Assembly (NCBI RefSeq): GCF_006345805.1
Contig: NC_043026.1
Span: 5,208,001 to 5,272,000, forward strand
DNA from: Octopus sinensis
Lineage: Eukaryota
Direction of reading: 5' to 3'
DNA: 64,000 nucleotides
The notes under the pieces are model-generated. The model did no database searches. It was not told the origin of the DNA and saw only the letters and a program-made list of their open reading frames with translations. The position numbers and the translations under genes were made by a program. This document shows positions 1 to 64,000 of the stretch, in pieces; the stretch's first letter is position 1; each line of letters begins with the position of its first letter.

Positions 1-955
1 TCAGGTTCTTATACTTGGAAGGTCATACACCAAATGGGACTTTTGATGAGACGAAAGAAGCACTTATGGTGACGATGCACCATCATACAACATAGTCAAG
101 CACTGGCATCACCTGTTCAAATGGGGCTGGACATTGGTGGAAACTGTTGGACAACCACATTCTGCCATTGATGATGATGCCATCCATAAAGTGGAAGCTG
201 CCATTTTGGAGGATCACCACAGAACTTTATGGCAACTAACCCAAAAAGTGAAGATAAGCTTAGGATCTGTGGGAAAAAACTCATTTACAACCATTTGTAC
301 ATGTTATCAGCACAATGGATTCCCCAGATGCTCACATCTTTTCAAAAGCAGGAATGGGTCAATTGTTCCAAGGCCCTTTTGGCAATGTGTCAAGAAAATG
401 AGGAGGATTTTTTCAGCAGACCTATCACACAGGATGAAGCGTGGGTCCATCACTATGGTCCTGAGACTAAAGTCCAGTCAAAACAATGGAAGTATGATAA
501 CTCATCACCTCCAAAGAAGGGTCGCGTCCAGCCCTGACCAGGCAAGGTGATGCTCAATCTTTTTGGACCAGCACAGATTAGTGATGATGGATTTTCTGGC
601 AAAGGGCTCCACAATTAATGGGGCACATCATGCTTCTCTGCCGCAGAAATTGCAGGATGCCATCAAAGCAGAGAAGCATGGCATGCTGACCAAAGGAGTC
701 TGCTTCCTCAAAGACAACAACTCAGTTCACAAAACACATGTTGCCCAGATGAAAGCACACTCCTGTGGCTATGAAATCCTTACTCTCCTGACCTCGCACC
801 ATCTGACTTCCACCTCTTTCCAGCCATGAAATCTTTTTTGAAGGGGAAGAAATTTTCAGATGACAAACTTATTTCTGAAGTAAAGCCTTGACTCTAGATG
901 CAGCCTACCAACTTCTACAGATGAGGGATACACAACTGCATAAAAGAGACAGGAG
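1..955 (+). mobile_element. Degenerate mariner-type transposase remnant
   Basis: Frameshifted pieces: YGDDAPSYNIVKHWHHLFKWG (HTH), TQDEAWVHHYGPETKVQSKQW, LKDNNSVHK (HDNARPH-like), and SPDLAPSDFHLFPAMK at about 784-830. These are mariner DD34D-family motifs. Confidence 0.85.
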
Positions 956-974
956 AAGTGTGACACCACTTCTG

Positions 975-1893
975 GAGGACAACTGAAGGTTCCTATGGGA
1001 CAACCTGTTGCGGGTTACTGACCAGATCTGTGGCTGATGCAAAGGCCCACTTGATCTAAGGTGGCATGGTGGTGGAACAATGTAGTTGACATGGTCATTA
1101 GGAAAAAGAAACAGGCATGGAAGGACTGGAAGTGTGGTGGAAGCAGGGAACTGTATCAGATCGCCAGAAGGGAAGCTAGGAGACAGGTTTACTTAGCCAG
1201 AAGGGAAGCAGGTAAGAATAAAAATTTGCCAATGTTCTTTCTTGTGTGGACCAGAGACTCAAAGTGTTTCATATTGCAAGACAGTGTGTGAGAGAGAATT
1301 GTGATGTCAAAAGAGAGAAATGTGTCTGCATGGATGATGGGTCACTTGCATTTAATGATGCTGCAAAGAGAGAGACTTGGAGATGCCACTATAAATGGTT
1401 CCTGAATGGAAAAAAGTGTGCCAAATGTTGACCTAACAGAGGGATCAGCTATTCAAATTGACAGTACCTTGGTAGATAAAGCAATTAAGGGTATGGAAGC
1501 AGGGAAAGCTCCTGCCTCATTAGGAATCACTGCTGTGATGCTTAAAATATCTGGTGGTGTAGGCTGTAGTCTAGTCACATGTATAGTCAAGCAGGTGATG
1601 TGCAAAGGGGTCATACCCAATGACTGGTGTTGCAGCACCATAATCAATTGCTACAAAGGTAAAGGTGATGCATTAGACAAAACTAATTACAGAGGTATGA
1701 AATTGTTGGACCAGGTGATGAAAGCCACGGAGAGGGACATAGCCCAACTAAATAGGGAGTGAGTTAGTTTAGATGAGATGCAGTTTGGGTTTGTGCCAGG
1801 GAGAAGCACTATTGATGTTATATTTCTGGTAAGACAGCTGCAGGAGAAATACCTAGTTAAAGATAGTCTCCATACATGGCATTCATTGACAAG
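975..1893 (+). mobile_element. Degenerate RTE/BovB-type LINE fragment
   Basis: Homologous to the RTE copy at 35899-38812 (WWWNNVVD, IPNDWC, YKGKGDALD, NYRGMKLLDQVMK); several frameshifts. Confidence 0.85.
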
Positions 1894-2698
1894 GAGCCAT
1901 ATATTTTTTTATTGAACTTAAAACATTTGACCCTTTAAATTAACTTTGGTACTCGCAGCTATCAGGTGACATTTTTTTCATCTGGTCATAGTTTTCAGGA
2001 GTCCTTATGCCTCTGATCCACCTGTCCATAAGGGTATTCTTGGCCATTGAGGTGGTGGTAGGGTGTCTACCTGTTTTCAGTTGACTGGGCCAGAAACATG
2101 GATAATCTTGCGAAAACAAACGCATAAACCTAAAAAATAGGTTTATTGAGTGAAATGACTAAATCTTTTTGAATAGAGAAACATCAGGTGAGTTTTATTT
2201 CAAACAATTGTTTTCGGGTAAGGTCATAAATATATCTGTATTTATGTATAAGTAAATGTGTAGCCAAGCACATCTGCCCACACACACACACATTATTAAG
2301 TATGTTTTTACTTAGACATAAACACAGGTGACATTGTAGCTGGCCTAAATCTCATGTTTTCAAATAAAACTCACCTGACCTATTCAGCATTTCATTCAAT
2401 AATGCAAAACAACTGGGGTTTTTTTTCCTTTTTCTCTTATTTTTTTTTTGCTTATTATTTTGACCTCTTGCAATTTCTATTCATGTGTATGTGTGTGTAT
2501 ATATGTATGCGTGTGTGCAACCACCTGCATGCTAATGTGTTTGTGTAGGGATGTGCCACACCCATCAAAACCTGGGCAGACATGAAGACTGCGTGAAAAG
2601 AAATCTGATACACCCTCCACCCTCCACCCCACGGAAGAAAGGAGAAGACTTTGGAAATTGCTTTTAAGTAAGAAACTCTGTCTGTCTGTCTGTCTATC

Positions 2699-2729
<31 letters not shown>

Positions 2730-2816
2730 GGTGGTGCTCCAGCATGACCACAGCTGCATGACTGAAATGAGTAAAAGAAAACAATAAAACAATAGTATAT
2801 ATGTATACATATACAA

Positions 2817-2851
<35 letters not shown>

Positions 2852-2875
2852 CATTTGAAGTATTGTCCAGGTATA

Positions 2876-2940
2876 TCTAAATGAAGAAGACTAATCAAAT
2901 TTACAAACGTATTTAAAGGGTCTGAAACCTAGGTACTAGA
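2876..2940 (+). ncRNA. Degenerate type I hammerhead ribozyme
   Basis: tctaa-ATGAAGA-agac...gtct-GAA-ACCTAGGT-A-ctaga. Palindromic stem III and 4-bp stem II; C3 and the first stem I pair are mutated. Confidence 0.5.
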
Positions 2941-3229
2941 TTATCCGATTCCGGGTTGTTCATTTATCTAATGTTCTTCCTAGAGTTAAGATGGAAGTCT
3001 TTATGTCCCCAGCCTTCACGCGTCTTTTCCAGTATATATACACAGTGAAGCTTTACTACAGGGTCGTAAATCTATTGACTGCTATTTCCAGTAAACATTG
3101 GTGCCTTGTTGTACCACTAATCTATATTTATACTTCTACCTTAACCTGGTGTTTTATTTGACTGGAAAGTAAGACGTTTGCTTTGCAATATTTTTATTTT
3201 CATTGTGTGCGTGTGTATATATATATATA

Positions 3230-3613
3230 CTAGCAGTATCGCCCGGCGTTGCTCGGGTTTGTAAGGGAAATAACTATAAAGCATTTTTAGAGAGTTATAG
3301 CCAAAAAATAGCAAACAAATGGGAAAAAAATGATGGTAAATTTTTTTTTGAGAGTTAAAAAGGTGGAGTTGCGTCCCCTAGACAGTCTGTGGTTTGTGTT
3401 TCTGATTCTCGACCCCATGTCGAATTTATCGATTTTTTCAGAACTGGGGGAACTTTTCAAAATTTTCGCTGCGTTAGTTTTGAATTATGACATTGTGCTA
3501 TGTGTGTGTCAAGTTTCATCAGAATCGGTTGAAAGCCGTGGTCAGGGTGAGGGTACAACCTAACAGACACACAGACACACACACAGACAAACTGCCGTTT
3601 ATATAGAGAGAGA
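3230..3613 (-). mobile_element. Non-autonomous Helitron-like element
   Basis: Minus strand starts TC(TCTC) and ends with the hairpin cccgagcaacgccggg about 8 nt before CTAG; inserted at A|T inside (TA)n with no TSD. Confidence 0.7.
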
Positions 3614-3626
3614 TATATGAATGTAT

Positions 3627-3687
<61 letters not shown>

Positions 3688-3691
3688 CATG

Positions 3692-3770
<79 letters not shown>

Positions 3771-3783
3771 TATTATTAGAAGG

Positions 3784-3834
3784 AGCTTCTACAGGACTAG
3801 AACTGTTTCATTCAAGAGAAATCATCAGGAAGCT
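3784..3834 (-). ncRNA. Type I hammerhead ribozyme (core intact)
   Basis: Minus strand: agcttc-CTGATGA-tttc tctt gaat-GAA-ACAG ttctagtc CTGT-A-gaagct. Stem I 6 bp, stem III 4 bp, GUA site; first stem II pair is U-U. Confidence 0.8.
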
Positions 3835-3870
3835 AGTTAACAAGAATTGTTAACTAGATTCTTGTTAACT

Positions 3871-3920
3871 AGCTTCCTGATGATTTCTCTTGAATGAACA
3901 GTTCTAGTCCTGTAGAAGCT
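3871..3920 (+). ncRNA. Hammerhead copy lacking one A of GAAA (probably inactive)
   Basis: Mirror of 3784-3834 but reads gaatGAAcag rather than gaatGAAACAG. Confidence 0.7.
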
Positions 3921-4003
3921 CCTTCTATATAATAAATTAATTTTACTCTTCTATGTATTGAGTACCTTATTTACTGTGGTTAACCCCGAATCAACCCGGG
4001 ACC

Positions 4004-4048
<45 letters not shown>

Positions 4049-4289
4049 ATTTAAATTAGAGATAAAAGCACTATTAGGCAAATCAAACAGAGTAAAACAT
4101 AAACCAAGACAAATAAAAATAAAATAATATACAAAATATATAAAATATGAAATATATAAAAAATTGCTTGGCCGCAATTTAATGACTGCAGGATCCAGTA
4201 AAAGATCAACATACACATACAAGTAAATATATTTACATGGTTATGTTCACACATATGTTAATATACGTGTGTATATATATATCTTTTCT

Positions 4290-4667
4290 CTCGTTTACTT
4301 GTTTCAGTCTTTTGACTGCGGCCATGCTGGAGCACCACCTTCAAGTAGAGTAAATCGACCCCAGGACTTATTCTTTGTAAGCCTAGTACTTATTCTATCA
4401 GTCTCTTTTGCTGAACCGCTAAGTTATGGGGACATAAACACACCAGCATTGGTTGTCAAGCAATGGTGGGGGGACAAACACAGACACACATACATATATA
4501 TACATATATACGACGGGCTTCTTCCAGTTTCCGTCTACCAAATTCACTCACAAAGCTTTGGTCGGCCCGAGGCTATAGTAGAAGACACTTGCCCAAGGTG
4601 CCACGCAGTGGGACTGAACACAGAACCATGTGGTTGGTAAGCAATCTACTGACCAAACAGCCACTTC

Positions 4668-4670
<3 letters not shown>
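4290..4670 (-). mobile_element. tRNA-derived CORE-like SINE with CR1-type tail
   Basis: Minus-strand tRNA-like head (degenerate A and B boxes), accttgggcaagtg core, tail ggtggtgctccagcatggccgcagtcaaaagactgaaac; many copies in the window. Confidence 0.85.
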
Positions 4671-4732
<62 letters not shown>

Positions 4733-4879
4733 ATATATGCATATGTATGTGTGATGGACTCCAATTGAAAACAACATACGAGCATCCATCTTTTGCCCAA
4801 AGGTTTGCAGAAACAATTCCTTTACAGTGATGAAATGTTCATGCTATACTTTCACTCACTCTACCCATCAAATACATGT

Positions 4880-4893
4880 GCGTGTGTGTGCAT

Positions 4894-4927
<34 letters not shown>

Positions 4928-5060
4928 ATATACATATACATACATATACATACATATACATATATATACATATATATACATATATATACATATATATACA
5001 TATACATATATATACATATATATACATATACATATATATACATATATATACATATATATA
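4880..5060. repeat. Compound (TA)n/(TATACA)n microsatellite
   Basis: Read directly from the sequence. Confidence 0.95.
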
Positions 5061-6078
5061 CGATCACAAGTTATGCAGATGATACAAAAGTTTCACAGGC
5101 AATACAGAACCCTGAGGACACTAAACGCCTGCAATGTGAGCTGGACAAAATATACAAGTGGGCTGAAAAGAATAGCATGCAGTTCAATGCTGAAAAGTTT
5201 CAAGCTTTATACTATCAGCATGCAAAACTAAATGCAATACCCAATGAATACACTGGACCCGGAGGAATAGCAATCCCAGAGGCACAATCAGTGCGTGACC
5301 TGGGTATTTACATGGGTGACGACGCAACCTTTCGTGTACATGTTGCTAAATTGGCAATAAAATATAGACGGCTGGCTGGATGGATTCTCAGAACCTTTAT
5401 AACAAGAGAACAAGAAACCATGATGATCCTCTTTAGGACACTTGTCCTAAGCCACTTTGACTACTGCTCTCAGTTATGGTCACCATCCAGTGTCAAGTTG
5501 ATCACAGAGCTCGAGGCGATCCAACGCAGCTACACGAAGAAGATAGCCTCTATGCAGAATGTAAGCTACTGGGAAAGACTCAAGAGATTAAAACTATATT
5601 CCTTGAAGCGTAGGCGGGAAAGATATGCCATAATATACATCTGGAAGATCCTGGAGGGACGTGTCCTAAACTTTGGCATCGAGAGTTACGCAAATGCCAG
5701 AACTGGGCGCCACTGCGTGGTGCCTAGGACTCCAAATTTGCCATCAAGATGTAGGACAAGATTCTGTGATAGCCTGGGCTTCCGTGGCCCACAGCTCTTC
5801 AATATCCTCCCGAAGAACCTGAGAGACCTGCATGGGGTGGATGCAGATGTCTTTAAAATGAAACTGGATCTCTTCCTCTCAGGTGTCCCAGATGAACCAA
5901 CTTCACGGCAGGAGGTGCAGATGAGGGCAGCTGCATCGAACTCTCTCATGCACCAAATGGCAGTTGCTAAAAAGCTTTCGTGAAGTAAAACCAAGTAGCA
6001 ACACCAAATGGCAGTGCCCCAGCATGTCCACAGCTCATAAGCTGAAACTAGAATCAATCAATCAATCAATCAATCAAT
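5061..6078 (+). mobile_element. 5'-truncated CR1-group LINE (RT C-terminus, 3' UTR, (AATC)n tail)
   Basis: [38 protein letters not shown]; tail gaatcaatcaatc...; closely similar to the reverse complement of 8946-9958. Confidence 0.95.
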
Positions 6079-6089
6079 CATACATATAG

Positions 6090-6132
<43 letters not shown>

Positions 6133-6135
<3 letters not shown>

Positions 6136-6294
6136 TTGTGTCTGGGGAGAGTGATTGCGTCAAGACTATTGAAAAGGTTGCAAGACGCAAGGAAAATTTT
6201 AGAAAATAAAAATAAGAAATAAGTGGAAATTTTACCGGTGAGTGTGTTAAATAATAAGGCACTAAAAGTGAATGACTCTCCCCAGACACAACAG
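6133..6294. mobile_element. MITE-like element with 24-bp inverted repeats
   Basis: ctgttgtgtctggggagagtgatt (6133-6156) against aatgactctccccagacacaacag (6271-6294), one mismatch. Confidence 0.55.
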
Positions 6295-6554
6295 AATGTG
6301 CTTCAACACACGAACTCACATAAAGAATTTTGCAAACCAAATCCAAAATCGAAATATATATATACACACACATATATATACATACATACATATGTGTGTG
6401 TGCGTATATATATATAAATAAATAATACATATATATATATATATGTATACATATACATAATACGCGTGTGTGTGTGTGTGTGTTTATATTTATATATATA
6501 TATATATATAAATAATACGCACACACACATATATATATACATATATATAAATTT

Positions 6555-6915
6555 TGTCATTGAAAGCTACACCAATGCCAGAACAGGACGACACTGCATA
6601 GTGCCAAAGATCCCAGCAATGCCATCGCACTTCGGGACCAGTTACTGCAACAGTCTGGATTTCAGGGGCCCACAGCTTTTTAATATTCTCCTAAAGAACT
6701 TGCACAAAGTAAATGTAGGAGATTTTAAATCAAAGCTGGACCTCTTCCTGTTGAGAGTCTCAGATGAACCTCCCTCACGTCAAGAGGTGTAAATAAGGGT
6801 GGCTACATCAAACTCCATTCTTTACCAAGTGCCACATATTGGAGGAGGCACTCAGTAATAACAGTGTAGCAAAACGGCAGTCGCTCCAGCATGGCCGCAG
6901 CTCTGAGCTGAAACT
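6555..6915 (+). mobile_element. Older CR1 3' fragment (related subfamily)
   Basis: [20 protein letters not shown]...[14 protein letters not shown], followed by the same 3' stem-loop tail. Confidence 0.8.
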
Positions 6916-7199
6916 ACAGAAATAAAATATATATAATACGTATGTGGATGTTTTTATATTTACATATATATATATATAAATAATACATGCATATATATAT
7001 ACATATATATATATATATCAACATCATCATCGTTTAACGTCCGTTTTCCGTGCTAGCACGGGTTATATATATATAGTGCATACATATATATATTGAATGT
7101 ATACCAAATAATTGTCACATATTACATTTACCGATATATATATATATATTTATATACATACAAAAAAACATACATACATGTATACTACATACGTATGTG

Positions 7200-7455
7200 A
7201 CGGTGGCACGTAAAATGCATCATTCAAACATGCTTGATGCCAGCACTGCCTGAGTGGTCCTGATGCCTGTGGCACATAAAAAGCACCGACTTCACTCTCG
7301 GAGTGGTTGGCATTAGGAATGGTATCCAACTGCAGAAACTTTGCCAGATGAGATTGGGGCCTGGTGCAGCCTTCTGGTATGCCAGCCCTCAGTCAAACCG
7401 TCCAATTCATGCCAGCATGGAAGCAGACGTTAAAGACGATGACGATGATGATGAT
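7200..7455 (+). mobile_element. SINE-like repeat with RTE-type 3' end and (GAT)n tail
   Basis: ggcacgtaaaa modules, gagtggttggcattaggaa, catgccagcatggaagcagacgttaaagacgatgac; matches the RTE 3' UTR at 38600-38812. Confidence 0.75.
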
Positions 7456-7699
7456 ACATATATGTCTATATGTATGTATGTATTTGTAGCCCTCTTAGAC
7501 ATGCCAGTGGCCCCTCAGACAGCCATAGTTACCAGCTATGCTAACGATACAAAATTATCAGAGGCAATAAAAAAATCAAAGATGACATCGCAAGATTACA
7601 GCTGGGGCAAACGACTGAGAAAAGCGGCAAGACCATGGTGGTGCTCCAGCATGACCACAGCTACATGTGTAAAGAAACGTGTAAAAGAATTATATGTCT

Positions 7700-7985
7700 G
7701 TGCGTGTGTGTATTATGAAACCGTATCAAAGCTTTCCTGAGTCATTGACTCACACAGCACAAATTATCGACTCATAAGGCCGGTTTCCCTTATTCTGTCA
7801 TGTATATATTTCCCCCAATGAAGAGGAAGGTGGGCCATCGTTGGATTCCTTGATTTTACTAGCCAAATAAATTGGGGGAAGTGGAATGAAGAGTGTTGCT
7901 CAAGAAAACAATCTATCACCCAATCCAGGAATTGAAACCTTAATCTTAGTATCATGAGTGCAACACACTAAAAATGTGCATCCAC
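7700..7985 (-). mobile_element. Degenerate tRNA-derived SINE (second family)
   Basis: B-box-like ggtttcaattcc on the minus strand followed by gttttcttgagcaacac; resembles 42600-42860. Confidence 0.45.
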
Positions 7986-8204
7986 ACATTCACACAGACA
8001 CACATACACAAACATACATGTACATGGGTATAAATATACACAAGTATACACCCTTATATATACATATATAATTAAACATATATATATATACACATAAATA
8101 CATACACACACACACAGTTACAGTAAATATATATATATGCATATACATACATATATATATACACACACACACAAACACACATATATATATATATATATAT
8201 ATAT

Positions 8205-8430
8205 TCATGTATGTGTGTGTCACTGTTTGCCCTCCCATCCCCCCACAAACGGTTGACAACCGATGTTGGTGTATTTACATCCCCACACTTAGCAGTTCAC
8301 CAAGAGAAACCGATAGAACAAGTCCTTGGCTTACAAAGAATATGTCCTGGGGTCGATTTCTCTGAACCTTTAAGGCAGTGCTCCAGCGTGGCCACATTCA
8401 GAAGATTGAAACAAGTAATAGAATAAAATT
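8205..8430 (+). mobile_element. Partial CORE-like SINE (3' half)
   Basis: acaaagaat...ggggtcgattt...ggcagtgctccagcgtggccac tail. Confidence 0.75.
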
Positions 8431-8436
8431 ATACAT

Positions 8437-8835
8437 AGGTGTAAGAGTGGCAGTGTGGTAAGTAGCTTGTTTACCAGCCACATGGTTCCGGGTTCAGTCC
8501 CGCTGCATGGCACCTTGGGCAAGTGTCCTCTACTATAGCCTCAGGCCGACCAAAGCAATGTGAGTGGATTTGGTAGACAGAAACTGAAAGAAGCTCGTCG
8601 TATATATGTATATATATATGTGTATGTGTGTGTATGTTTGTGTGTGTGTGTGTGTCCCCAACATCGCTTGACAACTGATGCTGGTGTGTTTACGTAACAT
8701 AGCAGTTCAGCAAAAGAGACCGATAGAATAAGTACTGGGCTTACAAAGAAAAAGTCCTGGTGTCGATTTGCTCGACAATACGCGGTGCTCCAGCGTGGCC
8801 ACAGTCAAATGATTGTAACAAGTAAAAGAGTAAAG
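8437..8835 (+). mobile_element. tRNA-derived CORE-like SINE, full length
   Basis: A box tggcagtgtgg, B box ggttccgggttcagtccc, accttgggcaagtg, tail gcggtgctccagcgtggccacagtcaaatgattg. Confidence 0.9.
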
Positions 8836-9035
8836 AATATACAAACAGGTGTGTGTGTGTGTATGTATCCATATATAAACATATATATGGATAAATACAT
8901 ATATATGTGTGTGTATATATAGATATACATGTGTGCTTATATGGTTTGATTGATTGATTGATTGATTCTAGTTTCAGCCTATGAGCTGTGGCCATGCTGG
9001 GGCACCGCCATTTGGTGTTGCTACTTGGTTTCACT

Positions 9036-12018
9036 TCATGGAGGCTTTCTAGCAACTGCTATTTGGTGCATGAGAGAGTTCGATGCAGCTGCCCTCATCT
9101 GCCCCTCCTGCCGTGAAGTTGGTTCATCTGGGACACCTGACAGGAAGAGACCCAGCTTCATTTTAAAGACATCTGTATCCACCCCATGCAGGTCTCTCAG
9201 GTTCTTCGGGAGGATATTGAAGAGCTGTGGGCCTCGGAAGCCCAGGCTATCACAGAATCTTGTCCTACATCTTGATGGCAGGTTTGGAGTCCTAGGCACC
9301 ACGCAGTGGCGCCCAGTTCTGGCATTTGCGTAACTCTCGATGCCAAAGTTCAGGACACTTCCCTCCAGGATCTTCCAGATGTATATTATGGCATATCTTT
9401 CCCGCCTACGCTCCAGGGAATATCATTTTAATCTCTTGAGTCTTTCCCAGTAGCTTACATTCTGCATAGAGGCTATCTTCTTTGTGTAGCTTCGTTGGAT
9501 CGCCTCAAGTTCTGTGATCAACTTGACACTGGATGGTGACCATAGCTGAGAGCAATAGTCAAAGTGGCTTAGGACAAGTGTCTACCAGAGGACCATCATG
9601 GTTTCTTGTTCTCTTGTTCTAAAGGTTCTAAGAATCCATCCAGCCAGCCGTCTACATTTCATTGTCAGTTTAGCAACATGTACATGAAAGGTCGCGTCAT
9701 CACTCATGTGAATACCCAGATCACGCACTGATTGTGCCTCTGGGATTGCAATCCCTCCGGGTCCAGTGTATTCATTGGGTATTGCATTCAGTTTTGCATG
9801 CTGATAGTATAAAGCTTGAAACTTTCCAGCATTGAACTGCATGCTATTGTTTTTAGCCCACTTGTTTATTTCGTCCAGCTCACATTGCAGGTGTTTAGTG
9901 TCCTCAGGGTTCTGTATTGCCTGTGAAACTTTTGTATCGTCTGCATAACTTGTGATCGTGGCTCTCTGCGTGGCTGAGGGCATGTCTGAGAGGGCCATTA
10001 TGAACAGTAGTGGTCCCAGAACAGTGCCCTGCGGAACACCGCTCACTATTTGTGTGTTAATGGAGGTGGCCCCATTGGTTACTACCACCTGACTTCTATC
10101 CTTCAGAAAGTCATGAAGCCATTCTCCCAGTTTTCCAACTATGTTGAGATCACGCAGTTTGTGACATATCATTCCATGATCGACTTTATCAAAGGCCTTT
10201 GCAAAGTCGAGATATATCACTTCCACATTTGAGTGGTTGAGCAGCCGTTTCAGCACCCAGTCATAGTGTTGTAGGAGCTGAGTTAAACAGCTTCTCCCTG
10301 GTCGGAAACCATGTTGGGTGTCGGGCAGCAAGTCATTCTCTTCAAGGAAGGTGATCAGCTTCCTTCTGACTATTCGTTCCATGACCTTGCTGATGTGTGA
10401 GGTCAGAGAGATAGGTCTATAGTTCTTGGCTTCCGCTCTGCTACCTCCTTTATGAATGGGGCATATTTTACCTTCCTTCAGTTTTCCTGGAAGTTTGCCA
10501 GCTGCAAGGAAGCTCTGAAAGAGGAACTGTAGTGGTCTTGCTAGGACTCTCTTACATGCTTTTAGGAGGATTGCCGGGAATCCATCGGGGCCAGTAGCTG
10601 AGTCTGTTTTCATTTCATCTATAGCCTTGGTTACATCGTCTTCCTTTATATCGATGTAATCTATCGTCGCCGCCTCTGATTTTATATCTGCAGTGGTAAA
10701 AAAGTCAGTTGGATTGGTGATTTGGAGATGCCCAAGGGGTGGAGTGAAAACACTCTTGAATTGCTCATTCAGTATTTCACTTACCCTCATTGGTTTTCCT
10801 GTAAGTGTGCCATCCTTTTCGAGGAGTGGCCCTATTCTACAGTGCACTGTAGCTGTTTCTTTGGCATACCTGTAGAAAGCTCTGGGTTTCTATAGCCCAG
10901 GCTTCTTTGTCTGCTCTTTCTTTTTCATTGGAGAGTTGCAGACATTTTTCGATTTCCAACAGTTTTATTTTTAGGCGGGACTTTTCACTGCTTTCAATCT
11001 GTTTGTTTAGGCGATTTGAAAATTTCGTACGCCGTCTCATTAAAATTTTCCTCTCTCTGGGGATTTTGTTCTTGTGTACAGTGGCCTTTCTCTCTGGGTC
11101 ACATTTGTAGCATATGGCTTGCATTACAGACATGAATTGTTGAAGTTTCACGTCGATGTCTGGCGAGGAGAGACATTTAGGCGAGTTTTGTTTGAGGATC
11201 TCTTTCTCAATTTGTTTCCAGTTTGCCTTATGGTAGTTCAAGCTGGAAAGATTTTGAGGGTTTCTTGTAGGCTGCATGTCCGTGCTCTCTTTTGGCCCGT
11301 ACATGGTCAGCTCTATCATGTTGTGATCCGAGAGTAGTGTCGGTGTCACTTTCACATTATGGATGAGATCCATGTCATTTGTGAAGCAGAGATTCAGTGT
11401 GTTACCTGCCCTGGTTGGTTGGAGTATTACCTGCTCCATGTACAGGGTGTTGATGAGGTTCAGGAGGGACCTCGCCTGTCCTCGTTCACATCTTGTCATT
11501 CCTGGGAGAGAAAGGCCCTCGGGCCATCTGACATTGGGCAGATTGAAGTCTCCCATAAGAAGCACACCTATGTGTTGTTCTAATGTGGTTAGAATTTCTT
11601 CTATTTTTATAAGGCAGTCTTCAAACTTGCCCACATGGCTTGGGGCATCTGGAGGGCGATATGTAGCACACACAACTACATCAAGTTGCTTAATATGTAC
11701 AATTAGTGTGTCACACACCGAGTTTGAGTATGACAAGAGGACCTGGGGTGTGAGGTCCTCACGGATGTACATAGCAACACCTCCATGACTCCTTTCTTTC
11801 CTGTCGGTCCGTAGTACAGCATACTGTGGTATGTGTAACTCCGCATCTGCTATGTCCGGTTTCAGGTGCGTTTCTGTAAGTGCTATGCATATGGCTTGAT
11901 TGCATGCAATAAAGTCTCTCAGGAACGGGATCTTTGTCCTGTTACTGAGTGTTTGCAGTCCTCTGATGTTCAGTAGGAGTATCGAGGTGAGGTGTACGTT
12001 GTTGCCGGCGGTGTCCAT
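9036..12018 (-). pseudogene. CR1 ORF2 (APE endonuclease + RT), disrupted
   Basis: LNIRGL, ALTETHL, GDFNLP, NYRPISLTS, QHGFRPGRSCLTQLL, YLDFAKAFD, GVPQGTVLGPLLF, YADDTK; frameshift near 10890 and stops at about 9582 and 9425. Confidence 0.92.
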
Positions 12019-12881
12019 CCTGTGTCTGTTTGCTGTGGTGGTCTGGTATATAGTGGGTAGTCCCACCTGCGGGCTTGGGTTTGATGAAGCCAGGTCAGCT
12101 GCTGTACAATCTTTTGTGCCATGCACAAAAAAGATTGTTGCTCAGCAGCTGCTCTTTCGACAACATCATGTTGGATGTTTGTGGCGCGCACAACATCTGC
12201 GTACCTCCGCTTTGGGGCAGGTGGTGCGTGGTCCATCCCTTTTCTTTGTGTTGATGGCTTGTCCATCTGCCTTGTGTCTCTGTGGCAGGGTCCCCGATGT
12301 GCAAAGCGGCAGCCTGCACCTTCCTTTCCATGCCAGCAGGAACCTCTCAGGTAGAACATACACACCCGTGTGCGCTGTTTGGTTCCATCCTTTGCGGTTC
12401 CACTTCTATTTCTGGTTGTTTCACTCTTTGGTACTGCTTGAGCTTTTTCTTTTCCTTTAGCTCTTCCAGTCCTTCTTTTAGTTCTTCTTCCTCCCTCTAC
12501 CTCTTCACCGGGTTCTCCGTCTCCATGGCCCTTGCTGCCGGTTGGAGAACTTGCACCTGGGTTCACTTCCCGGGCAGGTTTCTCATTCAAAACCTCCTCC
12601 CGGGCGTCCACCAGGTGGGGGTGACTTCTTTCATCGTCTCCATTCTTGCCATCTTTGCCCCGCTCGTTCTCAAAGATGGCATCAAGTGCGCCAATGTGCG
12701 ACCGTACAAGCGCATATGAGCGCACGAATTCCTGTCTCTTTCGCTCCATCTGAGCCACCGTCCTCTTGTAACCTCTGCTCTTCAGCGCAGCCGCAATCAC
12801 CTCGCTAGGGCTATCTCCGCCGGCGCACTCCCATGCTCGTACGAATAAATCCAGCTCGTCACGTCTCCATGCTCTGGACAT
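11970..12881 (-). CDS. CR1 ORF1, 303 aa: Myb/SANT trihelix-like N-terminus and CCCH zinc finger
   Basis: Open frame directly upstream of and overlapping ORF2; WRRDELDLFVRAW...IAAALKSRGYKRTVAQMERK and CMFYLRGSCWHGKEGAGCRFAH. Confidence 0.75.
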   Translation of the reverse strand: MSRAWRRDELDLFVRAWECAGGDSPSEVIAAALKSRGYKRTVAQMERKRQEFVRSYALVRSHIGALDAIFENERGKDGKNGDDERSHPHLVDAREEVLNEKPAREVNPGASSPTGSKGHGDGEPGEEVEGGRRTKRRTGRAKGKEKAQAVPKSETTRNRSGTAKDGTKQRTRVCMFYLRGSCWHGKEGAGCRFAHRGPCHRDTRQMDKPSTQRKGMDHAPPAPKRRYADVVRATNIQHDVVERAAAEQQSFLCMAQKIVQQLTWLHQTQARRWDYPLYTRPPQQTDTGWTPPATTYTSPRYSY

Positions 12882-12941
12882 GCTGGATAATCCGTCTATC
12901 CGTTTATCTATCTAATTATGTTCGAGAGAAGACAGGAAGAT

Positions 12942-14066
12942 ATTAAGGCTAATTAGAAGATAGAGTACTTGAAAAGAAATATTAACAATATTAAAGTTTG
13001 TGTAAAAACGTTATTTGGGTAAAAACGTTATTTAATCTTAAGGCTAATTAGGGGATAGAGTATCTGAAAATGTATTAGCAATATTAATATTATATTAGAG
13101 TGTGGATAAAAACGTTGTTTAATCTTAAGGCTAATTAGGAGATAGAGTATCTGAAAATATATTAGCAATATTAATATTATATTAGAGTGTGGGTAAAAAA
13201 AAACGTTATTTAATCTTAAGGCTAATTTGGAGATAGAGTATCTGAAAATATATTAGCAATATTAATATTATATTAGAGTGTGGGTAATATTAAACGTTAT
13301 TTAATTTAATCTTAAGGCTAATTAGAAGACAGAGTATCTGAAAAATTATATATACAATATTAAGCAATATTAACCGTTATTTAATTTAATCTTAAGGCTA
13401 ATTAGACGTTATTAATATTAAACGTTATTTAATTTAATCTTAAGGCTAATTAGAAGATAGAGTATCTGAAAATGTATTAGCAATATTAATATTATATTAG
13501 AGTGTAGATAAAAACGTTATTTAATCTTAAGGCTAATCAGGAGATAGAGTATCTGAAAATATATTAGCAATGTTAATATTATATTAGAGTGTGGGTAATA
13601 TTAAACGTTATTTAATTTAATCTTAAGGCTAATTAGAAGATAGAGTATCTGAAGAATTATTAACAATATTAAAACAATATTAAACGTTATTTAATTTAAT
13701 CTTAAGGCTAATTAACAATAATTATTAACAATATTAAACAATATTAAACGTTATTTAATTTAATCCTAAGGCTAATTAACAATAATTATTAACAATATTA
13801 AACAATATTAAACGTTATTTAATTTAATCTTAAGGCTAATTAACAGTAATTATTAACAATATTAAACAATATTAAACGTTATTTAATTTAATCCTAAGGC
13901 TAATTAACAATAATTATTAACAATATTAAACGTTATTTAATTTAATCTAATCCTAAGGCTAATTAGACGTTATTAATATTAAACGTTATTTAATTTAATC
14001 TTAGGGCTAATTAGAAGATAGAGTATCTGAAAAATTATTAACAATATTAAAACAATATTAAACGTT
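12942..14066. repeat. AT-rich minisatellite of ~15 units (about 50-95 bp) with core taaggctaatt
   Basis: Core seen at about 12945, 13040, 13127, 13219, 13315, 13395, 13442, 13529, 13624, 13705, 13768, 13832, 13896, 13956 and 14004. Confidence 0.95.
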
Positions 14067-14271
14067 ATATATGGGTGTATATATGTAAGGAAGTTAGTGT
14101 ATATATATATATATATTTCTACACACACACATACGCATACATATACACACATACACATATGCATACATGCACACACACACACACACTCACATACATTCAT
14201 TGATATTATGCTCTTGGCTGATCAGAAAATTGTGATCCTTTTGTTAGCAGAAAATTGAAGAAAATCCCTCA

Positions 14272-14305
<34 letters not shown>

Positions 14306-14434
14306 CATACATATATATATACACACGAATATATATATATACACACACACATATATATATGTATATATATATTTATATACACACATATATATATATGGAT
14401 ATATAAATATGGATATATATATATATATACATAC

Positions 14435-14507
<73 letters not shown>

Positions 14508-14595
14508 TTAGGGATTTTGCAGACTTCGAAACATATGTCGAAAATAAAATAAAGGAATTTTGTTAAATCTTCGTTCAGCTCCATTCTTTCTTATA

Positions 14596-14663
<68 letters not shown>

Positions 14664-14694
14664 CATACATACATACATATATATATATATAAAT

Positions 14695-14778
<84 letters not shown>

Positions 14779-14820
14779 TTATATATAAGAAAGTTGGTTT
14801 GTGAAAGCACGTGGGTGAAT

Positions 14821-15276
14821 ATATAGGAAAAAGTAAAGAGGGAAAAAACTACAGAAGGCTTAAATGTTAAAAAATATATATATTTGCATCAATATGTCTG
14901 AAGAATATTAGAAGATTTAAAAAAATTTTTTTTGTCTTATAATGACATAATTTAAAAGAAAGACCGGTTTCGCGTGTAGCTTTTCAAATTTCTTGCGACG
15001 TTATGTTTATGTTGAATAGAGTTTTTGTTATTTAGAACTTCCCTTATTTAGAACTCTCCTGAACATAAACGAAAACTCTATTCAACATAAACATAACGTC
15101 GCAAGAAATTTAAAAAGCTACATGCGAAACCGGTCTTTCTTTTAAATTATGTCATTATAAGAGAAAAAAATTTTTTTTTTTATTTTCTAATATTCTTCAG
15201 ACATATTGACGCAAATATATATATTTTTTAACATTTAAGCCTTCTGTAGTTTTTTCACTCTTTACTTTTTCCTATA
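14821..15276. repeat. Fold-back palindrome with ~205-bp arms containing a degenerate hammerhead-like motif
   Basis: 14821-15030 is the near reverse complement of 15066-15276; motif aagaaa-t-ttgaaaa-gc tacac gc-GAA-ACCGGT-C-tttctt at 14956-14994 (-) and 15103-15141 (+). Confidence 0.9.
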
Positions 15277-15299
15277 TATATATTTATATATATATCTTT

Positions 15300-15475
15300 T
15301 ATTTATTAATTTGTTTTTGTCATTTGTCTGCTGCCATGCTGGAGCACCGCCTTTAGTAAGACTAGTGCTTATTCTATAGGTCTCTTTTGCCGAACCGCTA
15401 GGTTATGGCGACGTAAACACACCTGCTTCGGTTGTCAAACGATGTTGGTGGGGACACAGACACACAAACATACAC
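15300..15475 (-). mobile_element. Partial CORE-like SINE
   Basis: ccatgctggagcaccgcc...cttttgccgaaccgctag, as in the other copies. Confidence 0.8.
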
Positions 15476-15505
15476 ATACATACATGTATATATATATATA
15501 TATAT

Positions 15506-17170
15506 AGAGACAGGCTTGGAAGGACTGGAAGAACGGTGGTAGCAGGGAATTGTATCAGACAGCCAGAAGGGAGGCTAGGAGGCAGGTTTATTTAGCCAGA
15601 GGGGAAGCAGATAAGAAAAAATTTGCCAATGTTATGAGCCGTGATGATGAAAGACTTGAGGTATTTCGTGTTGCAAGACAGTGTGTGAGAGAGAATCGTG
15701 ATGTGGTAGGAGAGAAGTGTGTTCGCATGGATGATGGTTCACTTGCGCTAAATGAGGATGCAAAGATAGAGGTTTGGAGATGCCACTATGAAAGGTTGCT
15801 GAATAAAGAAAATGAATGGGATAAAGAGAGTCTGCCGAATGTTGACCCAACAGAGGGACCAGCTATCCGAGTTGATAGTTCCGTGGTAGCTAAGGCAATT
15901 AGAAGCATGAAGACAGGGAAAGCCCCAGGCCCATCAGGAATTACTGCAGAGATGCTCAAAATATCTGGCAGTGTCGGCTATAACCTAGTCGCCCGTATAG
16001 TCAACCAGGTGATACACGAAGGAGTCATACCCAATGACTGGTGTAGCAGCGTACTAGTCAACTGCTACAAAGGTAAAGGTGATGCCCTAGATACAAATAA
16101 TTACAGAGGTATCAAGTTGTTGGATCAGGTAATGAAGGTTACGGAGAGGGTCATAGCCCAACTAATTAGAGAGAGAGTTAGTCTAGATGAGATGCAGTTT
16201 GGGTTTGTGCCAGGGAAAAGCACCACTGATGCTATATTCCTGGTAAGGCAGCTGCAGGAGAAATACCTAGCCAAAGATAAGCCCCTGTACCTGGCTTTCG
16301 TTGATATGGAGAAAGCCTTTGATAGGGTCCGCCGATCCCTCATCTGGTGGTCAATGAGGAAACTAGGGATAGATGAATGGCTGGTGAGGGCTGTGCAAGC
16401 CATGTACAGAGATGCCGTAAGCAAGGTTAGGGTTGGCAACATGTACACAGAAGAATTCAAAGTAGAGGTTGGGGTCCACCAGGGTTCAGTACTCAGCCCC
16501 CTCCTATTTATCATAGTCCTCCAGGCAATAACAGAGGAATTCAAGACAGGTTGCCCCTGGGAGCTCCTCTATGCTGACGACCTCGCTCTAATTGCTGAGT
16601 CACTATCAGAACTGGAGGAGAAGTTCCAGGTGTGGAAGGAGGGTTTAGAAGCGAGGGGCCTTAGAGTCAACCTAGCTAAAACCAAAGTACTAATAAGTAG
16701 AAAGGTAGGCAATCCACAAATGTCCTCAGGAAGGTGGCCCTGCTCGATCTGTAGAAAAGGTGTAGGTAGAAACTCTATAAGATGTACCCAGTGTAAGCTA
16801 TGGACACATAAGAGGTGCAGCAATGTCAAAGGTAGGCTAACTGGGAAGATAGTTTTTATATGTGGCAGATGCTCCTGAGCATTGACCTCCGAAAATCTGC
16901 AGAAAACAACTTCCGTCACTTTCCAGGGGGAAAAATTAGAAGTAGTTGATAGCTTCCGTTATCTAGGTGACCAAGTCAGTAGTGGGAGTGGGTGCGCTGA
17001 GAGTGTAACTGATAGAATAAGAATAGCCTGGGCAAAGTTTAGGGAGCTCTTACCTCTGCTGGTGACTAAAGGCCTCTCGCTCAGAGTAAAGGGCAGACTG
17101 TATGATGCATGTGTTCGAGCTGCCATGCTACATGGCAGTGAAACATGGGCCGTGATTGCTGAGGACATGC
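15506..17170 (+). mobile_element. RTE/BovB-type LINE RT fragment, truncated at both ends
   Basis: 442-aa ORF with QFGFVPGKSTTDAIF, FVDMEKAFD, GVHQGSVLSPLLF, YADDL; stop at 16876; closely similar to 36110-37775. Confidence 0.95.
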
Positions 17171-17174
17171 AATG

Positions 17175-17520
17175 TCTAAAAATATAAAAAATATAAAAGA
17201 ACATAGAAATTTTAAAAATATATAACAAAATATATAAAAGATATAAAAAGATATAAAGGGATGTAAAAATATAAATATATAAAAGAATATATTCTTTTAT
17301 ATATTTATATTTTATATTACTACGTTTATACTTTTTTACTTTTTTATATATAAAAAATATAAAAGAACATAGAAATTTTAAAAATATATAACAAAATATA
17401 TAAAAGATATAAAAAGATATAAAGGGATGTAAAAATATAAATATATAAAAGAATATATTCTTTTATATATTTATATTTTATATTACTACGTTTATACTTT
17501 TTTACTTTTTTATCTTTGTA
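17175..17520. repeat. AT-rich ~170-bp tandem duplication with an internal perfect palindrome
   Basis: taaaaaatataaaagaacatagaaattt occurs at about 17184 and 17351; aaatatataaaagaatatattcttttatatattt is self-complementary (about 17273-17306 and 17440-17473). Confidence 0.85.
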
Positions 17521-17796
17521 TATTTTTTTATATTCCTCTAGCCTTCGTCCTTAATTCTCACCCCTCTACATTTATCCCTATTCTTTCACGTCTGTGTGTA
17601 TTTATATATTTATTTACTCGCTTATTTATTTATATTACCTCAACATCCAAGCTTCCTCATTCTACATTGAGTGAAAGACGAGATGGACGCTTCATTTTTG
17701 TGCTGGTGCCCCACTATGTCGTACGCGACTGAGAGGATTTGCATCCCCAACGTAGAATCTATGGTGTAATACATGTCCTTCAAGTAGTAATTGTGC

Positions 17797-17874
17797 GCGG
17801 CTGAAGAAGGCCATAGACACACATTATGCATTGTTATAAGTCAGTCTAATAAAGGCCCGAAACATATGTACCGC
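17797..17874 (+). ncRNA. Type I hammerhead ribozyme (core intact, palindromic stem III)
   Basis: gcgg-CTGAAGA-a ggcc...ggcc c-GAA-ACATATGT-A-ccgc. Confidence 0.85.
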
Positions 17875-17976
17875 TGAATCCTTGGCATCATGTTTTTATT
17901 TTGATTAATTTACTCCACCACCTACACCACCTAATGGTATACACAGGTGCTTACATTTATCAAGTACTCACCCTGA

Positions 17977-18179
<203 letters not shown>

Positions 18180-18474
18180 CCTTTTATTGTAGCCACACAG
18201 GGCTAAACACAGAATAAAAATGGACGAAATACAATGTAGAATTTTTTCTTTTCGAGGTGGGATGGGTGGGACAAAAAAAAAAAAAAAAAACCTTTGATCA
18301 ATAGAGATCTGTGGGTTGTGTGGTGTATAAAAAAGCAATATATATATATATATAAGGTTCACAGTTTAGGTGTAGCCTTGGAAAGAAAAACCTACAAAAA
18401 AGACCAAGGTCACCTCAGACAATTCGAAAAAGAACACATGAGTAAGTCGCCTTACTTCTCGTTGTCTCTTTTGG

Positions 18475-21400
18475 TTACAGATTTATGCTTAAAATAGTGT
18501 CGTCTTTCATACTGACCATTTTTGCCACTTTTACCCACTTTTTATTAAAACATTCGTTCGACAAAGCCTTCCTCTCTATTCTCATCCTCCTTTTCAAGTG
18601 GTACTTGAAAAAGTTGACGAGAGACTGACCAGAGAGGAAGGTGTTTGTTTGCAGTCCTTTCAAACGCGTCCACCACACACATTCTTTCGCCATAGCCATC
18701 AGCGTAACGAAAACCGTTTTCCCTTCCCGTTTAAAGGAAGGTGGTGGAACAATAATCATGATAGACTCGGCCGATAGGCGAGCCCGACCTACACGTGACA
18801 ACAGCTGTTCGACGAAGGACCACAGCTCTGAAATATCTGGACACTGCACGAGTGCGTGCAGAACGGTTTCGTCGCTCTGACCGCATCTCGGGCAGGTCGG
18901 TCCGGTGATGGTTTTCGAACCGTGTCTGTAGCTCTTCTCTCGAACAGGTAGTGCGTCTCGATAGCACTGCCAAGCCAGGGATTTCTGGAAGTTATCCATA
19001 GGCCCCGGCCCGAACGTCGTCCTGAACAGGCGGGTTAGGAATTTCTCGTCGACGCCCAGGTTTGCCCCGAGTGTGTCGTCGGACCTCCCCTCCACTAGTC
19101 CTCTATAGAACGCTTTAGTCGTTTGGAAGTTGCACAAGTTTGACCCCGGTCGGCAGAGCTGCTGTAGAGCTTGGCGACACTCTCGGTGCCAATCGCCCAG
19201 TTTCGGTCTCTTTTTGATCCACGTTTGCAGTTCGGTCAGTGAGACGAGCTGCGGGAAGTCGCGCCTCACAAACGGCGCCCACACCTGTTCACCGTCGTCG
19301 ATGAATTTCCAGAGATGTCGCAGTCTCAGCGCATGCCTGCGCATCATCAACCACGGCATGCCCAGTCCTCCATTCAACGGATGTTGACAGCAAATGGACT
19401 TCCTCACCATCGGAACGCCACCCTTCCACAGGAAGCGGAAGAGTATGCGTTCCAGTTTGGTGATGGTGGCGTCGGGACAAGGTACGACGGTCAGGCGGTA
19501 ATCGATGACGGATGCGATGTACGCGTTCGCCACCTCCGCCCGGCCTTTTAGAGACAGCTTTCTCTCGGCCCATGTTTGGCTGAGAGCGACCACTCTACTC
19601 GTGATCTCGTCCCAGTTCTTATCCATTTGGAGGTCCGGACTGAACCAGACCCCGAGCAATTTAACCGGTCCGTCCGTCCAGCGTCCCACTACTGAGCCGC
19701 AGTCGGACGGCATGGGCTTGCTTCTCCAGGTGCCGAGTAGCAATCCCACTGACTTTTCCGGGTTAATCTTTGCTCCCGTTACCGCTTCGTATTCTTTTAG
19801 TGTCTCGCCGACCAGCTCGATGTGCTGGTAGCTCGACACTATGACGGTGACATCGTCCGCATATGCCGACACGCTCGTCCCGCAACCCAGTTCCCGTGGG
19901 ATGCCCCTCAGTGTCGCCAGCTTCCGCAGTAGCGGCTCGAGAGTCAATACATACAGAAGCGCCGACAGGGGACACCCCTGACGGACCGAACGCGTGATGT
20001 CAAACGGTTTCGACAGGTGACCGTTCACCCGAATCACCGATCGGATGCCGCTATACAAGGCAGCGATCCAACCGCGGAAGACGGGACCGAAGCCAGCCGC
20101 CCTGAGGACGGCCGCCAAGTACCGATGGTCGACCCTATCGAAGGTTTTAGACTGATCCAAATTTATCAGCGCCCCACCCATGCCAGGATCCTTAACTACC
20201 CTGTCCACAATGTAGCGCATCAGATGGAGGTTGTCATGTATGGTTCTGCCCGGCACGGCGCATGTTTGCGCCCTGTCGACCAGTTTACCAATGACAAGCG
20301 CCAACCTCTCGGCTATTACTTTGGCCAAAATTTTCAAATCTGCGTTGAGCAGAGTGATGGGCCTGAAATTATCTATAAAATTCCCCTTGTTTGAGTCTTT
20401 CTTCAGCAACGTCACTGCACCTCGGCTCACGAAACCGGGGATTCTCCCGTTTTGTTGCCAGTTGCAGTAGACTGATGCCAAGAGGTCGCCAAACAAGTCT
20501 GGCATTCGACAATACAGCTCGTAGGGTAAACCATCCAATCCAGGCGACTTATCCCTCGCGCAGCCCGCCATCGCATCCCACACGTCAGCGGCTGTGATGG
20601 GACTTTCACAACACTCCGCTTCTCTTGCCGAGAGCCGCGGCAGGTCGGTCAGGTAGGCACTGAAATCCATCCCTCGTTCCGACCCACCACTCGCACCAAA
20701 CAGTCGAGCAAAGTGCTGTTGAAAGGCCTCACACATCCTTTCGGGTTCGAGTAAACTGCATCCCTGTTGATCTATTAGAGACCGAATGGTTGATCTGTTG
20801 CCACGCTGCGCCTCCGCTACCCGGGCCTCTCGCGCAGCTTCAATCCCTTCGTTCCTTAAGGCACGCATTTTAGCTCTGACGACGCAACCTTCGTGCTTGG
20901 CGTTGAGGTGTTGGTCGAGGGCCATCCTCGCAGCCAGCACGTTGGTTGCGCTGCCAGTGGTAAGTGCCTCTTCTAGTTTCTTAACTAAGTCTCCCTCTAC
21001 TCTATTTCGTTCTATCGCTAATTCCTTGCTAAACCTAATTGATTCCGATTTTATTGCCATTTTCAGGGCGTACCACCAGCGGTTGTTGACGACGGCTCCC
21101 GTCAGCGCCCTCTTAATTAACTCGCTAATCCGGTTCCTGTAAACCTGTCGCGCTAACAGCGACGTGTTCAGTTTCCACTAACCGGGACCCTGCCTATGTG
21201 TTTTATCTAAGTCGAGCGTACACGTAACAAATTTGTGATCTGTGTAGCTGACTATTTAAATTGTGGACATCCTACACTATCCCTATCCGCTGTCCTGCAT
21301 AGAATTCTATCTAGATAAGATCTCGACGATCCGACGCGATTTGTCCAAGTCCACGTTGGCACGTTCGGATGGTCGAGTCGGAACCTGTCAGACAAATGGA

Positions 21401-21923
21401 AACGTCTGAGCAGGTCTTTGAGGCTCTTACACCCCCTTCTATTCCTATCCCTTCCCACATAATCTAGATGCGTGTCCAAGGTAGCGTTCCAATCCCCTAC
21501 TAACAGTAAAGGTCTAGACGTACCCAGGAAAACCTCTAGACGTCTGAAGAAATCCGCCCGACCCGTTAAGGACGGTGCATAAACTGCCATCAGACGGAAT
21601 GCACACCCATTTCTGCCATCCACGTCCAAGACAACCAGCCTACCCTCCGGGTCTAGGAATATTGCTCTTACTTTTACCTTTAGACTCTTTCGAAAAAGCA
21701 CCGCAGTACCTCCACCACCCATGTTCGGCAGACAGGGAGAAAAATAAATGTCAAATTGATTGCCAAACATGGACTCGAGGGCCCGCGGCTTACTGAGTCT
21801 GGTTTCACTGATAGCTACTATATCCACGTCCAGTGACTTGATGTCGTTTAGAAGGTAACCTTGCTTCCAAGCCGACGCCAAGCCACGCGCATTCACACAA
21901 CCTAATTTAAGCATACTTGACAT
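18475..21923 (-). pseudogene. Tx1 element A ORF2 (APE + RT + Cys-His domain), disrupted
   Basis: VNARGL, ISETRL, VGDWN, SRSYLDRI; frameshift at about 21255 and TAG in the GPGYWK motif at about 21178; then an 861-aa frame with SPGLDGLP, NFRPITLLNADLKILAK, SVRQGCPLS, YADDV. Confidence 0.93.
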
Positions 21924-21980
21924 TTACGAAAATTGTGTTTTACACACTATATTAGAAGAGACAAGAGGCAAGAAGTGAGG

Positions 21981-23868
21981 TCACTTACTCATTTTAAAAG
22001 TTTCATTTTTTTCTTCTTCTTCTTTTGTATCGTTTTTGATGAGGTGTTTGTATAGTTTTTTCGACAGGTATCGTTGATACCCGCCTACCGCATTCGGAAA
22101 TATTGTTTTCAGTATGTGGTGTTGTGCTTGTGTTATGTGTAAAATTCTGATGTGTTTCGGTGGTGTGGTGTGCGGATGATTGTTTGTCTTAAAGTCATCT
22201 TCACAGACGACCATGTTAGATTTGATGTAGTCCATTAATTCTTTATTGTCTGTGTCTATTGCAGTTAGTTGTGTGTGTGGTTTTACGGGTTCATTACTTT
22301 TTTGATTGTCTAGGGGGATGTTGTCCTGAGTTAGATATCTCCCTGCTTTAATTCCTTGTTTGGTGGATTTTTTGGATCTTTTTCTTTTACCCCCTGTGGC
22401 TATTTGCCATTCCGTCGAACTTTCGTCGTCCGACGTATCAGTATGGGGTAGAGGAAAAAGAACAGGATCACTATGTATGCTTGTATAAATTGTTGATGTT
22501 TTGTGCGGTGTTTGTGTTGTTGTGGTGTTAGGGGTAGCATTTGTCTTCTCGTCAGTGTTTTCTGTCTTTTTAATTGTCGTCCTGGGTGTGGGTGTGGGTC
22601 GATTTTTTGAAGATTCAACAAGTTTAATTGGTTGTGACGTCAACGGTGATTGTGTTGGTACTGTTTTTCTTGGTGATGTTGTTGGGGTTTGTTTGCTGGT
22701 TTGTTGTTTTTCTTGGCATTGTTCCATAATTGAGTGTGTTGGTGTTGGTGTTGGCAACAAAGGGATTTTATTTGTTTTCTGAATTGTTCTTTCTTGTTTT
22801 TTCTGTACCAGATCGCACTTGGCAATCAAATGTTCGGGGCTGCCACATTTGTAGCATCTAGGCTTTTTGCCTTCTGCCATAACATATAGGCATTGCCCAT
22901 TCTCCAGGTATATCTTGTCCGGTAGGCTCTCGATAGAGGCCCCCTCAATCTGGATGGTCACTACTACTGTTTTTCCACCCCAATTGTCGTTTAGGTACAC
23001 GGCTGTTTCTAGAATATTGATCTTTTTCAAGTGGTAACAGATTGCCCCTGTTATCCATTTGTTCGGCATATCGGGGGGCACATTTCTGATAGTAATTCTA
23101 CTCACCCTCTGGTTTTTATAATAAGGGACCATGATGATTTCATCATTTCCCAGAGACTCAGTAGAGTGAGCTTTTGCCACTTCCTGGTTAGGGAAGCGGA
23201 CCACTACTGTGTTAAACTGGGGACCCCAGTTTATATACTCTTTTTCTTTCATTATGTTTTTTAAACATTTCTCTACATCAGTTTTTGTAATCTGTTCATT
23301 TGGTTTTTTGTTTTTTCTAATAATTTTATATACAATTGTCTTATTTTCTATTTCTTGTTTTATATGTTGAGGTGTATGCAGGACTAAATCTTGTCCACGG
23401 GTTGTAAAGAGAGCTCTTGTTTCTATGAGCTCTTCATTTGTGAATGTAACAATCTCCTTTTTCTGGCGAAGAATATCTGCGAAATTTACTGTTGTTGACT
23501 TTTTTGTATTAACATCTTCACTATTAGATAGTTCATTTTTATTGTTGTTCTTGTTGTTGCTGTTGTTTTTGTCAATAGTTTTCGTTTCAGTTTTATTTTT
23601 ATCATTTATGTTGGTCGTGGTAGCGGTGGTGGTGGTGGTGGAGGTGGTGGTGGTAGCATTTGTTGTCTCGTGGTTGCTGTTGTTAGTGGTGGTGGTGGCG
23701 GTGGTGACAGGGCTGTTAACGCACGTGGTTGCAGCGTTCATTTCACCGAATTTTACGTTTGCATTTTCCGTGCGAACGTTCCTTTTTTTTCTCTATCGTT
23801 TCCAGACTAGGAAAATTTTGTTCCATAAAAGAACGCGACCAGCGTTCTACAATAAAATTTCTAGACAT
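21981..23868 (-). pseudogene. Tx1 element A ORF1 (gag-like, CCHC zinc knuckle)
   Basis: RCYKCGSPEHLIAKC; the track ORF is 21981-23741, but copy C shows the frame starts at the ATG at 23868 with a 1-nt insertion near 23781. Confidence 0.85.
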
Positions 23869-24072
23869 TTTCTAATGTCGAGAATAAAATTACAGAAATG
23901 AAATGGGGTTGAAACTGCCCCTAGGGGCGAATTCCTCCCTTGGAAAAGCACTCAAACGAAAGTTGGTTGCCTTACACACCTTATTTGCAAAAATTTACAC
24001 AAAAATTGGGCTATAAATAGTCAAAATGAAAGATTACCTTCGGAGTCGAAGCGATAGCACATCCATAGACAG

Positions 24073-24152
<80 letters not shown>

Positions 24153-24172
24153 GATAGATAGATAGATAGATA
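24073..24172. repeat. (GATA)n tract between elements A and B
   Basis: Read directly; one gatgata interruption. Confidence 0.97.
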
Positions 24173-26514
24173 ACTTTCTTTTATTAGCCACACAGGGCTG
24201 AATACAGAGGGGACAAATACAAATGCAGAGCTTTTCTTTTCGAGGGTGGAAAAAAAGAGAATAAATGTAAGATTGCGATCAAAAGGGATCGAGAGGAGGG
24301 AAAAAAAACGAAAAAAAAGGAAATCGTGTATCACAGAAATAATGATATAAACATTGATATAACAAAATTGGGTTCATCCGTGGGAAGAAAAGCCTACAGA
24401 AAAGACCACGGGAACCTCAGTCAGGGAGGAAATAACCACATGAGATCAAAATGCTCTCTTTCTTTCTTTTTTACGATCTACAGGATCATGCTCAAAATGG
24501 TTTCGTTACTAGCACGCACCATCTTTGCAACATTCACCCATCTTTTTTTGAATCTTTCGCGAGACAAAACTTCCCTCTCCATTCTCACCTTCCTTTTCAA
24601 GTGGTACTTGAAAAAGTTGATGAGCGATTGGCCAGAGAGGTAAGTGTTTGTCTCTAATCCTTTCGCTCGAGTCCACCACACACATTCTTTCACCATGGCC
24701 ACCAGTACGATGAAAACTGCCTTGCCTTCCCGGTTGAGGGAAGGGGGCGGAGCAATTCTCACGATAGACTCGGCCGACAGGCGGATTCGTCCCACACGTG
24801 ACAGCAGCCGTTCGGCATAAGCCCACAGGTCAGAAATGGTTGGACATTGCACGAGTGCGTGCAGAACGGTTTCGTCGCTCTGACCGCATCTCGGGCAAGT
24901 CGGTCCAGTGTGTCTGGAACCGTGTCTGTAGAGCTTATCCCGAACAGGTAATGCTTCTCGATAGCACTGCCAGGCCAGGGATCTTTGGTGATTGTTCATA
25001 GGTCCCGGCCCGAAAGTTGTCCTGAACAGGCGGGTCAGGTGTTCCTCGTCGACGCCCAGACTCTGCCCGAGTTCGTCGTCGCACCTCCCCTCCACTAATC
25101 CTCTATAGAATGCCTTTGTTGTGATGGAGTCGCACAAGTTCGATCCCGGACGGCAGAGTTGCTTGAGAGCAACGCGACACTCGCGGTGCCATTCGCCTAG
25201 CCTCGGTCTCTGCTTGATCCATGACTGTAGTTCGTCCAAGGAGACGAGCTGCGGGAAAGCGCGCCGCACAAAAGGCGACCACACCTGTTCACCGTTGTCT
25301 ATGAAGCGCCGGAGATGTCGCAGTCTCAGCGCATGTCTGCGCATCATCAACCACGGCATGCCCAGCCCTCCATTTAGCGGGTGTTGGCAGCAAATGGATC
25401 GCCTAACCATCGGAACGTTTCCCTTCCACAAGAAGCGGAAGAGTATACGTTCCAGTTTGGTGATGGTAGGGTCGGGACAAGGCACGATGGTCAGACGATA
25501 CTCGATGACGGATGCGATGTACGCGTTCGCCACCTCCGCCCGACCTTTTAGGGATAGCTTTCTCTCAGCCCATTTCTGGGTGAGAGTAGCCACCCTAGTC
25601 GTTATCTCGCCCCAGTTCTTCTCCATTTGGAGGTCCGGACCGAACCAGACCCCGAGCAATTTAACCGGTCCGTCCGTCCAGCGTCCCACGATGGAGACGC
25701 TGTTGGACGGCATGGGCTTGCTTCTCCAGGTGCCGAGCCGCAAGCCCACTGACTTTTCCCGGTTAATTTTTGCTCCCGTTACCGCTTCGTATTCTTTTAG
25801 TATCTCGCCGACCAGCTCGATGTGCTCGTAGCTCGACACTATGACGGTGACGTCATCCGCGTATGCAGACACGCTCCTCCCGCATCCCAGCTCTCGTGGG
25901 ATGCCCCTCAGCGTCGCCAGTTTCCGCAGTAGTGGCTCAAGAGTCAGTACATACAGCAGCGATGAGAGGGGGCATCCCTGACGAACCGAACGCATGATGT
26001 TAAAAGGTCTGGATAGATGACCATTTACGCGAACTACTGAGCGGATGCCGCTGTATAAGGCAGCGATCCAACCGCGGAAAACTGGACCGAAACCAGCCGC
26101 TTTAAGGACAGCCTCCAAGTAGTGATGGTCTACCCTATCGAAGGCTTTTGATTGATCGAAATTGATCAGCGCCCCACCCATGCCAGGATTTTTAACTACC
26201 CTGTCTATGATGTAGCGCATCAGATGGAGGTTGTCATGAATACTTCTACCCGGCACGGCGCATGTTTGCGCCTTGTCAATTAGTTTCTTGATGACAAGCG
26301 CCAACCTCTCGGCTAACACCTTGGCCAAAATTTTCAAATCTGCGTTGAGCAGAGTGATGGGCCTGAAATTATCTATGACGTCCCCCTTGTTTGGGTCTTT
26401 CTTAATCAGTGCCACTGCTCCTCGCTTTACAAAAGCAGGAATACTCCCGTTCTGCTGCCAGTTGCAGTAGACAGCTGCCAAGACGCCTCCAAACAAGTCT
26501 GGCATATGAAAATA
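24173..26514 (-). mobile_element. Tx1 element B, 3' part (RT to 3' end), a distinct subfamily
   Basis: Open RT frame 24478-26505 clearly diverged from A; 3' terminal motif ttttattagccacacagggctgaa shared with A. Confidence 0.95.
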
Positions 26515-29073
26515 ATTTTCCACCCCTTCCTACTTGCACAATTGGACCAAACACACCAATTTTACAAACTGCAGCCAAAAACAACATCACCACCAGCAAC
26601 AACAATAACAAAACAACAACAAATTTCGCTGAGGCGATTAAAGAAGAAAAAACAACAATATATTTTACGGCCCAGCAAATCCAGGACACGAACATTACAA
26701 TAACAGAATCGGATGGTATAGTGAAGATAAACATACCAGAAGACATTTTGGAAGATGAAAAAAGACGAACAATCATTTATAAAATAGTTAACAAGAAAAC
26801 AAAAAGCCTAGAGAAGGCTAGCACAAGCAAAATAGAGAAGTGCTTGAAGCCCATCTGGAATCACAAAGAATATGTGACCTGGTGGAATAAATTTGCCCAC
26901 ATACAAGTTGTTTTCTACACCGAAGAGTTAGCTAGACGTTTCTCAACGCTAACTCTTCACTCAGATGAACTCCAGCTTACACCGAGCTATCGGGGACAGA
27001 AAGTGACTAAGATCACTCTAAACAATGTCCCCAAAATAGCCAATAATCTATGGCTTGTGAAGGCATTATGCGTAAAAATGTCAAATTTTACCATTTTGGA
27101 AACCACGGTCACGGAACATAAAAACTGGGTGGGAAAGAAAGTAGAATTTCTTCTACACATTAATCAAGAAGACATTAAAAAAATACCCACCCAGATATAT
27201 GTATCTGACGACCACAAGTTGTATGTGGTCGTCGATGGCAGAAGACCACGTTGCTACATATGCGGCAGTGAGCAACACCTTAAAAAGGACTGCAAATCTG
27301 CCGCAAGAAAACAACAGCAACAACAACAGCAGCCGGGAAAACAAACAAATAAACCAGGTTTACTACCCACACCACGTTTTGCAGGAACAAACCTCACCAA
27401 CCAAACAACCACACCAACTGCAGCACCAAGAACAAAAGCAACATCACCACCAACAACAACCAAGAAAAAACCAACTCCCAAACCAAGGACATCTGCCAAA
27501 AAGACACCAAGCGAAAATGAAGAAACAATTACAACTCCAAATCCCCACAAAATTGAGACCCCAAACAACACAACAATACCTACAATCACTCAAACACAAA
27601 ATACCCACACCCCACCTCCAAAACCGCATACACCACAACCAAACGCTCACCAACCAACACCAACAACAAAATCAACACAGTCGACAATAGACCCCAATAT
27701 TTTCCCTCTTCCAGGCTCCGATTCGTCTGATTTGTCTTTAGACGAAGAAGACACGGAAGATTGGCAAATAGCCACAGGGGGGGGGGGAGAAGAAAAAGGG
27801 GGAAAAAAAAGAAAAGAAAAAATAACAAACAAAGCGGGAAGATACACCACTCCCGAAACAAAAACAACCACAGAAAACAAACACATCAACACAAACACAC
27901 CATCACCAAACCCCCCAACAATGTTGATAGCCATAAACACTGACAACCACGACCTAATGGAACACATTAGGTCAAACACTAACATTACTGAAAACGACAT
28001 AAAAACAAGTAACCACCCACACACAACACCACCACAACACATTAAAATAATACACGTGACACAGAACACATACAGCACCCTGAAATCTCTTTACCCTGAT
28101 GCAGTAGGGAGATTTCAAAAGTACTCCTCCAAAAAACTGTACAAAAGCCTCATAGAAGAAGACCGTGAGGTGAAAGACAAAGAACTTTCGAACAACAAGT
28201 AACCTTTTCTCTCTCCTTTTCCTTTTTTGCACTTTTATCGGAACATGCTCAGAATAGGTAGTATAAATGTACGTGGCTTGGGGTCGCCTTGGAAACAAGG
28301 CTACCTGTTAAATGACATCAAGTCACTAAATCTAAATATCATAGCCATCAGTGAGACCAGACTCCACAGCTTGCGGGCACTCCAGCACATTTTCGGTACA
28401 CATTTCAACATTTATTTTTCTCCGTGTCTACCGAGAATGGGCGGAGGTGGCATCGCGGTGCTTATCCGAAAGAGTCTGGATCTCAAAGTAAGAGCAAATT
28501 TCCTAGACCCGGAGGGTAGGCTGGTCGTTTTGGATGTCGATGGCAGCAATGAGTGTGCTTTTCGACTGATAGCAGTTTATGCTCCGTCTTTAACAGGCCG
28601 ACCAGATTTCTTTCGACGTCTAGAGTCTTTCATGGGAACGTCTGGTCCTTTACTTTTAGTGGGGGATTGGAATGCCACCCTGGACACGCATCTAGACTAC
28701 GTGGGCAGAGATAGCAATAGAAGGGGATGCAAATGCCTCAAAGACCTGCTCAGACGTTTCCAACTGTCTGACAGGTACCGACTGGACCACCCGAATGTGC
28801 CAATGTGGACATGGAGTAACCGCATCGGGTCGTCCAGATCATACTTAGATAGAGTATTCTGTAGGACAATAGATAAAAATAGTGTAGGTTGTCCACAATT
28901 TCATATAGTCAGTTACACAGATCACAAGTTTGTGACTTGTACACTTGACTTAGATAAGACACATAGGCAGGGTCCTGGTTACTGGAAACTGAACGCGTCT
29001 TTTACAGCACGACAGGTTTACGGGGACCGGATCAGCACATTAGTTAAGAGAGCTTTGACGGGTACCATCATCA
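26508..29073 (+). mobile_element. Tx1 element B, inverted 5' part (ORF1 + endonuclease)
   Basis: ORF1 from ENNFPPL to 28202 with RCYICGSEQHLKKDC; APE frame from 28227 (INVRGL, ISETRL, VGDWN, GPGYWKLN) breaks after KRALTGTII. Confidence 0.92.
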
Positions 29074-29258
29074 CAACACTCCGCTTCTCTTGCCGAGAGC
29101 CGCGGCAGGTCGGTCAGGTAGGCACTGAAATCCATCCCTCGTTCCGACCCACCACTCGCACCAAACAGTCGAGCAAAGTGCTGTTGAAAGGCCTCACACA
29201 TCCTTTCGGGTTCGAGTAAACTGCATCCCTGTTGATCTATTAAAGACCGAATGGTTGA
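29071..29258 (-). mobile_element. 188-bp internal fragment of the element A family ORF2
   Basis: Matches 20606-20793 and 29882-30068. Confidence 0.92.
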
Positions 29259-32200
29259 CGGACCGAACGCGTGATGTCAAACGGTTTCGACAGGTGACCG
29301 TTCACCCGAATCACCGATCGGATGCCGCTATACAAGGCAGCGATCCAACCGCGGAAGACGGGACCGAAGCCAGCCGTCCTGAGGACGGCCGCCAAGTACC
29401 GATGGTCGACCCTATCGAAGGCTTTAGACTGATCCAAATTTATCAGCGCCCCACCCATGCCAGGATCCTTAACTACCCTGTCCACAATGTAGCGCATCAG
29501 ATGGAGGTTGTCATGTATGGTTCTGCCCGGCACGGCGCATGTTTGCGCCCTGTCGACCAGTTTACCAATGACAAGCGCCAACCTCTCGGCTATTACTTTG
29601 GCCAAAATTTTCAAATCTGCGTTGAGCAGAGTGATGGGCCTGAAATTATCTATAAAATTCCCCTTGTTTGAGTCTTTCTTCAGCAACGTCACTGCACCTC
29701 GGCTCACGAAACCGGGGATTCTCCCGTTTTGTTGCCAGTTGCAGTACACTGATGCCAAGAGGTCGCCAAACAAGTCTGGCATTCGACAATACAGCTCGTA
29801 GGGTAAACCATCCAATCCAGGCGACTTATCCCTCGCGCAGCCCGCCATCGCATCCCACACGTCAGCGGCTGTGATGGAACTTTCACAACACTCCACTTCT
29901 CTTGCCGAGAGCCGCGGCAGGTCGGTCAGGTAGGCACTGAAATCCATCCCTCGTTCCGACCCACCACTCGCACCAAACAGTCGAGCAAAGTGCTGTTGAA
30001 AGGCCTCACACATCCTTTCGGGTTCGAGTAAACTGCATCCCTGTTGATCTATTAGAGACCGAATGGTTGATCTGTTGCCACGCTGCGCCTCCGCTACCCG
30101 GGCCTCTCGCGCAGCTTCAATCCCTTCGTTCCTTAAGGCACACATTTTAGCTCTGACGACGCAACCTTCGTGCTTGGCGTTGAGGTGTTGGTCGAGGGCC
30201 ATCCTCGCAGCCAGCACGTTGGTTGCGCTGCCACTGGTAAGTGCCTCTTCTAGTTTCTTAACTAAGTCTCCCTCTACTCTATTTCGTTCTATCGCTAATT
30301 CCTTGCTAAACCTAATTGATTCCGATTTTATTGCCATTTTCAGGGCGTACCACCAGCGGTTGTTAACGATCGCTCCCGTCAGTGCCCTCTTAATTAACTC
30401 GCTAATCCGGTTCCTGTAAACCTGTCGCGCTAACAGCGACGTGTTCAGTTTCCAGTAACCGGGACCCTGCCTATGTGTTTTATCTAAGTCGAGCGTACAC
30501 GTAACAAATTTGTGATCTGTGTAGCTGACTATTTAAAATTGTGGACATCCTACACTATCCCTATCCGCTGTCCTGCATAGAATTCTATCTAGATAAGATC
30601 TCGACGATCCGACGCGGTTTGTCCAAGTCCACGTTGGCACGTTCGGATGGTCGAGTCGGAACCTGTCAGACAAATGGAAACGTCTGAGCAGGTCTTTGAG
30701 GCTCTTACACCCCCTTCTATTCCTATCCCTTCCCACATAATCTAGATGCGTGTCCAAGGTAGCGTTCCAATCCCCTACTAACAGTAAAGGTCTAGACGTA
30801 CCCAGGAAAACCTCTAGACGTCTGAAGAAATCCGCCCGACCCGTTAAGGACGGTGCATAAACTGCCATCAGACGGAATGCACACCCATTTCTGCCATCCA
30901 CGTCCAAGACAACCAGCCTACCCTCCGGGTCTAGGAATATTGCTCTTACTTTTACCTCTAGACTCTTTCGAAAAAAGCACCGCAGTACCTCCACCACCCA
31001 TGTTCGGCAGACAGGGAGAAAAATAAATGTCAAATTGATTGCCAAACATGGACTCGAGGGCCCGCGGCTTACTGAGTCTGGTTTCACTGATAGCTACTAT
31101 ATCCACGTCCAGTGACTTGATGTCGTTTAGAAGGTAACCTTGCTTCCAAGCCGACGCCAAGCCACGCGCATTCACACAACCTAATTTAAGCATACTTGAC
31201 ATTTACGAAAATTGTGTTTTACACACTATATTAGAAGAGACAAGAGGCAAGAAGTGAGGTCACTTACTCATTTTAAAAGTTTCATTTTTTTCTTCTTCTT
31301 CTTTTGTATCGTTTTTGATGAGGTGTTTGTATAGTTTTTTCGACAGGTATCGTTGATACCCGCCTACCGCATTCGGAAATATTGTTTTCAGTATGTGGTG
31401 TTGTGCTTGTGTTATGTGTAAAATTCTGATGTGTTTCGGTGGTGTGGTGTGTGGATGATTGTTTGTCTTAAAGTCATCTTCACAGACGACCATGTTAGAT
31501 TTGATGTAGTCCATTAATTCTTTATTGTCTGTGTCTATTGCAGTTAGTTGTGTGTGTGGTTTTACGGGTTCATTACTTTTTTGATTGTCTAGGGGGATGT
31601 TGTCCTGAGTTAGATATCTCCCTGCTTTAATTCCTTGTTTGGTGGATTTTTTGGATCTTTTTCTTTTACCCCTTGTGGCTATTTGCCATTCCGTCGAACT
31701 TTCTTCGTCCGACGTATCAGTATGGGGTAGAGGAAAAAGAACAGGATCACTATGTATGCTTGTATAAATTGTTGATGTTTTGTGCGGTGTTTGTGTTGTT
31801 GTGGTGTTAGGGGTAGCATTTGTCTTCTCGTCAGTGTTTTCTGTCTTTTTAATTGTCGTCCTGGGTGTGGGTGTGGGTCGATTTTTTGAAGATTCAACAA
31901 GTTTAATTGGTTGTGACGTCAACGGTGATTGTGTTGGTACTGTTTTCTTGGTGATGTTGTTGGGGTTTGTTTGCTGGTTTGTTGTTTTTCTTGGCATTGT
32001 TCCATAATTGAGTGTGTTGGTGTTGGTGTTGGCAACAAAGGGATTTTATTTGTTTTCTGAATTGTTCTTTCTTGTTTTTTCTGTACCAGATCGCACTTGG
32101 CAATCAAATGTTCGGGGCTGCCACATTTGTAGCATCTAGGCTTTTTGCCTTCTGCCATAACATATAAGCATTGCCCATTCTCCAGGTATATCTTGTCCGG

Positions 32201-33347
32201 TAGGCTCTCGATAGAGGCCCCCTCAATCTGGATGGTCACTACTACTGTTTTTCCACCCCAATTGTCGTTTAGGTACACGGCTGTTTCTAGAATATTGATC
32301 TTTTTCAAGTGGTAACAGATTGCCCTGTTATCCATTTGTTCGGCATATCGGGGGGCACATTTCTGATAGCAATTCTACTCACCCTCTGGTTTTTATAATA
32401 AGGGACCATGATGATTTCATCATTTCCCAGAGACTCAGTAGAGTGAGCTTTTGCCACTTCCTGGTTAGGGAAGCGGACCACTACTGTGTTAAACTGGGGA
32501 CCCCAGTTTATATACTCTTTTTCTTTCATTATGTTTTTTAAACATTTCTCTACATCAGTTTTTGTAATCTGTTCATTGGTTTTTTGTTTTTTCTAATAAT
32601 TTTATATACAATTGTCTTATTTTCTATTTCTTGTTTTATATGTTGAGGTGTATGCAGGACTAAATCTTGTCCACGGGTTGTAAAGAGAGCTCTTGTTTCT
32701 ATGAGCTCTTCATTTGTGAATGTAACAATCTCCTTTTTCTGGCGAAGAATATCTGCGAAATTTACTGTTGTTGACTTTTTTGTATTAACATCTTCACTAT
32801 TAGATAGTTCATTTTTATTGTTGTTCTTGTTGTTGCTGTTGTTTTTGTCAATAGTTTTCGTTTCAGTTTTATTTTTATCATTTATGTTGGTCGTGGTAGC
32901 GGTGGTGGTGGTGGTGGAGGAGGTGGTGGTAGCATTTGTTGTCTCGTGGTTGCTGTTGTTAGTGGTGGTGGTGGCGGTGGTGACAGGGCTGTTAACGCAC
33001 GTGGTTGCAGCGTTCATTTCACCGAATTTTACGTTTGCATTTTCCGTGCGAACGTTCTTTTTTTTCTCTATCGTTTCCAGACTAGGAAAATTTTGTTCCA
33101 TAAAAGAACGCGACCAGCGTTCTACAATAAAATTTCTAGACATTTTCTAATGTCGAGAATAAAATTACAGAAATGAAATGGGGTCGAAACTGCCCCTAGG
33201 GGCGAATTCCTCCCTTGGAAAAGCACTCAAACGAAAGTTGGTTGCCTTACACACCTTATTTGCAAAAATTTACACAAAAATTGGGCTATAAATAGTCAAA
33301 ATGAAAGATTACCTTCGGAGTCGAAGCGATAGCACATCCATAGACAG

Positions 33348-33348
<1 letters not shown>
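29256..33348 (-). mobile_element. Tx1 element C: near-identical copy of A with the 3' 1.8 kb missing
   Basis: Colinear with 19979-24072; several homopolymer frameshifts; 5' end abuts (GATA)n. Confidence 0.95.
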
Positions 33349-33532
<184 letters not shown>

Positions 33533-33606
33533 CCTTCGAAACAAGCATTGAGTCAAACCAGGGGCAGTTGATGAAGTGGAATTTTCCTTGTATTGTTTGT
33601 CCTGTA

Positions 33607-33645
<39 letters not shown>

Positions 33646-33849
33646 TTGTATATATATTACATTATATAAGGGCTTAGTAAAATCAATTACTTTGCCACAT
33701 ACTGAACTCATTAGAAATAGCAGCCAAAAAAAATTTTTTTGGCCATTTCTAATACTTAAAGAAAATTTCTCTCAGATAGTGTTTACTCAAAATAACTCAC
33801 GAAGGTATGGGGGTAAAAACATTAAAAAATCACAAGTGCAAAGGTTATT

Positions 33850-33907
33850 TGAGAACGTACGTTTCTAGATTAGCCAAATACAATTCGACATTTCTTTCGT
33901 CAGCTCA
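33850..33907 (-). ncRNA. Type I hammerhead ribozyme (core intact)
   Basis: Minus strand: tgag-CTGACGA-aaga...tcta-GAA-ACGTACGT-T-ctca; palindromic stem III, GUU site. Confidence 0.82.
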
Positions 33908-34395
33908 GAATTCCTTAATTCGGATTTGGGAACACTGAAAGTGGGAGCATTCCCTTTTGGCTTCTTTTCACCTCAGAAGATCCTCTCGAACTAACAGTAT
34001 CAACAAATTCAAAATATGCAAGCGAAGAATTTCTGCCGTCCCTCTTCCACCAGCGTGGGTTGATTTTGGCATACACTATGTTTTTTCGGTGAAAACCGAA
34101 GCATTAAACAGAGAGAAATGAATTATAATTTCAACAATTGAGGGTAAAATTAATTAATTATTATTAATCAATTTCACCAAGTATTCAGTATGTAAAGGGA
34201 CCATTTAAGGCGAATTCAAAATATTACATTATATAAGGGCTTAGTAAAATCAATTACTTTGCCACATACTGAACTCATTAGAAATAGCAGCCAAAAAAAA
34301 TTTTTTTAGCCATTTCTAATACTTAAAGAAAATTTCTCTCAGATAGTGTTTACTCAAAATACTTTCAGTGTTCCCAAATCCGAATTAAGGAATTC

Positions 34396-34453
34396 TGAGC
34401 AGACGAAAGAAATGTCGAATTGTATTTGGCTAATCTAGAAACGTACGTTCTCA
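34396..34453 (+). ncRNA. Inverted hammerhead copy with core mutation (CAGACGA)
   Basis: Mirror of 33850-33907 with U4 changed to A. Confidence 0.72.
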
Positions 34454-34570
34454 AATAACCTTTGCACTTGTGATTTTTTAATGTTTTTACCCCCATACCT
34501 TCGTGAGTTATTTTGAATAAACACTATCTGAGAGAAATTTTCTTTAAGTATTAGAAATGGCTAAAAATTT

Positions 34571-35013
34571 TACGGTGGCACGTAAAATACACCAATCTGA
34601 CCGTACGACAGGCACCCATGCCAACCCCCTTGCTTGCGAAGACATGTTGGGGCAATCGAAATCGAATTGAACCAGCCAGGATCCCTGGTCTGGTGGTACG
34701 TAAAAAGCACTATCCGACTCGTGGCCGATGCCAGCACCGCCTCGTTTGGCTTCCGTGCCGGTGGCACATAAAATACACCAATCCGACCGTGGCCGTTGCC
34801 AGCCTCGCCTGGCACCTGTGCAGGTGGCACGTAAAAAGCACCCACTACACTCACGGAGTGGTTGGCGTTAGGAAGGGCATCCAGCTGTAGAAACACTGCC
34901 AGATAAGACTGGAGCCTGGTGCAGCCTTCTGGCTTCCCAGATCCCCGGTTGAACCGTCCAACCCATGCTAGCATGGAGAACGGACGTTAAACGATGATGA
35001 TGATGATGATGAT

Positions 35014-35015
<2 letters not shown>
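34571..35015 (+). mobile_element. RTE 3'-UTR-derived repeat/SINE with (GAT)n tail
   Basis: Near-identical to 38365-38812. Confidence 0.9.
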
Positions 35016-35044
<29 letters not shown>

Positions 35045-35171
35045 CATATGATATACTTACATATATGAGCATATACATACAAATATATGTGGTTTTAGAG
35101 TCAAGTTTTAGCTGCTATTTCCAGCGTGGTGCTATCTCTTAGATGCCCTAAATTATAATTTTAAATAATTT

Positions 35172-35490
35172 TGCGTTGGTGGCATGCAAAAAGCACCATC
35201 TGAACGTGGCCGATGCCAGCGCCGCCCTGACTGGCTTCTGTGCCGGTGGCACGTAGAAAGCACCAACCAATCGTGGCTGCTGCCAGACTCCCCTGGCTCC
35301 AGTGCCGGTGGCACGTAAAAAGCACCCACTACACTCACAGAGTGGTTGGCGTTAGGAAGGGCATCCAGCCATAGAAACACTGCCAGATCAGACTGGAGCC
35401 TGGTGCAGCCTTCTGGCTTCCCAGATCCCCGGTCGAACTGTCCAACTCATGCTAGCACGGTAAACGGACGTTAAGCGATGATGATATATA
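35172..35490 (+). mobile_element. RTE-tailed SINE-like repeat
   Basis: ggcacgtaaaaagcacc modules, gagtggttggcgttaggaagggcatcc, gatgatgat tail. Confidence 0.85.
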
Positions 35491-35516
35491 TATATTTAAA
35501 ATTATAATTTAGGGTA

Positions 35517-35570
<54 letters not shown>

Positions 35571-35749
35571 CAAAATTAGAAAATGGAGAAACATACTTAA
35601 ATCAATAAAACATCAACCATCAGATGATACCCAATCAATACTTTATTACACCATTACATATCAGTAAAGGCATTATATTACATAGTAAATATAAATAGAC
35701 AAGGAAATAGAAATATAAAATATAAGATATAATATGTAATTATATCATA

Positions 35750-35859
35750 TCTGACAGCTGTTTCGGCAGTAAGGGCAGTCATACCTCATTTAACCTATAA
35801 GCCATAAAGGCAGGTATAAATGAGGCATTAACAAGGATGCCCCACGGCCTCTTCAGAGA
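35750..35859 (-). ncRNA. Type I hammerhead ribozyme with long stem II
   Basis: Minus strand: tct-CTGAAGA-ggc...(extended hairpin)...gcc-GAA-ACAGCTGT-C-aga; GUC site and canonical G10.1-C11.1 pair. Confidence 0.85.
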
Positions 35860-35898
35860 ATTTAATTTGTTATAATTGTGAAAAAAATTAATTTTCCA

Positions 35899-38812
35899 TT
35901 GCAAATGGACAGAGATTTAGAGACATACTACTCGAGGCCTTTGACGAAATACAAGGGGATATAGCTTCACTTAATGTGGAAGACAACTGGAGATTCCTAC
36001 GGGACAATCTGCTGACAGCCACTGACCAGATCTGTGGATGGAGCAAAGTACCATCTCGACCCAGAGTAACATGGTGGTGGAACACTGTGGTTGACAGGGC
36101 TATTAGACAAAAGAGACAGGCTTGGAAGGACTGGAAGAACGGTGGTAGCAGGGAATTGTATCAGACAGCCAGAAGGGAAGCTAGGAGACAGGTTTATCTA
36201 GCCAGAGGGGAAGCGGATAAGAAAAAATTTGCCAATGTTCTGAGCCGTGAGGATGAAAGACTTGAGGTATTTCGTGTTGCAAGACAGTGTGAGAGAGAAT
36301 CGTGATGTGGTAGGAGAGAAGTGTGTTCGCATGGATGATGGTTCACTTGCGCTAAATGAGGATGCAAAGAGAGAGGTTTGGAGATGCCACTATGAAAGGT
36401 TGCTGAATAAAGAAAATGAATGGGATAAAGAGAGTCTGCCGAATGTTGACCCAACAGAGGGACCAGCTATCCGAGTTGATAGTTCCGTGGTAGCTAAGGC
36501 AATTAGAAGCATGAAGACAGGGAAAGCCCCAGGCCCATCAGGAATTACTGCAGAGATGCTCAAAATATCTGGCAGTGTCGGCTATAGCCTAGTCACCCGT
36601 ATAGTCAACCAGGTGATACACGAAGGAGTCATACCCAATGACTGGTGTAGCAGCATACTAGTCAACTGCTACAAAGGTAAAGGTGATGCCCTAGATACAA
36701 ATAATTACAGAGGTATCAAGCTGTTGGATCAAGTAATGAAGGTTATGGAGAGGGTCATAGCCCAACTAATTAGAGAGAGAGTTAGTTTAGATGAGATGCA
36801 GTTTGGGTTCGTGCCAGGGAAAAGTACCACTGATGCTATATTCCTGGTAAGGCAGCTGCAGGAGAAATACCTAGCCAAAGATAAGCCCCTGTACCTGGCT
36901 TTTGTTGACATGGAGAAAGCTTTTGATAGGGTCCCCCGATCCCTTATCTGGTGGTCAATGAGGAAACTAGGGATAGATGAATGGCTGGTGAGGACTGTGC
37001 AAGCCATGTACAGAGATGCCGTAAGTAAGGTTAGGGTTGGCAACATGTACACAGAAGAATTCAAAGTAGAGGTTGGGGTCCACCAGGGTTCAGTACTCAG
37101 CCCCCTCCTATTTATCATAGTCCTCCAGGCAATTACGGAGGAATTCAAGACAGGTTGTCCCTGGGAGCTCCTCTACGCTGACGACCTTGCTCTTATTGCT
37201 GAGTCACTATCAGAGCTGGAGGAGAAGTTCCAGGTGTGGAAGGAGGGTTTAGAATCGAGGGGCCTTAGAGTCAACCTAGCTAAAACCAAAGTACTAATAA
37301 GTAGGAAGGTAGACAATCCACAAATGTCTTCAGGAAGATGGCCCTGCTCGATCTGTAGAAAAGGTGTAGGTAGAAACTCTATAAGATGTACCCAGTGTAG
37401 GCTATGGACACATAAGAGGTGCAGCAATGTCAAAGGTAGGCTAACTGGGAAGATAGTTTTTGTATGTGGCAGATGCTCTGGAGCATTAACCTCCGAAAAT
37501 CTGCAGAAAATAACTTCCGTCACTTTCCAGGGGGAAAAACTAGAAGTAGTTGATAGCTTCCGTTATCTAGGTGACCAAGTCAGTAGTGGGGGTGGGTGCG
37601 CTGAAAGTGTAACTGCTAGAATAAGAATAGCCTGGGCAAAGTTTAGGGAGCTCTTACCTCTGCTGGTGACTAAAGGCCTCTCGCTCAGAGTAAAAGGCAG
37701 ACTGTATGATGCGTGTGTACGAACAGCCATGCTACATGGCAGTGAAACATGGGCCGTGACTGCCGAGGACATGCGTAAGCTCGTGAGGAATGAAGCCAGT
37801 ATGCTCCGATGGATGTGTAATGTCAGTGTACATACTTGACAGAGCGTTAGCACCTTGAGAGAAATGTTGTACCTAAGAGGCATCAGTTGTGGTGTGCAAG
37901 AGAGACGATTGCGCTGGTATGGTCATGTGGCGAGAATGGATGAAGATAGGTGTGTGAGAAAGTGCCAATCCTTAGCATGGAAGAGGTAGACCCAGGAAAA
38001 CCTGGGACGAGGTGGGGAAGCACGACCTTCGAACTTTAGGCCTCACTGAGGAAATGACCAGCGACCGAGACCTTTGGAAATATTCTGTACGTGAGAAGAC
38101 CAGGCAGGACAAGTGAGCCCAGCCCACTTATGAATGCCTTTCCTCCCTTGGACACAAAGATCTGTTGAGGCAAGCAAAGTCGATATAGAACCTCATCCGA
38201 CGACAGGCACCCATGCCAACCCCCCTTTGCATGTGAAGACATGTTGGGGCAATCGAAATCGAATTGAACCAGCCAGGATCCTCTGGTCTGGTGGTACGTA
38301 AAAAGCACTATCCGACTCGTGGCCGATGCCAGCGCCGCCTCCACTGGCTTCCGTGCTGGTGGCACGTAAAATACACCAATCTGACCGTACGACAGGCACC
38401 CATGCCAACTCCCTTGCTTGCGAAGACATGTTGGGGCAATCGAAAATGAAATCGAAATCGAATTGAACCAGCCAGGATCCCTGGTCTGGTGGTACGTAAA
38501 AAGCACTATCCGACTCGTGGCCGATGCCAGCGCCGCCTCGACTGGCTTCCGTGCCGGTGGCACATAAAATACACCAATCCGACCGTGGCCGTTGCCAGCC
38601 TCGCCTGGCACCTGTCCAGGTGGCACGTAAAAAGCACCCACTACACTCACGGACTGGTTGGCGTTAGGAAGGGCATCCAGCTGTAGAAACACTGCCAGAT
38701 AAGACTGGAGCCTGGTGCAGCCTTCTGGCTTCCCAGATCCCCGGTCGAACCGTCCAACCCATGCTAGCATGGAGAACGGACGTTAAACGATGATGATGAT
38801 GATGATGATGAT
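35899..38812 (+). mobile_element. 5'-truncated RTE/BovB-type LINE with complete 3' UTR and (GAT)n tail
   Basis: RT motifs in the 530-aa frame, frameshift near 36290, stop at 37837, modular 3' UTR. Confidence 0.95.
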
Positions 38813-39503
38813 ATATATATATACACACATGTATATACACACATTTATGCATATAATTCAAGCTAATTAATTAGTGAGAGAATGTAACGCAGTGCCCATA
38901 ACTTACTCACTGCCCCAAAACCTAATAATTACGTGAGCAGAATGGTAGCAACGTATTACTGGTATTTCATGTTTTTCATTGTCTGGCGAGATGCTGTGTA
39001 AAGTTAGTTCAAATAGTATGTCATGGCTGGAATGTCTTAGCTTCTAAATTTGAAGGATCATGGTTGAGTTGGGGCCAAACTGCTCTAACTACATTAATAC
39101 CAACCTCTCCCTCTGATAGGCACCATGACCACCACCTCTATGACCCTTGTCACCACCACCTTGCCAATTTCTACTGTGGCCACCTCCACACTTGCCTTGG
39201 GCCCTTAATGGAATGAGAGCAGTGCCATGGTGAGGTAGGTATGTCTTGTATTTTATTTATTGACCCTGAGAGAATGAAAAATACATCTGAATTCAGCAGG
39301 ATTTGATCTCAGAACACAAAGAGCTGGAACAATTACTGCAAAGCTGTCAATTTGCTACCATCATGGACTATTAGAAAAAGTAGCTAAACTTCACTCAAAT
39401 CACATGCAGAACAATAAATATGTAGGTGGCATTCACTGACTTGATCAACAAGCTTGGGGGAAATAACATGACAGCAACAACAACACACCAACAATATCAC
39501 ACT

Positions 39504-39534
<31 letters not shown>

Positions 39535-40313
39535 CACTACCACAATCGCCACTGCAACCATCAAGGTTGACAATCCTTAACTTTATTGAAGATCACCTTT
39601 CTTAAACGAGATATTAAATGGAAACGCCTGGGGTAAACTGATACAGTGAAATGATCCTACCACACCTAAGATGGCAATCACGTTGTCCATTGATGTTATT
39701 CAACATAATATTGGCTTACACACTCTGCTCTCATATTCGGTTCTGCAAAAATGAATTTCTAACCTGTTTCTTTATTTTGGGTTTGTTGCAAATATTTCAA
39801 CAATTTCTATCCGCATTTGAAATGTCTGACTGAACTTTGTAGAAGTAAACTGGTGAATTTAAAACTGGGGGTGCACACACACACATTAACACTAACACAC
39901 AGGCACACACACACATATACTATGTGTGCATTTCTGTATTTGAGGGTTATGTAGCTGCTATTTATAGCTGGTCTCACAACCAGGCAGCGATCTCCCTCAT
40001 TGAACTGTGTGTGTGTATATGCGTACGTAGGTGATGTCCAGCAAAACTGACTTTGTAGTCAGCCACAAGATTATCCACCATCTTTCCAGCTGCAACCTTG
40101 GGCCCCTGTTTTGAATTCCATATGTCTAACACCCTTTGACATGCTTACAAAATCAAAAAACATGAATTTCGTAAACATTTTCTCTTGCTCAGAATTGAAT
40201 CAACCTCCCACATAGTACGTCTATGTTTGTACATACGTAGTAAGTATATATACAAACGTATGTATATATACATACATACATATATATATATGTACACATA
40301 TATATATATTCAT

Positions 40314-40374
<61 letters not shown>

Positions 40375-40434
40375 TATATATATATATATATGACAATAAT
40401 AAATCTCTGAGCGAGATATAAACAGTAACTGCTC

Positions 40435-40583
40435 TATAACACAAGGGGGATCAGCCATCTGAATGTGGCTACGGACAGGTTGGGGTGGTGGGGGTGTTAC
40501 TGGGGCTAAATGCATCAGTAACACCCCCACCACCCCGCCCTGTCCCTAGCCACATTCAGATGGCTGATCCCCCTTGTGTTATA
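40435..40583. mobile_element. GC-rich fold-back (MITE-like) hairpin
   Basis: About 68-bp arms (tataacacaagggggatcagcc...gttactg / cagtaac...ggctgatcccccttgtgttata), 13-nt loop, TA-rich ends. Confidence 0.7.
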
Positions 40584-40593
40584 TATATATATG

Positions 40594-40630
<37 letters not shown>

Positions 40631-40660
40631 GCATATATATATACATATACATATATATGT

Positions 40661-40732
<72 letters not shown>

Positions 40733-41129
40733 AGAAAATGGAGGAATAGATTTCTTTCAATCATCAACTTCCAGATAATACCAATTCATATAATTTATTA
40801 ACTAATTATTTAGATTAAATAGGAACATCCAAATCCAACAGAATAAGACAGAATAAAACAATATACATCAATAAGTAAGTTGATGATTGAAAGGAATCTA
40901 TTCCTCCAGTTTCTTATTTTGTATTATGAGTTTGAGGTAAAACATTTTACCTTCGCCCATCTAATACAATAAACGAATTAATTGCATTGCAATTCTTAGC
41001 ATTTATGTATTAGCCTTCTGGCTACTTTACTGGCAGTATATTGGATAAATGATATCCCATAGTGGGTTACACTCATAACCCCTATCTCACTTTGTACTTT
41101 TATATATATACATACATATATACAGATAT

Positions 41130-41433
41130 ATGGAGGCGCAATGGCCCAGTGGTTAGAGCAGCGTACTCCTGGTCGTAGGTTCGCGGTTTCGATTCCCAGA
41201 CCGGGCATTGTGAGTGTTTATTGAGCGAAAACACCTAAAGTACCACAAGGCTCCGGCAGGGGGTGGTGGTGATCCCTGCTGTACTCTTTCGACCCAACTT
41301 TCTCTCACTCTTTCTTCTGTTTGCCTGCTCGCTTAGCCAGTGGGGTGGCGTCATTTGAAGGCTACAGCAATACGAAGCGCATTGTGACCAGCGATGTGTA
41401 GCAACATTTGATAGCCTGGTCGGTCACAGTGAC
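41130..41433 (+). mobile_element. tRNA-derived SINE (second family)
   Basis: A box tggcccagtgg, B box ggtttcgattccc; tail tgtgaccagcgatgtgtagcaacat also seen inverted at about 42600-42670. Confidence 0.8.
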
Positions 41434-41499
41434 ATATATATATATGCATTGGCCTGCATACTTACAAAAATGAAGATGCACACACAAGAATATATATTC

Positions 41500-41563
<64 letters not shown>

Positions 41564-42892
41564 GTACGTATTTATTAATATATAGACACCTGTCTATATC
41601 TATGTGCTTTTATGTATCTTTATATATATGTGTGTGTGTGTGTCTAAGGTGAGCTGGTAGCAGAATCATTAGAACAGCAGGTAAAATGCTTGGCGCATTT
41701 CGTTTGACTTGATGTTCTGAGTTCTAATTCCAGCAAGGTTGACATTTAGACTCGGTGAACTCTGGGACTGATGTAATCAACTTAACCCATTATTGCAGGC
41801 CTTGTGCCAAAATTTGAAACCAAGAAATATGTACATGCATACAGGTAAGCCTTTTATGTCTCTGCTTTGCCCCAATACAATCTGTTCCCTCACCTCCTGC
41901 ATAAAAACTCCTCCCCCCACAACACATCCCAAGTCCTTCCTTCCTTCCACCCTTAATCATCACCCCCTGCATGCTCCTCTCCCCCCATCACACACACTCA
42001 CTCTCAATGTCCTCACTGGCCCCCTGAGCTGCCCCTATATCTCTCACTGTCACCTGCTACTCTCTCCACATCTCCATCCACCTCCCTTCACACCCTCATG
42101 AATCACCCCCACCCCTTGATCTCCTCTGTCCACTCACCCTGTCCAATCCTTTGTATGGCCCTCATTTCATTCATATTCTCCCCCACTGTACCTTAAGAAT
42201 TTGTCCCATCACACATCTCCCCTGCCATTTATTTCTCTCTCTTTCAAACGGGGATAGCCAAGTATCTCCTACAGGAAGACCCCTATCTCTACCCTGATCC
42301 CTATTATACATTCACCTCTCAACTGGCACAAACCCACCTCCCTCAATACTACTCCTCCCTTCCTGTTGAGACATCTTCGTTTTGCAAGTTACTTGGTGGT
42401 GCCATGTGAAAAGCACTCTGTGAAGTGGTCGGCATTAGGAAGGGTATCCAGCCATAGAAACCAATGCAATGTGGCCAACACAGCTTGGTGCAGTCCTCTG
42501 GCAAACTGTCCAACCCCGTAGCAGAACAGAAAGTCGACTTTTCATACATACACACACACACACACACATTCATTCATACAGACACACAGACAGACAGAAA
42601 GCTAGATCACATGACCAACAAGACTATCCGATGTTGCGACACATCGCTAGGCACAATTCACTTTGCATTGTTTTAGCCATCGAATGACCCCCAACCCTCG
42701 GGCTAGGCAAGCAGGCCATCCCTCTCCATGCCACTGATGTTATCCAATGGGAAAGCAACATGAAATAAAGTGTCTTGCCCAAGAACACAACACAGAGCCC
42801 GGTCTGAGAATCGAACTCACTATCCCATGATTGTGGAACCAATGCTCTAACAACAGATCCATCCACTGCACACACACATACAAACACACATA

Positions 42893-44103
42893 GAGGGGTT
42901 GGACAAAATAATGGAAACACCTTAAAATTTCAAATAAATCTATTTTAATATGGGGAAGAACCGCCTTTGGCAATAATTACAGCTTAAATTCTATGAGGTA
43001 TGGACTCGTACAAAGTTTGAAGGGTTTCCAAAGGAATTTTTGTTCATTCTTCAGCTAAAACAGTCTCCAGTTCTTGTAGTGATGATGGTGGAGGATATTG
43101 ACACCTTGTTTTTCTAAAATGAACCATAAATGTAAAATAATATTGAGATCTATGGACGTAGTGGCCAGATAAGATGTTCAACTCAACTAGTATGTTCCTC
43201 GTGCCATTCGGTAACAACTTCAGCTGTGTGAATTGGTGCATTATCATCCTGAAAGATTGTATTTCCATCCAGAAACAGTTCTGCAACCATAGGATGAATT
43301 TGATCAGATAAACTGCTTAAATAATCCTGAAAATAAATTCTACCATTAAGGGAAACCATTGGGCTGGTGGATTTCCAAGATATAGCCCCCACCAGATCAT
43401 CACAGATCCTCTTCCATATTTAACAGTTAGAAGAAGGCAGTCTGGGTCAAATGCTTCTTTTGGCTCTCTCCACACATATACTTGGCCAGTGGTCAGAAAT
43501 AAGGTAAAGGATGACTCTTCCGAAAAAATAACATGCTTCCATTGATCTAGGGACCAATTCTGTAGGTTTTTACTTCACTCTAAATGCTTTGCAACGTTTG
43601 TTTTTGAAAGTAGTGGTTTTCTGATTGCAGCCTTCTCATTAAATCCAGCTTTGTGCAGCTCCTGGCAAACAGTTTTTGTGGAAACTGGGTTCTCGAGGTG
43701 GTCATTAAGCTCTGCAGTAATTTTGGGAGCTGTATTTTTTGTGATCCTTTCTAATAATTCGTGTAAGAGTCGGATGGTCCCTGGAGGTTTTTCCCTCTTT
43801 CTCAAAGGCTGTCATTACTTTCGAGGCACTACTTCTTGATACACCAAACATTGTGGCTGTTTTCTTTATGCTAGCACCTGTCATATAAGCACCAACAATT
43901 TGACCTCTTTGGAAGTCCAATCAATTTGTCATTTTAATGAATTTTAATTACCTTTTTCTGATGATATCTGAAAAGAAAGAGCAATTTTAGCAAAACATAT
44001 TAAGCAACACTAATAATAAATCAAAAAACATAAAAATAAACAAGCTTTTGACAGTTTTATAGATATTTCAAAATTATGATGCTAGGTGTTTCCATTATCC
44101 AAA

Positions 44104-44105
<2 letters not shown>
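42893..44105 (-). mobile_element. Degenerate Tc1-like transposon, copy 1
   Basis: TIR core taatggaaacacct at both ends with TA flanks; MDFQRGQIVG, IRKPLLSK, IFQDDNAPIHTA fragments. Confidence 0.9.
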
Positions 44106-44153
<48 letters not shown>

Positions 44154-44165
44154 GTGTGTGTGTGT

Positions 44166-44350
44166 ATACAAGAGAGTGTGCCTATGGTGGAGCCAACAGA
44201 GGGACCAGCTATTCGAATAGACAGTACCATGGTAGATAAAGCCATGAGACATATGAAAATGAAGGAAGCCCCTGGCCCCTCAAGAATCACCACGGAAGTG
44301 CTTAAAGTATCTGGTGGTGTGGCATATGGTAGCAGGGAAAGCACCCGTTA
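44166..44350 (+). mobile_element. Short RTE fragment joined to an RTE-type tail
   Basis: ESVPMVEPTEGPAIRIDS...APGPSRITTE then gttaaatgatgatgat; duplicated at 53895-54085. Confidence 0.8.
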
Positions 44351-45030
44351 AATGATGATGATGATGATGATGATAATGCACACACACACATAATTATACA
44401 TACATATCTATGCAGAGAGGTATATATAGCCGACTGGAGAGGGTTTCTCACAAGCATTTCCTGTAAGGAGAATTCCCTTCCTGAAAGAATTTATACAGCA
44501 AAGGTCTTTCCATGTCTGTGTACAGGAACCTATGAAATATACTATATATTTAAACACAACTCCATAAATTTCAATCAACGCTGTTTAATCAGCATCAAGT
44601 TAACGAATTCCTGTAAAGCTTTGCATCTGTCAGAAAATGTTTTCCGTTTGGTTGAAATAAATGTCTTGACATCACTCAGGTGCAATGAAGTATGCACACG
44701 GATTCAACATCCTTCGCAAAAACACTTCTATGTGTTTCATAGCCCTGTTATACACAAACACACACACACACACACATCTTTTATCTCTTACTTGCTTCAC
44801 TTGTTTGACTGTGGCCATGCTGGGGCACAGCCTTGAAGAATTTTTAGTCAAAGAAATCAACCACCACAATTTATTTTTTAAAGCCTACTCCTTATTCTAT
44901 CTGCCTCTTTAGGTTTCGTGTTTCCCTTAATAGATGATCCCTTCGAAAACCCTCATCAAATTAGAATATTTTATTTTCAATTTGCTTTAGGTTTTGTGTG
45001 TTCTTCCTATAACTTTTATTCGATCAGCCA

Positions 45031-45123
<93 letters not shown>

Positions 45124-45504
45124 TAGATATAGGTAGATAGATAGATAGACAGACAGACAGGAAGAAAGATAGATTCATACATATGTTCATACATACATTC
45201 ATACATATATACATAGACACAAACATATGTATATATATATATGTATTTATATAAGTGTATATAATTGAGATTCATTTGAATTAGGTACTTCAGTTGATGC
45301 ACAAGTCAGTGTGGTATTATCCATGCAGGATTTGAGTAAAATTATATTAATGTGTCTGATTGATTGAAAATTCTATTTATTTATTTGTTCAGCTGAGGAT
45401 AGCCCTGCATTGAAACTGATGTAATGATTGCATTGTTCAATGAAATGGAGCCACTTGAGACGGTCATACTGCAGCACCTCTTGATATTCTGTTGCTTATT
45501 TTGA

Positions 45505-45560
<56 letters not shown>

Positions 45561-46930
45561 GTGTGTGTGTGTGTATGTATGTATATATACACACATACAC
45601 ATACAGTTTATTTTGTGTATAATGCTTGCTGATGAATTAAAGAGAGAAGGTAATGCACTGCCCATAGCCTATTCAGTACCTCAAAACCTGTGAAATAGAG
45701 AATTTCATGAGAAGAATAGTAACGGTGGTATATTAGGGATACTTAATATGTTTTGACCCTTGGTGAGATGCTGCGTAATGTTACTTTGAACAGTATGTCA
45801 CGGCTGGAGTGTCTTGGATTTTAGACTTGAGGGATCAAGTCTGAGTTGGGACTAAACAATACTTCCCTGCCCCAGCAACAGGGACCACCATCATCATCAA
45901 TACTATAATCCCCTTACGCATTCCTACCCTGACCACCTCTACGATTTATTCAAATGCTTTGTTTGGATCCTGAATGGAATCTGTGGAATGCCGAAGTGAG
46001 GAAGGTGTGTCTGTTATTTTATTTATTGCCCCTGAAATAATGAAAGGTAAATTTGATTTGAGCAGGATTTGATCTCAAAACACAGAACTGAAACAATTCC
46101 TGCAAAAATGCCAATTGGTTACCATGGTAACCAGATAGTAAAAGTGGCTAAGCCTCCATTCAAATCAGAGAATGGCTATTGTAGATAATGTAATTTCAGC
46201 ATAAACCAAAGACAGGGTCGTCATGGCTAGAATGTCTTTAATCAAATGTTTTCTTGATCTAATATGACCTTGGAGGTATGCAACAACAACTAGAATACCA
46301 TGGAAACCCACGCATGAAACTGGTAGAGTATGGTGTCAGCTTGATGCAGTAGTAGTATATCCGAAACAGTGAAGCTGTGGCTGGCATCCAGTGATTTGAT
46401 CAACAGAGATGAGATGACAGCAACAATGACAACATCAACAATAGCACACACACACACACGCAGCAAGGTAACAATCCCTAATTGCCTTGTTAAAATATGA
46501 GTCACCAGAAAATAAATGGAAAAACCTGAAGTAAACTGATACTATCAAATGATACGACGACACCTGACAAGTAAACAATCCCATGGGTTAAAAAATATTG
46601 TCAAATGATACCAGCTCACTGTAGAGGCCAGTCACGCTGTCCATTGATGTTATTCAAGATAATATTGGCTTACACACTCTGCTCTCATATTCAGTCTGAA
46701 ACAATGAATTTGTAACCTTTTTCTTTATTTTGGGTTTGTTGCAAATATTTCAAGAAATTTTATCCTCATTTGAAATGTCAGACAGAACGTTGTATAAGTA
46801 AATTTAAAGCTGGTGGTGTGTGTGTGTGTACTTACATGTACACACACATATATATAAACATGCATATACATAGACATACGCACACACACACACACGTATA
46901 TATGATATATACATATATATACAGACAATA

Positions 46931-46968
<38 letters not shown>

Positions 46969-47026
46969 CTCACATTTAACAACTGACAACTATCTGCTGC
47001 TGTCTGCACCCCCCTCTTACCCTCAC

Positions 47027-47061
<35 letters not shown>

Positions 47062-47297
47062 CACTCAGTATCTCTCTATCTCTTCTTTTCTCTCTGTCGC
47101 ACTCATTCAATTGCAATCACTCTTTTCCTCTTTCTCTCTCCGTCTTTTCGCACACCACATTGACAAGTGTTCACGTATACCTATGTATGTACAGATATAT
47201 ATATACATATATATATGTATGTATATACGCATATATCTATGTATGTATGTGTGTATATATATATATATTTATGTATGTATGTATATATTTATATGTA

Positions 47298-47341
<44 letters not shown>

Positions 47342-47344
47342 AAC

Positions 47345-47750
47345 ATATATCTCTCTTTTACTTCTTTCGGTCATTAGACTGTGACCATGCTGGAGCCCCA
47401 CCTTTAGTCGAACAAATCGGCCCCAGGGCTTATTCTTTGTAAGTCTGGTACTTATTATGTTGGTCTGTTTTGCCGAACCGCTATGTTACGAGGACATGAA
47501 CACACCAACATTGGTTGTCAAGCGATGTTGGGGGAACAAACAAAGACACACACAAACACACACACACATATATACATATATACGACGGGCTTCTTTCAGT
47601 TTCCATCTACTAAATCCACTCACAAGGCTTTGGTCAGCCCGAGGCTATAGTTGAAGACATTTGCCCAAGGTGCCACGCAGTAGGACTGAACCCAGAACCA
47701 TGTGGTTGACAAGCACGCTACTTACCACACAGCCACTCCTGCGCCTATAT
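47345..47750 (-). mobile_element. CORE-like SINE
   Basis: Same head, core and tail as 4290-4670. Confidence 0.85.
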
Positions 47751-48256
47751 TTTGCAAATATTTCAATAAATTTTATCCTCATTTGAAACGTCAGACAGAA
47801 CGTTGTATAAGTAAATTTAAAGCTGGTGGTGTGTGTGTGTGTGTACTTACATGTACACACACATATATATAAACATGCATATACATAGACATACGTGCAC
47901 ACACACACACACGTATATATAATATATACATATATATACAGACTGTGTGTGTATATATATATACACATTTAACAACTGACAACTATCTGCTGCTGTCTGC
48001 ACCCCCCTCTCACCCTCACACCCTCTCTCTCTCTCTCTCTCTCTCTCTTACACACTCAGTATCTCTCTATCTCTTCTTTTCTCTCTGTCGCACTCTTTCA
48101 ATCGCAATCACTCTCTTCCTCTATCTCTCTCCGTCTGTTCGCACACCACATTGTCAGGTGTTCATGTATACATACGTACGTACAGATATATATATATACA
48201 TATACATATATATATATATGTATGTGTGTATGTATATATGCATATATCTATGTATG

Positions 48257-48293
<37 letters not shown>

Positions 48294-48374
48294 GTGTGTA
48301 TGTATATATATGTATGTATGTATATATTTGTATGTATGTGTATATATATATATATATCTATATATGTATGAACA

Positions 48375-48805
48375 TATATCTCTCTTTCACTTGTTTCGGT
48401 TATGAGACTGTGGCCATGCTGGAGCACCGCCTTTAGTAGGGCAAATCGACCCCAGGACTTATTCTTTGTAAGCCTAGTACTTATTCTATCAGTCTCTTTT
48501 GCCGAACCGCTAAGTTATGGGCCTCTAAACACACCAGCATCAGTATTCAAACGATGTTGGGGGTACAAATACAGACACACAAACATAAACACTCACACAC
48601 ACACACACACACACACGCACACACACATATACATACACACATACATATTGATGACAGGCTTCTTTCAGTTTCCATCTAGCAAATCCACTCACGAGGCTTT
48701 GGTCAGCCCGAGGTTATAGTAGAAGACACTTGCCCAAGGTGCCACGCAGTGTGACCGAACCCAGAACCATATGGTTTGTAAGCAAGCTACTTACCACACA
48801 GCCAC
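48375..48805 (-). mobile_element. CORE-like SINE
   Basis: Same family; its paralogue in unit 2 is at 58180-58580. Confidence 0.85.
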
Positions 48806-48808
48806 ATG

Positions 48809-48851
<43 letters not shown>

Positions 48852-50618
48852 CATCTTGTTTTTTTATCATCTTTTAAACGTTAGGAATATCTTACAGATT
48901 TCATCGTTCTGGATATTGTGCTAGAATTAAAGCAGTTCCTTCGTTCCCCAATACCCCCAGTTCAGCTATATTTCACTCCTAATTGATTGGTACTTATGCT
49001 ATTGCTCAAATAACAGAAGGGAGAAATTTATCCTGGGTACGGGATTTGCAAACACCTTATCAATCGTTGATAGACGTTTGCATTCTCTTGTACTTTTGTA
49101 GCCATATTGGTCACCATAAGACTGTTGATTTCTATAACAGAACAGGTCGTTTCTTTTTGCTTGATTATAATATGTGTGCATGTATGTATGTTTGTATGTA
49201 CTTACATATAAGAGTCGCAAGTGTATGTATGCCACTATATTTTTTTATATATAAAAAATACAAAAATGGGACTAGAACCCTAAACTGCAGACAGTTAGGT
49301 GATATAAAAAAGGGACAACAAAACATCCAGATGAAACGGGAATAAGGACAGGTCAATTGGAGTGTCTTTCCTCAGTTGAATTCCAGGTTATCTTTGCAAT
49401 TTTGGCTGGTTATACTCCAGATTGCTCCAATCTGGCCAGCCCCAAGGAAAAGCTAAGCTAAGAGCATTAGATTCCTTGGAAGAAAGCAGTGAATGTATAC
49501 AAAAACAAGGACAGAAAAAAATGGAGAAATGGTACAGAAATACAAATAACAAGACATTAACAAGAGGTGTCTTTTGACTAAGGACAAATTAAATTAAGCT
49601 GGCATGTGTGGAAGTAAAGCCTTACGGCAGGGTCATAAGATTTGACAGGCACAGGGAGGAATATAGATGTTGCACGGATGGTAGTCGAACCAAGAAAGAA
49701 AGAGGAGTGAAGGTGAGCATGGAGAGAAGGCCAGGAAATGTGAGAGAGGGGGAATGAAAGAACGAAGAGTGGAATGAACGAAGTAAGTGTGAAGGGGCTG
49801 AGAGAAAGAAGGAAAGAATAATAGAGTCATACAAAATTTAGATATATATATATATACATACCTACATACAAGAGACCAAAGTATACGTACACCGCTTTAT
49901 TTTATTTTTTTTATATAAAAAATACAAAACTGGGACAAGAACGCAAAACATCCAGAAAGGTGATACAAGAAGGGGACAATAAAACATCCAGACAGACGAA
50001 ACAAGGATGGGTCATTGGGAGTTTTCTTTCCTCAGTTGAGTTCCAGATTATCTTTGCAATTTCGGCTGGTTATACTCCAGATTGTTCCAGACATTTGTAG
50101 TTGTGATGTAAATGCTGAGATGTTTGAAAAGAACCCATCCTCGCTGCTTTCTTGCTTTGTTTGTTTCCTTCCTGCTTTTGCTTCTCACATTCTCACCCTC
50201 TCTTCTTCTCTCTCACTCCCTCCATTTTTTGCACAGATCTTCGCCATCCTGCTAAATTCCTCATCACCTACAGGGGCATGAATTTCAGTTCCATCGAATG
50301 CTTTCCATTTTCTCAACAGACAAAGGCAGGAACAGCTGAAACTATTTCTTGTAAATATTTACCATCAATATTTCAGACATTTTTTAAAAGACTTGAATGT
50401 ATGCCAGCAGTTGTTTTATGTGTGTGTGTGTGTGTGTTCTTTTACTGGGGGAAAGAGAGAGAGAGAGAAAGAAAAAAGAAAGAAATGAGACAAAGGAAGA
50501 GAGACAGAGAGGGAGAAAGAAAGAGGGAAATAGACAGATAGAGAAGAAAGAAAATCATAGTGATGGTGCCTGATTTTGTTTTCAGTTTTTGGAACTAACA
50601 GAGAAATAGAATCTCTCT

Positions 50619-50753
<135 letters not shown>

Positions 50754-50754
50754 G

Positions 50755-50842
<88 letters not shown>

Positions 50843-50933
50843 ATGTATGTATATATATATAGATATATATAATATATAGATATATATATATATATGGAGA
50901 GAAAATATTTTCCTGAGACAGTTAAGATAAGAC

Positions 50934-50970
<37 letters not shown>

Positions 50971-51084
50971 TACATATACGTATATACACAACAGACGAAC
51001 TTCATTCCACCAAATGACCATAAACCAGACATTATAAATCTCATGGCTATAAGTACAAAAAGTAATGAATTCATAGAACACATC

Positions 51085-51336
51085 CAATTATGTCAGACAC
51101 GCTTGGAGGACTTCCTTGGGATTTCTTGCCCCTTAGAGTTAGTGGGCGACTGGAATGCCATCTTGGATGCACGTGTGGATTGGGTGGGACTACCGGACAT
51201 GAAAGTTGGGGTATGTAAGCTTCACAAACCTGCTCATTCATTTCCAATTGGCTGACAGTTTCAGACTGGATTTTCCGAATGCCTCAAGGTGGACGTGGGC
51301 AAATATTGTTGGGACATCCAGATCTTATCTAGACAA
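51085..51336 (+). pseudogene. Tx1-type endonuclease fragment
   Basis: RLEDFLG...LVGDWNAILD...FQLADSFRLDFPN...SRSYLD; duplicated at about 60490-60738. Confidence 0.8.
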
Positions 51337-52359
51337 TCTGTTCCCCCACCTCCTGCATAAAAATTCCTCCCTCCCACAACACATCCCAAGTCCTTCCTTC
51401 CTTCCACCCTTAATCATCACCCCCTGCATGCTCCTCTCCCTCCCCCATCACATACACTCACTCTCAATGTCCTCACTGGCCCCCTGAGCTGCCCCTATAT
51501 CTCTCACTGTCACCTGCTACTCTCTCCACATCTCCATCCACCTCCCTTCACACCCTCATGAATCACCCCCACCCCTTGATCTCCTCTGTCCACTTACCCT
51601 GTCCAATCCTTTGTACGGCCCTCATTTCATTCATATTCTCCCCCACTGTACCTTAAGAATTTGTCCCATCACACATCTCCCTTGCCATTTATTTCTCTCT
51701 CTTTCAAACGGGGATAGCCAAGTATCTCCTACAGGAAGACCCCTATCTCTACCCTGATCCCTATTATACATTCACCTCTCAACTGGCACAAACCCACCTC
51801 CCTCAATACTACTCCTCCTTTCCCATTGAGACATCTTCGTTTTGCAAGTTACTTGGTGGTGCCATGTGAAAAGCACTCTGTGAAGTGGTCGGCATAAGAA
51901 GGGTATCCAGCCATAGAAACCAATGCAATGTGGCCAACACAGCTTGGTGCAGTCCTCTGGCAAACAGTCCAACCCCGTAGTAGAACAGAAAGTGGACTTT
52001 TCATACATACACACACACACACATACACATTCATTCATACAGACACACAGACAGACAGAAAGCTAGATCACACGACCAACAAGACCATCCGATGTTGCTA
52101 CACATCGCTAGGCACAATTCACTTTGCATTGTTTTAGCCATCGAACGACCCCAACCCTCGGGCTAGGCAAGGAGGCCGTCGCTCTCCATGCCACTGTTGT
52201 TATCCAATGGGAAAGCAACATGAAATAAAGTGTCTTGCCCAAGAACACAACACAGAGCCCTGTCTGGGAATCGAACTCACTATCCCAGGATTGTGGAACC
52301 AATGCTCTAACAACTAAGCCATGCACCTGCACACACACAAACACATACACACACAAATG

Positions 52360-53560
52360 GAGGGGTTGGACAAAATAATGGAAACACCTTAAAATTTCAA
52401 ACAAATCTATTTTAATATGGGGAAGAACCGCCTTTGGCAATAATTACAGCTTAAATTCTATGAGGTATGGACTCGTACAAAGTTTGAAGTGTTTCCAAAG
52501 GAATTTTTGTTCATTCTCCAGCTAAAACAGTCTCCAGTTCTTGTAGTGATGATGGTGGAGGATATTGACACCTTGTTTTTCTAAAATGAACCATAAATGT
52601 AAAATAATATTGAGATCTACGGACTGTGGTGGCCAGATAAGATGTTCAACTTGACTAGTATGTTCCTCGTGCCATTCGGTAACAACTTCAGCTGTGTGAA
52701 TTGGTGCATTATCATCCTGAAAGATTGCATTTCCCTCCAGAAACAGTTCTGCAACCATAGGATGAATTTGATCAGATAAACTGCTTAAATAATCTTGACA
52801 ATTAATTCTACCATTAAGGGAAACCATTGGGCTGGCGGATTTCCAAGATATAGCCCCCACCAGATCATCACAGATCCTCTTCCATATTTAACAGTTAGAA
52901 GAAGGCAGTCTGGGTCAAATGCTTCTTTTGGCTCTCTCCACACATATACTTGGCCAGTGGTCGTAAATAAGGTAAAGGATGACTCTTCCGAAAAAATAAC
53001 ATGCTTCCATTGATCTAGGGACGAATTCTGTAGGTTTTTACTTCACTCTAAATGCTTTGCAACGTTTGTTTTTGAAAGTAGTGGTTTTCTGATTGCAGCC
53101 TTCCCATTAAATCCAGCTTTGTGCAGCTCCTGGCAAACAGTTCTTGTGGAAACTGGGTTCCCGAGGTGGTCATTAAGCTCCTCAGTAATTTTGGGAGCTG
53201 TATATTTTGTGATCCTTTCTCATAATTCATGCACCTGAAGTTCCCTGGAAGTTTTTCCCTCTTTCTCAAAGGCTGTCATTACTTTCGAGACACTGCTTCA
53301 TGATACACCACACATTGTGGCTGTTTTCATTATGCTAGCGCCTGTCATATAAGCACCAACAATTTGACCTCTTTGAAAGTCCAATCAATCTGTCATTTTA
53401 ATTACCTTTTTCTGATGATATCTGAAAAGAAAGAGCAATTTTAGCAAATCATATTAAGCAACACTCATAGTAAATCAAAAAACATAAAAATAAACAAGCT
53501 TTTGACAGTTTTATAGATATTTCAAAATTATGATGCTAGGTGTTTCCATTATCCAAACCA
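52360..53560 (-). mobile_element. Degenerate Tc1-like transposon, copy 2
   Basis: As copy 1; retains WPPQSVDLNI. Confidence 0.9.
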
Positions 53561-53574
53561 TATATATATATATG

Positions 53575-53682
<108 letters not shown>

Positions 53683-53719
53683 ACTAAAATAATTTAAAAT
53701 TGAATAGAAGATCTGAAAT

Positions 53720-53765
53720 CCACCTGATGAATGTCCTTTGAAGAGACACGAAACAATTGTAGTCG
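53720..53765 (+). ncRNA. Type I minimal hammerhead ribozyme (weak stem I)
   Basis: ccac-CTGATGA-a tgtc ctttgaaga gaca c-GAA-ACAATTGT-A-gtcg, inside a ~185-bp insert (53683-53868) in (TA)n. Confidence 0.75.
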
Positions 53766-55463
53766 CGAATTTAATTTTATTTAATTTATATTAAATTTTT
53801 TTATGTATTGGATTAAGTCTTTCTTTGTTTGATTTGCAAAATAGTGGTTTTGTCTCTAATTAATATTATATATATATATAAATGTGTGTGTGCGTATACA
53901 AGAGAGTGTGCCTACGGTGGAGCCAACAGAGGGACCAGCTATTCGAATAGACAGTACCATGGTAGATAAAGCCATGAGACATATGAAAATGAAGGAAGCC
54001 CCTGGCCCCTCAAGAATCACCACGGAAATGCTTAAAGTATCTGGTGGTATGGCATATGGTAGCAGGGAAAGCAGCCGTTAAATGATGATGATGATGATGA
54101 TAATGCACACACACACATAATTATACATACATGTCTATGCAGAGAGGTATATATAGCCGACTGGAGAGGGTTTCTCACAAACATTTCCTGTAAGGAGAAT
54201 TCCCTTCCTGAAAGAATTTATACAGCAAAGGTCTTTCCATGTCTGAGTACAGGAACCTATGAAATATAATATATCTTTAAACGTAACTCTATAAATTTCA
54301 ATCAACGCTGTTTAATCAGCATCAAGTTAACGAATTCCTGTAAGACTTTGCATCTGTCAGAAAATGTTTTCCGTTCGGTTGAAATAAATGTCTTGACATC
54401 ACTCAGGTGCAATGAAGTATGCACACGGATTCAACATCCTTCGCAAAAACACTTCTATGTCTTTCATAGCCCTGTTATACACAAACACACACACACACAC
54501 ACATCTTTTATCTCTTACTTGCTTGACTCGTTTGACTGTGGCCATGCTGGGGCACAGCCTTGAAGAATTTTTAGTCAAAGAAATCAACCACCACAATTTA
54601 TTTTTTAAAGCCTACTCCTTATTCTATCAGCCTCTTTAGGTTTCGTGTTTCCCTTAAATGATGATCCCTTCGAAAACCCTCATCAAATTAGAATATTTTA
54701 TTTTCAATTTGCTTTAGGTTTTGTGTGTTCTTCCTAAAACTTTTATTTGGTCAGCCAATATATATATATATATATATATATATAGATATAGGTAGATAGA
54801 TAGATAGACAGAGAGACAGGAAGAAAGATAGATTCATACATATGTTCATACATACATACATTCATACATATGTACATAGACACAAACGTGTATATATATA
54901 TATGTATATATATATATGTATATTTATATATATGTATGTATGTATATAAGTGTATATAATTGAGATTCCTTTGAATTAGGTACTTCAGTTGATGCACAAG
55001 TCAGTGTGGTATTATCCATGCAGGATTTGAGTAAAATTATATTAATGTGTCTGATTGATTGAAAATTCTATTTATTTATTTGTTCAGCTGAGGATAGCCC
55101 TGCATTGAAACTGATGTAACGATTGCATTGTGAAATGGAGCCACTTGAAACGGTCATACTGCAGCACCTCTTGATATTCTGTTGCTTATTTTGATCTGAT
55201 ATATATAAATATATATCTATATATATATATATATAATTAATCAATATAGGGTGGCAAAAAAAAATTTTGTAGAATTTTTTTGCCACCAGCGGCCTAGTGG
55301 GAAAAAATTAAATAGTCATAGACCATTTTTAAGTTCAACATCAACAATCAAGGAACGGCCATAATAGGCCATTCACCCACTAGAAATAACAGCCAAAGCT
55401 TCAACCGCAAATAAAAATTAATTCCGTAAACCAGGAGAAAATTTAAAAAACATTTACCCTGTA

Positions 55464-55570
55464 ATTTCTTATACGATGCACCGTTTCATCTGCTGTTTAA
55501 TGGTAAACTAACCTGATTAAATTAAATCAAGCCAATCTTCCATAGGCCCTCAGATTCTTCAGTAAGAAAT
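55464..55570 (-). ncRNA. Type I hammerhead ribozyme, monomer 1 (fully canonical)
   Basis: Minus strand: atttctta-CTGAAGA-atctg...cagat-GAA-ACG gtgcat CGT-A-taagaaat. Stem I 8 bp, stem II at least 5 bp, GUA site. Confidence 0.93.
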
Positions 55571-55956
55571 AGCCCAAGTCGGAACAGATATTTTCACGAG
55601 GCATTTCCGACCCTGCCAAGGTAATATCTGACCTAAAATTTTCAAATCGTCGCACTCGCACCAAATTTATCGGCAGCAAATAAATATAAGCCGTCGATTC
55701 CATTACGGAATTAACCAGAAAATTCATAATTAATCAATATAGGGTGGCAAAAAAAAATTTTGTAGAATTTTTTTGCCACCAGCGGCCTAGTGGGAAAAAA
55801 TTAAATAGTCATAGACCATTTTTAAGTTCAACATCAACAATCAAGGAACGGCCATAATAGGCCATTCACCCACTAGAAATAACAGCCAAAGCTTCAACCG
55901 CAAATAAAAATTAATTCCGTAAACCAGGAGAAAATTAAAAAAACATTTACCCTGTA

Positions 55957-56063
55957 ATTTCTTATACGATGCACTGTTTCATCTGCTGTTTAATGGTAAA
56001 CTAACCTGATTAAATTAAATCAAGCCAATCTTCCATAGGCCCTCAGATTCTTCAGTAAGAAAT
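55957..56063 (-). ncRNA. Type I hammerhead ribozyme, monomer 2
   Basis: As monomer 1 except stem III reads acagtgcatcgt (third pair mismatched). Confidence 0.9.
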
Positions 56064-56351
56064 AGCCCAAGTCGGAACAGATATTTTCACGAGGCATTTC
56101 CGACCCTGCCAAGGTAATATCTGACCTAAAATTTTCAAATCGTCGCACTCGCGCCAAATTTATCGGCAGCAAATAAATATAAGCCGTCGATTCCATTACG
56201 GAATTAACCAGAAAATTCATAATTAATCAATATAGGGTGGCAAAAAAAACAGATGAAACGGTGCATCGTATAAGAAATTACAGGGTAAATGTTTTTTTAA
56301 TTTTCTCCTGGTTTTAATTTTCTCCTATTATGGCCGTTCCTTGATTGTTGA

Positions 56352-56390
<39 letters not shown>

Positions 56391-57274
56391 GTGTGTGTGT
56401 GTGTGTATGTATATATACACACATACACATACAGTTTATTTTGTGTATAATGCTTGCTGGTGAATTAGAGAGAGAAGGTAATGCACTGCCCATAGCCTAT
56501 TCAGTACCTCAAAACCTGTGAAATAGAGAATTTCATGAGAAGAATAGTAATGGTGGTATATTAGGGGTACTTAATATGTTTCGACCCTTAGTGAGATGCT
56601 GTGTAATGTTACTCCGAACAGTATGCCACGGCTGGAATGTCTTGGATTTTAGACTTGAGGGATCAAGTCTGAGTTGAGACTAAACAATACGTCCCTGCCC
56701 CAGCAACAGACACCACCATCATCATCAATACTATAATCCCCTTATGCATTCCTACCCTGACCACCTCTACGATTTATTCAAATGCTTTGTTTGGATCCTT
56801 TATGGAATCTGTGGAATGCCGAAGTGAGGAAGGTGTGTCTGGGACTTATTTATTACCCCTGAAATAATGAAAGGTAAATTTGATTTGAGCTGCATTTGAT
56901 CTCAAAACACAGAACCGTAACAATTCCTGCAAAAATGCCAATTGGTTACCATGGTAACCAGATAGTAAAAGTGGCTAAGCCTCCATTCAAATCACTCCTT
57001 ACTTTCATATCAGAGAATGGCTATTGTAGATAATGTAATTTCAGCATAAACCAAAAGACAGGGTCGTCATGGCTAGAATGTCTTTAATCAAATGTTTTCT
57101 TGATCTAATATGACCTGGGAGGTAAGCAATAACAACTAGAATACCATGGAAACCCAAACATGAAACTGGTAGAGTATGGTGTCAGCTTGATGCAGTAGTA
57201 GTATATATGTGGCTGGCATCCAGTGATTTGATCAACAGAGATGAGATGACAGCAACTATGACAACATCAACAAT

Positions 57275-57317
<43 letters not shown>

Positions 57318-57784
57318 CCAGCAGCAAGATAACAATCAGCTTTGTTAAAATATGAGTCACCAGAAAATAAATGGAAAAACCTGAAGTAAACTGATACTAT
57401 CAAATGATACGACGACACCTGACAAGTAAACAATCCCATGGGTTAAACAATATTGTCAAATGATGCCAGCTCACTGTAGAGGCCAGTCACGCTGTCCATT
57501 GATGTTATTCAAGATAATATTGGCTTACACACTCTGCTCTCATATTCAGTCTGAAACAATGAATTTCTTACCTGTTTCTTTATTTTGGGTTTGTTGCAAA
57601 TATTTCAAGAAATTTTATCCTCATTTGAAATATCAGACAGAACGTTGTATAAGTAAATTTAAAGCTGGTGGTGTGGTGTGTGTACTTACATGTACACACA
57701 CATATATATAAACATGCATATACATAGACATACGCACACACACACACACGTATATATGATATATACATATATATACAGACAATA

Positions 57785-57816
<32 letters not shown>

Positions 57817-57876
57817 CTCACATTTAACAACTGACAACTATCTGCTGCTGTCTTTATCCCCCTCTCACCCTCACAA

Positions 57877-57915
<39 letters not shown>

Positions 57916-58109
57916 CACTCAGTATCTCTCTATCACTTCTTTTCTCTCTGTCGCACTCTTTCAATTGCAATCACTCTTTTCCTCTATCTCTCTCCGTCTG
58001 TTCGCACACCACATTGACAGGTGTTCACGTATACCTATGTACATAAAGATATATATATATACAAGTATATATATATGTATGTATGTATATATGCATATAT
58101 CTATGTATG

Positions 58110-58167
<58 letters not shown>

Positions 58168-58179
58168 GTATATATTTGT

Positions 58180-58580
58180 ATGATGTGTTTCGGTTATTAG
58201 ACTGTGGCCATGCTGGAGCACCGCCTTTAGTAGGGCAAATCGACCCCGGGACTTATTCTTTGTAAGCCTAGTACTTATTCTATCAGTCTCTTTTGCCGAA
58301 CCGCTAGGTTATGGGCATCTAAACACACCAGCATTAGTATTCAAACGATGTTGGGGGGACAAATACAGACACACAGACATAAACACTCACACACACACAC
58401 ACGCACACACACATATATATACACACATACATATTGACGACAGTTTCCATCTAGCAAATCCACTCACAAGGCTTTGGTCAGCCCGAGGTTATTGTAGAAC
58501 ACACTTGCCCAAGGTGCCACGCAGTGTGACCTAACCCAGAACCATATGGTTCGTAAGCAAGCTACTTACCACACAGCCAC
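58180..58580 (-). mobile_element. CORE-like SINE
   Basis: Paralogue of 48375-48805. Confidence 0.85.
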
Positions 58581-58587
58581 ATGTATG

Positions 58588-58624
<37 letters not shown>

Positions 58625-61600
58625 TCTTGTTTTTTTATCATCTTTTCAATGTTAGGATATCTTACAGATTTCATCGTTCTGGATATTGTGCTAGAATTAA
58701 AGCATTTCCTTCGTTCCCCAATACCCACTGTTCAGCTATATTTCACTCCTAATTTGTTGGTACTTATGCTATTGCTCAAATAACAGAAGGGAGAAATTTA
58801 ACCTGGGTACGGGATTTGCAAACACCTTATCATTCGTTGATAGACGTTTGCATTCTCTTGTACTTCTGTAGCCATATTGGTCACCATAAGACTGTTGATT
58901 TCTATAACAGAACAGGTCGTTTCTTTTTGCTTGATTATAATATGTGTGCATGTATGTATGTTTGTATGTACTTACATATAAGAGTCGCAAGTGTATGTAT
59001 GCCACTATATTTTTTTATATATAAAAAATACAAAAATGGGACTAGAACCCTAATCATCCAGACAGGTGATACGAAAAAGGGACAACAAAACATCCAGATG
59101 AAACGGAAACGAGGACAGGTCACTCGGAGTGTCTTTCCTCAGTTGAATTCCAGGTTATCTTTGCAATTTTGGCTGGTTATACTCCAGATTACTCCAATCT
59201 GGCCAGCCCCAAGGAAAAGCTAAGCTAAGAGCATTAGATTCCTTGGAAAAAAGCAAATGTATACAAAAACAAGGACAGAAAAAAATGGAGAAATGGTACA
59301 GAAATACAAATAACAAGACATTAACAAGAGGTGTCTTTCGACTAAGGACGAATTAAATTAAGCTGGCATGTGTGGAAGTAAAGCCTTACGGCAGGGTCAT
59401 AAGATTTGACAGGCACAGGGAGGAATATAGATGTTGCACGGATGGTAGTCGAACCAAGAAAGAAAGAGGAGTGAAGGTGAGCATGAAGAGAAGGCCAGGA
59501 AATGTGAGAGAGGGGAAATGAAAGAACGAAGAGTGGAATGAACGAAGTAAGTGTGAAGGGGCTGAGAGAAAGAAGGAAAGAATAATAGAGTCATACAAAA
59601 TTTATATATATATATATATACATACTACATACAAGAGACCAAAGTATACGTACACCGCTTTATTTTATTTTTTTATATAAAAAATACAAAACTGGGACAA
59701 GAACGCAAAACATCCAGAAAGGTGATACAAGAAGGGAACAACAAAACAGGCAGACGACGAAACAAGGACGGGTCATTGGGAGTTTTCTTTCCTCAGTTGA
59801 GTTCCAGATTATCTTTGCAATCTCCAGATTGTTCCAGACATTTGTAGTTGTGATGTAAATGCTGAGATGTTTGAAAAGAACCCATCCTCGCTGCTTTCTT
59901 GCTTTGTTTCCTTCCTGCTTTTGCTTCTCACATTCTCACCCTCTCTTCTTCTCTTTCACTCCCTCAATATTTTGCACAGATCTTCGCCATCACCTACAGG
60001 GGCATGAATTTCAGTTCCATCGAATGCTTTCCATTTCTCAACAGACAAAGGCAGGAACAGCTGAAACTATTCTTGTAAATATTTACCATCAATATTTCAG
60101 ACATTTTTTAAAAGACTTGAATGTATGCCAGCAGTTGTTTTATGTGTGTGTGTGTGTGTGTTCTTTTACTGGGGAGAAGAGAGAGAGAGAGAAAGAAAAA
60201 GAAAGAAATGAGACAAAGGAAAGAGAGACAGAGAGGGAAGAAAGAAAGAGGGAAATAGACAGATAGAGAAGAAAGAAAATCATAGTGATGGTGCCTGGTT
60301 TTGTTTTCAGTTTTTGGAAATAACAGAGAAATAGAATCTCTCTTACATATATATATATATATATATATATACATACATATACGTATATACACAACAGACG
60401 AACTTCATTCCACCAAATGACCATAAACCAGACATTATAAATCTCATGGCTATAAGTACAAAAAGTAATGAATTCATAGAACACATCCAATTATGTCAGA
60501 CACGCTTGGAGGACTTCCTTGGGATTTCTTGCCCCTTAGAATTAGTGGGCGACTGGAATGCCATCTTGGATGCACGTGTGGATTGGGTGGGACTACCGGA
60601 CATGAAAGTTGGGGTATGTAAGCTTCACAAACCTGCTCATTCATTTCCAATTGGCTGACAGTTTCAGACTGGATTTTCCGAATGCCTTAAGGTGGACGTG
60701 AGCAAATATTGTTGGGACATCCAGATCTTATCTAGACAATCTGTTCCCCACCTCCTGCATAAAAATCTCCCTCCCACAACACATCCCAAGTCCTTCCTTC
60801 CTTCCACCCTTAATCATCACCCCTGCATGCTCTCTCCCTCCCCATCACATACACTCACTCTCAATGTCCTCACTGGCCCCTGAGCTGCCCCTATATCTCT
60901 CACTGTCACCTGCTACTCTCTCCACATCTCCATCCACCTCCCTCACACCTCATGAATCACCCCCACCCCTTGATCTCCTCTGTCCACTTACCCTGTCCAA
61001 TCCTTTGTACGGCCCTCATTTCATTCATATTCTCCCCCACTGTACCTTAAGAATTTGTCCCATCACACATCTCCCTTGCCATTTATTTCTCTCTCTTTCA
61101 AACGGGGATAGCCAAGTATCTCCTACAGGAAGACCCCTATCTCTACCCTGATCCCTATTATACATTCACCTCTCAACTGGCACAAACCCACCTCCCTCAA
61201 TACTACTCCTCCTTTCCCATTGAGACATCTTCGTTTTGCAAGTTACTTGGTGGTGCCATGTGAAAAGCACTCTGTGAAGTGGTCGGCATTAGGAAGGGTG
61301 TCCAGCCATAGAAACCAATGCAATGTGGCCAACACAATGTGGACTTTTCATACATACACACACACACACATACACATTCATTCATACAGACACACAGACA
61401 GACAGAAAGCTAGATCACACGACCAACAAGACCATCCGATGTTGCTACACATCGCTAGGCACAATTCACTTTGCATTGTTTTAGCCATCGAACGACCCCA
61501 GCCCTCGGGCTAGGCAAGGAGGCCATCGCTCTCCATGCCACTGTTGTTATCCAATGGGAAAGCAACATGAAATAAAGTGTCTTGCCCAAGAACACAACAC

Positions 61601-61705
61601 AGAGCCCTGTCTGGGAATCGAACTCACTATCCCAGGATTGTGGAACCAATGCTCTAACAACTAAGCCATGCACCTGCACACACACAAACACATACACACA
61701 CAAAT

Positions 61706-62906
61706 GAAGGGGTTGGACAAAATAATGGAAACACCTTAAAATTTCAAACAAATCTATTTTAATATGGGGAAGAACCGCCTTTGGCAATAATTACAGCTTA
61801 AATTCTATGAGTTATGGACTCGTACAAAGTTTGAAGTGTTTCCAAAGGAATTTTTGTTCATTCTCCAGCTAAAACAGTCTCCAGTTCTTGTAGTGATGAT
61901 GGTGGAGGATATTGACACCTTGTTTTTCTAAAATGAACCATAACTGTAAAATAATATTGAGATCTACGGACTGTGGTGGCCAGATAAGATGTTCAACTTG
62001 ACTAGTATGTTCCTAATGCCATTCGGTAACAACTTCAGCTGTGTGAATTGGTGCATTATCATCCTGAAAGATTGCATTTCCCTCCAGAAACAGTTCTGCA
62101 ACCATAGGATGAATTTGATCAGATAAAATGCTTAAATAATCTTGACAATTAATTCTACCATTAAGGGAAACCATTGGGCTGGCGGATCTCCAAGATATAG
62201 CCCCCACCAGATCATCACAGATCCTCTTCCATATTTAACAGTTAGAAGAAGACGGTCTGGGTCAAATGCTTGTTTTGGCTCTCTCCACACATATACTTGG
62301 CCAGTGGTCGTAAATAAGGTAAAGGATGACTCTTCCGAAAAAATAACATGCTTCCATTGATCTAGGGACGAATTCTGTAGGTTTTTACTTCACTCTAAAT
62401 GCTTTGCAACGTTTGTTTTTGAAAGTAGTGGTTTTCTGATTGCAGCCTTCCCATTAAATCCAGCTTTGTGCAGCTCCTGGCAAACAGTTTTTGTGGAAAC
62501 TGGGTTCTCGAGGAGGTCATTAAGCTCTGCAGTAATTTTGGGAGCTGTATATTTTGTGATCCTTTCTCATAATTCATGCACCTGAAGCTCCCTGGAAGTT
62601 TTTCCCTCTTTCTCAAAGGCTGTCATTACTTTCTAGACACTACTTCATGATACACCACACATTGTGGCTGTTTCCATTATGCTAGCGCCTGTCATATAAG
62701 CACCAACAATTTGACCTCTTTGAAAGTCCAATCAATCTGTCATTTTAATTACCTTTTTCTGATGATATCTGAAAAGAAAGAGCAATTTTAGCAAATCATA
62801 TTAAGCAACACTCATAGTAAATCAAAAAACATAAAAATAAACAAGCTTTTGACAGTTTTATAGATATTTCAAAATTATGATGCTAGGTGTTTCCATTATC
62901 CAAACC
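61706..62906 (-). mobile_element. Degenerate Tc1-like transposon, copy 3
   Basis: As copies 1 and 2. Confidence 0.9.
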
Positions 62907-62919
62907 ATATATATATATG

Positions 62920-62953
<34 letters not shown>

Positions 62954-63030
62954 ATATATATAATATATAATATATTATATATGTATATATTAACTTAAAA
63001 TAATTTAAAATTGAATAGAAGATCTGAAAT

Positions 63031-63076
63031 CCACCTGATGAATGTCCTTTGAAGACACACGAAACAATTGTAGTGG
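63031..63076 (+). ncRNA. Type I minimal hammerhead ribozyme (paralogue of 53720-53765)
   Basis: ccac-CTGATGA-atgtcctttgaagacacac-GAA-ACAATTGT-A-gtgg; stem I ccac/gtgg intact. Confidence 0.78.
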
Positions 63077-63386
63077 CGAATTTAAGTTTATTTAATTTAT
63101 ATTAAATTTTTTTATGTATTGGATTAAGTCTTTCTTTGTTTGATTTGCAAAATAGTGGTTTTGTCTCTAATTAATATTATATATATATATAGTAAGCCAT
63201 TACCAATTTTTCTGGAGGTGAAGAGTTTTCTTTTTCTAATTTTATTTTATTGTTACCACTAGAAATTTTGAATCAATTATAGATTAATTATGGATTCTAC
63301 GATTCTATGTTTCTGAGATGAAGAATTTGTATTATGTATATTGCTTATGTTAGACAGTCAGGTGTCCTCATCTTGATTATTGCTTT

Positions 63387-63428
63387 CACTATGTTTTGGC
63401 TGTTGTATACTCCAGCCTTCTTCAGATG
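63387..63428 (-). ncRNA. Degenerate minimal hammerhead (G12 to A)
   Basis: Minus strand: cat-CTGAAGA-a ggctg gagtatacaa cagcc-AAA-ACAT-A-gtg. Confidence 0.5.
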
Positions 63429-63499
63429 TCTTCTGTTGAACTTGGTTATTGTATCAGAATCTGGAACCTATTATAGGTTCAAAATTCCAAACAACCAAC

Positions 63500-63608
63500 T
63501 CTCGCTCTCTTCCTCTCTCTCTCTCTTCCTCTCTCTCTCTCTTCCTCTCTCTCTCTTCTCTCTCTCTCTCCTCTTCCTCTCTCTCTCTCTTCCTCTCTCT
63601 CTCTCTTC

Positions 63609-63639
<31 letters not shown>

Positions 63640-63725
63640 TCCTCTCTCTCTCTCTTCCTCTCTCTCTCTTCCTCTCCTCTCTCTCTCTCTCCTCCTCTCT
63701 CTCTCTTCCTCTCTCTCTCTCTCTT
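63500..63725. repeat. Compound (CT)n/CTCTTC polypyrimidine tract
   Basis: Read directly. Confidence 0.95.
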
Positions 63726-63789
63726 TCACGGTTGGGTAATCATTACACCCTCTGCAGCAAGACATCTGTTTATGTCTCTTTATCACATT

Positions 63790-63950
63790 CTAATCTTTCG
63801 GAGTGGTTGGCATTAGGAAGGGCATCCAGCTGTAGAAACTCTGCCAGATCAGATTGGAGCCTGGTGCAGCTATCTGGTTCGCCAGTCCTCAGTCAAATCA
63901 TCCAACCCATGCTGGCATGGAAAGCAGATGTTAAACGATGATGATGATGA
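63790..63950 (+). mobile_element. RTE-tailed SINE-like 3' fragment
   Basis: gagtggttggcattaggaagggcatccagctgtagaaac...ccatgctggcatggaaagcagatgttaaacgatgatg. Confidence 0.85.
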
Positions 63951-64000
63951 TATAGTTAGTTAGGGTAAATCCCAGCTGTTTCCCCTTGATACATGGAAAA

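What the first reader, a model, noticed from the sequence alone, without database searches (positions are those of the whole stretch)
55234..56352. Best candidate: young retrozyme-like array of 493-nt hammerhead monomers predicted to yield a small circular RNA
Seen: two nearly identical 493-bp units plus 30 bp of a third. Each has a canonical type I hammerhead on the minus strand (8-bp stem I, long stem II, GUA), with cleavage sites at 55472 and 55965, exactly one unit apart. The unit is highly self-complementary (ttaattccgtaa/ttacggaattaa, ctagtggg/cccactag, gtcggaa/ttccgac, cagatatt/aatatctg). The 5' side carries an inverted half-ribozyme (56250-56280) and rearranged monomer pieces. The paralogous site in unit 1 (45509-45560) is empty (TA)n. 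Established: metazoan non-LTR retrozymes are tandem type I hammerhead monomers that self-cleave to unit length, circularise and are thought to use PLE machinery. Inference: a recently mobile cephalopod retrozyme family.
Basis: partly seen in the sequence, partly recalled or inferred. Interest (0 to 1): 0.93.

Follow-up and report, generated by a model that had tools for sequence, protein, structure and literature searches.

The report
Hammerhead retrozyme insertion in an octopus genome
A 1.1-kb non-coding mobile element made of two 493-bp repeats, each carrying a self-cutting hammerhead RNA motif, recently inserted into a TA microsatellite of an octopus-like genome; it is a new cephalopod example of the known animal "retrozymes", not a new kind of element.

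Summary
At 55233-56249 there are 2.06 head-to-tail copies of a 493-bp unit with 3 differences. The minus strand of each unit has every conserved hammerhead core base, an 8-bp stem I, a 68-nt helix II and a GUA cleavage triplet. The cleavage sites, 55472 and 55965, are 493 nt apart. An inverted, rearranged fragment sits at the element's 5' end. A paralogous copy of the surrounding 9.4-kb segment has only (TA)n at this site, so the whole 1.12-kb block is one recent insertion.

The partial tandem, the inverted 5'-truncated piece, the 31-bp extra tail and the (TA)n target are the published insertion signature of Penelope-like elements. No ORF is present. I read it as a non-autonomous, PLE-mobilised metazoan retrozyme in an octopod host.

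Caveats:
- Rfam hammerhead models do not score it.
- The helix II closing pair is A-U, and helix III is stable only as a dimer.
- The upstream ribozyme has a derived A·C mismatch, and the inverted fragment can mask it. This locus looks more like a product of retrotransposition than a good circRNA source.
- No second copy, partner PLE or RNA evidence could be obtained.

Verdict: new member of a known kind, moderate interest.

The parts
55199..55235 (.). Left (TA)n flank of the target microsatellite. The boundary with the element is ambiguous within 55233-55236 because of ATA microhomology.
   Evidence: TRF; sequence; alignment to the paralogue
55233..55725 (-). Unit 1, a full 493-bp monomer. 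It is 3'-most in element (minus-strand) sense, 36% G+C, and has no ORF longer than 66 aa.
55464..55570 (-). Hammerhead 1 (type I). Stem I 55570-55563 / 55471-55464; core CUGAAGA 55562-55556; helix II 55555-55488; GAAA 55487-55484; helix III 55484-55473. Predicted cleavage is 3' of A17 at 55472.
55726..56218 (-). Unit 2, a full 493-bp monomer differing from unit 1 at 3 sites.
55957..56063 (-). Hammerhead 2, the same motif with predicted cleavage 3' of 55965. It carries a derived G->A at position 15.3 (plus-strand 55975), which gives an A·C mismatch in helix III.
56219..56249 (-). 31-bp partial third unit: the 3'-terminal 31 nt of the unit, forming a 5'-truncated tandem copy or 'tail'. It ends on the loop side of the 13-bp hairpin GGTGGCA(n)/T(n)GCCACC.
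   Evidence: hairpin seen
56250..56314 (+). Inverted fragment that reads in element sense on the plus strand, unit sense positions about 234-298. It holds the 3' half of the hammerhead (GAAAC...GUA plus the stem I 3' strand), with no CUGAAGA and no helix II.
   Evidence: (I1, I2)
56312..56351 (+). Rearranged remainder of the inverted arm: a 15-nt duplication (56312-56326 repeats 56295-56309), then sense positions 358-385 (56324-56351).
   Evidence: (D4)
56351..56387 (.). A5 run (56351-55), then the right (TA)n flank of the target microsatellite.
45509..45560 (.). Empty paralogous site: uninterrupted (TA)18CA(TA)7 in copy 1 of the 9.4-kb segmental duplication.

Best explanation
The 1.12-kb block at about 55233-56355 is one recent insertion of a non-coding, hammerhead-bearing retroelement into a (TA)n microsatellite of an octopod genome. 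It belongs to the metazoan 'non-LTR retrozymes', which are now regarded as non-autonomous derivatives of Penelope-like elements (PLEs).

Shown by the sequence:
- The element's sense strand is the window's minus strand.
- The left arm is 2.06 head-to-tail units whose sense 3' end abuts the left (TA)n.
- The right arm is a rearranged 5'-truncated fragment in the opposite orientation whose sense 3' end abuts the right (TA)n.
- The paralogous site is empty.

Inferred integration mechanism:
- The RNA template was unit-after-unit, either a 493-nt circle copied for more than two turns or a multimeric transcript.
- Reverse transcription was primed from the nicked (TA)n target at the most TA-like stretch of the RNA (UUAAUUAU).
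- A second priming event from the other target end produced the inverted arm, with the geometry of twin priming.
- The first cDNA stopped at a 13-bp RNA hairpin.

Inferred RNA cycle of the family, from experiments on other species:
- Tandem units are transcribed.
- The type I hammerheads cut after GUA. They probably act as a double hammerhead, because helix III is a 12-nt self-complementary segment that is weak alone and strong between two copies.
- The 493-nt linear RNA, with 5'-OH and 2',3'-cyclic phosphate ends, is closed by the RtcB tRNA ligase into a highly base-paired circle.
- A PLE reverse transcriptase and GIY-YIG endonuclease acting in trans then reinsert it.

This particular locus is probably a daughter copy with impaired output. 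Its upstream ribozyme has a private helix III mismatch and can be sequestered in a ~70-bp duplex with the inverted fragment.
For: - Tandem structure and near-identity of the units.
- Complete hammerhead core, an 8-bp stem I, and cleavage sites 493 nt apart. The descriptor is expected 0.01 times per shuffled window.
- Filled versus empty site within a 9.4-kb segmental duplication.
- No coding capacity: the longest ORF is 66 aa and has no homologues.
- 36% G+C.
- The circular monomer folds at -135.6 kcal/mol, z = -4.4, with 61% of bases paired.
- Helix III: hairpin -1.2 or 0 kcal/mol, against -19.5, -14.3 or -9.1 kcal/mol for the intermolecular duplex. This matches the dimer-type metazoan hammerheads described in PMC4209133 and PMC7229834.
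- The published PLE insertion hallmarks are all present here: partial tandems, an inverted 5'-truncated copy adjacent to the 5' end, a 30-40-bp tail, (TA)n bias, and hammerheads in pLTRs (PMC8557442).
- Retrozymes are reported to be phylogenetically nested with PLE pLTRs, with consensus lengths of 51-972 bp (bioRxiv 10.64898/2026.07.22.740005).
- Octopus genomes carry PLEs (PMC13282606, PMC8967140).
- The inverted fragment shares one variant with unit 2 and another with unit 1, so all three pieces trace to one template and the differences are private later changes.
Against: - No Rfam hammerhead model matches at gathering score or at E<=10.
- The A10.1-U11.1 pair and the lack of an obvious loop 1/loop 2 contact suggest low intrinsic activity (my own knowledge of hammerhead biochemistry).
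- Only one locus is available, so there is no covariation support and no copy number.
- MFE folds of the long sense transcripts do not contain the hammerhead fold.
- No PLE ORF was seen among the window's large ORFs.
- The target-site duplication cannot be resolved inside (TA)n.
- No expression data are available.
Confidence: 0.7

Rival explanations
1. The unit is simply the pseudo-LTR of an autonomous, coding Penelope-like element. On this reading the locus is a heavily 5'-truncated insertion of that PLE, not a dedicated non-autonomous retrozyme family.
For: The architecture is PLE-type and PLE pLTRs carry hammerheads. Retrozymes and pLTRs are homologous in Xenopus. Severe 5' truncation is common in PLEs.
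Against: Two full units and a third partial unit follow each other directly, with identical junctions and no ORF sequence between them. The insertion, delimited by the empty site, is only 1.12 kb. A truncated pLTR-ORF-pLTR template would leave ORF sequence upstream of the last pLTR. The origin of the unit from a pLTR remains possible and overlaps with the best explanation.
Confidence: 0.15
2. It is a locally duplicated or satellite-like sequence with a fortuitous hammerhead-like motif. There is no ribozyme activity and no RNA circle.
For: No Rfam hit. The helix II closing pair is atypical and helix III is weak. Only a single locus is known, with no relatives found. At 0.01 chance hits per 64 kb, a genome of several gigabases (O. 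vulgaris assembly 2.8 Gb) would hold hundreds of chance matches to my descriptor.
Against: The motif sits in a mobile insertion with retroelement hallmarks: an empty paralogous site, an inverted 5' fragment and a microsatellite target. Helix II is a stable 68-nt hairpin and helix III a 12-nt self-complementary segment, and the descriptor required neither. The unit is unusually structured, z = -4.4.
Confidence: 0.1
3. It is a DNA copy of an exogenous viroid-like circular RNA replicon, captured by a host reverse transcriptase, and not a resident retrotransposon family.
For: It is a small, highly paired circle with a hammerhead and no ORF. No other genomic copy was detected with the data available.
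Against: A ribozyme was found in one polarity only, and no other ribozyme family scored on either strand. The architecture fits PLE-mediated insertion of endogenous retrozymes, which are common in molluscs.
Confidence: 0.03
4. The tandem is an assembly artefact.
For: PLE tandem and inverted structures are known to trouble assemblies.
Against: The units differ at 3 sites. A 31-bp partial unit and a rearranged inverted arm join cleanly to unique flanks.
Confidence: 0.02

Closest known systems
Metazoan non-LTR retrozymes (Cervera & de la Pena 2020, PMC7229834), e.g. the 350-390-bp repeats of the mussel Mytilus galloprovincialis
   Same: Short head-to-tail repeats, each with a type I hammerhead. 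No LTR, PBS, PPT or ORF. G+C below 50%. A highly self-paired predicted circle. The host is a mollusc that also carries PLEs.
   Different: The monomer is 493 nt, longer than the ~170-400 nt reported there, though inside the 51-972 bp range of the 2026 preprint. Helix II is 68 nt where the typical helix is about 4 bp plus a loop. There are only 2.06 copies at one locus. No expression or cleavage data exist. Cephalopods are not mentioned in that paper.
Penelope-like elements and their pLTR hammerheads (PMC4209133; PMC8557442)
   Same: Partial tandem, an inverted 5'-truncated copy at the 5' end, a ~30-bp tail, insertion into (TA)n, and a dimer-prone type I hammerhead on the sense strand.
   Different: There is no RT or GIY-YIG ORF. 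Helix III is 3-4 bp with a palindromic UGCA loop, whereas the 'minimal' PLE hammerhead has almost no helix III. The (TA)n bias was reported for Naiads, which lack canonical hammerheads.
Newt/axolotl satellite 2 hammerheads (retrozymes Rtz_331/353)
   Same: Helix III is too weak for monomeric cleavage and carries a palindromic loop, so two tandem ribozymes can form an extended helix III (double hammerhead).
   Different: The amphibian motifs keep the conserved loop 1/loop 2 contacts and a short helix II, and they occur in about 10^5 copies.
L1 twin priming (Ostertag & Kazazian 2001; cited from my own knowledge)
   Same: Two arms in opposite orientation, each with its 3' end facing the target DNA. 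The 5' ends are joined in the middle with small deletions or duplications.
   Different: L1 uses an APE endonuclease and a poly(A) tail. Here the template lacks poly(A), the target is (TA)n, and one arm is multimeric.
Plant LTR retrozymes (PMC4918200)
   Same: Non-autonomous retroelements whose hammerheads release a circular RNA.
   Different: The plant elements have type III hammerheads inside true LTRs, with PBS/PPT and 4-bp TSDs, and are mobilised by Ty3/Gypsy machinery.

Membership tests
Hammerhead ribozyme, type I | Conserved core: C3 U4 G5 A6 N7 G8 A9, G12 A13 A14, A15.1-U16.1, H17 | tested here: met
   CUGAAGA ... GAA A...U A in both units.
Hammerhead ribozyme, type I | Three helices around the core, with helix I open (5' and 3' ends in helix I) | tested here: met
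   Stem I is 8 bp. Helix II is a 68-nt hairpin at -25 kcal/mol. Helix III is 3-4 bp in unit 1 and 2 bp plus an A·C mismatch in unit 2. The descriptor is expected 0.01 times per shuffled window.
Hammerhead ribozyme, type I | Scores with the curated Rfam hammerhead covariance models | tested here: not met
   No hammerhead family at gathering score or at E<=10. The 68-nt helix II insertion is the likely cause, but that is an inference.
Hammerhead ribozyme, type I | Usual G10.1-C11.1 pair and loop 1/loop 2 tertiary contacts (features of efficient natural hammerheads) | tested here: not met
   The closing pair is A10.1-U11.1. There is no loop 1 at the usual distance, and helix II has an internal loop after 5 bp. 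These features mark efficiency and are not strictly defining.
Hammerhead ribozyme, type I | Site-specific self-cleavage | not testable with these tools
   This needs in vitro transcription.
Hammerhead ribozyme, type I | Covariation that keeps the helices among relatives | not testable with these tools
   No relatives could be retrieved.
Metazoan non-LTR retrozyme | Head-to-tail repeats of a few hundred bp, each with a type I hammerhead | tested here: met
   2.06 copies of a 493-bp unit.
Metazoan non-LTR retrozyme | No LTR, PBS, PPT or protein-coding capacity; G+C below 50% | tested here: met
   The longest ORF is 66 aa with no homologue. G+C is 36%.
Metazoan non-LTR retrozyme | Predicted highly self-paired circular monomer | tested here: met
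   -135.6 kcal/mol, z = -4.4, 61% of bases paired.
Metazoan non-LTR retrozyme | Multicopy family dispersed in the genome | not testable with these tools
   There is one locus in the window and no eukaryotic genome collection to search. The indirect searches were negative.
Metazoan non-LTR retrozyme | Expressed as linear and circular unit-length RNA | not testable with these tools
   No transcriptome data are available.
Metazoan non-LTR retrozyme | Target-site duplication longer than 4 bp, when present | tested here: inconclusive
   The TA tracts are 36 nt on the left and 33 nt on the right, against 36 nt for the first TA tract at the empty site. That is compatible with a long TSD or with slippage.
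Penelope-like element (insertion type) | Partial tandem plus an inverted 5'-truncated copy at the 5' end, a 30-40-bp tail, and a microsatellite target | tested here: met
   compared with the description in PMC8557442.
Penelope-like element (autonomous) | ORF with a PLE-type RT and a GIY-YIG endonuclease | tested here: not met
   There is no such ORF in the insertion. The ten large window ORFs I scanned are LINE APE/RT, Tc1/mariner DDE_3, one weak Torus-domain match, or have no Pfam match. The element is therefore non-autonomous at best.

The most novel reading that the evidence does not exclude
The locus may be a fresh footprint of reverse transcription running more than two turns around a 493-nt circular hammerhead RNA. 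On this reading, integration was by a twin-primed, PLE-type event whose empty site is preserved next door. The ribozyme would be an active hammerhead variant with a 68-nt helix II that current covariance models miss. That would imply an unrecognised, currently mobile retrozyme family in cephalopods, and probably many overlooked long-helix-II hammerheads elsewhere.
Probability: 0.3. Interest if true: 0.6.

Novelty: new member of a known kind. Interest (0 to 1): 0.4.

Why it matters
If confirmed, it would extend animal retrozymes to cephalopods. I found no report of them there in the papers I could search.

It would also offer an unusually clean filled-site and empty-site pair. That pair shows, at base resolution, that a hammerhead tandem integrates with the signature of Penelope-like elements: a (TA)n target, a partial tandem, an inverted 5' arm and a tail. 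The retrozyme-PLE link has so far rested on co-occurrence and phylogeny.

It also flags a hammerhead architecture, with a very long helix II, that escapes the Rfam models. Otherwise the element fits an established class.

Tried and rejected
- Rfam at gathering score on the whole window, and at E<=10 on 1.35 kb and on 126 nt, gave no ribozyme family. The miRNA-like hits at 56361-56450 are (TA)n/(TG)n low complexity, far below gathering score.
- The metagenome scan for CTGANGA-N70-100-GAAACGGTGCATCGTA gave two hits. Both lie in G+C-rich sequence that reads like bacterial coding DNA and lack stem I, so I rejected them as chance.
- The viral and prokaryotic genome scans gave nothing.
- The protein search with the 66-aa sense ORF found no candidate. 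This route would have reached ORF-called fragmentary cephalopod assemblies such as GCA_024449705.1.
- BLAST of the unit against the window found no other copy, only 14-nt chance words.
- A delta-like or viroid-like agent with ribozymes in both polarities is rejected. There is no ribozyme on the plus strand and no sizeable ORF.
- Snap-back (hairpin) cDNA as the origin of the inverted arm is rejected. The arm is not palindromic about the junction: sense position about 463 meets about 234.
- MFE folding of long sense transcripts does not reproduce the hammerhead fold. I treat this as uninformative, because hammerheads in viroid-like RNAs are usually metastable alternatives.
- No text supplements with PLE sequences were available to seed a search for the partner element.
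Full report
**1. What is in the sequence**

Tandem Repeats Finder reports 55233-56249 as 2.1 copies of a 493-bp unit, with 99% matches and score 2013.
- Units 55233-55725 and 55726-56218 differ at three sites: 55444 T/A, 55482 C/T and 55660 A/G.
- The first 31 bp of a third unit follow at 56219-56249.
- The unit is 36% G+C.
- It occurs nowhere else in the 64-kb window.
- Its longest ORF is 66 aa, on the minus strand, and has no detectable homologue.

**2. The hammerhead**

Read on the minus strand, each unit contains the following:

5'-AUUUCUUA | CUGAAGA | 68-nt helix II | GAAA | CGGUGCAUCG | UA^ | UAAGAAAU

- All conserved core positions are present: C3-A9, G12-A14, A15.1-U16.1 and H17=A.
- Stem I is 8 bp.
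- Helix II (55555-55488) is an imperfect but stable hairpin at -25.1 kcal/mol.
- The cleavage triplet is GUA.

A descriptor demanding the core, at least 3 bp at the base of helix II, at least 2-3 bp of helix III and an 8-bp stem I finds only these two sites on either strand of the window. It finds 0.01 sites per dinucleotide-shuffled window. The two sites are copies of one another, so they count as one event. At that rate a genome of several gigabases (the O. vulgaris assembly is 2.8 Gb) would hold hundreds of chance matches. The context therefore matters more than the motif alone.

**3. Qualifications of the ribozyme**

- (a) No Rfam hammerhead model scores the region, at gathering score or at E<=10, even when only 126 nt are searched. 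The 68-nt helix II is the likely reason, but the curated test is formally not met.
- (b) The pair closing helix II is A10.1-U11.1 where G-C is usual, and I see no loop 1/loop 2 arrangement. From general hammerhead biochemistry these features predict modest intrinsic activity.
- (c) Helix III is marginal as a hairpin: -1.2 kcal/mol in unit 1 and not formed in unit 2.
  - The 12-nt segment ACGGUGCAUCGU is self-complementary.
  - Between two copies it forms a duplex of -19.5 kcal/mol (1+1), -14.3 (1+2) or -9.1 (2+2).
  - This is the 'double hammerhead' design described for most metazoan type I motifs, PLE motifs and amphibian retrozymes. Those cut poorly as monomers and well as dimers (PMC4209133; PMC7229834).
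- (d) Unit 2 carries G15.3->A (plus-strand 55975), which creates an A·C mismatch in helix III.
  - The inverted fragment (section 4) has the G of unit 1 at this site and the T-run variant of unit 2 at the 55444/55937 site.
  - Both differences are therefore private changes that arose after one common template was copied.
  - So the helix III change in unit 2 is decay, not design.

**4. The 5' side**

On the plus strand, 56250-56314 reads as unit sense positions about 234-298. That is the 3' half of the ribozyme, from CAGAUGAAAC through the cleavage site and the stem I 3' strand. Next comes a 15-nt duplication (56295-56309 and 56312-56326). Then come sense positions 358-385 (56324-56351), an A5 run, and (TA)n.

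The element therefore consists of two arms in opposite orientation. Each arm has its sense 3' end against the flanking microsatellite, and the 5' ends meet at 56249|56250.

**5. It is an insertion, and a recent one**

The last 22 kb of the window is a tandem segmental duplication with a period of about 9.4 kb: 41877-51332, 51333-60735, and 60736 onward.
- The copies are 88-95% identical.
- Copy 1 aligns with copy 2 up to 55235 and resumes from 56355.
- At the corresponding place, about 45509-45560, copy 1 has only (TA)18CA(TA)7.
- The 1.12-kb block is therefore absent from the paralogue.

The units differ by 0.6% (JC 0.006), whereas the host duplicates differ by JC 0.05-0.13. On the scale used for Octopus vulgaris repeats, where JC 0.09 corresponds to about 25 My (PMC13282606), the units would be on the order of 1 My old. 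This is a rough figure and assumes no gene conversion.

A target-site duplication cannot be read inside (TA)n. TA tracts of 36 and 33 nt flank the element, against 36 nt for the first tract at the empty site. That is compatible with a long duplication or with slippage.

**6. Host**

A LINE reverse transcriptase in the window (18475-21060, minus strand) has its best named relatives in Argonauta hians (63%) and Acanthosepion pharaonis. Closer unnamed relatives (71-73%) lie on short contigs. The cephalopod, more precisely octopod-like, assignment is supported.

**7. What it is**

Craig et al. list the features of PLE insertions (PMC8557442):
- high 5' truncation;
- partial tandems that form pseudo-LTRs;
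- an inverted 5'-truncated copy immediately adjacent to the 5' end;
- a 30-40-bp 'tail' at one end;
- insertion bias for microsatellites, (TA)n for Naiads, with a Zn-finger-like linker proposed to mediate it in Neptune;
- hammerheads within pLTRs of canonical PLEs.

Every structural item is present here, and the PLE ORF is not.

Cervera and de la Pena define metazoan non-LTR retrozymes as follows (PMC7229834):
- short tandem repeats with type I hammerheads;
- no LTR, PBS or PPT;
- low G+C;
- highly self-paired 170-400-nt circular RNAs.

They found them in molluscs, where they coexist with PLEs. A 2026 preprint reports retrozyme consensus lengths of 51-972 bp and places retrozymes as sisters of PLE pLTRs.

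The circular 493-nt monomer here folds at -135.6 kcal/mol, z = -4.4, with 61% of bases paired. The locus therefore meets every sequence-level criterion of a non-LTR retrozyme, that is, a non-autonomous PLE derivative. Copy number, expression, cleavage and the partner PLE could not be tested.

**8. How it most likely arose (inference)**

- Three consecutive unit junctions are identical and contain no ORF. The template therefore carried unit after unit: either a circle copied for more than two turns or a multimeric transcript.
- The left boundary falls in UUGAUUAAUUAU, one of the most TA-like stretches of the unit, with 3-5 nt of microhomology to the (TA)n primer. This fits target-primed reverse transcription starting from a nicked TA tract at an internal site, not at a defined RNA 3' end.
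- The first cDNA (the plus strand) ends at 56249, on the loop side of a 13-bp hairpin (GGUGGCA(n)/U(n)GCCACC). That is a plausible polymerase stall.
- The opposite arm has the polarity expected if the other target end primed on the same or another RNA. This is the geometry of L1 twin priming (my knowledge). Its internal deletions and 15-nt duplication resemble microhomology-mediated template switches.
- A snap-back origin is excluded, because the arms are not palindromic about the junction.

**9. How it would work, and why this copy is a poor source**

For the family, the expected cycle is as follows. It is established experimentally for coral, mussel and axolotl retrozymes in PMC7229834 and only inferred here.
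1. The tandem is transcribed.
2. The hammerheads cleave, probably as a dimer.
3. RtcB ligates the 5'-OH and 2',3'-cyclic phosphate ends into a circle.
4. A PLE reverse transcribes the RNA in trans.

At this locus, release of the 493-nt RNA needs both ribozymes.
- The upstream ribozyme has the helix III mismatch.
- In any transcript that starts upstream of 56314, its 3' half, including the cleavage site, is 96% complementary over 71 nt to the inverted fragment 252 nt upstream (I1).
- The MFE fold pairs the two completely.
- The locus therefore looks like a daughter insertion and not an efficient master copy.
- Such a duplex would also be an obvious substrate for ADAR or small-RNA pathways. That is speculation.

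**10. Rivals**

- The unit may derive from a pLTR of a coding PLE. That overlaps with the main reading, but this insertion itself was ORF-less.
- A fortuitous motif in a satellite-like duplication is unlikely given the insertion signature, but it is not excluded without cleavage data or relatives.
- An endogenised exogenous viroid-like RNA and an assembly artefact are both improbable.

**11. Searches that found nothing**

- The metagenome scan returned two chance hits in sequence that reads like bacterial coding DNA.
- The viral and prokaryotic scans returned nothing.
- The ORF-based protein search found no candidate.
- No eukaryotic genome collection was available, so family size, covariation and the partner PLE remain open.
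- A full-text search for 'hammerhead ribozyme' with 'octopus' returned no report of cephalopod retrozymes. The 2020 retrozyme paper does not mention cephalopods.

**12. Verdict**

It overreaches on 'canonical', on 'family', and on this locus yielding the circle.

It is a new member of a known kind. Two points are of modest interest: the clean filled and empty site showing PLE-type integration of a hammerhead tandem, and a long-helix-II hammerhead invisible to Rfam. Interest 0.4.

Noticed in passing
window 41877-64000: A tandem segmental duplication with a period of about 9.4 kb and at least 2.3 copies: 41877-51332, 51333-60735, and 60736 to the window end. The copies are 88-95% identical. The retrozyme-like insertion is in copy 2 only, and copy 3 ends before the site.
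   Followed up: partly
window 9582-38000: A dense cluster of LINE copies. An apparently full-length APE+RT element lies on the minus strand: ORF1 21981-23741, APE 21252-21923, RT 18475-21060. A near-duplicate lies at 29240-33143, and a related rearranged copy at 24478-29219. Two RT+PHD-finger ORFs lie at 15550-16878 and 36247-37839. The best named relatives are in Argonauta hians.
   Followed up: partly
window 52522-52860 (minus): A Tc1/mariner-type DDE_3 transposase fragment inside the 9.4-kb repeat unit.
   Followed up: partly
window 56361-56450: Rfam E-value hits to mir-297, mir-466, mir-1277 and mir-3149 fall on the (TA)n/(TG)n microsatellite, at about half the gathering scores. They are low-complexity false positives.
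   Followed up: yes
window 55250-55287 and 55743-55780: A 13-bp hairpin in each unit, GGTGGCA(9)...T(7)GCCACC. The truncated third unit stops at its loop side (56249), which suggests a reverse-transcriptase stall point.
   Followed up: partly
window 55921-55991 versus 56244-56314: 71-nt inverted arms, 96% complementary and 252 nt apart, would form a long dsRNA in a sense read-through transcript. This is a potential ADAR or small-RNA substrate in a heavily RNA-editing lineage.
   Followed up: partly
window 11970-12881 (minus): A 303-aa ORF upstream of the LINE APE/RT ORFs, with a weak Torus/zinc-finger-like match (E = 1.8e-5, below the Pfam cut-off). It is probably a LINE ORF1-type protein.
   Followed up: no
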